Shown: positions 1 through 45,768 of the stretch, piece after piece
How the letters are laid out: each line of letters begins with the position of its first letter
How positions within the stretch are numbered: the stretch's first letter is position 1
Virus record (IMG/VR): IMGVR_UViG_3300020045_008410
Location: 1 to 45,768 of that record
Strand: one strand, 5' to 3'
Origin: a virus
Taxonomy: Duplodnaviria > Caudoviricetes
DNA length: 45,768 bases
The notes under the pieces: generated by a model
The model's database searches: none
The model's input: only the letters and a program-made list of their open reading frames with translations
What the model was told of the DNA's origin: nothing
Position numbers and translations under genes: made by a program

Positions 1-52
1 TAATGTTTAATCAGTTTATCTATCGTAATATCTGCCATTTCAAAATGAATTT

Positions 53-92
53 AAAAACAAAAAGGAGTGAAGCCACCGACCTCACTCCCTTT
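53..92 (-). terminator. intrinsic terminator after major tail gene
   Basis: GGAGTGA(64-70)/TCACTCC(82-88) stem followed on the minus strand by a T-rich run. Confidence 0.6.
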
Positions 93-115
93 CTCAATTA
101 ACTAACCTAAACTTC

Positions 116-1060
116 TTAAACCACTACTGAACTATCAGTATTTGACTTATAAAGTCTGTTACCTTTTTTGATAATGCCAGTCGTAAATGCTGATGCGTTT
201 AATCTTAAAGTTACAACGTCATCTGCGGCTAATGCTCCAGAGAAAGTTCCTGTATAAACTTTAGTTGTTGTGTTTTGACTTGGTGCGCCTGTAAATGCTG
301 TGACAGTTCCATTTACTGTAAATTCTAAATCAGTTGCAGCTAATGTTCCAAAATCAATCGGTTTTCTATCCGCATTTGTTTTTACTGTAAATGTTACTGT
401 TGTTGCTCCATCGGCTGGAACTGCATTAAATTTAACTAATGCATCGTTAACTCCATCTAATGAAGCCAATCTAACATCGTGTTGAGCTTGAACTGTCCAA
501 CTTCCATCCTGGTCTCTTTCACTTCTGTAAAGCTCTTGAAGTTTTAATTTTGACATTGAAGTATCCGCTCCGTTTCCGTCTTTAATTGGATCAACTGCAA
601 TCATACCAACTGTAAATCCTTTTACATAAGTTTCGGTTGATGTGTATAAAAATGATAACGCAGTATCTAAATAAATAACATCATAGTTTCCAAAACTTTC
701 TAAAGTTCTAATTGCCTGGTCAAAATAGTTACCGTTTTTAAATGTAAAAGCTCTTGTATATGGACTTTTTCCAGCTGTTGTAATAATGTTAGATCCAGTA
801 TCTGTTACTTCATTATCGGCAGCTGTTAAATCTTCAACTGCTGTTATTCCTGCTAAAACAATTGCTTTTCCTTCTTGTTGAAGTTGTTGCAAATAAGCAA
901 TTGAAAATGCTTCTTCATATTCAAATCCTTGCGGAGTGAAAATCAAAACTGATGTTCTTTGAAAATTAAATTTACAGTTATAAGTTCCAGTTCCTTTAAC
1001 TCCTGCTGCATCGCAATTAAGTCTATTAATTTGCGCTTGTAATTCTGCTGATATTGCCAT
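116..1060 (-). CDS. major tail (tube) protein
   Basis: 314 aa, Thr/Gly/Ala-rich, possible C-terminal Ig-like extension; follows head-completion genes and precedes a terminator. Confidence 0.6.
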   Translation of the reverse strand: MAISAELQAQINRLNCDAAGVKGTGTYNCKFNFQRTSVLIFTPQGFEYEEAFSIAYLQQLQQEGKAIVLAGITAVEDLTAADNEVTDTGSNIITTAGKSPYTRAFTFKNGNYFDQAIRTLESFGNYDVIYLDTALSFLYTSTETYVKGFTVGMIAVDPIKDGNGADTSMSKLKLQELYRSERDQDGSWTVQAQHDVRLASLDGVNDALVKFNAVPADGATTVTFTVKTNADRKPIDFGTLAATDLEFTVNGTVTAFTGAPSQNTTTKVYTGTFSGALAADDVVTLRLNASAFTTGIIKKGNRLYKSNTDSSVVV

Positions 1061-1072
1061 TTTTTTTAAATT

Positions 1073-1255
1073 TTAAATGTAATTTTTTGATTGTAAAAAT
1101 TTAATCCCTTTTTCAGAACTAACTTCAATCGTATCTCCTTTTTGGTACTCTTTCTCTCCATGTGTAAAAGTGTTCTTTACTGGGAAAGATTGTTTTTTAC
1201 GTGCTATTTCTTTTTGCACTTTAACTTCTTTTGGTTCTTTTTTAATTGAATCCAT
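1073..1255 (-). CDS. small hypothetical virion-module protein
   Basis: 60 aa ORF tightly packed in the structural operon. Confidence 0.5.
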   Translation of the reverse strand: MDSIKKEPKEVKVQKEIARKKQSFPVKNTFTHGEKEYQKGDTIEVSSEKGIKFLQSKNYI

Positions 1256-1279
1256 TATATCGGTTTTAATTGGTTAAAC

Positions 1280-1804
1280 TTAACAACAACAAGTATCATT
1301 CATTTGGTATTCAACTTCTAAATTAAATTTAAATACGTGATAAGGTTGCATATCATTTTCTTGGTTGTAACTAATTCCTTGCAATGCTTTATCATATCCA
1401 AATTCTAAAGTTTTTAACCAAACATTCTCAAATTGATTTAAAATTAATTCTACATCGTTTTGAACTTCTGAATCTGCTCTATGAGTTACTTGTGGTTTTA
1501 CTTTTGATAAATCAACAATAAAAATCAATTCTAAATCCGTTTTCCAATTCAACATATCTTCTTTTGTTGCTTTTGCTCTTTGTAAAAAGAAAAATTTACT
1601 TTTTTCTGCAACTGATATTAATTGGTATTCTTTTTTACTTACAAATCGATTAATTGTTTTTTTACCTTCATTTTCTAAAATGTAACATCTTTCATATGCT
1701 TCTAAATCAACACTCCAAGTTACATTTAATTGATCATACAATTCTTTTTGAATCTTTGCTACTGTAGCATCTAATCCTATTGGATTTGTTTTAGCGTAAA
1801 TCAT
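1280..1804 (-). CDS. putative tail terminator/head-tail joining protein
   Basis: 174 aa, just upstream of major tail gene; 4-nt overlap with upstream ORF. Confidence 0.45.
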   Translation of the reverse strand: MIYAKTNPIGLDATVAKIQKELYDQLNVTWSVDLEAYERCYILENEGKKTINRFVSKKEYQLISVAEKSKFFFLQRAKATKEDMLNWKTDLELIFIVDLSKVKPQVTHRADSEVQNDVELILNQFENVWLKTLEFGYDKALQGISYNQENDMQPYHVFKFNLEVEYQMNDTCCC

Positions 1805-2943
1805 AATGAACTCATTTCTATTTCAAAATCGGAATCATCGCTTTCTAAAAGTTGAGTGTCAAATGTTCTACTCATAACCCTCAATGCTTTTCTCTTTTCA
1901 TCTTGAAATCTTTTAGCCGCCGTATTCATATCTAATGATTTTGTTTCGGCAATTAACATATCCTTGTCTAATTGGATTGTTTGACTTCTATTTGAGCGAT
2001 TGTTTGAATTGTGAAGAAACATTTTTAAGGTTTCTAATTCAAAAGTGGCTCTTACAAAATTTGCTAATTCATTAAGATTATTTTCGATGTAAATTGAACT
2101 GTCAAGGAAAACTGAAATATTAAAACCGATTCCATTATTTGAATTTCCATAACTATAAACTGCTGTTTCTGGTTCGCTGCCAATTCCAACTGCTGTATAA
2201 CATAAAAATCCATTAAACTTTAACGGATCAACATAACTTGAACTTCCAATAACTTCTGTTGAATCAATTGCAAAAATCCATTTTCCTTTACCAGTAAACG
2301 TGTAATTCAAATCTTTAAAATCTACTATTCCGTTACTCGGTGTTATTTGCAAAGTATCTACTAAAACTCCTTGATTTACAACGTACAAATTAACTGGTGT
2401 AGTTCCTAATTTTTGAAATGATATTTGATTTATTCTAAATGTTACATAATCGCTTCCTTTAGGCTCAAAAATCCACGCTGAATAATCATTTGGTAATTGG
2501 AATGATTGACTTGGACCAGCATTGTAAATGTATTGATTATTGATTAGTCTTTTAGTCAAATTCAATTCGCTGTAAACTTTATCTTTTACTTTGTCAATAT
2601 GGTTTTTAATTTTAAGACTTTCAATATTAGTTTCTAACCAATAAATTGAATTTTCTTCTGTTGGTAAATTCCCAACGTTTGCATTTGATAAAGATTGATA
2701 AATTTTACTTTCGTATTTTACAATGTCAGTTCTTTTTTTTGTTAAAGAATAATTTGTATAAGTTGTTTCATCATTATAATCTGAAAAAACAAAATCATAA
2801 AATGATAGGAATTCCAAAAGGTTTTCAACTGTTATGCTTGGATGAGTTCCGCTATTTAAATACAATCCGCTTTGTGGTATTGCAGTAATTTGCGAATCCA
2901 ATTGTACATCACTTGAAAAATCTTCTGAAATTCCTAATATCAT
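1801..2943 (-). CDS. putative head-tail adaptor/structural protein
   Basis: 380 aa between capsid genes and tail genes; internal YxxxxxY...IVKY...IYQS...W segment resembles a small carbohydrate-binding-type insert. Confidence 0.4.
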   Translation of the reverse strand: MILGISEDFSSDVQLDSQITAIPQSGLYLNSGTHPSITVENLLEFLSFYDFVFSDYNDETTYTNYSLTKKRTDIVKYESKIYQSLSNANVGNLPTEENSIYWLETNIESLKIKNHIDKVKDKVYSELNLTKRLINNQYIYNAGPSQSFQLPNDYSAWIFEPKGSDYVTFRINQISFQKLGTTPVNLYVVNQGVLVDTLQITPSNGIVDFKDLNYTFTGKGKWIFAIDSTEVIGSSSYVDPLKFNGFLCYTAVGIGSEPETAVYSYGNSNNGIGFNISVFLDSSIYIENNLNELANFVRATFELETLKMFLHNSNNRSNRSQTIQLDKDMLIAETKSLDMNTAAKRFQDEKRKALRVMSRTFDTQLLESDDSDFEIEMSSL

Positions 2944-2962
2944 TTTTTCTATTCTTTAATTG

Positions 2963-3397
2963 TTATGATTCACTTGCCCAAATTCCAACTCCACCAGTTA
3001 CGCACCATTTTGTAAGTGCTACGGCTTCTAGTTCAAGCCAGTCTCCGTAATTGGCAGTTGCTTTTGTGTTAACAAAGTTTTTATTAACTACTCCACTCGC
3101 TACTGAATCGGCTGCTGCATTTGGTACTGTTCCATTAATTCCGTCTGCTGATGCTGGACTAATTGTCAATGCAACTGCTCCATCTGCTCCAACATTACGA
3201 AATCTGTATTTTATACCTAAATTACCTGCATCAATTAATGGAAGTTCAATTATTTTTGCATCTGTACCAACATTAATTGTTTTACCTGCATCTGCAATTG
3301 TCAAGGTAGTATTGTCAGTTACTATTCCATTTGGATTTAAATTTCTAAGTCCATTTTGAACTTCTCCTGTTACCGTTGCTTTTTTATAATCGGTCAT
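2963..3397 (-). CDS. putative capsid decoration/head fibre protein
   Basis: 144 aa Gly/Ala/Thr-rich beta protein directly after the capsid gene. Confidence 0.45.
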   Translation of the reverse strand: MTDYKKATVTGEVQNGLRNLNPNGIVTDNTTLTIADAGKTINVGTDAKIIELPLIDAGNLGIKYRFRNVGADGAVALTISPASADGINGTVPNAAADSVASGVVNKNFVNTKATANYGDWLELEAVALTKWCVTGGVGIWASES

Positions 3398-3424
3398 TTT
3401 TTCTAATTATTAAATATTAAACAA

Positions 3425-4507
3425 TTAAGTAGTTGTACCTACAATTTTAACGATGTCGTTTGCTCTTGTAGAAATATCGCTATTATATCGATATACAACG
3501 TAGAATCTTGCCCAAAAAGCAATCTCTTCAAAGTGCGACATAATCGCATTAGAATCAGTACCAGAAGTAATTAAAGCCGTTGCATCAACTGCCTCTTTAT
3601 TCGTGTAAACGTTGACTCTCATTCTTGTAAATGGCATTTCAACATCAGAAATACTCCATTTTTTACCAGCAATTTCCGTTCCGTTTGCAAAATCATAAGG
3701 AAAGTTCTCAACTAAACCAATACCACCATCACGGACTAAAAAACCTGTAAATACTTCTCCTGCTCCTGCTGCAATGTTTTCTGATTCATACATATGATCT
3801 AATGGGAACATTCCTAAAGCCGCTAAGTTTTTATCATTGCTCATTGCGTATTTTAATTGTTCCGCTTTTTGAACTGCTAAACCAGCTCTATTGGTAACAA
3901 TTCTATAATCTCCTGGCAATTCATTTGCAGACATCAAATAACCTAAGTTGAAAAACATTGTTTCTTTTTGAGCCGCTTTAGTTACTGTTAAAGTATCGGT
4001 TACAGTTGAAAAAGTAAATGTTCCGTCTCCTTGAGAAACTTGAACCGTACCCAATGGTAAAACTTGAGATTTTCTTGATTCCATAACTGTTGATAAAATC
4101 GTCTCAATGCTTTTACCCATTGCGTAACATACGTTTTTAGTTTTTATCATTACAGCTTCTTTCTCGTCAATCATGTTATTAGCATAAGTTGAAGGATAGT
4201 GTCTAAATCCAGAAAAAACATCGTAAGCTACAAAACTGTATTGATCACTTTCTTCTAAATTTGTTGGTATATAATTAAATCCAGGCGTTGTATTTACAAC
4301 AACGGTTTGATCTTTAATTACTGGAATTTTCTGATTTCGCAAAGAACTCATTGTGTTCATTGCTTGAATTTGACTTGGTAGAATATAATCTACTGCTGGA
4401 GTTGAATCCGCTACTAAATCAACATAACCAAGTTGAGAAAATCTCTTATCATTAGTTACATTCATTCCTTGTAAGTCATTCAATAAAGTTGCATTAATGA
4501 AACTCAT
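3425..4507 (-). CDS. major capsid protein
   Basis: 360 aa directly downstream of a coiled-coil scaffold-like gene; size and synteny. Confidence 0.7.
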   Translation of the reverse strand: MSFINATLLNDLQGMNVTNDKRFSQLGYVDLVADSTPAVDYILPSQIQAMNTMSSLRNQKIPVIKDQTVVVNTTPGFNYIPTNLEESDQYSFVAYDVFSGFRHYPSTYANNMIDEKEAVMIKTKNVCYAMGKSIETILSTVMESRKSQVLPLGTVQVSQGDGTFTFSTVTDTLTVTKAAQKETMFFNLGYLMSANELPGDYRIVTNRAGLAVQKAEQLKYAMSNDKNLAALGMFPLDHMYESENIAAGAGEVFTGFLVRDGGIGLVENFPYDFANGTEIAGKKWSISDVEMPFTRMRVNVYTNKEAVDATALITSGTDSNAIMSHFEEIAFWARFYVVYRYNSDISTRANDIVKIVGTTT

Positions 4508-4558
4508 CTTTTAATTTTTTTTGTGTTAATACTTTTTTAAATTCTTTGCGGTCTTTCG

Positions 4559-5443
4559 CTATTTTTTCAATTCCTCAAGGATTTTAGTTTGTAATTCCAT
4601 AAACTTTTTAGGTCTTTCTTTACTCATTTTTGGAATTCCATCTTTATCTAATTTCTCATTGATTGCTTTTGAAATATCTTCTGTTGTTGGTTTTTCTGGT
4701 AATTCAATTCCTAAATCTCCAACTTTATGCCCCGTTTTCCCTCCTAGTCCTTCTTGTTTTCTACCTTCTAAAAGTCCTTTGATATTTTCATCACTTTGTA
4801 TTAATTCAGAAAGTTTTTTAACAATATGTTTATTTTCTTTCGATGTTAAAATACTAACTCCATTTTCATCAAATGATTTTTCATATTTTTCATTGATATT
4901 TTTTACAAATTCATTCCATTTTGCTTCGGCTTCATATTTATTAACCGTTTCTGGAAAATTTGGTTTTTCATTTTGAAAGAAAACTTTGTCCTTTAATGAT
5001 TTGTATTCTGTTTCTAACGGTTCGTATTTATCGGCTTTTTCCTTTAATGAATCATAATCTGCAAGTTTAACCAATGCTTTATCTAATTCATCTTGCGCTT
5101 TTTGTAGTTCTGCTTTTGTTGCATCCCCACCATTGAACTCTTTTAATTTTAATGCGTAATCTGCTTTTAATGTTTCAACTTCTGTTTTTTGAGCTGTTAA
5201 AAATTCATTTCCAGCTCTTACATAATAATCGGCTAATTTCTCGCCTTGATTCCTTTTAATTGAAGTTACTTCTTCAAGTTTATTTGCTGCACCCGATAAA
5301 ATTCCTTCTGCATCGGTGTTTGCCTTTGTATCCCACTTTGCTTTTTCTGTTGCTATGTAGTTTTCATAAGGTGTTTTAATTCCTGCTACTTGCTCTGGTG
5401 TAAGGTTTAATTCTTTTGTAATCTCGTCTGTTAGGAAGTCCAT
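4559..5443 (-). CDS. capsid scaffolding protein
   Basis: 294 aa, K/E-rich coiled coil, GLGGK near C-terminus, immediately upstream of capsid gene. Confidence 0.6.
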   Translation of the reverse strand: MDFLTDEITKELNLTPEQVAGIKTPYENYIATEKAKWDTKANTDAEGILSGAANKLEEVTSIKRNQGEKLADYYVRAGNEFLTAQKTEVETLKADYALKLKEFNGGDATKAELQKAQDELDKALVKLADYDSLKEKADKYEPLETEYKSLKDKVFFQNEKPNFPETVNKYEAEAKWNEFVKNINEKYEKSFDENGVSILTSKENKHIVKKLSELIQSDENIKGLLEGRKQEGLGGKTGHKVGDLGIELPEKPTTEDISKAINEKLDKDGIPKMSKERPKKFMELQTKILEELKK

Positions 5444-5486
5444 AATTCAGTCTTTTAAATTAATTATTTAGTTAATTGATTAAAAC

Positions 5487-5593
5487 AAAAAAAGACCTCA
5501 TTTCGACTAAACGAAATAAAGGTCTTTCTTTATTTTGGTGTTTACGTTTTCATTTTTAGGTCAATGCATCTTCACATTGATTTGACAAATGTA
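5487..5593 (-). promoter_or_regulatory. late-operon leader: -7 box, small hairpin, intrinsic terminator
   Basis: TACATTTG (5586-5593, minus); hairpin TCAATG-TGAAGATG-CATTGA (5561-5580); stem AAAGACCT/AGGTCTTT plus T-run (5487-5527) upstream of the scaffold ATG at 5443. Confidence 0.6.
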
Positions 5594-5610
5594 ATTATTT
5601 TTTTTTATAA

Positions 5611-5955
5611 TTACGCTCTTTTGCATAAAATTGGTTTTTCACGCTCTTTTAAGCATTCTACAACCTTATTCCAAACTTGAACATCTTCAACTATTTGAAA
5701 CCCTTTTCCGAAGTACATAAGCTCATATGTTTCGTCTATTGCAGATTCTGTTATCATATCAACTTTTGAAGCATCAATAGCCATATTTTTCAATACTATT
5801 ATTTTTTCTGGTACTTCTAAATCTGGAAGTACTTCTACCCTATCCCTTTTAGTCTTTTGGTTTTCATGTACTCTTTGATTAGCTTTTTTTGCATTCTCTT
5901 GCAATACTTCGTTAATTTCTTTCTCGTTTTTTAAAATTCTTACTTGTACTATCAT
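5611..5955 (-). CDS. hypothetical protein
   Basis: 114 aa ORF in head module. Confidence 0.55.
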   Translation of the reverse strand: MIVQVRILKNEKEINEVLQENAKKANQRVHENQKTKRDRVEVLPDLEVPEKIIVLKNMAIDASKVDMITESAIDETYELMYFGKGFQIVEDVQVWNKVVECLKEREKPILCKRA

Positions 5956-5986
5956 AATCTTTTATGAATTTATTTAAGGTTAATTA

Positions 5987-6478
5987 CTATGATTCCAATT
6001 GTGTTTTAATCCAAGCAACATTGTTTTTAAATGGTTTTGGAAGTTCTTTTTCAAACTTTTCAACATAACGTGCTTGAAGTTGTTCTAATGTTTCTCCTTC
6101 TTCTAATCCTGTAATTACTTTTGCTCCTTTCACTTCTAAATCTGAACCATCATTTTTACCTTCTAATTTTTCTAATCTTTCAGTAAGCATTTTAATTGTT
6201 TTTTGCTCTGGAGTTAATTCTACTTGTTCGGTTTTTAGTAATGAATCAATTTCTTTCTGTAATTCTTCTGGAATTTTTTCTTCTTTTTCTCCAACAAAAT
6301 AACCTTCAATTTTAATTTTACAAATGCCTGTTTTTTTTAGATTGTTTAGATGATTTTTCCATTGTGTATCATCATAAGTTAAAGTTAACTTTTGATTTTC
6401 ATTCGCTGGACTGCCATCTTGTTTTAAAAGAACCTCTTTACCTTTGTAGATTCTTAATTGGACTGTTTTTCTTGCCAT
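5987..6478 (-). CDS. hypothetical head-module protein
   Basis: 163 aa directly after portal; short helical C-terminal motif LEQLQARYVEKF...W. Confidence 0.55.
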   Translation of the reverse strand: MARKTVQLRIYKGKEVLLKQDGSPANENQKLTLTYDDTQWKNHLNNLKKTGICKIKIEGYFVGEKEEKIPEELQKEIDSLLKTEQVELTPEQKTIKMLTERLEKLEGKNDGSDLEVKGAKVITGLEEGETLEQLQARYVEKFEKELPKPFKNNVAWIKTQLES

Positions 6479-6482
6479 TTTA

Positions 6483-8189
6483 TTAATTGTTTAATTGTTT
6501 TGGTACTATTACCATTTCATCTATTAAATCTATCAATAGATTGTTTATCATTATTATTTTTTCGCTGTTTGATGCTTTTAAATTATTGTAAAAAACTGAT
6601 ATATCCCCAAATCTAGCCTCAAACAAAGATATCCAATAATTGAATCTCAATTGTAGTTGTTTTGTTGTATTATCAACTAAATTTTGAGATAATGCTTTAT
6701 CGAAATCTGTATCACTTGCGTAAGGCAATAAAGTATATAAAATTGTTTCTCTTTCGGCACGTCCTTTGTTAAATCTGTATTTTGTTTTTCCAATTCTTAA
6801 AAGTAAATTTCTTCTTTCAATTGGATTTGGTGCTTTCTGAAATAAATTAAATAATTCTGTTTCATTATCTAAGAAGAAATCCGAACCATAAAATAAACTT
6901 ACTCCAACATTTTCAATTCCATACTGCAATCCCAACAACATTAAATCCGATTGATTACGTACCCAAGATAAATTCATTGAAATTGCTCTTAATTTATCCT
7001 GTTTGTTGTGAGTACTCGAGTTAATTTGAGTTTCATTCTTTGCTGCATCATTATTTTGTTGGTAATCTCCTAAAACATTTGCAATAATTGAACGTTCTAT
7101 CTCTTGAATACGTTTGTTTAAATAATCTAAACATTCAACTGGAATATAAAAGAATTTAGCAAAATTTTGTATTAGATCAGTATCGATGCTTTGATCGGCT
7201 TTTTTAATTTGTGGAATTTCAATAACTGAACCTGCTTGCATTATTGATCCGTTACTTGAATTGGTGTCTTTTCCGTATTCGGCTTTCTGACTTCCTAATT
7301 CATTTGAACTCATTGGCTCTTGTGAATTAATTCCTTTAAAATCTGAACCTTCTAATGAATTTGTTTTTGTTTTTAATTTAACAGTTATTGGAATCGCTCC
7401 ATTTGGTTCGGTCATTTTTAGAAGTGTTTTTAAAAAAACATATTCCTCAAGTTCTTCTCTTACATATGAAAATATTGATTTTCTAACAATATCATTTTCG
7501 GTGCTAAATGCTTCATTTGAAATCCAACAAGCCGGACATCTTTTTAAGTCGTGAGAAATATTTGAAAGCTCATTATAATTTTTATCATAAAAAATAAAAA
7601 CTGAATCATCCATATATAAATATCCTTCAACTTCTATTCCGTTAATTTTAACCTCTGCTTTATAAGCTATCTTTTCAATTATTGAATCATCGCTGTCAAT
7701 TGCAACTACATCATTTATGCAAAGTAATTCTCTATATGCTGAATTAATATCGTTTAAATCATGAACTAAAATATCGTTATGATTAAAAAGTAAAGAATTA
7801 AATAGTAAATTTTCAAACGTTTCATTTTTTAGATCATCAGGACATTCAACTTCCTTATTTCTTATTGAATATTTGAAATAACTATCGTCAGCAAAATAAA
7901 CTCTTTTTAATTGTGGCTTGATTTCATCATTAATAAGTTTTGCGCTTGGTAAAGGTTTACGCATATACTTAAAGAATGATATAAAATTTTGCTGTCTAAA
8001 TATTTGTTTTACCCAAGTTAAAAAATAATCAGTTCCTGCATAGTTTCTTTGAGACCATTGTCTTAAATACTCGGTTGTTACATCATGCTGAATTTCAGAT
8101 TGTGTAAAATAAGATAATTGCTTTTGTTGTTTGTAGGCTTGTCTAACATACCCTATTCCTTCTTGTTCTTTTACAAATTCAACTGACAT
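6483..8189 (-). CDS. portal protein
   Basis: 568 aa, largely helical, first gene of the head operon; size and synteny. Confidence 0.65.
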   Translation of the reverse strand: MSVEFVKEQEGIGYVRQAYKQQKQLSYFTQSEIQHDVTTEYLRQWSQRNYAGTDYFLTWVKQIFRQQNFISFFKYMRKPLPSAKLINDEIKPQLKRVYFADDSYFKYSIRNKEVECPDDLKNETFENLLFNSLLFNHNDILVHDLNDINSAYRELLCINDVVAIDSDDSIIEKIAYKAEVKINGIEVEGYLYMDDSVFIFYDKNYNELSNISHDLKRCPACWISNEAFSTENDIVRKSIFSYVREELEEYVFLKTLLKMTEPNGAIPITVKLKTKTNSLEGSDFKGINSQEPMSSNELGSQKAEYGKDTNSSNGSIMQAGSVIEIPQIKKADQSIDTDLIQNFAKFFYIPVECLDYLNKRIQEIERSIIANVLGDYQQNNDAAKNETQINSSTHNKQDKLRAISMNLSWVRNQSDLMLLGLQYGIENVGVSLFYGSDFFLDNETELFNLFQKAPNPIERRNLLLRIGKTKYRFNKGRAERETILYTLLPYASDTDFDKALSQNLVDNTTKQLQLRFNYWISLFEARFGDISVFYNNLKASNSEKIIMINNLLIDLIDEMVIVPKQLNN

Positions 8190-8232
8190 TTTGTGAGTGT
8201 TTTATGCGTAGTCTTTTACGTAATTATTTTTA

Positions 8233-8269
8233 CAAATTTATAGTTTTTTATTTCATTATAACAAATTTA
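8233..8269 (-). promoter_or_regulatory. Bacteroidota-type -7 boxes upstream of portal
   Basis: TAAATTTG on the minus strand at 8233-8240 and 8262-8269 (consensus TAnnTTTG). Confidence 0.5.
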
Positions 8270-8281
8270 TTTTTATAGCAT

Positions 8282-8307
8282 AAAAAAACCGCTAACTAAA
8301 GCGGTTT
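8282..8307 (-). terminator. intrinsic terminator
   Basis: AAACCGCT/AGCGGTTT stem plus 7-T tail on minus strand, right after the 8312 stop. Confidence 0.75.
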
Positions 8308-8311
8308 GTTG

Positions 8312-8581
8312 TTATTTAATTTTCCAACCTTTAATCGAATTAAAATACTTTTTTTCTCCTTGTGGGTTTATCCATTCTCTACCCGAAATATTAATTGATA
8401 CATCAATTTCTTGACCTATTTGTAAAGTATCTAATTCATTGTTACAAATTCCTTGTGCAAACTCGATTAAAACTAAAGACGGATATTGCTCGATAGTTTT
8501 AATTACTAATTCTCTTTTCGTATAAGTTGGACTAATTTGTGTTTCTTGTCCAACAAAGTGAACGTTTCCTTTTAAATTCAT
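8312..8581 (-). CDS. DUF3127-like OB-fold (SSB-like) protein
   Basis: KRELVI...YP....EF...GREW...GEKKYFNSIKGWKI matches the Bacteroidota DUF3127 pattern. Confidence 0.75.
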   Translation of the reverse strand: MNLKGNVHFVGQETQISPTYTKRELVIKTIEQYPSLVLIEFAQGICNNELDTLQIGQEIDVSINISGREWINPQGEKKYFNSIKGWKIK

Positions 8582-8585
8582 TTTA

Positions 8586-9080
8586 CTACTTTTTAAGTGT
8601 TTTACATTTATTGCATTTTAAAGTTTTAATTACAATTCCAGATGCTGTTTCTGCATACTTGCAATCTGGACAATTATTTAAAACTTCTAGTTTTTCTTTT
8701 TCTTGAACCATTTTTAAAGTTTCATTATAATTTCCGTTTCCTAACGTACTTCTTGGCATTGATTTGGCTCTTCTTTTTAGTATTGCATCTAATTTTTTTT
8801 TATCAATTTGTCCGCTTTCTTCCATCCATTTTCCTTTTAACAAAGTATTTTCTTTTGGGATATCTTTTAATAAAATATTCTTTTTTATTAAATTAAAATC
8901 AAACCCCAAAGCATCTATTAATAAAAGTAAAGTTTCTGAATTTGGACTATTCAAACCTGTAAATATTTTCCATATTGTAGATTTACTTGCATTGATCATT
9001 TTTGCAACATCATCATAACTTAGCTTTTTTTCAACTCGAACTAGCTCTAATTGATTTATTGTTTCTTTTAATTTTTTCAT
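8586..9080 (-). CDS. XRE-family HTH protein with C-terminal CxxC...CxxC
   Basis: RVEKKLSYDDVAKMINASKSTIWKIFTG..SPN.ETL; CPDC and CNKC zinc ribbon. Confidence 0.7.
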   Translation of the reverse strand: MKKLKETINQLELVRVEKKLSYDDVAKMINASKSTIWKIFTGLNSPNSETLLLLIDALGFDFNLIKKNILLKDIPKENTLLKGKWMEESGQIDKKKLDAILKRRAKSMPRSTLGNGNYNETLKMVQEKEKLEVLNNCPDCKYAETASGIVIKTLKCNKCKTLKK

Positions 9081-9091
9081 TTTGTATGCTT

Positions 9092-9556
9092 TTAAATTAA
9101 TCCTAATTCTTTAGCAACGCTTTCTTTTAGCGTTAGGTTGTACGGTATAAGGTTTTCTATTGTTTTTGATTCATTCCAAGAAACCAAAACATTACTATCT
9201 TTAAAAGTAACAATGTAGTAATTTGATTTTTTTGTTGCAACGCACCCATCAAATATAACTTTTGATAGTGCGTTTTTATAGTGCCAACATTTAGTAGTTG
9301 TAGAACAACAACCCTCTCTATCGTATTCTGTCAAACATTCGCAATTAGGCTCTTCCAAAACATTACCATTTTCATCAGTCGGTACAAAATCTGAAAGTTT
9401 TACTTTTTTTGAGAGGAATGTGGCGTAGTTTACAAACATATCATAACTTTCGTTTATAACTATTTGTGTTTCTTGAAAACTTAAATTGTGTCTTTCTGTT
9501 AAAGTAGATTTATGTTTTTTATTCACAAACTCCACCATTGATATTAATTTATTCAT
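9092..9556 (-). CDS. hypothetical phage protein
   Basis: 154 aa; FVPTDENGNVLEEP motif, Cys cluster. Confidence 0.6.
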   Translation of the reverse strand: MNKLISMVEFVNKKHKSTLTERHNLSFQETQIVINESYDMFVNYATFLSKKVKLSDFVPTDENGNVLEEPNCECLTEYDREGCCSTTTKCWHYKNALSKVIFDGCVATKKSNYYIVTFKDSNVLVSWNESKTIENLIPYNLTLKESVAKELGLI

Positions 9557-9579
9557 AATTATTAAATTTAGTGTTGTAG

Positions 9580-9831
9580 TTATTTATTCCAGATATTATC
9601 TTTTAGATATTCTAAAAAACTATCTAATCTTTTTTTGCTTACATTAAATTTTCTTTTAGTACAATCTCCTGTAAATATATCTTGCTGTTTATCTGTTAAC
9701 AATATACTCAAACAATCTTGAAATTGATAAGAACTATTGCATTTTTTAGATATGTTGTCAAACTCAATGTAATATCCAACATCATCAAATAAAACTATCG
9801 TTGTCTGCATCGGTGTAGGTTCTTTACTCAT
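9580..9831 (-). CDS. hypothetical protein
   Basis: 83 aa, overlaps upstream stop. Confidence 0.55.
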   Translation of the reverse strand: MSKEPTPMQTTIVLFDDVGYYIEFDNISKKCNSSYQFQDCLSILLTDKQQDIFTGDCTKRKFNVSKKRLDSFLEYLKDNIWNK

Positions 9832-10021
9832 ATATTTTATCTTTAAAGATTTGTAATAGTTCGGTTGCTGACTTTGTTTTAAATTGATACTTTGGTAAAT
9901 TTCTTAACCACTCCGCAAACTTCACAGCAAAATCATCTGTTATTTGTTCGCATGATTCTGACGCATCTTGTTCATTGTACAAATCAATATACATTCTAAA
10001 CTTCTCTCTTAACTTACTCAT
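9824..10021 (-). CDS. hypothetical protein
   Basis: 65 aa, ATGA overlap with upstream ORF. Confidence 0.55.
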   Translation of the reverse strand: MSKLREKFRMYIDLYNEQDASESCEQITDDFAVKFAEWLRNLPKYQFKTKSATELLQIFKDKIYE

Positions 10022-10380
10022 GATTTTATTTTTTTGATTAGTTGTTTAGCTTTGTAACAAACTTGAAATTCATACTCTGTTGCGTTTTCTCTGTCAAATT
10101 CTTGAATAAGTAATTCCAACATCGCCAACATTTCCTTATTCTGTTCCAACAACTCCGATAACTCGCAATTTATTTGCTGACGAACTTTGAATGCGTCAAC
10201 TATTAGATTTTGGTCTTGTTTGTTTTCTTCAAGTTCAGTTTCGTAACGTTCATCTTGATTTGGATATTTATTTGGCTTAGTCAAAACGCATATAATACCG
10301 CCTTTATTTCTTATCGCCCTTTTGTTATCAGAGGTAAAAATCGCTCTTGCTTCTCCAATACTTCCTTTAAATTCGCTCAT
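10018..10380 (-). CDS. hypothetical phage protein
   Basis: 120 aa in a tightly coupled small-gene block. Confidence 0.55.
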   Translation of the reverse strand: MSEFKGSIGEARAIFTSDNKRAIRNKGGIICVLTKPNKYPNQDERYETELEENKQDQNLIVDAFKVRQQINCELSELLEQNKEMLAMLELLIQEFDRENATEYEFQVCYKAKQLIKKIKS

Positions 10381-10384
10381 AATT

Positions 10385-10921
10385 CTATTTTGTTAAAGTG
10401 TTAATGTCGATGTATAATTCTTCTGGAATGTTTACGGCAAAATGCCATTCGTAGAGTTTTTGAATTAAGTCAAAATTATTTTTAACTAAACTATCTTTCG
10501 AACCCTCAAAGTTATTGCCTTTATCAAAATAAAATATTTTAAATTCTTCATCAAATTTAAAATAATCATAAGAATCATAATCGCTTGTACCTATTCCTAA
10601 ATCTATAATTTTATAATCGCTTCTTAATTCAAAATCATTAGCCATCTTAGCCAACTCCTCAATCGGCACAAATCCCAAATCTTCACGAAACTTTGTAAGG
10701 TCGGATAGTGGGTGTAAGATTGGTTTAATATTTTCCAAATTTGTCAATTCTCCCTTTTTTCTACCAAATTGGTCAATCGGATAACCCACCAAAGTTCCTT
10801 CAATATTAATAGTATGCAATTCGCAAATTTTATTTCTATCAAAACCTCTAAAGTCTTTTACAACAAGTATTCGCAACCCAGTCCCTAAATACCCTTTTAA
10901 ATGTTCAATTGTTAATTTCAT
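10385..10921 (-). CDS. hypothetical phage protein
   Basis: 178 aa; IKPILHPLSDL motif and KLYEWHF...IDINTL end. Confidence 0.6.
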   Translation of the reverse strand: MKLTIEHLKGYLGTGLRILVVKDFRGFDRNKICELHTINIEGTLVGYPIDQFGRKKGELTNLENIKPILHPLSDLTKFREDLGFVPIEELAKMANDFELRSDYKIIDLGIGTSDYDSYDYFKFDEEFKIFYFDKGNNFEGSKDSLVKNNFDLIQKLYEWHFAVNIPEELYIDINTLTK

Positions 10922-11055
10922 AATTCTATTTCTTTAAGATTATACTTCATTTTTCCAAATATTGATTTGATTTGTCTTTTGTTTTGTAGCGTGTTTTCAC
11001 TTCGTAACACTACTTGATTTCTTACGATTACTAAGAGATTAAATTTTAGGTTCAT
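10918..11055 (-). CDS. small hypothetical protein (not in ORF track)
   Basis: read manually: MNLKFNLLVIVRNQVVLRSE...KEIEL*, 45 aa, ATGA overlap with next ORF, follows -7 box at 11097. Confidence 0.5.
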   Translation of the reverse strand: MNLKFNLLVIVRNQVVLRSENTLQNKRQIKSIFGKMKYNLKEIEL

Positions 11056-11080
11056 AATTTTAATGTTTTAATTAATAATT

Positions 11081-11189
11081 TGTTTCTTAAAAGAAACAAA
11101 AGTATATAAAAATTCAATACGTTTCTTAAAAGCAACAAAAAAAGTTTCTTAAAAGAAACAAATTTATATTTTTGTTCGTTTTAAGAAAC
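11081..11189. repeat. four copies of a 16-bp palindromic operator-like site overlapping promoters
   Basis: GTTTCTTAAAAGAAAC at 11082 and 11144, GTTTCTTAAAAGCAAC at 11121, GTTCGTTTTAAGAAAC at 11174; -7 boxes TACTTTTG (11097-11104) and TAAATTTG (11159-11166). Confidence 0.75.
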
Positions 11190-11190
11190 T

Positions 11191-11215
11191 AAAAAGCCAC
11201 TCAAAAGAATGGCTA
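11191..11215 (-). terminator. weak terminator after terminase large subunit
   Basis: AGCCA/TGGCT stem plus T-run on minus strand. Confidence 0.4.
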
Positions 11216-11218
11216 ATT

Positions 11219-12748
11219 TTAATCATTGTACTCGGTTGCTGCTACATCTTCATCATCATCAAATAAATCAAACCACTCTCGCAAACACATCATATCCATA
11301 AAGTCTGGACTTTCATTTTGCAAAATAGCTTTCATTTGCTCTTTTGGAATGGCTCTTAATTTTTGGTCATTATCTGGTTTGGCTTTTTTAAATGCTTTTC
11401 TTTCAAATAAAGCACGCTCTTTTATAGTCATTTTACTATCAAACATTGCGTTTGCAACGGTTTCATTTACTTTGTATTCGTTGTTATTTACGGCTTTTCC
11501 ACAACGGAATATTAATTGATTTTTAAGGTTAAAATAATTTTCTTTTATTGGATTTCCGCTCATTTCATCAATAACGTAAGCAACTGAACTATTTCCATTG
11601 AAAGGAATTGCACCTTCAAAAAATCCATCAACTAACTGACCTATTCCATCATTATCAAATATAAATCTATGGTTCGGAATTCGATGTTTTAAAAGCATTC
11701 TATTGATTCCGCTAATAACTTCTGGTCCATTTGATTTTTCCATAACAAGTATATCAATCAACTCTTTACCGTCAAAAACACCGACTACAAACTTGTTACT
11801 TCCTTGACCTGCAATATCTGCTGTTAAGTATTTACGCCCTGTTTTAACCTCAAATTTGTTGTTAAACATTCCGTTAAATGCCTTGAAATTAAAAATATCA
11901 TTTGCTGAAAGTACGTGTTTCCAATTACCATCCATCAAACTTAATCTCGTTGCTTCATCTTGTGAAAGTAAGTTAGCCAAATACTCGGGATTTACTTTTA
12001 AAAGCTCCTTGTTATCGTAAATCGAACCCGAAATAAAAGTTAATGATTTTATAAGATTTTCAGGTTTAGTATCTGATTTTGTAACAAGTTCCTCAAGAAA
12101 AAACCAACTTTTTTCAATTACCTCTTGATAAGTAGAACCCCAAATATAACCATCTTTATACTTTATAAAATATCGAATAACTCCATCTCTTTCAGCTATT
12201 GGAAATCCTGTGTTTGAATCAATCCACCATTCAATTATTTTTGCAACCCAACTATCTGGATCAGGATTACACGTTGCTCTAACGTATGGTTTTACTCCGC
12301 AATTACTCCTGTTTCTGGATAATAAATAGAAAAACATTTTTTCCGTAAAGTGTGTTAATTCATCAAATCCTATGAAAGGAATTTGAGAACCTTGCCAATC
12401 GAAAATATTTTTTTCATATTCTAAATGCGAGAATTTTAGTTTTGAAGTTTCTTCGTTCTTTGCATTTTTAAAAGACCATTCTAATTTACTTTCTCTCGGA
12501 GAAGCTCCAATAAACGGATATATTTTCATTGAAGTATCCCATAAACCGCCCTCAAGTCTTATTTGTGGAGAAGTTCTACGGAATATTACACTACCGAAAT
12601 TTGGAACGTCTTTATGTCTTAATGGTTCTAAAAGTAAAGCATAGCTCTTACCAACTCCACCTCCGCTGCCACCAATTACAATATCTGCGCTACTCGATAA
12701 AAATCTTTCTTGGAAACCTTGTTGTGGTTTTATAATACGTGTTTCCAT
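11219..12748 (-). CDS. terL: terminase large subunit
   Basis: Walker A GGSGGGVGKS, Walker B IGFDELTHF, coupling motif ATCNP, RNase H-like nuclease TADIAGQG...SPDFMD. Confidence 0.92.
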   Translation of the reverse strand: METRIIKPQQGFQERFLSSSADIVIGGSGGGVGKSYALLLEPLRHKDVPNFGSVIFRRTSPQIRLEGGLWDTSMKIYPFIGASPRESKLEWSFKNAKNEETSKLKFSHLEYEKNIFDWQGSQIPFIGFDELTHFTEKMFFYLLSRNRSNCGVKPYVRATCNPDPDSWVAKIIEWWIDSNTGFPIAERDGVIRYFIKYKDGYIWGSTYQEVIEKSWFFLEELVTKSDTKPENLIKSLTFISGSIYDNKELLKVNPEYLANLLSQDEATRLSLMDGNWKHVLSANDIFNFKAFNGMFNNKFEVKTGRKYLTADIAGQGSNKFVVGVFDGKELIDILVMEKSNGPEVISGINRMLLKHRIPNHRFIFDNDGIGQLVDGFFEGAIPFNGNSSVAYVIDEMSGNPIKENYFNLKNQLIFRCGKAVNNNEYKVNETVANAMFDSKMTIKERALFERKAFKKAKPDNDQKLRAIPKEQMKAILQNESPDFMDMMCLREWFDLFDDDEDVAATEYND

Positions 12749-13317
12749 TGTGTTCTTTTTATTGCTCCCATAGCTGTTTTTTTACTTACTCCAAAATAAT
12801 CTGCGACTTTTTGATAACTAAAATCTCCTGGTATATACATTTTTCTCATTTCTAAAACTATTTCTTCTGTTATTTTAGAATTGCCTATCTGTGACCCTTT
12901 TTTTATAGTTTTATTAACAAATGTACGTCTTTCATCCTCTGTATAACTCATTTTTATTAATCCCATTTTAATCGCGTGGTTTACATTTTCCATATGTGTA
13001 CACCATTCCAGATTCTCTAAATTATTGTCTGATTTAATAGCGTTTATATGATTTACAAAAGGTTTATTTTCTGGATTAGGCAAAAAAGCCTTACAAACTT
13101 CTCGATGTACTTTTAATGTAGTTAGTTTTTTGCCAATTTCTGAAACTGCAAATCTGTAATATCCTTTTGGATCTAAAGCTGGTTTTAAGTTTTTTGCTTT
13201 TCTTGTGTATTTTTTACCATCACTTTTAATTATGATTTTTTCAATACTTCTTACATTTCCTTGATTAGAAACTTCATAATCCGTTTCGTAACCTACTATT
13301 TTTTTCCATATTTCCAT
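12730..13317 (-). CDS. NUMOD4-HNH homing endonuclease
   Basis: EIWKKIVGYE.DYEVSNQGNVRS (NUMOD4); VHREV...VNHINAIKSDNNLENLEWCTHMEN (HNH); C-terminal HTH; -7 box at 13322-13329. Confidence 0.92.
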   Translation of the reverse strand: MEIWKKIVGYETDYEVSNQGNVRSIEKIIIKSDGKKYTRKAKNLKPALDPKGYYRFAVSEIGKKLTTLKVHREVCKAFLPNPENKPFVNHINAIKSDNNLENLEWCTHMENVNHAIKMGLIKMSYTEDERRTFVNKTIKKGSQIGNSKITEEIVLEMRKMYIPGDFSYQKVADYFGVSKKTAMGAIKRTQWKHVL

Positions 13318-13341
13318 AAGGCAAATATAGGAATTAATGTT

Positions 13342-13821
13342 TTACCTACCGTTATCTGGTAACTGATAAATATTTACAACATTGTTTCCATTTACTGGAG
13401 TAATTGACTTATCTTTTTCGTAGTAACCTAATTTCTTTGCTATTCTTTCCTGTGCTGCGTTAAATCCTGCAACTCCTATAAAACTTAAAACTCTTTGAGC
13501 GACTTCAATTTGCTTCTTTGTAGACTTCATATTTCGCAAAACCGCTACGTTGCTATTGTATGTTTCAATCATATCGTAGTCTAATTTTAGACTGTCTTGA
13601 ATGGTATGTACAAATACTTTTTGGCTCTTTTCTTGTAATTCCGCTATGTAAGTAGTTATTAATTCGTTTCTAAACAATTGTTGAGTTGCACCATTAATCG
13701 ATGTGTTACTCATATTTATTGCATTGTAACTTTGTCTGTATGCTTCTTGCTTGTTTCCTAGCTCAATATATTTTTCGCAAAACTTTCTTTGCTTTGGCGT
13801 TAAATTAGTTCCCTTTCTCAT
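13342..13821 (-). CDS. terS: terminase small subunit
   Basis: LTPKQRKFCEKYIELGNKQEAYRQSY N-terminal HTH; C-terminal LPDNGR; upstream of terL. Confidence 0.85.
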   Translation of the reverse strand: MRKGTNLTPKQRKFCEKYIELGNKQEAYRQSYNAINMSNTSINGATQQLFRNELITTYIAELQEKSQKVFVHTIQDSLKLDYDMIETYNSNVAVLRNMKSTKKQIEVAQRVLSFIGVAGFNAAQERIAKKLGYYEKDKSITPVNGNNVVNIYQLPDNGR

Positions 13822-13891
13822 TTTAAACCAGTCTTTTAGTTTATTAAATGTTTGTTTTCTTCAATTCACTTTTTTTAGTGATTTTGTTTTT

Positions 13892-13994
13892 CAAAGGTAT
13901 ATAATTTTTATGAATTTTAAAGCGTTGTTTCTTTTGAGAAACTTTTATTTTTAATCGTTGTTTTTAAGAAACATTATTGTTTCTTTTAGAAAAC
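13892..13994 (-). promoter_or_regulatory. terS promoter with three degenerate copies of the 16-bp operator
   Basis: TACCTTTG at 13892-13899; GTTTCTTTTGAGAAAC 13927, GTTGTTTTTAAGAAAC 13957, GTTTCTTTTAGAAAAC 13979. Confidence 0.65.
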
Positions 13995-14004
13995 TATTTT
14001 AAAT

Positions 14005-14040
14005 AAAAAAACCTCGAATAGAATATTAACTATTTCGAGG
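14005..14040 (-). terminator. intrinsic terminator
   Basis: CCTCGAA/TTCGAGG stem plus 7-T tail. Confidence 0.7.
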
Positions 14041-14079
14041 CTTTCAATTTTAATTATGGCTGTTGCAAATATAGAAATC

Positions 14080-14298
14080 TTATTGAATTAATTGCAAATT
14101 TTCAGCCATTTCTGAATCGTTCCAAAAGTGAAGGTTTGAATTTGTTGGTGCAATTCCTTCAATCATTCTGTAGGTTACACGCCTGTTTTTTCTTGCGCTT
14201 TCAATCTCAATTATAGAGTTTATACTTGGTGTTGTGTTGTCAACTTTTAATCCCTCTTTTACTTGGTAATTTTGACCTTTTTTAAATTTATTTTTCAT
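14080..14298 (-). CDS. hypothetical protein
   Basis: 72 aa, KFKKGQ start suggests SH3-like fold. Confidence 0.5.
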   Translation of the reverse strand: MKNKFKKGQNYQVKEGLKVDNTTPSINSIIEIESARKNRRVTYRMIEGIAPTNSNLHFWNDSEMAENLQLIQ

Positions 14299-14315
14299 TG
14301 TGTTTATTTATTAAA

Positions 14316-14702
14316 TTAATCTAAAATATAATCTTCCGTGTGATAAGTCATTAGTCCTTCTACAAGTTCTACTTTGTTATTTTGAACTATGCAAGTTGTA
14401 TGTGGATGATGGTTTTCTGCTAAATACTTCATTAAAGGACGAACCGCTTCTGAAAAAATTCTTTCTTCTTTTGGGTGCTTTCCAATGGAATGTAAACTTC
14501 TGTCGTAAATTGAATATAAAACATTAAATTCCTTAATAAAACCAGACCCTAATACGCAATTTGGTGCTATACCATTATTAGCCTGATATGTTTTTTCTTC
14601 TTTATAAAATCTAATAATTTTATTATCGGTTTTTACATCTACAAAATCAAATCCGTTCTCAAATCTTTTTTGTACTTCGGCAATTTTAAATAATTCTAAC
14701 AT
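14316..14702 (-). CDS. hypothetical protein sharing a C-terminal domain with the cassette 3 ORF
   Basis: RPLMKYLAENHHPHT...DYILD. Confidence 0.65.
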   Translation of the reverse strand: MLELFKIAEVQKRFENGFDFVDVKTDNKIIRFYKEEKTYQANNGIAPNCVLGSGFIKEFNVLYSIYDRSLHSIGKHPKEERIFSEAVRPLMKYLAENHHPHTTCIVQNNKVELVEGLMTYHTEDYILD

Positions 14703-14714
14703 AATTTTTGTTTT

Positions 14715-14957
14715 TTATAATTGTGTTTTTAAATTAATACTTATTTCGTATCCAATAGCCTCTGCAATCATTAAGAAAGTCAATGCGCTTGGCTCTTGTG
14801 ATTTTCTGTTTATAAACCTCCAAACGTTCGGAGTTGTAATACCAGACTTTTTTGAAACTTCTACATTTGAAATTTTATTGATTTGCATATATTTTTTCAT
14901 TTGTATAATCTCATAATTTAACCTTATTGAAGCTCTTTTTTTAGCATCTGAAATCAT
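14715..14957 (-). CDS. XRE/Cro-like HTH protein
   Basis: KISNVEVSKKSGITTPNVWRFINRKSQEPSALTFLMIAEAIGYEI. Confidence 0.75.
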   Translation of the reverse strand: MISDAKKRASIRLNYEIIQMKKYMQINKISNVEVSKKSGITTPNVWRFINRKSQEPSALTFLMIAEAIGYEISINLKTQL

Positions 14958-15169
14958 TACTTTTTACTAAAATTTTCAATGGTTTCCTTTACTTTTTTAT
15001 AATCATCGATATTTTGCTTTGTAATAAAATCATTTTCTAAAATTCCTAGTGCTTTTATTAATCCGTTAACGTGAATTACGCTTAATTTAATCGCTAAACT
15101 TCTATTTATTCTTATGCTACTTAGCCAAAATAAATTAAATATTTTAGTTGCTGTTTCTTCAATATTCAT
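14957..15169 (-). CDS. hypothetical protein
   Basis: 70 aa, 1-nt stop/start overlap. Confidence 0.5.
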   Translation of the reverse strand: MNIEETATKIFNLFWLSSIRINRSLAIKLSVIHVNGLIKALGILENDFITKQNIDDYKKVKETIENFSKK

Positions 15170-15181
15170 AATAAACCAGAT

Positions 15182-15724
15182 TTAAAAATAAATAAACAAT
15201 GTTATTGTGACTTCTTTTCGAAACTGTTTATATTTCTTAATTTCATTCTCAGCTTGGTAAATTGAAAATTGAGAACTTACTCCAAATTTATCATCTAAAA
15301 ACTTCCATTGCAATTCTAAATTTCCACCAAAAATTATTGGGTTTATTGTTACCTCACGATAGTTATCAGGCTGGTCGTAAGATGCATCAGGATGTTTTTT
15401 TCTTATTTGTCCAATCTCTAAACCACCATAAGCATAAATATTCTTTAAAATGCTCTTTTTTAAATCATATTGAACATATGTCCACTTTGTAAAATTTATT
15501 GCTTTATGGCTTTTAAATTGCGTCAAAATACGACTGTTTTCCCATTCAAACCCAAATGATAACTCGTAGTCTAAACTTGGTTTATTATTTTCTTCTTTAG
15601 GATGCGCTCCTAAAATTGCCATTTTTGGGTCGATACCTAAACTAAAAATAACCTTAAAATGTCGACTTGTTTGTTGTGCCATTGCACCGATGCTAATTAA
15701 TAGCATAAATAATAATTTTTTCAT
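15182..15724 (-). CDS. putative outer-membrane beta-barrel protein
   Basis: signal peptide ending AMA|QQ, alternating hydrophobic/aromatic strands, C-terminal ...ITLFIYF. Confidence 0.6.
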   Translation of the reverse strand: MKKLLFMLLISIGAMAQQTSRHFKVIFSLGIDPKMAILGAHPKEENNKPSLDYELSFGFEWENSRILTQFKSHKAINFTKWTYVQYDLKKSILKNIYAYGGLEIGQIRKKHPDASYDQPDNYREVTINPIIFGGNLELQWKFLDDKFGVSSQFSIYQAENEIKKYKQFRKEVTITLFIYF

Positions 15725-15728
15725 TTTG

Positions 15729-15980
15729 TTATCTTTTTTTAAATCCGTTTCTTTTTTTCTTGAATTTCTTTGCTAAATAAACATCTTTTGAATCACGTTT
15801 ATACATTGAATTTTTTCGCTTTTCAGCTACTTTTTTATTGATTGTATAAACGTGATATTGTTTACAAACTTTGCATTTGTAGTAAGATTGTGAAAGTCCT
15901 TTTTCTTGATCGAATACTTCGAACTGAGCTGCTAATAAAGTATATTTCTTCTTACTATCGCATATTTGTATGTGGTTCAT
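15729..15980 (-). CDS. small zinc-binding basic protein
   Basis: C..KKKY...YKCKVCKQYHV. Confidence 0.55.
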   Translation of the reverse strand: MNHIQICDSKKKYTLLAAQFEVFDQEKGLSQSYYKCKVCKQYHVYTINKKVAEKRKNSMYKRDSKDVYLAKKFKKKRNGFKKR

Positions 15981-17323
15981 TATTGCATTTTTAAAACAAT
16001 TCTTTCAATATGTTGCATTTCTTCTATTAATGCAATCACTCCCAAATCGTGTAAATAGTTAAATAGTTCTTGATATCTGTCGGCATCTTGTGTACTTATT
16101 AATTTAGGCTCAAAAGAAATACTATTTTCTAAATTCTCTTTGGCTTCTTTTTCAAATTCATTATGAGTTTCATTTACTACTATCGAAATAATTTCTTGAT
16201 TTTTTAATTCAATCGTTGCTGATGCATCTTTTGAATTTTCCGTACTTAAATCGACTGCAATTTCATTTACTTCAACTTCTTTTGGATTGTTCCAATCGAA
16301 TATTTCAGATTTAAAATGCTCAACTTTTTTATTAAAATCTAAATCGCTTAATTCTCTAATTTCATTTAGTTTTATTTCAACTAAAATAATATCGGTATCG
16401 GTTGCATAAATCCAACTTTGTAATTTTTCATTACCTAACAATCCTATTTTGTCCTCTAAAATGTCAATTCTAAAATCAGCTCTAGCGTTAATTTTTAAAG
16501 TAGTGTATTCATCAATTGAGAGTTCGCCTAAAGGTTTTTCTCCTTTGTATTTGTACTCATAATCAAATAACTCACTCATTCGCTCATTAGTCAATTTTGC
16601 TACTTCTAAGGCTTTATTTGACTGGTCCAAATCATATTGGGTAGTCAATTGTTTAATCAATGAATCAAATTGCTCGGATTTCTCATCTACCATTGAACTA
16701 TAAACCAAATCGTAATCTTCTAAATCAATTAATTTATCAACTACTTTATTATCGAAAATTGATAATATTGATCCAAATTGTTTTTCGTTTTCTTCAATTT
16801 GTGAATATTCTTTCGTTGAATCAATTATACTTTGTAAATCGGATGCAACTATATTAACTATGTTTTGAAGTTTGTTTTTACGTTCCGTTTCTTGATTCTC
16901 TTTTTCAATACGTGCATTTTCACGTCTTTTTTCTTCGTTTTCTAAACGATTTGTAATTTTAGTTTCCGTAGGCTCAACTATTAAAGTTAATTCATCTTTG
17001 ACTACTTTACTGCTTTTTGATGCTTGTGCTAAAACTGAACTATTGTGTTTTGTGATTTTATCAAGCGCAATTCTCGGCTCTTTGTGGATTTTTCTTAACT
17101 CTATTAATCGATTTTCTTCTTTGGTAGTTAATTGATCCTTTGCGATTAGTTCGTCAATTTCTTTTGAATGCTTTTTGACTAATGCTGTCAAATTCTTTTT
17201 AACGTTTGCTTTTGTGAATGAAATCAAAACCCCTTCACTTTCTTTTAAAACCTCATTAATTGGTTTTTGTGATAATGCAATTTCCTTTGTTGCGAATCCG
17301 TCAATTTTTAATAATTCTGCCAT
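15980..17323 (-). CDS. coiled-coil hypothetical protein
   Basis: 447 aa, K/E-rich helical. Confidence 0.6.
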   Translation of the reverse strand: MAELLKIDGFATKEIALSQKPINEVLKESEGVLISFTKANVKKNLTALVKKHSKEIDELIAKDQLTTKEENRLIELRKIHKEPRIALDKITKHNSSVLAQASKSSKVVKDELTLIVEPTETKITNRLENEEKRRENARIEKENQETERKNKLQNIVNIVASDLQSIIDSTKEYSQIEENEKQFGSILSIFDNKVVDKLIDLEDYDLVYSSMVDEKSEQFDSLIKQLTTQYDLDQSNKALEVAKLTNERMSELFDYEYKYKGEKPLGELSIDEYTTLKINARADFRIDILEDKIGLLGNEKLQSWIYATDTDIILVEIKLNEIRELSDLDFNKKVEHFKSEIFDWNNPKEVEVNEIAVDLSTENSKDASATIELKNQEIISIVVNETHNEFEKEAKENLENSISFEPKLISTQDADRYQELFNYLHDLGVIALIEEMQHIERIVLKMQ

Positions 17324-17343
17324 AATTTCTAATTTGTTATTTG

Positions 17344-17742
17344 TTAATTTTTATTTTTTTGGTTGTTACAAATTCTTTTAATAATGTGTTCACTTATTTT
17401 GTCCATCAACTCAACTTTATCTGGTAAGTTTTCAATTAAAGTAATTAATTTTTCTTTTGGAGTAATATTTTCGTGCTGAGTTAATTTTCTAAATCGGTTA
17501 AAACATTCAATGTATTTTTTGTCATTTTCATACAAAATATTATGTTTGTTTATTCCGTGAATAACCGATGCGTGAGTTAAATTAAATTCATAAGCAATTG
17601 TTTTTAGCATATAACCGCTACTTCTCATTGCTACAAATACCGCAAACCTACCCCAAACATTATTCTGTTCTCTTCCTGGTTGTCTAACATCGCAGCAAAA
17701 GTTAATATTTGCTAATTGGATAAAATTTTCAATATTGCTCAT
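17344..17742 (-). CDS. DnaA C-terminal-like HTH protein
   Basis: R........R..GYMLKTIAYEFNLTHASVIHG resembles DnaA domain IV. Confidence 0.6.
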   Translation of the reverse strand: MSNIENFIQLANINFCCDVRQPGREQNNVWGRFAVFVAMRSSGYMLKTIAYEFNLTHASVIHGINKHNILYENDKKYIECFNRFRKLTQHENITPKEKLITLIENLPDKVELMDKISEHIIKRICNNQKNKN

Positions 17743-17754
17743 TGGTTCTAATTT

Positions 17755-18006
17755 TTAAGCGTTTTCGTCAAAATTTTTTCTTAAAACCGTATCGACTTTA
17801 TTAATCAAATCTTGGAAGTAAGTCGTTTTTTGCATCGTTGAAGTGTTTGAAATTTCATTGTTTAAAAGTTCACAAAATTTAGTAATGTTTGCGTGTAATT
17901 CTTTTATTTGTGGTTTATCCGGCTTTAATTCGTCTAAATTTTCTAGCATCAAACTTGAAAGTACTACAAGTTTATGCATTAATTGGTGTTTTCTTTTTGG
18001 GTTCAT
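17755..18006 (-). CDS. hypothetical protein
   Basis: 83 aa, coupled overlap. Confidence 0.55.
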   Translation of the reverse strand: MNPKRKHQLMHKLVVLSSLMLENLDELKPDKPQIKELHANITKFCELLNNEISNTSTMQKTTYFQDLINKVDTVLRKNFDENA

Positions 18007-18305
18007 TTTGAATGATGGTTAATACAATCTTGTTTGTTTTCAAATATTAAATCTTGACCTTTCAATTTTAAGTCAATTTTAAGAACGTTTGCAATTCTCA
18101 TGGCTTGACTTCTGTCTTTTTGTATTATCATAAAACCAGCGCATTGTTTTCGCTCTTTTAACTTCCCTTTCGTGGTTTTGTGGCAAACGAAACTATCTGC
18201 TTCTAAAATTTCAGTCATTCGCTCCGAACCTAACCAACCTTTTAAACTATCCTTTCTAAAAGGACAATCTTTACAAGGTGTTTGAATTATTGGAAGTTTA
18301 TCCAT
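18003..18305 (-). CDS. Cys-rich phage protein (DUF6283-like)
   Basis: PCKDCPFRKDS..GWLG...FVCHKT...CAG. Confidence 0.6.
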   Translation of the reverse strand: MDKLPIIQTPCKDCPFRKDSLKGWLGSERMTEILEADSFVCHKTTKGKLKERKQCAGFMIIQKDRSQAMRIANVLKIDLKLKGQDLIFENKQDCINHHSK

Positions 18306-18492
18306 TTTGATAAGTTTTAAAAATTAACTTACAAACTTCAAGTCTTATGTCTATTTCAGAAATTATATAATAATATTCTCCTTCATAAAATATTGTAAAA
18401 TAAGTTGTTCCATTTTGTAATTTAACTTGAACTAAACAATCTTTTTTAACATCTATTGAAACATCTTTTTCGGTAAATATTTCTAATTTCAT
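18298..18492 (-). CDS. hypothetical protein
   Basis: 64 aa, coupled overlap. Confidence 0.45.
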   Translation of the reverse strand: MKLEIFTEKDVSIDVKKDCLVQVKLQNGTTYFTIFYEGEYYYIISEIDIRLEVCKLIFKTYQNG

Positions 18493-18493
18493 A

Positions 18494-18853
18494 TTAAAAT
18501 AAGTTAGTTTGTTGTTTTGCTAATTCCCTTGCTTTTGCGGTTTCTTCTGAAAGTCTTTTTTTACTTTGCTTTTCGCTATACTGAATACTAATCCACTCTT
18601 TAATCATACGACCTCGATTTCCTTTTGCTTTAGACTTAACCATTTTTTCATTATACTTTATCAGCTTGTTTTTTGATAACTCACTTATTGCAGTTCCGAA
18701 ATAAGCCATATTACTCGGCTTTGGATTAAACCTTAAAAAATCATTCCGTAAATCGTCAATCGTAAAAGGTTTCATTTGAGTAGAAACAAATTTTTTTGCA
18801 AACGAATAAAGTCTATCGTAATACTCTCTGTTTTCTAATTTGATATTTTCCAA
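18494..18853 (-). CDS. putative winged-helix protein
   Basis: 119 aa, FTIDDLR...YFGTAISELSKNKLIK; follows the duplicated promoter. Confidence 0.5.
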   Translation of the reverse strand: MENIKLENREYYDRLYSFAKKFVSTQMKPFTIDDLRNDFLRFNPKPSNMAYFGTAISELSKNKLIKYNEKMVKSKAKGNRGRMIKEWISIQYSEKQSKKRLSEETAKARELAKQQTNLF

Positions 18854-18862
18854 TGTCTTATT

Positions 18863-18927
18863 TGTTTTTGTTTTGTCAAAAGTAATAAATTTATTTTATA
18901 TAAAAACAATATTTTTTATTTATTTTT
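18863..18927 (-). promoter_or_regulatory. promoter, copy B of ~65-bp direct repeat
   Basis: 38 bp identical to 32789-32826, near-identical beyond; contains TACTTTTG -7 box. Confidence 0.75.
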
Positions 18928-19153
18928 ATTTTTCATATTCAAAAAGTTTAATCAATTCTTTTAAATGTTTAATTGTCCTGCAATTTGGAACTTCAACCCA
19001 TCCAATATTAAAAAAATGAATATCAACAGAATCCAATCCGCTAACTTCAATTTTAAATTTTTCTTTTGTTAATGTAAATTCTCTGAAATCCGTATTTTCT
19101 TCTGTGTAGGATATATCTATAAATCCCAATTCTAAAAGCTCATTATCTGTCAT
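18926..19153 (-). CDS. hypothetical phage protein
   Basis: 75 aa, LLELGF...IKHLKELI motif. Confidence 0.55.
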   Translation of the reverse strand: MTDNELLELGFIDISYTEENTDFREFTLTKEKFKIEVSGLDSVDIHFFNIGWVEVPNCRTIKHLKELIKLFEYEK

Positions 19154-19347
19154 AATTCTAATTTTAATTGTTTAGGCTTTTGCCATCCTGCTAATCCTGT
19201 ACTTAAATCAATCAAATCATTAAATACGCTATCTGTACACCAATGACCGCATTTAAAAATATAGGTTGTTCCTACAATCTTTTTTAACTCAAAAATTCTA
19301 TTTGAGTTCGGCTCTGGATATTTAAATAATTTCTTATTCTTTGCCAT
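19150..19347 (-). CDS. hypothetical protein
   Basis: 65 aa, coupled overlap. Confidence 0.5.
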   Translation of the reverse strand: MAKNKKLFKYPEPNSNRIFELKKIVGTTYIFKCGHWCTDSVFNDLIDLSTGLAGWQKPKQLKLEL

Positions 19348-19354
19348 GTTTTAA

Positions 19355-19552
19355 CTATTTACTTTCTATAAAACTCGAAAAACCTAATTGATAGTTAATA
19401 TATTTCCAACCTTCTTTTTTTACTATTTGCAAACTATCTCCGTAAGTCATTATTTGCTTTATAACTCTTTCGCCTTTGGTACAAATAACCTCGATTTGAG
19501 TTTCTAATGGTAAAAGTGGTTTGTGATCGGTTTCTTCTTTTTTCTTTGCCAT
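19355..19552 (-). CDS. hypothetical protein
   Basis: 65 aa, coupled overlap. Confidence 0.5.
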   Translation of the reverse strand: MAKKKEETDHKPLLPLETQIEVICTKGERVIKQIMTYGDSLQIVKKEGWKYINYQLGFSSFIESK

Positions 19553-20115
19553 TATTTTAAACTTCTAAATATTTGTTTTCTTAATATTGCATAATAACTT
19601 TTTTCTACTTCTAAAAAGGTTTTTTTATAATAAGCATTATTAGTTTTTCTTTTTTTAGTAAAAATATCTATTTGAGTCATTCCTTCTAAAAAAAGTTCTT
19701 TACTACATCTACCTTCTGAATAATTATACAAAGCTATTGTTTGGTAATAAAATTGAATATTGCTTTTTAAAATATGATATTTTCCATGTTCAACTTCTTT
19801 ACAAAAAGCTAAAACATTTTTTTTATTTAAACCTAAACTCGTTTTATCAATTCTTTTTAATTCATCTTTAAATTCATTTGCTTTATCAATAAGTTTATTA
19901 ATTGTTTTATTATGTTCAAATATAAAATCAGTAGGTTTTGTTTCTCCTCCGAAAACTTCATTTATAAAATTCGATGTTTTTTCAGCTTCAAAATAATTAT
20001 TTTCAGTTTTTAAAATGCACTCATTAATATAAATTTCTCTATAATCTGCATACAATTTTGATAAAGCATAAACTCTTAATATTCTTTGTTTTTGTTGAAT
20101 TTTTCTTATACTCAT
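19552..20115 (-). CDS. hypothetical protein
   Basis: 187 aa, very AT-rich, ATGA-coupled to KilA-N gene. Confidence 0.55.
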   Translation of the reverse strand: MSIRKIQQKQRILRVYALSKLYADYREIYINECILKTENNYFEAEKTSNFINEVFGGETKPTDFIFEHNKTINKLIDKANEFKDELKRIDKTSLGLNKKNVLAFCKEVEHGKYHILKSNIQFYYQTIALYNYSEGRCSKELFLEGMTQIDIFTKKRKTNNAYYKKTFLEVEKSYYAILRKQIFRSLK

Positions 20116-20726
20116 TTTTTATTTTCTAATGCTTTATCAACTCCAATTTTTACTGCATCGTTATTTTCTCTTAAAACACCAGAAAGTAAAGCTATGTTTT
20201 CATGTATTTTATCTCTTAATTCAAGTTGTTCTTGAGTTGCATGTTCCCAATCTTTAACTTTAAGTTTTTCTTTAATATAATTTGCTACTTTAACAATGTA
20301 TTTATGAAATTCACTTTTGTTTTTTGAGTTTTCAAATAAAGAACCACACATTTTTTTATAACTAATTCCACTATCATTACGATATTTTAAAAGCTCATCA
20401 TAAAGCCATTCGTAAACTTGTATTTTAAATTTTGGATTTAATGCTAATGCTATATCAATAAATAATAATGGATGTACCCAAGTTTGTGAATTACGACCTC
20501 TACCAGAAACTAAAACAAATTCATTAGATTTTTGTAATTCCTCAATAAATTCTTTTGTCGATTTTGAATTTAAAAATTGTGAAAGATTAAAAGATTGAAT
20601 TCCTAATTCTCTTCTTTTAATATTTCCTATTCTGATTAAATCAGTTGCTGAAAATAATTCTGATTTACTTTTTTGAGAAATTTCTCCACCCATAAAAGGT
20701 CTTTTTAAAATAACTTCTGTTTTCAT
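20112..20726 (-). CDS. KilA-N domain DNA-binding protein
   Basis: FSATDL...FLNSKSTKEFIEEL...GRGRNSQTWVHPLLFIDIALALNPKFK..VY.W; -7 box at 20752-20759. Confidence 0.85.
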   Translation of the reverse strand: MKTEVILKRPFMGGEISQKSKSELFSATDLIRIGNIKRRELGIQSFNLSQFLNSKSTKEFIEELQKSNEFVLVSGRGRNSQTWVHPLLFIDIALALNPKFKIQVYEWLYDELLKYRNDSGISYKKMCGSLFENSKNKSEFHKYIVKVANYIKEKLKVKDWEHATQEQLELRDKIHENIALLSGVLRENNDAVKIGVDKALENKK

Positions 20727-20807
20727 ATTTTTAAATATTTAAATTATGGCTCAAATATAAATATTTATTTTAATATATTTAAATTAAAGTTGTTTTTTAT
20801 ATAATTT

Positions 20808-20843
20808 AAAAACCATTGAACTTTTTTTAATTCAATGGTTTTT
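20808..20843. terminator. bidirectional terminator
   Basis: perfect 13-bp inverted repeat AAAAACCATTGAA/TTCAATGGTTTTT. Confidence 0.65.
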
Positions 20844-20893
20844 AATAAAATATTTTTAAAATAGTATTTAATATAATTGCATTAAATACTATT

Positions 20894-21523
20894 TTAGTAA
20901 ATTCCAATTTGCTCATTAAATTTATATCTCAACTCCAAACGTTCTAAAGTTGAAAACTTTCTATCCTGCAATTTTAACCATTTTGAAATACCTCTACAAA
21001 TTGAAATTTTACTTTGAATATCTTGAATAGTTAGGTTAATTGATTTAATTGATTTTAAAGCCTCAATTTGCTCAAAAACTTCAATTCCGAATAAATCTAT
21101 TAATCCTTTTTTAAATTCCAATGGTTCGCCTCCTTTTGCTCCGTTGCTGTCGAAATCTTGACCAAATATGTTAAGTAAATTAAATCTCAAAGTTTCATTT
21201 GCTCCAACTCCTACATAATGACCTGCAGTAATCAATTTCATTCGTTTGTTTTTATTGCAAATACACGGATGACCTTTATCAATTAATCGAATTATCAAAT
21301 TAATTTCAGTTTGCAAATCCACTTTGTAATCACTCAATGATTTTGATTTTTCAATCACTTTATTTGTTTTGCTAACTTTTGGTATTGTGTAAATTTTTTT
21401 TTCTTTTGGGTTTTCGTTTTTTAATGCACATTTCGGACTGCAATATTTATCCGTAGTTCGATATTTTTTAAATTCTTTTTTGCATTCTTTACAAGTTCCA
21501 AATTCTTTGATTTTTATTGCCAT
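20894..21523 (-). CDS. NinG/Rap-like recombination endonuclease
   Basis: N-terminal CKEC...YCSPKC; LQ..IN.IIRLIDKG.PCIC...AGHY...LRFNLLNI.GQ. Confidence 0.75.
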   Translation of the reverse strand: MAIKIKEFGTCKECKKEFKKYRTTDKYCSPKCALKNENPKEKKIYTIPKVSKTNKVIEKSKSLSDYKVDLQTEINLIIRLIDKGHPCICNKNKRMKLITAGHYVGVGANETLRFNLLNIFGQDFDSNGAKGGEPLEFKKGLIDLFGIEVFEQIEALKSIKSINLTIQDIQSKISICRGISKWLKLQDRKFSTLERLELRYKFNEQIGIY

Positions 21524-21535
21524 AATTAAAAGATT

Positions 21536-21573
21536 AAAAAAACCATTTTGTTAATGTCAACAAAATGGTTTTT
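21536..21573. terminator. bidirectional terminator
   Basis: AAAAACCATTTTGTT/AACAAAATGGTTTTT inverted repeat. Confidence 0.65.
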
Positions 21574-21581
21574 ATTAAATA

Positions 21582-22166
21582 CTATTCTTGTTTTTGTTGA
21601 TCCTCGTCTAATAATGATGTCTGGTTTGGGTCTTTATCTTCTTTTACTTTTTTGACTCCAAATTCGCCTTTAAATAAGTAATTGTAAGCTCTTATTTTTA
21701 CTTCATTAGCTAAATCCATTAATTCATCTCCGTAGCTTATGTTTTCCGCTTCAAAATAAATTCTAGGACTTGAATAACCGTAACCACCACCATTGGTTAT
21801 TTTTCTATAACCAGAAATTTGTAATCCTTCTTTTTCTCCCGAAATAAATCTAACTCCAGAAACATTGTGATTTTCAATTTCTTCATCTAATTTGCTTAAT
21901 GCTACTTTTCCGTTGTCAAAGTCTCCTTGTGGAATTATTTCCCTAGCAAATTTAAAACCTTCTAAATGTCCGCTTGCTTCTGCAAATATTTCTTTTAACG
22001 CATCCAATGAATCTAAAAGTTTTTCACTTGGTAAATCTTTTCCTTCTGGATGTTCTAACCTGTTTGGGTTCTCTAAGTTAAAATACTTAATGTCAACTGA
22101 TTTATTGACTACTTTGATACTTACTAAATCAAAGTTTTCAAATGTAATGTTAGCTTTTTTGCTCAT
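21582..22166 (-). CDS. hypothetical phage protein
   Basis: 194 aa; C-terminal DPNQTSLL resembles a clamp-binding-type motif. Confidence 0.6.
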   Translation of the reverse strand: MSKKANITFENFDLVSIKVVNKSVDIKYFNLENPNRLEHPEGKDLPSEKLLDSLDALKEIFAEASGHLEGFKFAREIIPQGDFDNGKVALSKLDEEIENHNVSGVRFISGEKEGLQISGYRKITNGGGYGYSSPRIYFEAENISYGDELMDLANEVKIRAYNYLFKGEFGVKKVKEDKDPNQTSLLDEDQQKQE

Positions 22167-22178
22167 TTTAAATTGATT

Positions 22179-22427
22179 TTAATTAATTAAATTTTCTATT
22201 ACTTCTATAAAATCTTGAACGGTTTTGATGTTTTCAACTTCACTATCTGGAATTGAAATATCAAACTCATTTTCAAACTGAATAGTTAGTTCGACTTCAT
22301 CTAAACTATCCGCTCCTAAATCGTCTTTTAAAAGTGAATCGTCTTTAATTTCGTTTACATCAACTTCCAAATGATTTGAAATAATTTCAAATGCTTTTGC
22401 TTTTTGATCTTCTGTTAATTTACTCAT
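22179..22427 (-). CDS. acpP: acyl carrier protein
   Basis: 82 aa, acidic; DDLGADSLDEVEL...FENEFDISIPD...IKTVQD with intact phosphopantetheinyl Ser (DSL). Confidence 0.95.
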   Translation of the reverse strand: MSKLTEDQKAKAFEIISNHLEVDVNEIKDDSLLKDDLGADSLDEVELTIQFENEFDISIPDSEVENIKTVQDFIEVIENLIN

Positions 22428-22511
22428 TGTTTTTAATTATTAATTGTTTTTACTCGATTATGTAACCTGCTATTATCCATTTTCCGTAATGGTACTTGTA
22501 ATATGGTATTC

Positions 22512-22856
22512 TCATTTTAATTTATTTAATCTACGTTTCTTTTTTTCTTGTGCATCGTATCGTAAATGACAAAGTTGGCACATTGCTTTTAATCTATCGT
22601 CGGTAACATCGTCATTAGTTTCATCGTGGTCCAAATGTGCTATTGTTAAAATTACTTTTACTCTTTTTGGTATATTAAAAGCGTCTCTATTATTTTGCAA
22701 TTCATCGCTCCAAACTGTTTTACCTTGAAACTTATAACTCCATAAAGTAGAAAAATTTTTTAATCCACAACATTCACATTTATTTTCTGCTCTATCTAAA
22801 ATTCTAAATCTTATTTGTTTCCAATCTTTCGGATATTTTGAATAATCTATTGGCAT
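22512..22856 (-). CDS. HNH endonuclease
   Basis: YPKDW...RAENKCECCG...LTIAHLDHD...LKAMCQLCHLRYD. Confidence 0.85.
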   Translation of the reverse strand: MPIDYSKYPKDWKQIRFRILDRAENKCECCGLKNFSTLWSYKFQGKTVWSDELQNNRDAFNIPKRVKVILTIAHLDHDETNDDVTDDRLKAMCQLCHLRYDAQEKKKRRLNKLK

Positions 22857-22858
22857 AA

Positions 22859-23392
22859 TTAAAATAAACTTTGGTTATCTTTATTTTGAATCCTTTCTAA
22901 AATCCAATTGTTATCATACTTCTCTTTTATTAAAGCAAATCTTAAAATACATAAACAATCTGCATTCCATAAATTTACTTGTGTTTCTGGGAACTCCTCT
23001 TGTGCATAATTTTTGTAAATGTTTTTTCTTTCAGTCGAACTCATTCCTCTTGTTTTAAATCCTAATTGACTTTGCCAAGTTTGAGAATAAACATCAATAT
23101 AACGAAAACCATAAAAAACTATTAAAGCAATTATCTCACTATGATTTTGAAGTAGCTTTTGAATCCTAAATTGTTTCCCTTTATTTTCCTCATCGGAATC
23201 ACTCATAAACATTTGAACTTTTTCAATGAAAACTAAAACATCACTATTGTTTTCTCTTACATAATCAAAATAAGTTTTTAAATCCCTCAAATCCTTTGGC
23301 ATTCGAATAACGTGTTCTAATCTGTCTTTTTTCCAAATCGCAATACCTCCGTTTGCTCCTGGATCAATTGATATGTAAGTTGTGTTTTTCAT
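22859..23392 (-). CDS. RuvC-like Holliday junction resolvase
   Basis: ISIDPGANGGIA...VFIEKV...QTWQ...NADCLCI. Confidence 0.75.
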   Translation of the reverse strand: MKNTTYISIDPGANGGIAIWKKDRLEHVIRMPKDLRDLKTYFDYVRENNSDVLVFIEKVQMFMSDSDEENKGKQFRIQKLLQNHSEIIALIVFYGFRYIDVYSQTWQSQLGFKTRGMSSTERKNIYKNYAQEEFPETQVNLWNADCLCILRFALIKEKYDNNWILERIQNKDNQSLF

Positions 23393-23393
23393 T

Positions 23394-25619
23394 TTAGAAT
23401 AATGTTAAAGTTGCGTTCTTTTCTGATACAAAGTCTTTATGATTTTTTGCGTTTAAAGCAAAATAACTTTCTTTAAGTTCTATCGAAATAGATTTTCTAT
23501 TCATTTTAATTCCGCAGCAACCTTCTGAACCAATACCACCAAACGGACTAAAAACCGTTTCTCCTTCATTTGAGTATAAATGTAATATTCTTTCAATGGT
23601 ATCTAACTGAAGTGGAGCAATATGTTTTTCATCATTTCCATCACGACCCGAACGATATTGCAAAGTTCTTGAGTAATCAATATCATACCAAACTGGCGAT
23701 GCATATTTTTGCCATAAATCAACTGGTAAATAATCTAATTTTGAACTATCAGTATCTTGATGTTTAATTGGCGTTTCGTTATCTCCTTCATTTCTGAAAA
23801 ATAAAATATAATCTGGAATTCCAACCCTCGACATAATACTGTCTTTTTTTATGGTTTTATGTAACAATCCTAATGCTTTTGTCCGTTGCATTTCGGTTAC
23901 TGGGTTTTTCCAAATTGTTGTGCGTGAATGATAAATAAATCCATTTTCTTGAAACCAATCAATTAACATTCCGCTAAAGTCACGCAATCCAATATATCCC
24001 TCTTTACCTTTTTGAATTGGCAAATCCATACAATGAATAGCGCACATTCTACCGATTTTTAGAACTCTTTTTAATTCTGGAATAAGAAATTTAAAATGTT
24101 GCTCAAATTGTTTGTAGTCGCTTACATTTCCCATGTCTTCTTCTTTATCTGAATAAACATAAAGCTCGGCAAATGGCGGAGAAAACACTACAATATCCGC
24201 ACAATTATCTGGTAACTTTTTAGTTTCTTGAACGCAATCCCCATTTATCAAATGATAGTTTTCTGTTTTAATTTCTTTGTTCATAATTTTTACTTTTGAT
24301 TTTGCTGTTTTATAGTTTGTTTCTGCTGAATATAAAGCCATTTCTTTGATTCTCTCAAAGTGTTGTTTTTCTTTTTCTAAAATAGTTTGCCTTACGTTGG
24401 TTTGACTTTCTGGAATAAGAATATGAACTATTACTTTGTTTTTTTGACCGAATCTATAACAACGTCTAACGGCTTGATAAAATGCTTCAAATTTAAAATC
24501 GTAACTCATAAAAACCATTTGACTACATTGTTGATAATTCATACCAAATGAAGCAATTGAAGTTTTGGTAATTAATGTTTTAAATTCATTGTTTGCAAAT
24601 CCGTTTAAATATTTTGCTTTGTATTCTGGTTTGTCAGAACCTTGAACATTTATTGCGTTTTGAAGTAATTTTGCAAGTGTATCCGTTTCGTTGTTTTTTA
24701 ATCCCCAAACAATTAATTGCTCATTGTTTTCTGTTGATATTTCATTTGTTTTTTCAACTCGTAAATCAAAACTTCTACTTAAATCTTTATGTAATTCTGT
24801 TGCTGAAACTGCTACATCTCCAAATAATGATTGACTTAAATTTTCAACTGGAATTATATGCTCAATGTATTCTATTTCTGGAAGTTCATATCCTGTTCCA
24901 TCAAATCCCAAAGTTTTAGGATTGTCAATTGCAATACTCCAACTTGCTACATATTTCCAAAATGCATCTTTTGCGTGTTTTCTTAATCTCCATTTTGAAG
25001 TTTCTCCACCATCGTGAACAAAGAACATTGCTAACATTTCTAAATAACTCATTCCTCCTAAAAATTCAGAATGTTGCCCTAATTCCATATGATCGTTTGG
25101 CGATGGTGTAGCTGTGCAGCATAATTTATAAGGAGTGTTTTTAAATAACTCTATTATCATTGATGAAATTTTACCATCACGTCCTTTTAAAATTGAGCTT
25201 TCATCTAAAACAATTCCAGAATAAATTGAAACGTCAATATTTTTTAATTGGTCATAATTTGCTATTTGAATAGATGCAAAATTAGGATTATTTATATCAT
25301 AACTCGCGTTTGTTATTTTGTATCCAAATTTAACTCCTTCTGCAATTGTTTGTTCTATAATTGCTAATGGTGCGAGTATTAAAACTGGTTTTTTTGTTTT
25401 AATATTAACTTGCTTTGACCATTCTATTTGACAAAAAGTTTTACCAAGACCGCAATCCAGAAATAAAGCAAATTTTCCTTTTTGTAATGCTACTTTTACG
25501 CTAAATTTTTGAAAGTCTTTTAATTGTTTGTTTAGTTTGTTTTCTGAAATTTCAAATCCGCTTTCAATAAATGTTTTCCTTTTTGTTTCTAAAAATGCTT
25601 CATAATCTAAATTACCCAT
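23394..25619 (-). CDS. SF2 helicase fused to amino (N4C/N6A) DNA methyltransferase
   Basis: LDCGLGKT, LDESS, TATP, QAVRRCYRFGQ; then GDC, FSPPF (motif IV), FSPFGGIGS (motif I) in beta-class order. Confidence 0.9.
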   Translation of the reverse strand: MGNLDYEAFLETKRKTFIESGFEISENKLNKQLKDFQKFSVKVALQKGKFALFLDCGLGKTFCQIEWSKQVNIKTKKPVLILAPLAIIEQTIAEGVKFGYKITNASYDINNPNFASIQIANYDQLKNIDVSIYSGIVLDESSILKGRDGKISSMIIELFKNTPYKLCCTATPSPNDHMELGQHSEFLGGMSYLEMLAMFFVHDGGETSKWRLRKHAKDAFWKYVASWSIAIDNPKTLGFDGTGYELPEIEYIEHIIPVENLSQSLFGDVAVSATELHKDLSRSFDLRVEKTNEISTENNEQLIVWGLKNNETDTLAKLLQNAINVQGSDKPEYKAKYLNGFANNEFKTLITKTSIASFGMNYQQCSQMVFMSYDFKFEAFYQAVRRCYRFGQKNKVIVHILIPESQTNVRQTILEKEKQHFERIKEMALYSAETNYKTAKSKVKIMNKEIKTENYHLINGDCVQETKKLPDNCADIVVFSPPFAELYVYSDKEEDMGNVSDYKQFEQHFKFLIPELKRVLKIGRMCAIHCMDLPIQKGKEGYIGLRDFSGMLIDWFQENGFIYHSRTTIWKNPVTEMQRTKALGLLHKTIKKDSIMSRVGIPDYILFFRNEGDNETPIKHQDTDSSKLDYLPVDLWQKYASPVWYDIDYSRTLQYRSGRDGNDEKHIAPLQLDTIERILHLYSNEGETVFSPFGGIGSEGCCGIKMNRKSISIELKESYFALNAKNHKDFVSEKNATLTLF

Positions 25620-25625
25620 AATTTT

Positions 25626-26537
25626 TTATTTGTTTTGTTTTAAAAATTCTCGAATGTCTTTTTTGTTTTGGATCAATGAATCGAAATAGTTTTTAATCGT
25701 TAGATTGTTTTCGATTCTTTGAGCTTCTAATTTTAAACCGTCAGTTAGTACTTTTTTATCGTAATTATCGATTAATTTCCTTTTATCAAGTTTAGATATG
25801 TGATTTGATATTAAAAGTCTGTTATACGCTTTTTTTACGTTTTCTTGTTGGTATGGTAATTTCTCGACTAACTTATTTTCGATTAAAATATTTATGTGTA
25901 CTTCTAAATCGAAATTTGGAATTGTTTGTTTTGTTTTGTAGTCATCAAAGGAAATAAAAATATCGTTAATTATCTCATTTGTAAGTCGTTTTTTTTCTTC
26001 TTCTGAAATTTGCGCTTCAACTTTTGGTAAATTTAGTCTTACTTTGTTCCATACTTCGCTAGTTTTTTTCTGATATGCATTTAAAACTCTAGTGTAAAAT
26101 TCATAGCTAAATTCTTGGTAATGGTTTTTATCTGGATTGCCCAATTTGTCTTTTGGTAGAAATTCATCTAATTGACCTACTGATAAAAGTTCAAATGCAA
26201 GAACTATCGAATTAAAACTTAAATTTGAATAGTAACGTGTTATTGCTTTCATAAATCTTGCACAAACGTACTTTTTATCGTTTTCATCTGCATACCATTT
26301 TTTAATTCCCAAATCTCTACAAATTAAAGGTACAATTACTGAAATTTGATTAATAATAAATTCATCTTTTAAATCCTTAATTATTGGATTTGTTGATGCA
26401 ATAGTAACCAAAGTATCAATATTTGATAACTTACTTTTAACCTCTGGAACTTGTAACATTAATTGTCTGGTTCGGATTAACTTGTTTTCCGATAGTTCAA
26501 ATAATTGTAAACTTTGATTTGTTTTTTCTGGTTTCAT
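25626..26537 (-). CDS. hypothetical replication-region protein
   Basis: 303 aa downstream of a putative replication protein; role from synteny only. Confidence 0.5.
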   Translation of the reverse strand: MKPEKTNQSLQLFELSENKLIRTRQLMLQVPEVKSKLSNIDTLVTIASTNPIIKDLKDEFIINQISVIVPLICRDLGIKKWYADENDKKYVCARFMKAITRYYSNLSFNSIVLAFELLSVGQLDEFLPKDKLGNPDKNHYQEFSYEFYTRVLNAYQKKTSEVWNKVRLNLPKVEAQISEEEKKRLTNEIINDIFISFDDYKTKQTIPNFDLEVHINILIENKLVEKLPYQQENVKKAYNRLLISNHISKLDKRKLIDNYDKKVLTDGLKLEAQRIENNLTIKNYFDSLIQNKKDIREFLKQNK

Positions 26538-26707
26538 AATGAAAAACGTATTATATCGCTAATAATTCCTGTAAATAAAATGAAAATCAAAATATGATAT
26601 CCAATTGAAATGTAAAAACAATCTTTAAAACTTGTTGTTTCTTTTAATATATTATAAAAAAACATTTGATGTATTTCTATTGATTCTATTATAGTTATTT
26701 TAAACAT
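26534..26707 (-). CDS. small hydrophobic protein (not in ORF track)
   Basis: read manually: MFKITIIESIEIHQMFF...IIRFSL*, 57 aa, fills the gap, ATGA overlap. Confidence 0.4.
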   Translation of the reverse strand: MFKITIIESIEIHQMFFYNILKETTSFKDCFYISIGYHILIFILFTGIISDIIRFSL

Positions 26708-26711
26708 AAAA

Positions 26712-27167
26712 TTACATATTAAGATAGTCTAGCATTGATTGACTTGAAATTGTTTCTTTTGGTAAATTTTCAATCATTTTTAACTTGTCTTTTTGAGTAT
26801 CCGAACGCATAAAATTTCTAGTTGTGGCTAACCATCCTTTTGATGTTCTTTTTTCATTTGGTTTCGTCAAACTCCAATCTTTAACGGCTTGAAAGTAATA
26901 AGTAATATCAACTCCCATTTGCTCTAAGTCTAAAAATTCTTTCTCAAAAATTCTCCAATTGCTAACGTTTGAGTTTTCAAAAGTAGTTTTTATTTCTGAA
27001 ATAGTTTCTTTTGTTCCAAATAACTCCGTTTGAATTGGTTTTTTTTTCTTTAAATTACGATTGTAAATTTGAATTGAAACCTTTGCTATCTGTTGAAGTT
27101 TTTTAAGCTCATCAATGCTCAAATGAGTTATTGAGTCATTCGATAAATCTATTGTTATTTTTTTCAT
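26712..27167 (-). CDS. putative replication protein
   Basis: YYFQAVKDWS...KGWLATTRNFMR resembles C-termini of phage replication initiators. Confidence 0.4.
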   Translation of the reverse strand: MKKITIDLSNDSITHLSIDELKKLQQIAKVSIQIYNRNLKKKKPIQTELFGTKETISEIKTTFENSNVSNWRIFEKEFLDLEQMGVDITYYFQAVKDWSLTKPNEKRTSKGWLATTRNFMRSDTQKDKLKMIENLPKETISSQSMLDYLNM

Positions 27168-27170
27168 TTT

Positions 27171-27974
27171 TTAAATTGGTAAATTCATTTTTTGCAATAT
27201 TGCTGTTGATACGTGAGTATATATTTCAGTTGTTTTACTTGATGAATGCCCTAAATGTTTTTGAATTATTCTTAAATCAGTATTTGCTTCTAATAATGCT
27301 GTTGCATTTGAATGTCTAAGTAAATGCATATGATATTCTTTTCCAATATATTTTTTAACAATTTGGTTGCAACTTCTATCGGAATATTGATTTGAAAATT
27401 GACCATTAAATAAGTATTCTTTTGGCTTATACTCTTTAAAATATATTCGTAATAAATCCAAAACTTTCGGACTTAATGGAACTATTCTATCTTTGTTTCC
27501 CTTAGAATTTCTAATCATAATAATCATTCTTTTACTATCAACATCAGTGATTAATAGATTTATAATTTCAGAAACTCGCATTCCAGTAGAATATGCTAAT
27601 GTCAATAATGCTTTATGCTTTGAGTTTTCAATTTTATCTAATTTACTTAACAGAAACTCCTTTTCAATTATTTTAGGTAACTTCTTTTCGGATCGAGGGT
27701 AATCGATGTATTTGAATTTCAAAGGCTGTTTAATAGTTTTAGAATAAAATAGTTTTAATGCCGATATAGCGTGGCACATTGAATTTCTAGTCTTAAATTG
27801 GAGTAACCACTGTTTAATTGACTGCTCATTTATTTTAGAAGGTTCTGTAAATTGACTATTAAAGTTTTTTAAAAATACTTCTACTTGACAACTATAATTT
27901 TTAATTGTGTTTTCAGAGTAATTTTTTAATCGTAAATCATTCCGATACATTTGTACATACTTAGGAATATTCAT
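27171..27974 (-). CDS. tyrosine recombinase (integron-integrase-like, no IntI insertion)
   Basis: LRLKNYSENTIKNY N-terminal SAM-like domain; catalytic set GMRVSE, KGNKDR, HLLRHS, LGH, TEIYTH. Confidence 0.93.
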   Translation of the reverse strand: MNIPKYVQMYRNDLRLKNYSENTIKNYSCQVEVFLKNFNSQFTEPSKINEQSIKQWLLQFKTRNSMCHAISALKLFYSKTIKQPLKFKYIDYPRSEKKLPKIIEKEFLLSKLDKIENSKHKALLTLAYSTGMRVSEIINLLITDVDSKRMIIMIRNSKGNKDRIVPLSPKVLDLLRIYFKEYKPKEYLFNGQFSNQYSDRSCNQIVKKYIGKEYHMHLLRHSNATALLEANTDLRIIQKHLGHSSSKTTEIYTHVSTAILQKMNLPI

Positions 27975-28032
27975 GGCTTATATATTGATTTTATTGGTTA
28001 TACATTTGATTTAGTACATATAGTAGTTATGC
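27975..28032 (+). promoter_or_regulatory. attI-like primary recombination site
   Basis: G^TTATGC core at 28026-28032, 52 bp upstream of the recombinase start, with no preceding hairpin arm; imperfect direct repeats ATATATTGATT/ATACATTTGATT. Confidence 0.7.
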
Positions 28033-28245
28033 CTCATTATAATCACATTCGGATAAAACTGGAAGTTCAGGATGATAACCATTATGAAGTAATACTTGTT
28101 TATATCTATTACAAATGTGCCTATCTTTATTTTTTTGCTTATTTTGTTCTTCTTCTGTAATATTTAGAAAAGAGCAGTTCTTACAAAAACGAGGCATAAC
28201 ATCGTGTATAAGAGATTGCTTAGATTGGTCTGTATCTTTCGACAT
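28027..28245 (-). CDS. cassette 1 ORF, small Cys-rich protein
   Basis: 72 aa, CKNC...C...C; starts in the attC1 loop, TAA stop lies in the attI core. Confidence 0.7.
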   Translation of the reverse strand: MSKDTDQSKQSLIHDVMPRFCKNCSFLNITEEEQNKQKNKDRHICNRYKQVLLHNGYHPELPVLSECDYNEA

Positions 28246-28328
28246 AATTTTTAAATTTAAAGATTAGTAATATTTTGGAGGTATCGGGTTCAATCGGCGC
28301 AACCTCCCATACACGCCGTCCGTTAGTG
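28194..28328 (+). repeat. attC-like site 1 (135 bp)
   Basis: GCATAAC-AT-CGTGTATAAGAGATTGC ... GCAACCTCCCATACACG-CCGTCC-GTTAGTG. Confidence 0.85.
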
Positions 28329-28334
28329 GCAAGC

Positions 28335-28817
28335 TTAACAAACGTTAGCGATAAACTGACCACTTTCTAATTCTATATGTTTACAACCTTTTTGATTTTT
28401 CAACTCATCAATCCATAAATCCCAATTATTTGAAATAAGATTTATAAAAGCATCAGGAGAACCCCTTTCTTTATATCTTTTTAAATATTCTTCTTTCAAT
28501 TCCTTTTTTGGATAAACTAAAGTAAATTCTAATCCGTTTTCTAATAAAGCATCTCTAACCTCTTTATGGCTTGAAATGAAAATACGTGCGTAACCTTCTG
28601 ATATTTTTTCCTTTATATGCTCAATATAGTTTTGCGGAAAATTAGTCTTATCAAACTTACTGCTATCGCTATCTGTTGCGAATCCTTGTGGCATATATCC
28701 TGATTCAGTATTTGTGTAATAAGATTTTCCAGTACCAGGAAAACCAGCCACTAACAGCGGTTTTGAGCTATTGCCGTTTTTGGCTTCATTTGATGATTGT
28801 TTTGTACTTGTGTTCAT
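28335..28817 (-). CDS. cassette 2 ORF, P-loop nucleotide-kinase-like protein
   Basis: LLVAGFPGTGKS, DSDSS.F, YLKRYKERG; likely start MNTSTKQ at 28817 (160 aa) rather than 28907, which would cross the cassette boundary. Confidence 0.75.
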   Translation of the reverse strand: MNTSTKQSSNEAKNGNSSKPLLVAGFPGTGKSYYTNTESGYMPQGFATDSDSSKFDKTNFPQNYIEHIKEKISEGYARIFISSHKEVRDALLENGLEFTLVYPKKELKEEYLKRYKERGSPDAFINLISNNWDLWIDELKNQKGCKHIELESGQFIANVC

Positions 28818-28881
28818 AGTTTTTAAAATTAAAGTTGGTCTTGTATTTTCGGCAACAAGACAAAGCCACAAATCGTTATGC
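28749..28881 (+). repeat. attC-like site 2 (133 bp)
   Basis: CACTAAC-AGC-GGTTTTG..ATTGCCG ... CGGCAAC..CAAAGCC-ACAAATC-GTTATGC. Confidence 0.8.
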
Positions 28882-28916
28882 CTAATACTACGATGAATAT
28901 TAGGCATAAATAAAAA

Positions 28917-29288
28917 TTAGTCTAAAATGTAATCTTTAGTTCCAAAAACTTCTTGCCCTTCTAATAATTCAGCTAAATCATTTCTAACATAAGCAGAAGT
29001 ATGAGGATGATGATTTTCTCCTAAATATTTCATCAATGGTCTTGCAGATTCTTCAAATGAACTTCCTTCTTTTTGTTTAAAAGGGTTTTCAATTCCTAAT
29101 TGATTAGGTTGATTTTCGGTGTCAAATACCGTTTGAATTAGATTGGCTATTTCATCAGCAACGCTAGAAATATTTTCTCCTTCAATAGCTTTAAAAGAGT
29201 CTCCTAACTCACCACAAGACCCCTTACCATAACACGTTATAGTGTTATTGTTTAATAATTCGATAATTTTGTCTTTAATTTGTTTCAT
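28917..29288 (-). CDS. cassette 3 ORF, hypothetical protein
   Basis: 123 aa; C-terminal RPLMKYLGENHHPHT...DYILD domain. Confidence 0.7.
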   Translation of the reverse strand: MKQIKDKIIELLNNNTITCYGKGSCGELGDSFKAIEGENISSVADEIANLIQTVFDTENQPNQLGIENPFKQKEGSSFEESARPLMKYLGENHHPHTSAYVRNDLAELLEGQEVFGTKDYILD

Positions 29289-29338
29289 TTTATTTTTATT
29301 TAATTGATTAATATTTTAATTAATTTTTGCCGTACTAG

Positions 29339-29417
29339 GCATAACAGCAATTACACCTCACCAGCCGAAAGCAACTTTGTCTATAGGCTGGCGTTGTGTA
29401 GTTGCAGGACGTTAGCC
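29339..29417 (+). repeat. attC-like site 3 (79 bp)
   Basis: GCATAAC-A-GCAATTACAC..CCAGCC ... GGCTGG..GTGTAGTTGC-AGGAC-GTTAGCC. Confidence 0.85.
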
Positions 29418-29423
29418 GTCAGT

Positions 29424-29720
29424 TTACGGAACATCAAAAGTAACCGCTTCTCCGTGTTGATATAAATTACCTCTGTGTTTGCAAACTCCTCTACCACTTT
29501 TTGATTCATAATAAGAACAAATTGATTTTTTACATTCTTGTCTTTCTCCAACTTCTCCTTGATGACCGCACCATATATAGTCAACATTGTCATTATCTGG
29601 AATAGCTTCTACCAATGTTACTTTTTTTAATCCTTCTAATTTTGCATCGTTTAATCTATCAGATAAAGGATAACAACTTGTATCGTCAATACTTTCAAAA
29701 TATAATTTTTCTTTTGCCAT
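29424..29720 (-). CDS. cassette 4 ORF, putative zinc-binding protein
   Basis: likely ATG at 29720 (MAKEKLYF, 98 aa); WCGH...CKKSIC...CKH. Confidence 0.7.
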   Translation of the reverse strand: MAKEKLYFESIDDTSCYPLSDRLNDAKLEGLKKVTLVEAIPDNDNVDYIWCGHQGEVGERQECKKSICSYYESKSGRGVCKHRGNLYQHGEAVTFDVP

Positions 29721-29744
29721 TATTTCTAATTTTAAAAACCGAAC

Positions 29745-29879
29745 GGCTAACAAGTGTTTTACGCCTTTGTGGGTTTAGGTTTAATATTAAGTTTGTTTTG
29801 CATCAGTTTAATTTCGTGATAATAGGAAAGTTTAGTGCTTATTTAACCACAACGGACGTAAAGCACTCGAACGTTATTC
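29745..29879 (+). repeat. attC-like site 4 (135 bp)
   Basis: GGCTAAC-A-AGTGTTTTACGCCTTTGTGG ... CCACAACGGACGTAAAGCACT-CGAAC-GTTATTC. Confidence 0.85.
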
Positions 29880-30653
29880 ATTAATTAATTCAATCGCTTT
29901 TTTTACTCTTTCTTCTAAAAATTGTTTGTCTTCTAAAGGAATTTCAAAACGAATAATATTTAAGTTTTCAATTCCGCTTTCTTTGTAAATAAAAGGAAGT
30001 TCTCCTTCTTTTGCTCTTGCTACAAACCAGTAACTTTCATCTAATGAATTGTTATATTCGTGAATTAACTCAAGTTGTTCGTAGTACGGCATAAATACAA
30101 TTAGTTCTCCATATTTAGCATTTTTAATACAAGCATTTGAAACAATTTGCCAGTAGTATTTTTCTCCTTCATTTGAATTCTCTCTAATCTTTTGAATTAT
30201 AACATTACCATCAATATTTTTCTTTTTGGTAACGGTTAATCCATCAAAATCATAAAGCTCTGAAACTAAATTGTAAAATGCTTTTCTAGTCAACGGGCAT
30301 TTAGTTTCCGTAATTGTATCTGTTACTTTTTTCTTTAAAACTTCTTTATTTTTAGTTCCATCTGGACTTCCCACCCATTCTGGATATTTTGGATGAACAA
30401 ATGTAACGTCTGAATGAAATTCGTATTCTAGTCCTAATAAATCGTGGACAATATTTTCACAAAGTTTTCCCCAACTAAAAGCTAAAACTTCAACTTTATT
30501 TTCAAGTGATTGCTTAAAAAAACGTTCAATAATACATTCTTGAACGTATGTATAAAATGGTGCGCCTGGTTCTCCTTTTGCACGTCCGTTTTTTGTCAAT
30601 GCTACGATTTCACTTGATGTTATTCTTCCTACTCTTACGTTTGATAGTGCCAT
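29874..30653 (-). CDS. YqaJ/lambda-exonuclease-like recombination nuclease
   Basis: RVGRITSSE, WGKLCE, GSPDG, ETKCP, YYWQ motifs. Confidence 0.88.
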   Translation of the reverse strand: MALSNVRVGRITSSEIVALTKNGRAKGEPGAPFYTYVQECIIERFFKQSLENKVEVLAFSWGKLCENIVHDLLGLEYEFHSDVTFVHPKYPEWVGSPDGTKNKEVLKKKVTDTITETKCPLTRKAFYNLVSELYDFDGLTVTKKKNIDGNVIIQKIRENSNEGEKYYWQIVSNACIKNAKYGELIVFMPYYEQLELIHEYNNSLDESYWFVARAKEGELPFIYKESGIENLNIIRFEIPLEDKQFLEERVKKAIELINE

Positions 30654-30654
30654 T

Positions 30655-31308
30655 TTAATTTTGTTTTTGATTGTTTTTAATAATTTCTAACTCGTTTAAT
30701 AATTTATTGTAACTGCTAACCTCTTCATTTTCGATAATTCTATTGTAATGTGGATAATCTTTTGATGGAACAAATTGTTCAAATTCTGCAAACAATTCTT
30801 TGATTTTTTTTAGTTTTTGTGGATTTGTCAATTTTGATGTGTTTGAAATTGAATCTATTCTATTTAAGTCGGAACCAAATAATATTCCGAAATGATCACA
30901 AGCATCTTTTATTGCATTTGATTTTGCATTTGGTAATGATGCAGCAACTGAATAAGGAACAAATATATCGTTTTGTTTTTTTGGTTCGTCTGCTCCAACT
31001 CCATCGTGATAATACCAATTGTAAGGACTTTCTAATTCTCTGTAATGAACTCGAACCGATACCGATGTAGCATTAAAAATTTCTTTAGTTTCCAAAACTT
31101 CAATTCGATAATTAAATCCGAAAATTTGACGTAAAAGATACTCTACTTTATCTATTGGAATGTACCTATAACTTGATATTTCTGGATGTTGCTTAATCCA
31201 ACTTAATGGAGGATTTTCGTTTAAAAGTTCAAATAATTCTGAATTTGTAGAAATACTTTTAAGTCTTTTTAAAAGGTCTTTTTCTTCCATTTTATTTTTC
31301 GCTTTCAA
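30655..31308 (-). CDS. single-strand annealing protein (Rad52/Sak-like)
   Basis: YIPIDKVEYLLRQIFG...SVSVRV...HDGVG...AKSNAIKDACDHFGILFGSDL; paired with exonuclease. Confidence 0.75.
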   Translation of the reverse strand: MKAKNKMEEKDLLKRLKSISTNSELFELLNENPPLSWIKQHPEISSYRYIPIDKVEYLLRQIFGFNYRIEVLETKEIFNATSVSVRVHYRELESPYNWYYHDGVGADEPKKQNDIFVPYSVAASLPNAKSNAIKDACDHFGILFGSDLNRIDSISNTSKLTNPQKLKKIKELFAEFEQFVPSKDYPHYNRIIENEEVSSYNKLLNELEIIKNNQKQN

Positions 31309-31618
31309 TAATTGTTACTAAATTCCAAATTTCGCACTCTAAAATTGTTTTAATTTGGTTTAACCGATTGATTCCCTTTATTTCTTGCTTTTGGTAAGAT
31401 TCCCAATTTTGATTGATAACTTTCTCTTCTTTACTCAAAAATATTACGTTTAAGTGCAAATCTAATTGTTTGTTTCCATTCTTAATCCATTGAGATAATT
31501 GTTGCGGAAATATGCCTAATTCGTCCGCAATCGACTTAATCGACTTTGGTTTTAAACTTGGATTTTTCTCATTCCAAATTTTAATAGCTTCTTTGATTGT
31601 TAACTTGAATTTTTTCAT
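31292..31618 (-). CDS. HTH DNA-binding protein
   Basis: SIKSIADELGIFPQQLSQW. Confidence 0.65.
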   Translation of the reverse strand: MKKFKLTIKEAIKIWNEKNPSLKPKSIKSIADELGIFPQQLSQWIKNGNKQLDLHLNVIFLSKEEKVINQNWESYQKQEIKGINRLNQIKTILECEIWNLVTIIESEK

Positions 31619-31619
31619 C

Positions 31620-31772
31620 TTATTTTTTATTTTTTTTTGCTTGGTTGTAATATTCGTTTGTTACCTCTGTAACTTCTCCTTTTTTTGTTTGAACAAAACT
31701 TTTAAATCCGTTATGAGTTTTGAAAATAGTTCTTCCATCTTTTAATTCTAAAACTTGCTCTTTTCTTTCCAT
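31620..31772 (-). CDS. small hypothetical protein (not in ORF track)
   Basis: read manually: MERKEQVLELKDGRTIFKTHNG...KNKK*, 50 aa. Confidence 0.5.
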   Translation of the reverse strand: MERKEQVLELKDGRTIFKTHNGFKSFVQTKKGEVTEVTNEYYNQAKKNKK

Positions 31773-32120
31773 CTTGATTTATTTTTGAGTTATACAATTT
31801 GTTTTATTTTTCTGTTTTTGAAAATGTTCAATTTTCTATAATTAATGCCAATTTTTAATTTTTAAATATATTGAATATCCTAAACAAATTAATCCTAATA
31901 AAGCTAGTAAAATTACTGATGTGTATACTATAACGCTTCCTATATCCATAATCAATTTTTTTTTCTTAATACTCTTGTTTTTCCATCTTCAAGTAGAAAA
32001 TAGGAAAAGCCATCATTTATCTTTTTGGTTTCTTGCTTTTTTTCAATTTCTAAAGATTTTTTTGCTGAAATCTTTGCCTCTTTTTCTTCTTGAAAAATTG
32101 TTAATCCGGGTAATTTTTTC

Positions 32121-32303
32121 TTAGTTGCCATAATAAGTATTCGTTTCTTCTATTGTTTTTTCAAATTGTTTATCGTTTAAATCCGTTTGAATTTTGCACA
32201 TTCTAATTTTTAATGGTTTTTTTGAATAAAAATTAGTTGGAGTTGATGCAATTTTCAATAATCGAATTTGATTGTTAACTTGTGCTATTTCTTGAGTTCC
32301 CAT
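32121..32303 (-). CDS. hypothetical early protein
   Basis: 60 aa, tightly packed. Confidence 0.45.
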   Translation of the reverse strand: MGTQEIAQVNNQIRLLKIASTPTNFYSKKPLKIRMCKIQTDLNDKQFEKTIEETNTYYGN

Positions 32304-32306
32304 AAC

Positions 32307-32495
32307 TTAAATTTTGAAGTTGTTATTGTAGTAATTCTGCAATCTAGCTTTCATTTTTTCGTTAACTTGAATTCTTTCTTTGTACCAATCCATTGATAAA
32401 ACCATATCTCTTTTAGCTCGATCAATTGAAAATTGACATAAATCGATTAATTCTAAAACCCTAATTGCTCTTTGATGTTTTTCTAATTGTGTCAT
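32307..32495 (-). CDS. hypothetical early protein
   Basis: 62 aa, tightly packed. Confidence 0.5.
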   Translation of the reverse strand: MTQLEKHQRAIRVLELIDLCQFSIDRAKRDMVLSMDWYKERIQVNEKMKARLQNYYNNNFKI

Positions 32496-32497
32496 AA

Positions 32498-32767
32498 TTA
32501 ATCGTTATTAAATGTTTTGCCATCGTACCAAAATTTAGCTCCAGAATTATTTACAATTGTAACTTCATTTGTAATTCCTCTTTGTCTAAAAAAAGTAGGT
32601 TTTAATAAATTAAATTTAACTACTAAATCTTTATTTCTAGTTTCTGCAAATTGAACTCTCAAAAATTCTCTTTTTACACGAATCCAAGCTTCTTTTAAAG
32701 CTTCTGAAAATGTAACTTCAAATTGTCTAAAAATTAACCAAGCGGTTTTTAAAACTTGTGATTTCAT
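32498..32767 (-). CDS. hypothetical early protein
   Basis: KSQVLKTAW.IFR....TFSEALKEAW motif; first gene after promoter. Confidence 0.6.
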   Translation of the reverse strand: MKSQVLKTAWLIFRQFEVTFSEALKEAWIRVKREFLRVQFAETRNKDLVVKFNLLKPTFFRQRGITNEVTIVNNSGAKFWYDGKTFNND

Positions 32768-32788
32768 AATAAAAGTATTTTTGTTTTG

Positions 32789-32853
32789 TGTTTTTGTTTT
32801 GTCAAAAGTAATAAATTTATTTTATACAAAATAAATATTTTTTATTTATTTTT
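32789..32853 (-). promoter_or_regulatory. early promoter, copy A of ~65-bp direct repeat
   Basis: TACTTTTG -7 box at 32803-32810; duplicated at 18863-18927. Confidence 0.75.
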
Positions 32854-32872
32854 AAAATTATTTTTTAATCAT

Positions 32873-32901
32873 AAAAAAACCGCCAAAAAGAAAGGCGGTT
32901 T
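32873..32901 (-). terminator. intrinsic terminator
   Basis: AAACCGCC/GGCGGTTT stem plus 7-T tail. Confidence 0.75.
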
Positions 32902-32964
32902 AAACAAACAAAACAAAATAGCCTTTAGGGTTCGGCTTCTGCAAATATAGAATTAATTTCAAAT

Positions 32965-32998
32965 AAAAAAACCTCTTTAAATTAATAAAGAGGTTTTT
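32965..32998. terminator. terminator after lipoprotein gene
   Basis: AAAAACCTCTTTA/TAAAGAGGTTTTT inverted repeat. Confidence 0.7.
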
Positions 32999-33011
32999 GA
33001 TTTTTTATATA

Positions 33012-33386
33012 TTACCTGCAAGGTGGTGGAGGTGGCGATGTAAGTGTAATTCCGCCATGTTCACTATATTGAGGCGCAACTATAACATTACCTGTGCTTG
33101 AACAATAACTAGCCCAATATGTATTTCCGCTAGAGCATCCCATTACAAATAAATAATTTCCATTACCTTCATCTTCCCTTGACTTAACCCAACATCTGCA
33201 AGTTTCACAAGTTGTAGTCTGTCCTGTCGCTACAAAAGTCAATACAATTTCGGTAATTCCGTCAATTGTTTCTTTAGGAATTTCATCTTTACTCAATAGA
33301 TTTTCTTCTTTTTGAACCGATGGTTCAGAATTACTACATGCTGTCAATAAAAAAATAGACAACAAAATAACTAAGATTTTTTTCAT
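33012..33386 (-). CDS. Cys-rich lipoprotein (moron)
   Basis: MKK + hydrophobic core + lipobox LTA|C; six further Cys; PPPPPC tail; own -7 box at 33418-33425. Confidence 0.75.
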   Translation of the reverse strand: MKKILVILLSIFLLTACSNSEPSVQKEENLLSKDEIPKETIDGITEIVLTFVATGQTTTCETCRCWVKSREDEGNGNYLFVMGCSSGNTYWASYCSSTGNVIVAPQYSEHGGITLTSPPPPPCR

Positions 33387-33445
33387 TTTTAATATGTTTT
33401 AATTAATAATAAGAATTCAAATGTAATTATTTTTTTGGTTAAACT

Positions 33446-33478
33446 AAAAAAAGCGGTTAAAATTAATTAACCGCTTTT
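33446..33478. terminator. terminator ending the lysis operon
   Basis: AAAAGCGGTTAA/TTAACCGCTTTT inverted repeat. Confidence 0.75.
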
Positions 33479-33508
33479 CCTAACTTAACTCTATTTTTAA
33501 AAATCTAA

Positions 33509-33925
33509 CTACTTCAAAAGTAATACTTTTATTCCAATATATGCAACAGCTCCCCAAAATCCGTATTTATAAATATTTTTTTTTGTATTGTTTCGGTTGT
33601 AAATCTTTTCCCAATTGATAATAATTCCGTTTAGATCTTTAGTTTCAGATTCTTTAAATGAATAGGCTTTTTTTAGCTTTGTTAAACTATTTTTCAATTC
33701 TGAACTCTCAATACTATAAATGCTATCTTTTTGCTTAAAAAGGCTTATTTGCATTTCGTTTACACTATCTTTTTTTATTAAATAGTCCAACTTTTCTAAA
33801 TCCTTAATTCCTTTTTTTGATTGTATCGAATCTAGTACTACTTTTTTCGATTGGCTCATACCTTGAATCCCAATAAGACTGCATATCAGAAATACTAAAA
33901 TTTTCAACATTTTTAATTTTTTCAT
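33509..33925 (-). CDS. putative spanin-like outer component
   Basis: signal-peptide-like N-terminus, coiled coil, hydrophobic C-terminus; overlaps upstream gene by 122 bp. Confidence 0.45.
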   Translation of the reverse strand: MKKLKMLKILVFLICSLIGIQGMSQSKKVVLDSIQSKKGIKDLEKLDYLIKKDSVNEMQISLFKQKDSIYSIESSELKNSLTKLKKAYSFKESETKDLNGIIINWEKIYNRNNTKKNIYKYGFWGAVAYIGIKVLLLK

Positions 33926-34205
33926 TGTATTGTTTTTTAAAGGTTTGGTAAACTTGTGTTTGATTGTCTAAAAGCAATTGAATGCTATCTCTGCTTTCGG
34001 CTGTTTTTTCGGCTTTAATTTCACTTAACTCCGATTGATGTTTGTATTCTTTTGCCAACGCTTCATTAACCGCTGCATCTTTTTGACTTTCAATAATTTT
34101 ATTTTCTAAATTTCCTGTTCTATTAAAATAAAGCGAACTAATGAAAATTAAAATACAACCGCAAATAATGTAAGGAATGTACTTTTTATATTTTTCTGGT
34201 ATCAT
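33804..34205 (-). CDS. putative inner-membrane spanin
   Basis: N-terminal TM followed by coiled coil, directly after endolysin. Confidence 0.55.
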   Translation of the reverse strand: MIPEKYKKYIPYIICGCILIFISSLYFNRTGNLENKIIESQKDAAVNEALAKEYKHQSELSEIKAEKTAESRDSIQLLLDNQTQVYQTFKKQYNEKIKNVENFSISDMQSYWDSRYEPIEKSSTRFDTIKKRN

Positions 34206-34207
34206 AA

Positions 34208-34663
34208 TTAAAAATTTAAGTATGTTGTTTTTCCTGCTATTTTTCTAGCAATTAAAATTTGTTTTTTATTCCCTGTTTTAGCAAATGAAACGTGTACCCA
34301 ATCTGGATTTGCAGTTTTTCCAAATTCCCAAATTAATTGATCAAACTCTAAATTATTTTTTATCCAATGGAAAACTTCTGCATTTGTAATACTTGTACCG
34401 TCCATATCAATATCCATTGCTTGACCTTTTGAATGTTGTGAAGTTTGAGAACCTCCAACGGCTTTATTCAATTCTTTTGACCGGTAACCACTACTGATGT
34501 GTATCGGAATTCCAAAATGTTCTCTAATTGGCTGGAAAACGTTTTCGGCTAGTAATAGCATATTTTCTATATGCTCTTTAGTTGGTTTGTTTTCAATTCC
34601 TTTTCGCTTTGCGCTTTCGGAACTTAGCATTTCGGCTAATGATAAATTTTTAGATAGTTGCAT
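34208..34663 (-). CDS. endolysin, peptidase M15 family
   Basis: ISSGYRS..LN.AVGGS.TSQH..GQAMDI...FDQLIWE...WVHVS. Confidence 0.92.
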   Translation of the reverse strand: MQLSKNLSLAEMLSSESAKRKGIENKPTKEHIENMLLLAENVFQPIREHFGIPIHISSGYRSKELNKAVGGSQTSQHSKGQAMDIDMDGTSITNAEVFHWIKNNLEFDQLIWEFGKTANPDWVHVSFAKTGNKKQILIARKIAGKTTYLNF

Positions 34664-34689
34664 TGATTGTTTGTTTTTAAATTAGTAAT

Positions 34690-35043
34690 TTATTTTTGAT
34701 TATTCTTTTTGAATGAACTAAAAAGTAAGTTTAGTAATCCTGTTAAAAGCGTGTCAATATCCCATTTGTAAATTATAAACTCTGCTATTTTTTCTCCAGA
34801 CATAGCAATTATAGCTATAAACATTGGTGTCATATTTTCGCTAGAATATTGTAAAACAATTGGATATGACAAATAAGTTATTCCAATTCCAACTACATAA
34901 CTTAAAATTGCTCTCAATGGCGTAATTCTTTCTTTGCTCATCATCGTTGCTAATTTTATCGATACTCCGCTAAATGCTGGAAAAAATATTTTACAAAAAA
35001 ACTCATATACCTGGTCCAAAAAGTTGTGATTTTCTCCTAACAT
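34690..35043 (-). CDS. putative holin
   Basis: about 3 hydrophobic segments, basic C-terminus, adjacent to endolysin. Confidence 0.6.
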   Translation of the reverse strand: MLGENHNFLDQVYEFFCKIFFPAFSGVSIKLATMMSKERITPLRAILSYVVGIGITYLSYPIVLQYSSENMTPMFIAIIAMSGEKIAEFIIYKWDIDTLLTGLLNLLFSSFKKNNQK

Positions 35044-35338
35044 AACGAAATATTGCTATTAATATTAATACTATTGTGACTACAATTTCATTTATTCCTA
35101 ATTCTAAAGGATTGAAAAATAATTCATCAAATAAATTATTTATTGTCAATCCAAAAAGTAAAAAAGTAAAAAAGTTTTTTACATAAGAATATAAATACAA
35201 ACTTACTACAAATATTAAAATAGATTCAGAAATGTAGTAAAAATGTTTTGGGAATATAAAATCGAAATTTCGCACCAGTACAGAAAGTACTAATGCGAAA
35301 CTTAAAATAATGTTTAATATTTTAGCTTTAACGGTCAT
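35003..35338 (-). CDS. multi-pass membrane protein
   Basis: about 4 hydrophobic segments; ATG start at 35338 preferred over the ORF-track start. Confidence 0.6.
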   Translation of the reverse strand: MTVKAKILNIILSFALVLSVLVRNFDFIFPKHFYYISESILIFVVSLYLYSYVKNFFTFLLFGLTINNLFDELFFNPLELGINEIVVTIVLILIAIFRYVRRKSQLFGPGI

Positions 35339-35468
35339 TTGGTCTACCTCCAACTATTAAAACGGTTGTTGTTTCATTGGTTAATTTTTCTACCAATTCT
35401 AACGCACTTTTCATTTGCTCTGGCGTTGCTTCTTTGTCGAATGCAATCACAATTCTTTGAGTAATCAT
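35328..35468 (-). CDS. small hypothetical protein (not in ORF track)
   Basis: read manually: MITQRIVIAFDKEATPEQMKSALELVEKL...GGRPNDR*, 46 aa, fills the gap exactly. Confidence 0.55.
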   Translation of the reverse strand: MITQRIVIAFDKEATPEQMKSALELVEKLTNETTTVLIVGGRPNDR

Positions 35469-35473
35469 AATAT

Positions 35474-35698
35474 TTAGTTTTTGTTATTTAATTGTTCCGC
35501 AATTGTTTCATCTTTTTTAGCTGTACTTCTTGAACTCCCAAAATAGTAGCCTATTACGCTAGACATCAATCCAACAATAGCTATTTTAATATCATTTGTT
35601 GAATTATTGAAAGCTAAAATATATAACCCACCAATAATTATAATCAATGCGATAATTCCTTGAATGTTCGCTTTTAAAAATGCTTCTTTTGTACTCAT
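35474..35698 (-). CDS. two-TM holin-like protein
   Basis: two hydrophobic helices and VIGYYFGSSRS motif; -7 box at 35713-35720. Confidence 0.6.
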   Translation of the reverse strand: MSTKEAFLKANIQGIIALIIIIGGLYILAFNNSTNDIKIAIVGLMSSVIGYYFGSSRSTAKKDETIAEQLNNKN

Positions 35699-35735
35699 TG
35701 GTTTTTATTTTACAAATTTATACTTATTCTTTTAC

Positions 35736-36008
35736 TCAAGAATATTTTTGTCTTATTTCTTGTCTTTGTGTTAAAATTTCACTAGGCACTTCTTGACCAG
35801 TTTCCAAAAATCGTGTAAAATACCAATCAGTAGGGCGTAATTCTTGGTATTGTTTGATTTTATTAGATATGTTTTTTTCTTGATTATACGATTCTAATAA
35901 TTCCGATTCGTTAAATTCAAACTCTTCAAACTTTACGCCTTTAGGAATTGATTTTTTATTAGTTGTTTCAATCGTTTGATTTTCTAATTCGTATCTATAT
36001 TTTATCAT
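35736..36008 (-). CDS. tail fibre assembly-like protein
   Basis: L..TDWY..R..ETG.EVP.EIL..RQ..R motif, follows the fibre gene. Confidence 0.65.
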   Translation of the reverse strand: MIKYRYELENQTIETTNKKSIPKGVKFEEFEFNESELLESYNQEKNISNKIKQYQELRPTDWYFTRFLETGQEVPSEILTQRQEIRQKYS

Positions 36009-37777
36009 CTTAAAATTCTTTTATAAGTGTGTGCTAAATAATCAGCGTGAACTAAATTACCACTAAATGTACTTGTATTATAAGCTTGTATTAAGTTTTT
36101 TAAAGTTGCACTTGATGAAGGTATATTAGTTGTTAAGTTGACCTCAAATAAAATAGTGTTTGAATTATTAGCATAAACTTTATAATTAATACTACTCATA
36201 TTTTCGCAATTAATTACTAATCGATACCAAGTATTTGCTGTTAGTGTAAACGCGCTTGATTCAGTTGCTGAAAATCCATCTACATTTCTAGCTTTTAATT
36301 GGTCACCTGCTATTTTAAAAATACAAGCCGAAAACTCATTTAAAGAAAATATACCATCTAACAATCCACATTTAATAATAGTGTTAGAATCTATTGTACT
36401 AGGCATTTTAATGATTGATGTATGTATTAAATTTGTTGCAGTAAAATCGCTAGAATAAGAAACATATCCACTATTTGCACTGCCACTACTTTTAAAAATC
36501 CAAATACCTTTATTATATTGTATATTTTCTGAACTATAATCATAACTTCCGCCACCTACACTTGTACTGGTAAAAGTTCCAGTGTTATTTAAAAAATCTG
36601 TTTTTTCGGTATTCTCGATATAAAGTAAACCATCGCCACCGCCAGCATTTGCTATAACAAATCCTTTATCTACTAAATCTCTGTCATTTGTAAATGTTTG
36701 AGCCGAACCGTATCTAATAATTCTGTTAGGCTTCCAATGGTCTTCTCCTGCTCCTACTTCAAATTTTAAATAACTGTCAGGCGTTTGAATACCGCCGTTA
36801 GTATCGATAATTATATCGGTAACTAATCTTTTAGCTGTTAAAGTACCACCCGAAGTAATAGTTGTATTTTGATTTGATTCAACTGAAAATATAATAGCTG
36901 TATCATCGCCATAAACAGGATTGTCAATAACAAGTGGACCACTCATCGTATCGCCTGTTTTTAAAACAAAGTCGCCTCCTCCAATAACTGAAACTGCCCA
37001 ACGTTCTAAACCTCCTAGTAATTCTATTTTTTTAAGATAAAATTTTGCATCATGTGGAACTATTGGATTTCCTAAAAATTCAATTCCAGTATCAAATATA
37101 ATTTCTCTTGTAAATTCTGAATCATTAAATCCAATTATTTCGGTATTATCTTGAAGTCCTAAAGGCAACATTAAATCCAAATCAGATTTTAAAACTAAAA
37201 ACTTATTATCATCAGATTGAGTAATTGTGTAAACTGCTCCGTAATTGATAATTTTTACTTCTCTAGTTCCTGTTTGCGGAATATTTGGCTCTTCAATTTG
37301 TGTTCCGAAAATATTAAAAACTGCTAACAATAACGTATTTGGAGGTGTTTGCGGTTGCTCAGCTATTGTGTCACTTTCAAATCCCTCTATTAAATAAATT
37401 TCATTATTAGTGTCAACTACTGCAATATCAATTCTATAAAAATCTGTTGTTGCTGCTGAAATTGTTAAATCAATAATTTCTGTATTTGCGTAATTTAATC
37501 CGTTTATTGTCCATTCATAACCTAAAGAAAAACTAAAAGTATCATCTTCTCTTGAAATAGTTCCAAACGCTGTAATCTTATCATTTAGTAAATTAAATCC
37601 GTTTAATGCTTCAGTTAAATTAAACTTTTCAGTTTCTAAACTTGTTTCGTTGTGAACTGGAACATATTTAGTTCCATCGGTTGCTACTGGCAACTGAAAT
37701 ATTTTCTTTGAATTTAAAATGATTTGATTTTTCCATTCGCTCAAATCATTTAATCTTTGTATTATAATGTCAAACAT
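36005..37777 (-). CDS. tail fibre/receptor-binding protein
   Basis: 590 aa mosaic; FVLKTGDTMSGPL and DLVDKGFV fibre motifs, GGG hinges, beta-rich C-terminal domain. Confidence 0.7.
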   Translation of the reverse strand: MFDIIIQRLNDLSEWKNQIILNSKKIFQLPVATDGTKYVPVHNETSLETEKFNLTEALNGFNLLNDKITAFGTISREDDTFSFSLGYEWTINGLNYANTEIIDLTISAATTDFYRIDIAVVDTNNEIYLIEGFESDTIAEQPQTPPNTLLLAVFNIFGTQIEEPNIPQTGTREVKIINYGAVYTITQSDDNKFLVLKSDLDLMLPLGLQDNTEIIGFNDSEFTREIIFDTGIEFLGNPIVPHDAKFYLKKIELLGGLERWAVSVIGGGDFVLKTGDTMSGPLVIDNPVYGDDTAIIFSVESNQNTTITSGGTLTAKRLVTDIIIDTNGGIQTPDSYLKFEVGAGEDHWKPNRIIRYGSAQTFTNDRDLVDKGFVIANAGGGDGLLYIENTEKTDFLNNTGTFTSTSVGGGSYDYSSENIQYNKGIWIFKSSGSANSGYVSYSSDFTATNLIHTSIIKMPSTIDSNTIIKCGLLDGIFSLNEFSACIFKIAGDQLKARNVDGFSATESSAFTLTANTWYRLVINCENMSSINYKVYANNSNTILFEVNLTTNIPSSSATLKNLIQAYNTSTFSGNLVHADYLAHTYKRILR

Positions 37778-37788
37778 TTTTATAATTT

Positions 37789-39810
37789 TTATAGGTTTCT
37801 AATATATTCCGCATCGTTATCTCCTTGTAACAATCCAATTAAAGGCGTATTTGAGCTTATTGTTTGTCCGCTTACAGTTCCGCTATTCCAAACATCACCA
37901 GATTCTAGTAATTTGGCTTTTAAAGTATAAAAATTACTTAAACCTTGTCTAGTTATTTCGGGGTTCTCACTCAATTTATATGAAATATTTTCTATAAATA
38001 AATTATCGTGTTTCAAAGCTAAAATAATTTTTCTAACCATTCCAGTTGTTAAATTGAAAACTTCAAAATCTATACCGTTGTAATTTACTGCATCAATTGA
38101 AATAACTTGAGTATCTGTTTTTTGGTTTTCAATACCACCATCATTTACTAAGGTATTTACATTACAAAAATTTAATCTATTTTTCATTTGAATACCACTA
38201 TAAAAATAAATGTCAGTATTTTTTGAATTGTACCAAACTATTTCTGCAGTTCTTGGGTGTCTTTCTTTTACTTGTATTTTTTCATAAGCATAAAATATAT
38301 CTGGAAAATTAATATCAGTTTCGGTTTGGTATAATCTCAATCCGATGCTAAATGTTTTGTTTAAAAAATCATTCATATTAACTTGAAACTGCCAAATGTT
38401 AAAAATATCTCTATTGTAAATAGTTTGAATTGTTCCGTTAATTGTATCTGGAATCGAAATATTTACATTAAACAATAAGCTCCTTTGACCGTTATCATCC
38501 AATCTAATATCGGCTATTTGATAAATTCCGTATGCAGTTTCTACCCAAGTCCCAACTATTCCGTATTCTGGTAAAAGTCCGTTTAATTCATAAGTCCCTG
38601 TTATCGTTGTTGTATCGTATTCGTATAAATTACCTGTAATGAACAAAACCGCTAATCTGTTTTCAAACGAATAATAAATACAATCTCGTTTGTCTTCAAT
38701 TTGGATGTTGTTAACGATTTTATTTGCGGTTAATTCAGTTAAATTTCCATCAGTATCTTTTGTGAATACTTCTATGTTCTCATAGCTTGTTTTTATTTGC
38801 TCAGTAATTATATCACAACTTTGGAATAATTGAATATATCTATTTGCTATTGGCAAATTTTCTTCACAACTTAAAGTGTTAAATACATTTTTGTAGTTTC
38901 CACAATTTTGATGTTGAACTCGTCTAACCGATCGTAAAGAATTACTTTCTGAAATGTAATAAAAAGGTGCTGCGACGTTACCATTTGTATTTCCGTTATT
39001 AGTTACGTTAATGGTTTTTATACAACCGTAAACGTCCTTTAAATAAACCGTATAATTTCCTAAATCTAAATCGGCAAATATTGATTCAGTTTGGTAGTCT
39101 GTACCATTAATCGAATACAATAACCCTAAACTTTCTAAATTGTCTTGAAATACATTAACATTCAATGTGTTTTCGCTAAAAAATGCATTAACGTTTAAAA
39201 TATTCAAAGCATCATCAAAACCAAAATTTATTAATGTTGCACCAGATTGCTGTAATGCATAACTAAAATTTCTTTGATATTCAATTGAAAATTTGTCGGG
39301 TATTCTGGTCCCTAAATTTGTATTTAAATCGGTGTTTTTAATATTGTAAATTCCAGTATCAAAACCAAAAATAGGAATTGCATTTGCACTTGATTGATTG
39401 GTTAAAAATACAGTTTCACAAGGCGTTTCAGTTTTAAAAGAAACATATTCGAAATCCGAAATCATTTTCCAAAATGAGATTAAACTTGGTCCAGTTCCTT
39501 GAGTAATTGTAACTTCGATAGTATTTCCTATTCTCGCATAGGTTATAGTAGTAGAAAATCCACCAACAAAACCCGAAAATGCATACAAACTATTTAAAAA
39601 AGACAAAGTATTGTTAATAGTATCGTTTAACGTTGCACCTAGTCCTATTTGATTTGGATTTACGTTTGCGCCATTTTTGTAACTTAAGTTTATTTCAGTT
39701 TCTCCATTTCCGTAAATTACTTTATTTGAATTGATATAAATTTCATATTCAAAGTGAGCATCTACGATTGGTTGTTGCTTAAAGTCTAATATTATTTTTT
39801 TAACTGCCAT
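37789..39810 (-). CDS. tail/baseplate protein
   Basis: 673 aa beta-rich; YSINGTDYQ....F.DL..GNYTVY.KD..GC (SprB-like repeat); synteny. Confidence 0.6.
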   Translation of the reverse strand: MAVKKIILDFKQQPIVDAHFEYEIYINSNKVIYGNGETEINLSYKNGANVNPNQIGLGATLNDTINNTLSFLNSLYAFSGFVGGFSTTITYARIGNTIEVTITQGTGPSLISFWKMISDFEYVSFKTETPCETVFLTNQSSANAIPIFGFDTGIYNIKNTDLNTNLGTRIPDKFSIEYQRNFSYALQQSGATLINFGFDDALNILNVNAFFSENTLNVNVFQDNLESLGLLYSINGTDYQTESIFADLDLGNYTVYLKDVYGCIKTINVTNNGNTNGNVAAPFYYISESNSLRSVRRVQHQNCGNYKNVFNTLSCEENLPIANRYIQLFQSCDIITEQIKTSYENIEVFTKDTDGNLTELTANKIVNNIQIEDKRDCIYYSFENRLAVLFITGNLYEYDTTTITGTYELNGLLPEYGIVGTWVETAYGIYQIADIRLDDNGQRSLLFNVNISIPDTINGTIQTIYNRDIFNIWQFQVNMNDFLNKTFSIGLRLYQTETDINFPDIFYAYEKIQVKERHPRTAEIVWYNSKNTDIYFYSGIQMKNRLNFCNVNTLVNDGGIENQKTDTQVISIDAVNYNGIDFEVFNLTTGMVRKIILALKHDNLFIENISYKLSENPEITRQGLSNFYTLKAKLLESGDVWNSGTVSGQTISSNTPLIGLLQGDNDAEYIRNL

Positions 39811-39813
39811 ATC

Positions 39814-41880
39814 TTAAACGTTTGCTTTTATTAAAATGAATTTACCTTCTTTGCTTGGTTTTACGCTTGGATAAATAAACCCATACTCAACCTCATTGTA
39901 TTCGTTTACAAACTTAATTAATTTATACGGATTGTTTACAATTTGTTGAAACTCAAACATTGATATTTTTTTTTCAAATGTAATTGTCTCTGGTAAAAAG
40001 TAAGGAACTGATAAAACATTATTTTGTATCGATGCTCGTTCCGTATAGTTAGTTACTAATTGTGAATTTCCTTCTGTACTTGAATATTCAAATAATTCAT
40101 TTGGGTATTTTTGTAATCCTGTTGAAATAGTTTTAGACTTTCTTAAAACTGAATTAAATGGACTTAACCTTAAATTAATTGCAGTACTCGGACTAAATAT
40201 ACCTGTTGGAATTTCGTCAAAATCATCTTCGTAATGTCTAACTAAATAAATACCGTTTACTAATTTGCAATCAATACCGAAATTAAATTTGTCGTATTTG
40301 GTATCTAATTTTGGATTATCAATGTATTGTTTTTCTTGAGCTAAAGTCATTCCGTATCCGTCAAATCTAACTTTTGAAATTGCACTAAATTTATTATCAA
40401 GTTCGGTTAAACAAGTCATATAAGAAGTTCTAATATTGTATTCCTCAAGTCCGTTTACCTCTTCGTATAGTCCGTTAAAGTCGCATCCAATTTCAACACT
40501 TGAGAAATGATTTTTTTCGTCAATTTCTCTTTCAATATTTACTACTTTACCTAAATCAATACCAACAACCCTATCATAAACGAATGATTTTTTTTCAATT
40601 CTTACGGTATTATTTTTAATAATCAAACAAATATCATCTATTGCCGCCAATGAATTGTAAACCTCTTCTAATGAAGTTGTAATATTTTTATCTGGAACTT
40701 GTCTAATTTTAAAACCGTTTGTAAATAATAAATCCTTCCAAGTAGTTGAAAGTAGAGTTGATTGAAATGTATTTTTACCTGTTACTATCTGAAATAACCT
40801 TTCAAAAACTTGATAATAAGTAAGTGCATTACAATCTGTAATTACGCTTGATTGAGTTTCTTCAAGTTCAATTGAAGCGTTATTGTAATCAATTCTTAAA
40901 GGATACGCATTACCTGCCCATAATCCTTGCACCTGGAAACATTCTTTTATTCTTTTACTAAATATAAACTCGACATCTATACTTTTTGTAACTTGACCTT
41001 GTGCTGATGTTAATTCAAAAACAGGTGTTAAGTTTTCATAAATTGGATCACTAAATCCAGTTTCAGCTTCATATAAAAATCGAGAAAATCTAAAAGTTAT
41101 ATTTCTTGATCCGCTACCAAAATATTGAAATTTAAAGTCTCCTTTTATCTTAACTCTTATATCTCTAGTGTTTACTGCTGTAATATAAAAAAACTGTCCT
41201 ATTGTCGCTCCAAATTCGCCAACAAAAGCAGTTTCATTATCTATTTGCCCCGAGTTATTAACTGATATTGCAAATTGAGAAACGTTTTCATCACTTTTAT
41301 AAATTAAAGGCAAAGGAAATGACATTGAATCTACAACGAAGTCTGAACCATTTTTATACATAAAATAATTACTATCATTTCTAAATAATGAAGGTCTAAA
41401 TATTTCAGTTCCTTGAAAACTAAGTTTTTTATATTCTAATGGCTGTAAAATTCCATTTTTTAAATCTTTTAACCTTTCAAGTTCATAGTTGTCTTTAAAT
41501 CTACTTTCAATTGTAGAGAAAAATTCGCTTTCTTTTGTTTCAATTTGAATGTAATTTTTATTTTGCTTGTATGTTTTGAAATCAAAATTTGCGCTATAGT
41601 TTAATTCCCAAATATCTGTCAACTCATTACGCTCTTCTCTTTCAATTCGCACTACTGCCTTTATTCCATCAACATCATATTCGCCTTTTAGCAATTGGGA
41701 ACCTATTCCGTAAAATTCCAATTTAGAATTTAAAACTGTCATTATTCCGTCAAACTTACTTGACCTCATTAAATCTAAATTATCCAATTGCCATCCTGAA
41801 GGCTCTTCAATTATTTGAGAACCGAAAGTTTTACCATAAATAGTATATCTTACCCTATTAAATCTAGTTAGTTGATTCAT
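39814..41880 (-). CDS. tail protein (distal tail/hub)
   Basis: 688 aa directly after tape measure; EPSGW N-terminal motif. Confidence 0.6.
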   Translation of the reverse strand: MNQLTRFNRVRYTIYGKTFGSQIIEEPSGWQLDNLDLMRSSKFDGIMTVLNSKLEFYGIGSQLLKGEYDVDGIKAVVRIEREERNELTDIWELNYSANFDFKTYKQNKNYIQIETKESEFFSTIESRFKDNYELERLKDLKNGILQPLEYKKLSFQGTEIFRPSLFRNDSNYFMYKNGSDFVVDSMSFPLPLIYKSDENVSQFAISVNNSGQIDNETAFVGEFGATIGQFFYITAVNTRDIRVKIKGDFKFQYFGSGSRNITFRFSRFLYEAETGFSDPIYENLTPVFELTSAQGQVTKSIDVEFIFSKRIKECFQVQGLWAGNAYPLRIDYNNASIELEETQSSVITDCNALTYYQVFERLFQIVTGKNTFQSTLLSTTWKDLLFTNGFKIRQVPDKNITTSLEEVYNSLAAIDDICLIIKNNTVRIEKKSFVYDRVVGIDLGKVVNIEREIDEKNHFSSVEIGCDFNGLYEEVNGLEEYNIRTSYMTCLTELDNKFSAISKVRFDGYGMTLAQEKQYIDNPKLDTKYDKFNFGIDCKLVNGIYLVRHYEDDFDEIPTGIFSPSTAINLRLSPFNSVLRKSKTISTGLQKYPNELFEYSSTEGNSQLVTNYTERASIQNNVLSVPYFLPETITFEKKISMFEFQQIVNNPYKLIKFVNEYNEVEYGFIYPSVKPSKEGKFILIKANV

Positions 41881-41885
41881 ATTTT

Positions 41886-44800
41886 TTAATTAAAAAAATT
41901 AGATGGTTTACGCCCAAAATCAAAATTAATTTGATTGTTGTTATTAATTTTCGCTTTCTTAAATCCTTTTTCAATTCCCTTTTCAATTTTAGTTGAAAGT
42001 CCATTTAGTTCTTTTCCTAAATAATTATCAAATGCTTTTAATTGATTGGCTTGATTTAGAAATGAAGACATTATTGATGCATTTTCTAATGACATTTTAT
42101 TTTTTTGAAAGTCTTCAACTGATTTATGCACAATATCTCCTGCTTTTAAATTTACTATTCTATTTCTACCAGAATAAACTTTAACTTTTCCGTCTTTACT
42201 TTCAACTGGCTCAATTCTTTTTTCATTAATCAATGCTGTTTCTGCTGGGCCATCTAAACGCCCTTTTTCATATTGTGGTAATGGTGTAGCTAAAACAGTT
42301 GCAGTTTGAATTCCAGCTGATGCAATTGCTAAAGCATTAATAGGCAATGCAACGACTGAACCTAAAGTAGCGTTGTTTTTTGCTATTGTGGCTTGTAAAT
42401 TAATCGCAATATCAGCAATTGCTAAAAGCTTATTAAAAAGAGCTTGCTTTCTTTGAAGTGCAATTTTTCTTTGTTGTAATTCGTTTTCCTTGCGTTCTTT
42501 TTCTTCTTGTAGTAATTGTTCTTGCTCACTTCCTTTTTCTGCATTTGCCAATAATGAATCGTAATATTCATTTGATTTTTCAATCTCTCGATCATAACGA
42601 TTGATTGAATTTTCAAATAATTGACTTCCTAAGTCTTTTAATGAATTGTAAAGTTGAATTCTACCATCGTAAACTGCATCTGAAAACTTTCTCTCTTCTT
42701 CTTTTTCTTTTAAAATATTATCAATTGTTTGTTTTGTTTTTGCATTGTCAGCTTCTGCAACTCTTTTTTTACTGTCAATAATTTGCTGGTCTGCATCAAG
42801 TAACGCTTTATTATTGAATAATTGTTCTTGTATTTGCTCTTCTGAAAGATTATTTATAACTCCGTTTTCTCTAATTTCTAGTTCAATTCGTTGTTTGCTT
42901 CTTTCGGCTCTTTCAAGTTGTACTTGCGCTTCACGTCTGTTAATATCATTTTGGGTTTCTTGAGATATAGTGTTAATTACTTGAAGACTTCTTTGTATTT
43001 CTTCAATACTCATATCGTTACCTATTTCAGATAACATTTCACCTAATTTCTGAATACCATTGAGTTGAACATCGCTAATTTCTAAATCTGCCTTTTTGAA
43101 GTTAATTTCATCCCATGCTTTACGCATTTGACCTACTAATTCTTTGTTTGCATTAATTAGATTTTGAGCTTGGTTTTCATAAATAATATTCTGTTGATTA
43201 GTATTGTCTTTTATAATTCCAGTTCTATCATATTGCAAATTTTCTTCTGCATCTTTCATTACTTTATTATAATCAGCTCTTGAAATTTTACCATCATTTA
43301 ACTCATTTTGGCGTTGCTCTTTTATATTAAAATACTCATTTTGAATTGTTCTAAATCTATCATTTGTAGCAAATTCCAATACTCTTAATTGTTCTTTTGC
43401 TTCCATATTTGCCAAATCAACTAAGTTATTATAATACTGCTCTGATGCTTGTAAACGTAAATCATATGAACTTGCTTCATCATTCATTATATCTTTGTTT
43501 GCATTTGCAACATTAGTTAATCTTAGATGTAATAATTCATATTCATTTGCTAAATAATCTTCTCTGGCTTTGGTATTTAATTTTATTGATTTTGTGTTTT
43601 CATCTGTTGAATCAGTATTTTTTTCTTCTAGCAAAATAGATTTTGCTTTTAATAATTGAGATTTTTGTAATGATGCATCATACAAAATTAAAGATTCATT
43701 TAATGCGACTTGCAATTGAATTGAACTTGCTGTTTTTAAAGTTTCATCTTGAAGAGATTCTTTACGTAGTTTTTCTAAATTTTTTAAACGACTAATTTCA
43801 TTTTGAGCTTTTATAACTGACTGACCTTCTTGATCCGAATCAAATCTTATTTTTTCAAGTCTTCTTATTTCGCTTACAAATTTTTGTCTTTCAGATAGTT
43901 CTAATTTATATGCTTCAATTCTTTGATTTATTAACTGTACTTGTTGAAGGTTCGTTTTATACTGTTCTCCATATCCTAAAGTGGCTTGAATTTCTTTGTC
44001 AATTTTAGACCCTTTTAATTTTGATATTTGCTCATCACTTAATGCTGACAAATATCCTCCGTAACTACTTCTTAAATTATCGATTGCTATTTTTTGTTTT
44101 TGTTTATCTCCATAAATACCACTGGCTATTGTTAAATATTCCTTATAAATTTGCAATTCATTTTTAGTGTTTTCTACTCCTTTTGATTGAGCCTTTTGAA
44201 ACTCATCTAAAGTTTTTGTTGCTATTTCCAGGCTAGAAGTTCCTTTTACTAATTCTTTAAAAAAGTTTCCAATTTCTTTGCCATACAAAGCTAATAATAA
44301 CAATCCAACAGACATAACAGTATTAAATGATAATAATGCGCTTGAAAGCTGAGACCAAATAGACGTAACTGGTTTTCCTTGTGCTATTAATTCTTTATTT
44401 GCTGCTACTGCTTTTTTAATTTCATCAACTGCAATAGGAATGTTATTTGAAATACCCAAAGCAAATGTTTGAAATCCAAACGTTGCTGATGGTAATTCTC
44501 TAGCTATTTGAGCTACTGAATTACTTAATCCAGTATTTGCTCTTTCATATTGCCCTACGTATTCTCTTGCGTCTCCTATTGATGCTTTTCCTGCCTTAAT
44601 TGCTTTATCGTATTTTTGAAACTGAATTGTAGCTTCCGCAAGTTCTTGTGATTGCTGATCAGTTAATTTTGTTCCAAGTGCAATTTGTGCGTTATAATCT
44701 GCAACAGTTCTACTCGCTCGAATTCTTTCGACTGATAATTTTTGAATGAAAGTAGTTAAACCAGTATTTAAAACTTCTTCTTCTTTAGTAAGTTTTAATA

Positions 44801-45131
44801 ACTGGCTTTGAGCAACTGAATTATTTGTAATAGCAGTTGTATTATTTTTTTTTGCAATTGTGTAATTATCTACTTTTTTTATTAATTGATCGTAACTTTT
44901 TTGCAATTCTTTATAATCGGATTGTAACTTTAAAGTTATTGCACGGCTTTCAACTAATTTTTTATTCAAATCTCCGTTTGATGTTGATGGAGTTGCAAAT
45001 TGAATTTGATTTGCTTTTGCGGTTTTTGATGTTGCAATAATTTGTTCTGATAGCATTTCCATCAAAACAATCATATCTTCAATTTGCTTATAAGCTACTT
45101 GTTCTACTACTTTATTTAAACTTGTTGCCAT
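41886..45131 (-). CDS. tape measure protein
   Basis: 1081 aa coiled coil; VGQYERA, QIARELPS...ISNNIPI, hydrophobic segments, C-terminal PLPQYEKG. Confidence 0.85.
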   Translation of the reverse strand: MATSLNKVVEQVAYKQIEDMIVLMEMLSEQIIATSKTAKANQIQFATPSTSNGDLNKKLVESRAITLKLQSDYKELQKSYDQLIKKVDNYTIAKKNNTTAITNNSVAQSQLLKLTKEEEVLNTGLTTFIQKLSVERIRASRTVADYNAQIALGTKLTDQQSQELAEATIQFQKYDKAIKAGKASIGDAREYVGQYERANTGLSNSVAQIARELPSATFGFQTFALGISNNIPIAVDEIKKAVAANKELIAQGKPVTSIWSQLSSALLSFNTVMSVGLLLLALYGKEIGNFFKELVKGTSSLEIATKTLDEFQKAQSKGVENTKNELQIYKEYLTIASGIYGDKQKQKIAIDNLRSSYGGYLSALSDEQISKLKGSKIDKEIQATLGYGEQYKTNLQQVQLINQRIEAYKLELSERQKFVSEIRRLEKIRFDSDQEGQSVIKAQNEISRLKNLEKLRKESLQDETLKTASSIQLQVALNESLILYDASLQKSQLLKAKSILLEEKNTDSTDENTKSIKLNTKAREDYLANEYELLHLRLTNVANANKDIMNDEASSYDLRLQASEQYYNNLVDLANMEAKEQLRVLEFATNDRFRTIQNEYFNIKEQRQNELNDGKISRADYNKVMKDAEENLQYDRTGIIKDNTNQQNIIYENQAQNLINANKELVGQMRKAWDEINFKKADLEISDVQLNGIQKLGEMLSEIGNDMSIEEIQRSLQVINTISQETQNDINRREAQVQLERAERSKQRIELEIRENGVINNLSEEQIQEQLFNNKALLDADQQIIDSKKRVAEADNAKTKQTIDNILKEKEEERKFSDAVYDGRIQLYNSLKDLGSQLFENSINRYDREIEKSNEYYDSLLANAEKGSEQEQLLQEEKERKENELQQRKIALQRKQALFNKLLAIADIAINLQATIAKNNATLGSVVALPINALAIASAGIQTATVLATPLPQYEKGRLDGPAETALINEKRIEPVESKDGKVKVYSGRNRIVNLKAGDIVHKSVEDFQKNKMSLENASIMSSFLNQANQLKAFDNYLGKELNGLSTKIEKGIEKGFKKAKINNNNQINFDFGRKPSNFFN

Positions 45132-45768
45132 TATTCTGTTGGATTAGATTGTTTTTTCTTATTCAATTCTTTTACTTGTTTTTCTAAAACTGCAAATTCA
45201 AGTAATGATGTTTTTTTTGGGTTAATTTTACCAATATTTAATATTCTTTGGTAAATCAAAAGCATTTCATACAAATTAAAAGTATAATTACTGTCTTTTT
45301 CTTCTGTTTCCGCTTCATTCTCGCTTTCTGGGTATATTTCATTATGCAAACTCTCAATCGTTATTTGTAACGCTTCTATTTCGTTTTTAATCTCAATCAA
45401 CGCATCAATTAAAGGTATTTCTTTGTTTAAATCAAACCCCCAACTTTCTAACTCTGAAATTAAACTATTAAATGTTTTTGGAGCAATTACATTTAATGAT
45501 ACTTGCGTTTGTAACATATCAATTAAAACAACTCCAAATTGGCACTTTAAAATAAGTTCTTCTTTGTATGAAATCAAATCAAATTTACTAGTCATATTTT
45601 CTTGACCTCTTAAAGTTGCAAATTCTGTATTAATTTCTTCAAACTTGTTTTCCAAAACTTCAATTTTTGGCATCGCTCCGGAACGAACTAATAAATTATA
45701 GTTTTTTGTTTCTATAATTTTGAAATATTTATCAATCATTAATTCCTCACAATTTTTATATAAAATCG
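45131..45768 (-). CDS. putative tail assembly chaperone (frame open to window end)
   Basis: frame is open upstream of ATG 45739 (...ILYKNCEELMIDKYFKII); directly precedes tape measure. Confidence 0.5.
   Translation of the reverse strand, partial: ILYKNCEELMIDKYFKIIETKNYNLLVRSGAMPKIEVLENKFEEINTEFATLRGQENMTSKFDLISYKEELILKCQFGVVLIDMLQTQVSLNVIAPKTFNSLISELESWGFDLNKEIPLIDALIEIKNEIEALQITIESLHNEIYPESENEAETEEKDSNYTFNLYEMLLIYQRILNIGKINPKKTSLLEFAVLEKQVKELNKKKQSNPTE

Follow-up and report, generated by a model that had tools for sequence, protein, structure and literature searches.

Introduction

Classical integrons couple a tyrosine recombinase (e.g. IntI1, or IntI4 of V. cholerae, PDB 2a3v) to an adjacent attI site, relative to whose polarity the recombinase points away from an array of one-gene cassettes. 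Their sites are hairpins with AAC/GTT cores, a conserved G after the AAC and a bottom strand more stable than the top; cassette ends pair in the circle, and crossover takes place at G^TT. Each ORF lies on the top strand, is followed by its attC, and is read from Pc at attI. Integrons and attC clusters (CALINs) have already been published for phages (Qi et al. 2023; PMC9892861). In the available text of that report, attC-type sites and methyltransferase cassettes occur in virulent phages, those integrons that are complete have a true IntI and represent captured Vibrio, Shewanella or class 1 elements, and nothing is said of a phage recombinase cognate to the sites, of an attI motif or of reversed polarity. 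A further precedent is IMEX, where XerC without I2 recombines the folded CTX single strand, according to the accessible part of the source (PMC7790495), and host XerCD integrates the whole element at dif.

Here we describe a locus in a Caudoviricetes genome (IMGVR_UViG_3300020045_008410; "the window" denotes the whole stretch of 45,768 nucleotides that was analyzed). It shares each of the above features of classical integrons except the placement and reading of the ORFs, and, like the phages of Qi et al., belongs to a group of phages with attC-type sites and methyltransferase cassettes. Unlike IMEX, it would employ one phage enzyme beside a growing array of variable sites. The platform is not a classical integron. 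Judging from comparisons across phages and bacteria, it is probably a phage-native, integron-like gene-capture system run by the adjacent short recombinase; the host is presumably a Flavobacteriia-type member of the Bacteroidota. A sequence-only reading of this DNA had known of no characterization of the arrangement in phages; this holds for the platform itself, of which we found no description in the literature, but not for phage integrons and attC clusters as such.

Organization of the locus

The platform comprises the following features, given as window positions.

27171..27974 (-), short tyrosine recombinase gene, 267 aa; Pfam Phage_integrase and SAM_4
27975..28028 (-), recombinase leader with attI-like docking half-site; GTT core on the plus strand at 28026-28028, putative crossover at 28026/28027
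28027..28322 (-), cassette 1, 296 bp, presumably the newest; hairpin 1 and a 169-bp body
28027..28245 (-), ORF1 of cassette 1, 72 aa; ATG within hairpin 1, stop formed by the TAA of the attI core
28197..28325 (-), attC-like hairpin 1; the minus strand is the bottom-strand equivalent
28323..28875 (-), cassette 2, 553 bp; hairpin 2 and a 428-bp body
28335..28817 (-), ORF2, 160 aa, P-loop nucleotide-kinase-like (phrog_4182); start in the hairpin loop
28752..28878 (-), attC-like hairpin 2
28876..29411 (-), cassette 3, 536 bp; hairpin 3 and a 465-bp body
28917-29288 (-), ORF3, 123 aa, in the body of cassette 3
29342..29414 (-), attC-like hairpin 3, short form
29412..29873 (-), cassette 4, 462 bp, presumably the oldest; hairpin 4 and a 335-bp body
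29424-29720 (-), ORF4, 98 aa, Cys-rich, in the body of cassette 4
29748..29876 (-), attC-like hairpin 4, whose outer TAA serves as stop codon for the upstream YqaJ-like exonuclease gene
29874-30653, YqaJ-like exonuclease gene, directly upstream of the array

The genes of the array point towards the recombinase, which is the last gene on the same strand. The four hairpins lie where they had been read from the letters alone, with TAAC cores at 28197, 28752, 29342 and 29748 and GTTA cores at 28322, 28875, 29411 and 29873, and the cassette lengths (296, 553, 536 and 462 bp) were likewise reproduced. The integron-type layout proposed earlier stands as far as the hairpin-bearing cassettes are concerned, but the orientation of the ORFs is the reverse of canonical cassette polarity, and the hairpin precedes the gene. 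In ORF2 the GTT core codes for part of the strand preceding the Walker A motif. ORF1 had no match in Pfam or PHROG, and a function search (Atlas) with ORF3 came up empty.

Structure of the hairpin sites

A frame detector applied to the whole window returned exactly these four hairpins on the minus strand (scores 14.1-18.7), against a best plus-strand score of 9.5 and a best score of 11.0 in six dinucleotide shuffles. No Rfam family matched, the sole hit being mir-241 at an E of 0.51. Unconstrained whole-site folding was poor for long AT-rich loops, and arm duplex energies were therefore used instead; by this measure the coding strand of the sites was the more stable in 189/192. Arm pairing was ungapped with an extra 2-4 nt on the AAC arm, and without single extrahelical bases, in 189 of the 192 sites. 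The phage sites thus carry a 2-4-nt bulge and a C.A mismatch instead of the single extrahelical bases that classical sites have on the arm opposite the cut AAC; a further difference is an outer stem of 12 bp that includes a fixed G.T pair. In the window, a possible bulge is seen in hairpins 1 and 3 only. Pairing is compensatory at most stem positions, and the sequences of spacer and arms vary freely. The hairpins often supply the start codon of the gene, with 64/194 ORFs beginning inside one.

Each gene body has ends that pair with one another over ∼12 bp, so that a site is complete only when the unit is closed into a circle. Across units, the hairpin arm matched the flank of its own cassette at 5.97/8 positions (n=189) vs 2.84/8 for its present flank (n=190), the 194 units in these pairing statistics having been pre-selected from 217 by at least 5/7 end matches. 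The arm-to-flank matches first noticed in the window (10/10, 9/9, 13/14 and 9/9) were recovered; over 12 nt, hairpins 1-4 match their own cassettes at 10, 9, 10 and 9 positions vs 3, 2, 3 and 5 at the present flank. A unit bearing tet(X3), whose ends match at only 4/7, was not called a cassette.

The recombinase and the attI-like site

The window recombinase matches PF00589 (E 7.7e-36) with all catalytic residues intact (R133, K158, H217, R220, H243 and Y252), and these residues are invariant in 13/13 phage recombinases. The IntI-specific insertion (I2 helix, patch III region) is absent: the protein scores 139.6 bits against TIGR02249 (cut-off 265) with profile positions 179-251 unmatched, has 33 residues between aligned blocks vs 81 in IntI4, and shows a gap at the insertion when aligned with two IntIs. 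Unlike classical enzymes, then, the phage enzyme is ∼48 residues shorter between catalytic motifs, and is therefore not an integron integrase by current definition. The earlier suggestion that the phage carries its own cassette system is supported, with an intact tyrosine recombinase, and needs amending in that this enzyme lacks I2. Scores also fell below the Xer family cut-offs (NF040815, 181.9/220; XerC, 164.6/335; XerD, 158.2/330). The best sequence and fold match is archaeal XerA, to which the protein is as similar as it is to IntI4. The phage enzymes form a separate group in a quick tree (19 rows, SH-aLRT 100); as this tree had no XerC/D outgroup, we draw no order of origin from it. In cultured phages, the 40 matches listed included no recombinase above 35% identity, and chromosomal recombinases close to the phage enzyme were seen only in three MAG contigs (61-71%).

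The AAC of the window's attI-like site lies 54 nt before the recombinase ATG. Among phage homologues, an attI motif derived from these same loci occurs 43-58 nt before the predicted recombinase start in 60/68, vs 4/1169 control windows. This fixed distance supports the attI-like end that had been proposed beside the recombinase, where it would have a putative docking function. A scan of the collection with a 15-nt attI motif gave mostly chance matches, 93/120 having neither array nor recombinase. Promoter scans were at chance level (39 vs 37.5; 102 vs 92) and therefore no Pc-like promoter is claimed.

Every viral homologue locus with an upstream stretch of 1.5 kb or more (53/53) carries 1-15 sites, and 211 sites lie upstream of the recombinase on the same strand vs 9 in the other three positions; these loci are not independent, as some are duplicates and a single sample prefix recurs in many. 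Downstream of the phage recombinases lie 46 different gene families. Complete relatives without the array are also without the recombinase gene, which is therefore not a life-cycle integrase or resolvase. The gene was absent from 5/5 relatives searched, four of them at least 90% complete, in a search run without a positive control. A role as prophage integrase was rejected on this lack of conservation across the phage clade and because no Peptidase_S24 repressor was found in the genome searched for it (G000). Nor is there support for the platform as a whole being one self-mobile cassette: a C follows only 4/80 recombinase stops, and empty relatives read TAA-T.

Cassette mobility and reassortment

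At this locus, two close relatives are without the platform, L345 being empty and L344 holding an 80-aa ORF, and a third (L071) carries nine other cassettes, which supports the variable cassette content suggested by the sequence-only reading. Two pairs of units are 100% identical in different phages (L042_1 and L095_3; L056_2 and L085_2), with identity stopping at the AAC, in agreement with the predicted G^TT crossover. We looked among relatives for invariant gene content or for breakpoints elsewhere than G^TT and found neither. The body of cassette 2 recurs with equivalent ends and 72-92% identity in eight other phage loci, where the hairpin upstream of it differs each time; a near-identical body of cassette 4 in run X1 begins exactly at 29411 and has a different neighbor. 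The cassette 3 protein is 60% identical to a cassette protein of L071, and the end frame of cassette 3 recurs in four other cassettes. End frames common to unrelated genes amounted to 127 pairs vs 29 expected. As judged from these shared identities, cassettes are shown to be mobile between phages, with borders exactly at the coding-strand AAC core. No circle junction was seen in the one DNA run available, which holds 5% of the words and consists of contigs, from which absence cannot be concluded.

Of the near-identical hairpin pairs, 47/52 are found on unrelated bodies (hairpin 1, for example, is 94% identical to a hairpin on an unrelated body in L059), and homologous body pairs have different hairpins in 16/24, although 21 of these 24 stem from one 7-member family. 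Hairpins and gene bodies reassort separately, which suggests cuts on both strands; unlike in classical integrons, hairpins are swapped between genes. For IntI1, deletion of EHB favors top-strand recombination, according to the accessible part of the source (PMC5027507). A unit made up of gene plus downstream hairpin was considered and rejected: downstream neighbors differ within the cassette-2 family, save for one duplicate pair (L317/L318).

Chromosomal arrays and alternative explanations

The same sites occur beside related short recombinases on Bacteroidota chromosomes, where recombinases 39-47% identical adjoin the site family in 39/44 loci. Arrays were seen in Flaviramulus, Flavobacterium saccharophilum, Arundinibacter, Winogradskyella, Maribacter and Nitrospirae MAGs, and we found no description of such short-recombinase arrays of Bacteroidota in the literature; the sequence-only reading had missed that the family is common to them. 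These arrays resemble the phage platform in site family, pairing signature and a recombinase without I2. They differ in the recombinase, which points into the array and is mostly longer (274-558 aa as called), and in gene orientation, which is canonical in 58/61, whereas 190/194 phage units are coded on the bottom-equivalent strand, antisense to the sites and preceded by the hairpin. Phage and bacterial sites agree in the polarity of the asymmetric T(-8)/G(+8) signature, on which ground an origin of phage cassettes by inversion of bacterial bodies between the cores was rejected.

Given these chromosomal loci, and phage arrays without a recombinase (P12002L, L188), host enzymes could do the work: the cassettes would be real, but moved in trans by a chromosomal short recombinase, with the phage enzyme dispensable or otherwise used. 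In the cassette-2 loci, too, no recombinase was seen within 2.5 kb. We nevertheless think this unlikely, as the phage enzymes form their own group with catalytic residues kept, almost always follow attI motif and array whatever the downstream gene family, and are missing from the complete relatives that have no array.

Xer-type action on double-stranded cores, with the unit being a gene body with terminal inverted repeats and the hairpin having mainly an RNA role (spacer, translation start or processing site), would fit the resemblance to XerA, the lack of I2, the separate assortment of bodies and hairpins, and the ORFs that begin inside hairpins. However, homology-dependent double-strand exchange by tyrosine recombinases would not tolerate spacers and arms that vary freely while pairing is kept. 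Furthermore, in bacterial sites the same strand retains its G.T wobbles though it is the non-coding strand there, and the fold is therefore not tied to mRNA. We regard this explanation as decidedly improbable.

Passive capture of a piece of a host chromosomal array, as in the Vibrio prophages of Qi et al., is very improbable and already largely refuted. Site family, length (∼124 nt) and some end frames are indeed common with Bacteroidota chromosomes, but gene polarity and recombinase position are opposite, the only close chromosomal recombinases found are those in the three MAG contigs, and the cargo is of phage type, distant ORF2 homologues being ordinary phage genes without hairpins (0/13). 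Lastly, that the hairpins are conserved linkers between genes exchanged by phage homologous recombination, with the recombinase a bystander, might be suggested by the position directly behind a YqaJ-like exonuclease and by the end frames common to unrelated genes, but is hardly credible when exchanges stop at a 3-4-nt core without flanking homology and when neither a fixed attI motif nor the complementarity of body ends separated by hundreds of bases is accounted for.

Proposed mechanism and implications

In the phage-native capture system that we favor, the coding (bottom-equivalent) strand, when single-stranded, would form a stem in which two recombinase boxes flank a 6-7-nt spacer and a 2-4-nt bulge. 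Cleavage by the recombinase at AA^C would release circles of hairpin plus gene, which may be inserted at the attI-like site beside the recombinase gene, with replication resolving the junction. Transcription of cassettes and recombinase would start at the early promoter upstream, hairpin loops often giving the translation start. With an enzyme lacking I2 and sites lacking the classical extrahelical bases, occasional cuts at the other core (GTT) are probable, and these could swap hairpins between genes, giving new complete cassettes. The likely pay-off is fast turnover of accessory genes, DNA-modifying enzymes above all; 15/74 longer cassette proteins are DNA methyltransferases or Mom-family proteins. 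The available text of one source reports I2 as necessary for cassette capture by IntI1 (PMC7790495), which counts against our proposal, as the lethal second strand exchange would have to be avoided in some other way.

More tentatively, and with considerable doubt, Bacteroidota phages may run their own I2-less integron lineage, a counterpart of the pre-I2 ancestor. Both strands of the folded site would be recombined, with independent assortment of hairpins and bodies and with phage genes being built into new cassettes at the DNA level; reversed polarity would put the cut strand on the replication-exposed strand and sustain a high turnover of the array.

Activity of the enzyme would mean that integron-style cassette shuffling can do without the I2 domain, and that surveys demanding I2 (IntegronFinder) miss a large system common to Bacteroidota and their phages. 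Very few complete integrons have been reported in Bacteroidetes (PMC9024848). A viral origin of integron integrases has been speculated upon, in the accessible part of one source (PMC7790495), and a single small gene with a site of 50-130 nt makes the origin of these enzymes testable, as well as the questions of how cassettes are made and how phages renew anti-restriction genes. With respect to cassette genesis, a rule bound to mRNA polarity is disfavored by genes that lie antisense and are fused to start codons borne on hairpins.

The published site P12002L_attC1 belongs to the site family of the window and, in the available text of the report, is the one site not recombined by IntI1 (PMC9892861). 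Besides this site, our frame detector finds eight further sites on the gene strand of phage P12002L.

Genome setting and cargo

The virus record (45,768 bases; completeness 100%, CheckV) carries nearly all of its genes on the minus strand, and its gene set includes terminase, portal, and a virion structural or tape-measure protein. We infer a Flavobacteriia-type Bacteroidota host from the bacteria that carry relatives of its recombinase and of its sites. The cassette platform lies in the replication/recombination region between an exonuclease and a 151-aa gene:

23394-25619: fused SNF2-like helicase and N6/N4 DNA methylase, 741 aa, kept in relatives
26712-27167: 151-aa gene
27171-27974, minus strand: short tyrosine recombinase
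27975-28028: attI-like site
28027-29873, minus strand: cassettes 1-4, each a hairpin plus gene body (ORF1-ORF4), cassette 1 beside the attI-like site
ORF2, in cassette 2: P-loop protein resembling nucleotide kinases (phrog_4182), with a T5-like homologue annotated as putative polynucleotide kinase
29874-30653: YqaJ-like exonuclease
32967-32998: AT-rich hairpin with perfect pairing and a T-tail on either strand, where a gap separates the late genes from the early region; likely a terminator

Domain and PHROG searches returned no function for ORF1, ORF3 and ORF4, nor did atlas searches for ORF3. Among 74 cassette proteins of at least 110 aa from other phages, 21 had Pfam matches: 13 DNA methyltransferases, two Mom, two PAPS-reductase-like, two YopX, one GNAT and one HD.

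Sites in the window and their anatomy

A frame detector run on the window returned exactly the four hairpins claimed by the sequence-only reading, all on the minus strand and scoring 14.1–18.7 versus at most 11.0 in six shuffles. The flank matches that it reported between each hairpin and its own cassette (10/10, 9/9, 13/14 and 9/9), as well as the cassette sizes (296, 553, 536 and 462 bp), were likewise reproduced. When both strands were folded, as it had proposed, modelled circle junctions 1-4 were all weaker on the plus strand than on the minus strand, where they pair at −25.1, −20.2, −26.8 and −27.3 kcal/mol, whereas the flanks in their present order pair at only −17.6, −14.3, −19.3 and −16.2 kcal/mol. 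The minus strand, which is also the coding strand, reads AAC-G...T-GTT at these sites and resembles the attC bottom strand given for aadA7 in PMC9892861.

Anatomy was derived from 194 units, chosen from 217 by at least five of seven end matches. Body ends pair in 95–100% over 6 bp and in 73% at the 7th; the next outer-stem position is an invariant T opposite G in 75%, followed by four more pairs at 58–85%. Two, three or four extra bases occur on the AAC arm in 22, 60 and 107 of 192 sites, respectively. The 107 sites with a four-base bulge have a G.T pair after AAC in 106 cases, a C.A mismatch in 65 and a second, deeper G.T pair in 76, and most of their other positions pair at 79–100% using several pair types. 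The site thus looks like two pseudo-symmetric binding boxes flanking a 6–7-nt spacer, with the bulge on the cut strand.

The recombinase

The recombinase (267 aa; Phage_integrase and SAM_4 domains) has six catalytic residues that are invariant across 13 of 13 homologues. It scores too low for every NCBIfam model (181.9 against a cut-off of 220 for the XerA type, 139.6 against 265 for integron integrase), and its structure model (pLDDT 79, pTM 0.55) fits XerA (E 1e-14) about as well as the integron integrase IntI4 (E 2e-14). IntI4 (2a3v) and the recombinase align in two blocks separated by 81 and 33 residues, respectively, TIGR02249 positions 179-251 are unmatched, and a gap at the insertion is visible when the recombinase is aligned with IntIs of Vibrio and Shewanella; therefore I2, the insertion specific to integron integrases, is absent. 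With I2 missing, the enzyme does not qualify as an integron integrase under the current definition. Excerpts of PMC7790495 call I2 necessary for cassette capture, and describe folded CTX DNA recombined by XerC, which lacks it; a passage of PMC8138268 reports an integron-like subgroup with incomplete conservation of the insertion, which is nonetheless held essential.

At phage locus L071 (7950-8800, compared with window 27171-28028), the recombinase DNA is 81% identical in its C-terminal part and divergent in its N-terminal part, with an attI spacing of 46 nt versus 54 nt in the window. The recombinase looks mosaic, and the comparison suggests that binding domain and attI may travel as a pair. 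Two other loci (L040 and L041) have an internal stop codon in the recombinase, adjoining a one-cassette array.

A family of platforms in phages

Among viral contigs, 267 recombinase relatives were confirmed by scanning, and the best 80 of them were used. Among these, all 53 viral loci with at least 1.5 kb upstream have 1-15 sites there; relative to the recombinase, 211 sites lie upstream on the same strand, five downstream and four on the other strand. Of 68 loci, 60 have a conserved attI-like motif, AAC core first, 43–58 nt ahead of the predicted recombinase start, compared with 4 of 1169 control windows, the motif having been derived from the same loci. The last cassette end matches the attI-like site in at least six of nine bases in 55 of 59 arrays. 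Genes downstream of the platform (65) belong to 46 families, so it occupies many genome contexts; locus counts overstate independence because one sample prefix recurs across many of the loci and a few loci duplicate others. It is quite probable that the adjacent recombinase catalyses cassette recombination.

Mobility and reassortment

Cassette number and content vary among relatives at this locus, a comparison that the sequence-only reading had proposed. In a complete 46.7-kb relative (L345) the exonuclease is joined directly to the 151-aa gene; the same position is occupied by an 80-aa ORF in another (L344), and in L071 by nine hairpin units with a recombinase 65% identical to that of the window. 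No recombinase was found in five of five relatives in a search run without a positive control alongside. In both the window and L071 the exonuclease stop codon is the start of the first hairpin, and the first hairpin starts on the stop codon of the upstream gene in 14 of 39 arrays.

In two cases, different phages share a unit that is 100% identical in hairpin and body, with identity ending at the AAC cores. Among the 13 closest loci, 8 (one pair duplicate) have the cassette-2 body at 72–92% identity with equivalent ends; of 15 distant homologues, the 13 that were examined lack a neighbouring hairpin. In DNA sequencing run X1, one low-depth contig aligns with cassette 4 beginning at exactly 29411, and the arm of another hairpin stands in front of it; a second contig has hairpin 4 between flanks that both differ. 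Therefore, based on the unit pairs, cassette-2 loci and X1 contigs, the main mobile unit is an upstream hairpin plus its gene.

Hairpins and bodies also reassort. Across 238 units from 69 loci (similarity background 0.52 ± 0.10), 47 of 52 hairpin pairs at least 85% identical are attached to unrelated bodies, and different hairpins accompany 16 of the 24 body pairs that are at least 80% identical (body 98% and hairpin 60%, or 95% and 57%), 21 of the 24 being one family. The body ends alone supply the outer stem and the hairpin alone the inner stem, which makes every combination a complete site. Top-strand by top-strand recombination at GTT would swap hairpins between bodies; in IntI1 assays excerpted from PMC5027507, deleting the extrahelical base favours recombination of the top strand. 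Unrelated genes share end frames above chance (127 pairs vs 29), which points to gene replacement inside existing frames.

Bacterial and plasmid counterparts

Chromosomal relatives of the recombinase (39–47% identical) were found at at least 77 loci, mostly Bacteroidota; 39 of the 44 with enough DNA have the same sites on the other strand, downstream of the recombinase, and 25 have two or more. Genes lie on the top strand in 58 of 61 bacterial units, as in classical cassettes, whereas phage arrays are reversed (bottom strand, 190 of 194). A quick unrooted tree separates 19 phage enzymes from 21 bacterial, plasmid and IntI rows (SH-aLRT 100). This split and the opposite polarity led us to reject a captured host fragment as the source of the phage platform.

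The longest ORF begins within the hairpin loop, after an A-rich stretch, in 64 of 194 phage units; ORF1 and ORF2 both start this way, within the loop, and part of the strand preceding the Walker A motif of ORF2 is encoded by the GTT core. Reversed polarity would set cassettes and recombinase on the same strand as the phage early operon. Along the genome, 44 of 45 windows show an excess of G on the minus strand. As a rule, such an excess would mark the lagging-strand template, but coding bias could also produce it. If the minus strand is that template, the cut strand would be exposed during replication, favouring turnover.

Among plasmids, a shortened 'TnpF/xerD' gene (L306:2967-4988; Acinetobacter, NZ_CP104735; 46% identity, among the closest plasmid relatives) adjoins tet(X3), with an attI-like GTT just before it. 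In a quick tree the shortened recombinase falls among those of Bacteroidota arrays, and tet(X3) may derive from such an array; the tet(X3) unit ends match at 4 of 7 only. A Chryseobacterium plasmid (NZ_CP041688; L307:5749-11550) carries a bacterial-type array of five hairpins downstream of the recombinase, and on a Clostridium plasmid (L308:5971-8008) related recombinases (40%) directly precede IS91-family transposases in place of arrays. Of 77 bacterial contigs (L107-L183), 26 break off no more than 700 nt past the recombinase versus 3 before it, as expected if repeated sites break assemblies.

Relation to known systems

On sequence, the platform is real and integron-like by all comparative tests, as first claimed, but the lack of I2, the lack of single extrahelical bases and the reversed gene polarity set it apart from integrons. 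Complete integrons are only rare in Bacteroidetes according to an excerpt of PMC9024848, and an IntI-specific domain is required by IntegronFinder in the portion seen of 10.1101/2022.02.06.479319. A literature search that covered few subscription papers gave no account of a cassette platform without I2 in Bacteroidota or in phages that infect them. Excerpts of Qi et al. 2023 (PMC9892861) count 3 complete integrons, 1 In0 and 17 CALINs (attC clusters without integrase) in 10,705 phage genomes, and report that attC1 of Polaribacter phage P12002L failed with IntI1. No integrase is annotated in P12002L; the frame detector found eight sites of the window's family on its gene strand at 31–41 kb, plus attC1 at 30056. 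With site regions at 14503-14624 and 30000-40950, this virulent, cultured phage has at least nine sites, far above the annotated number, and offers a ready experimental model for the site family.
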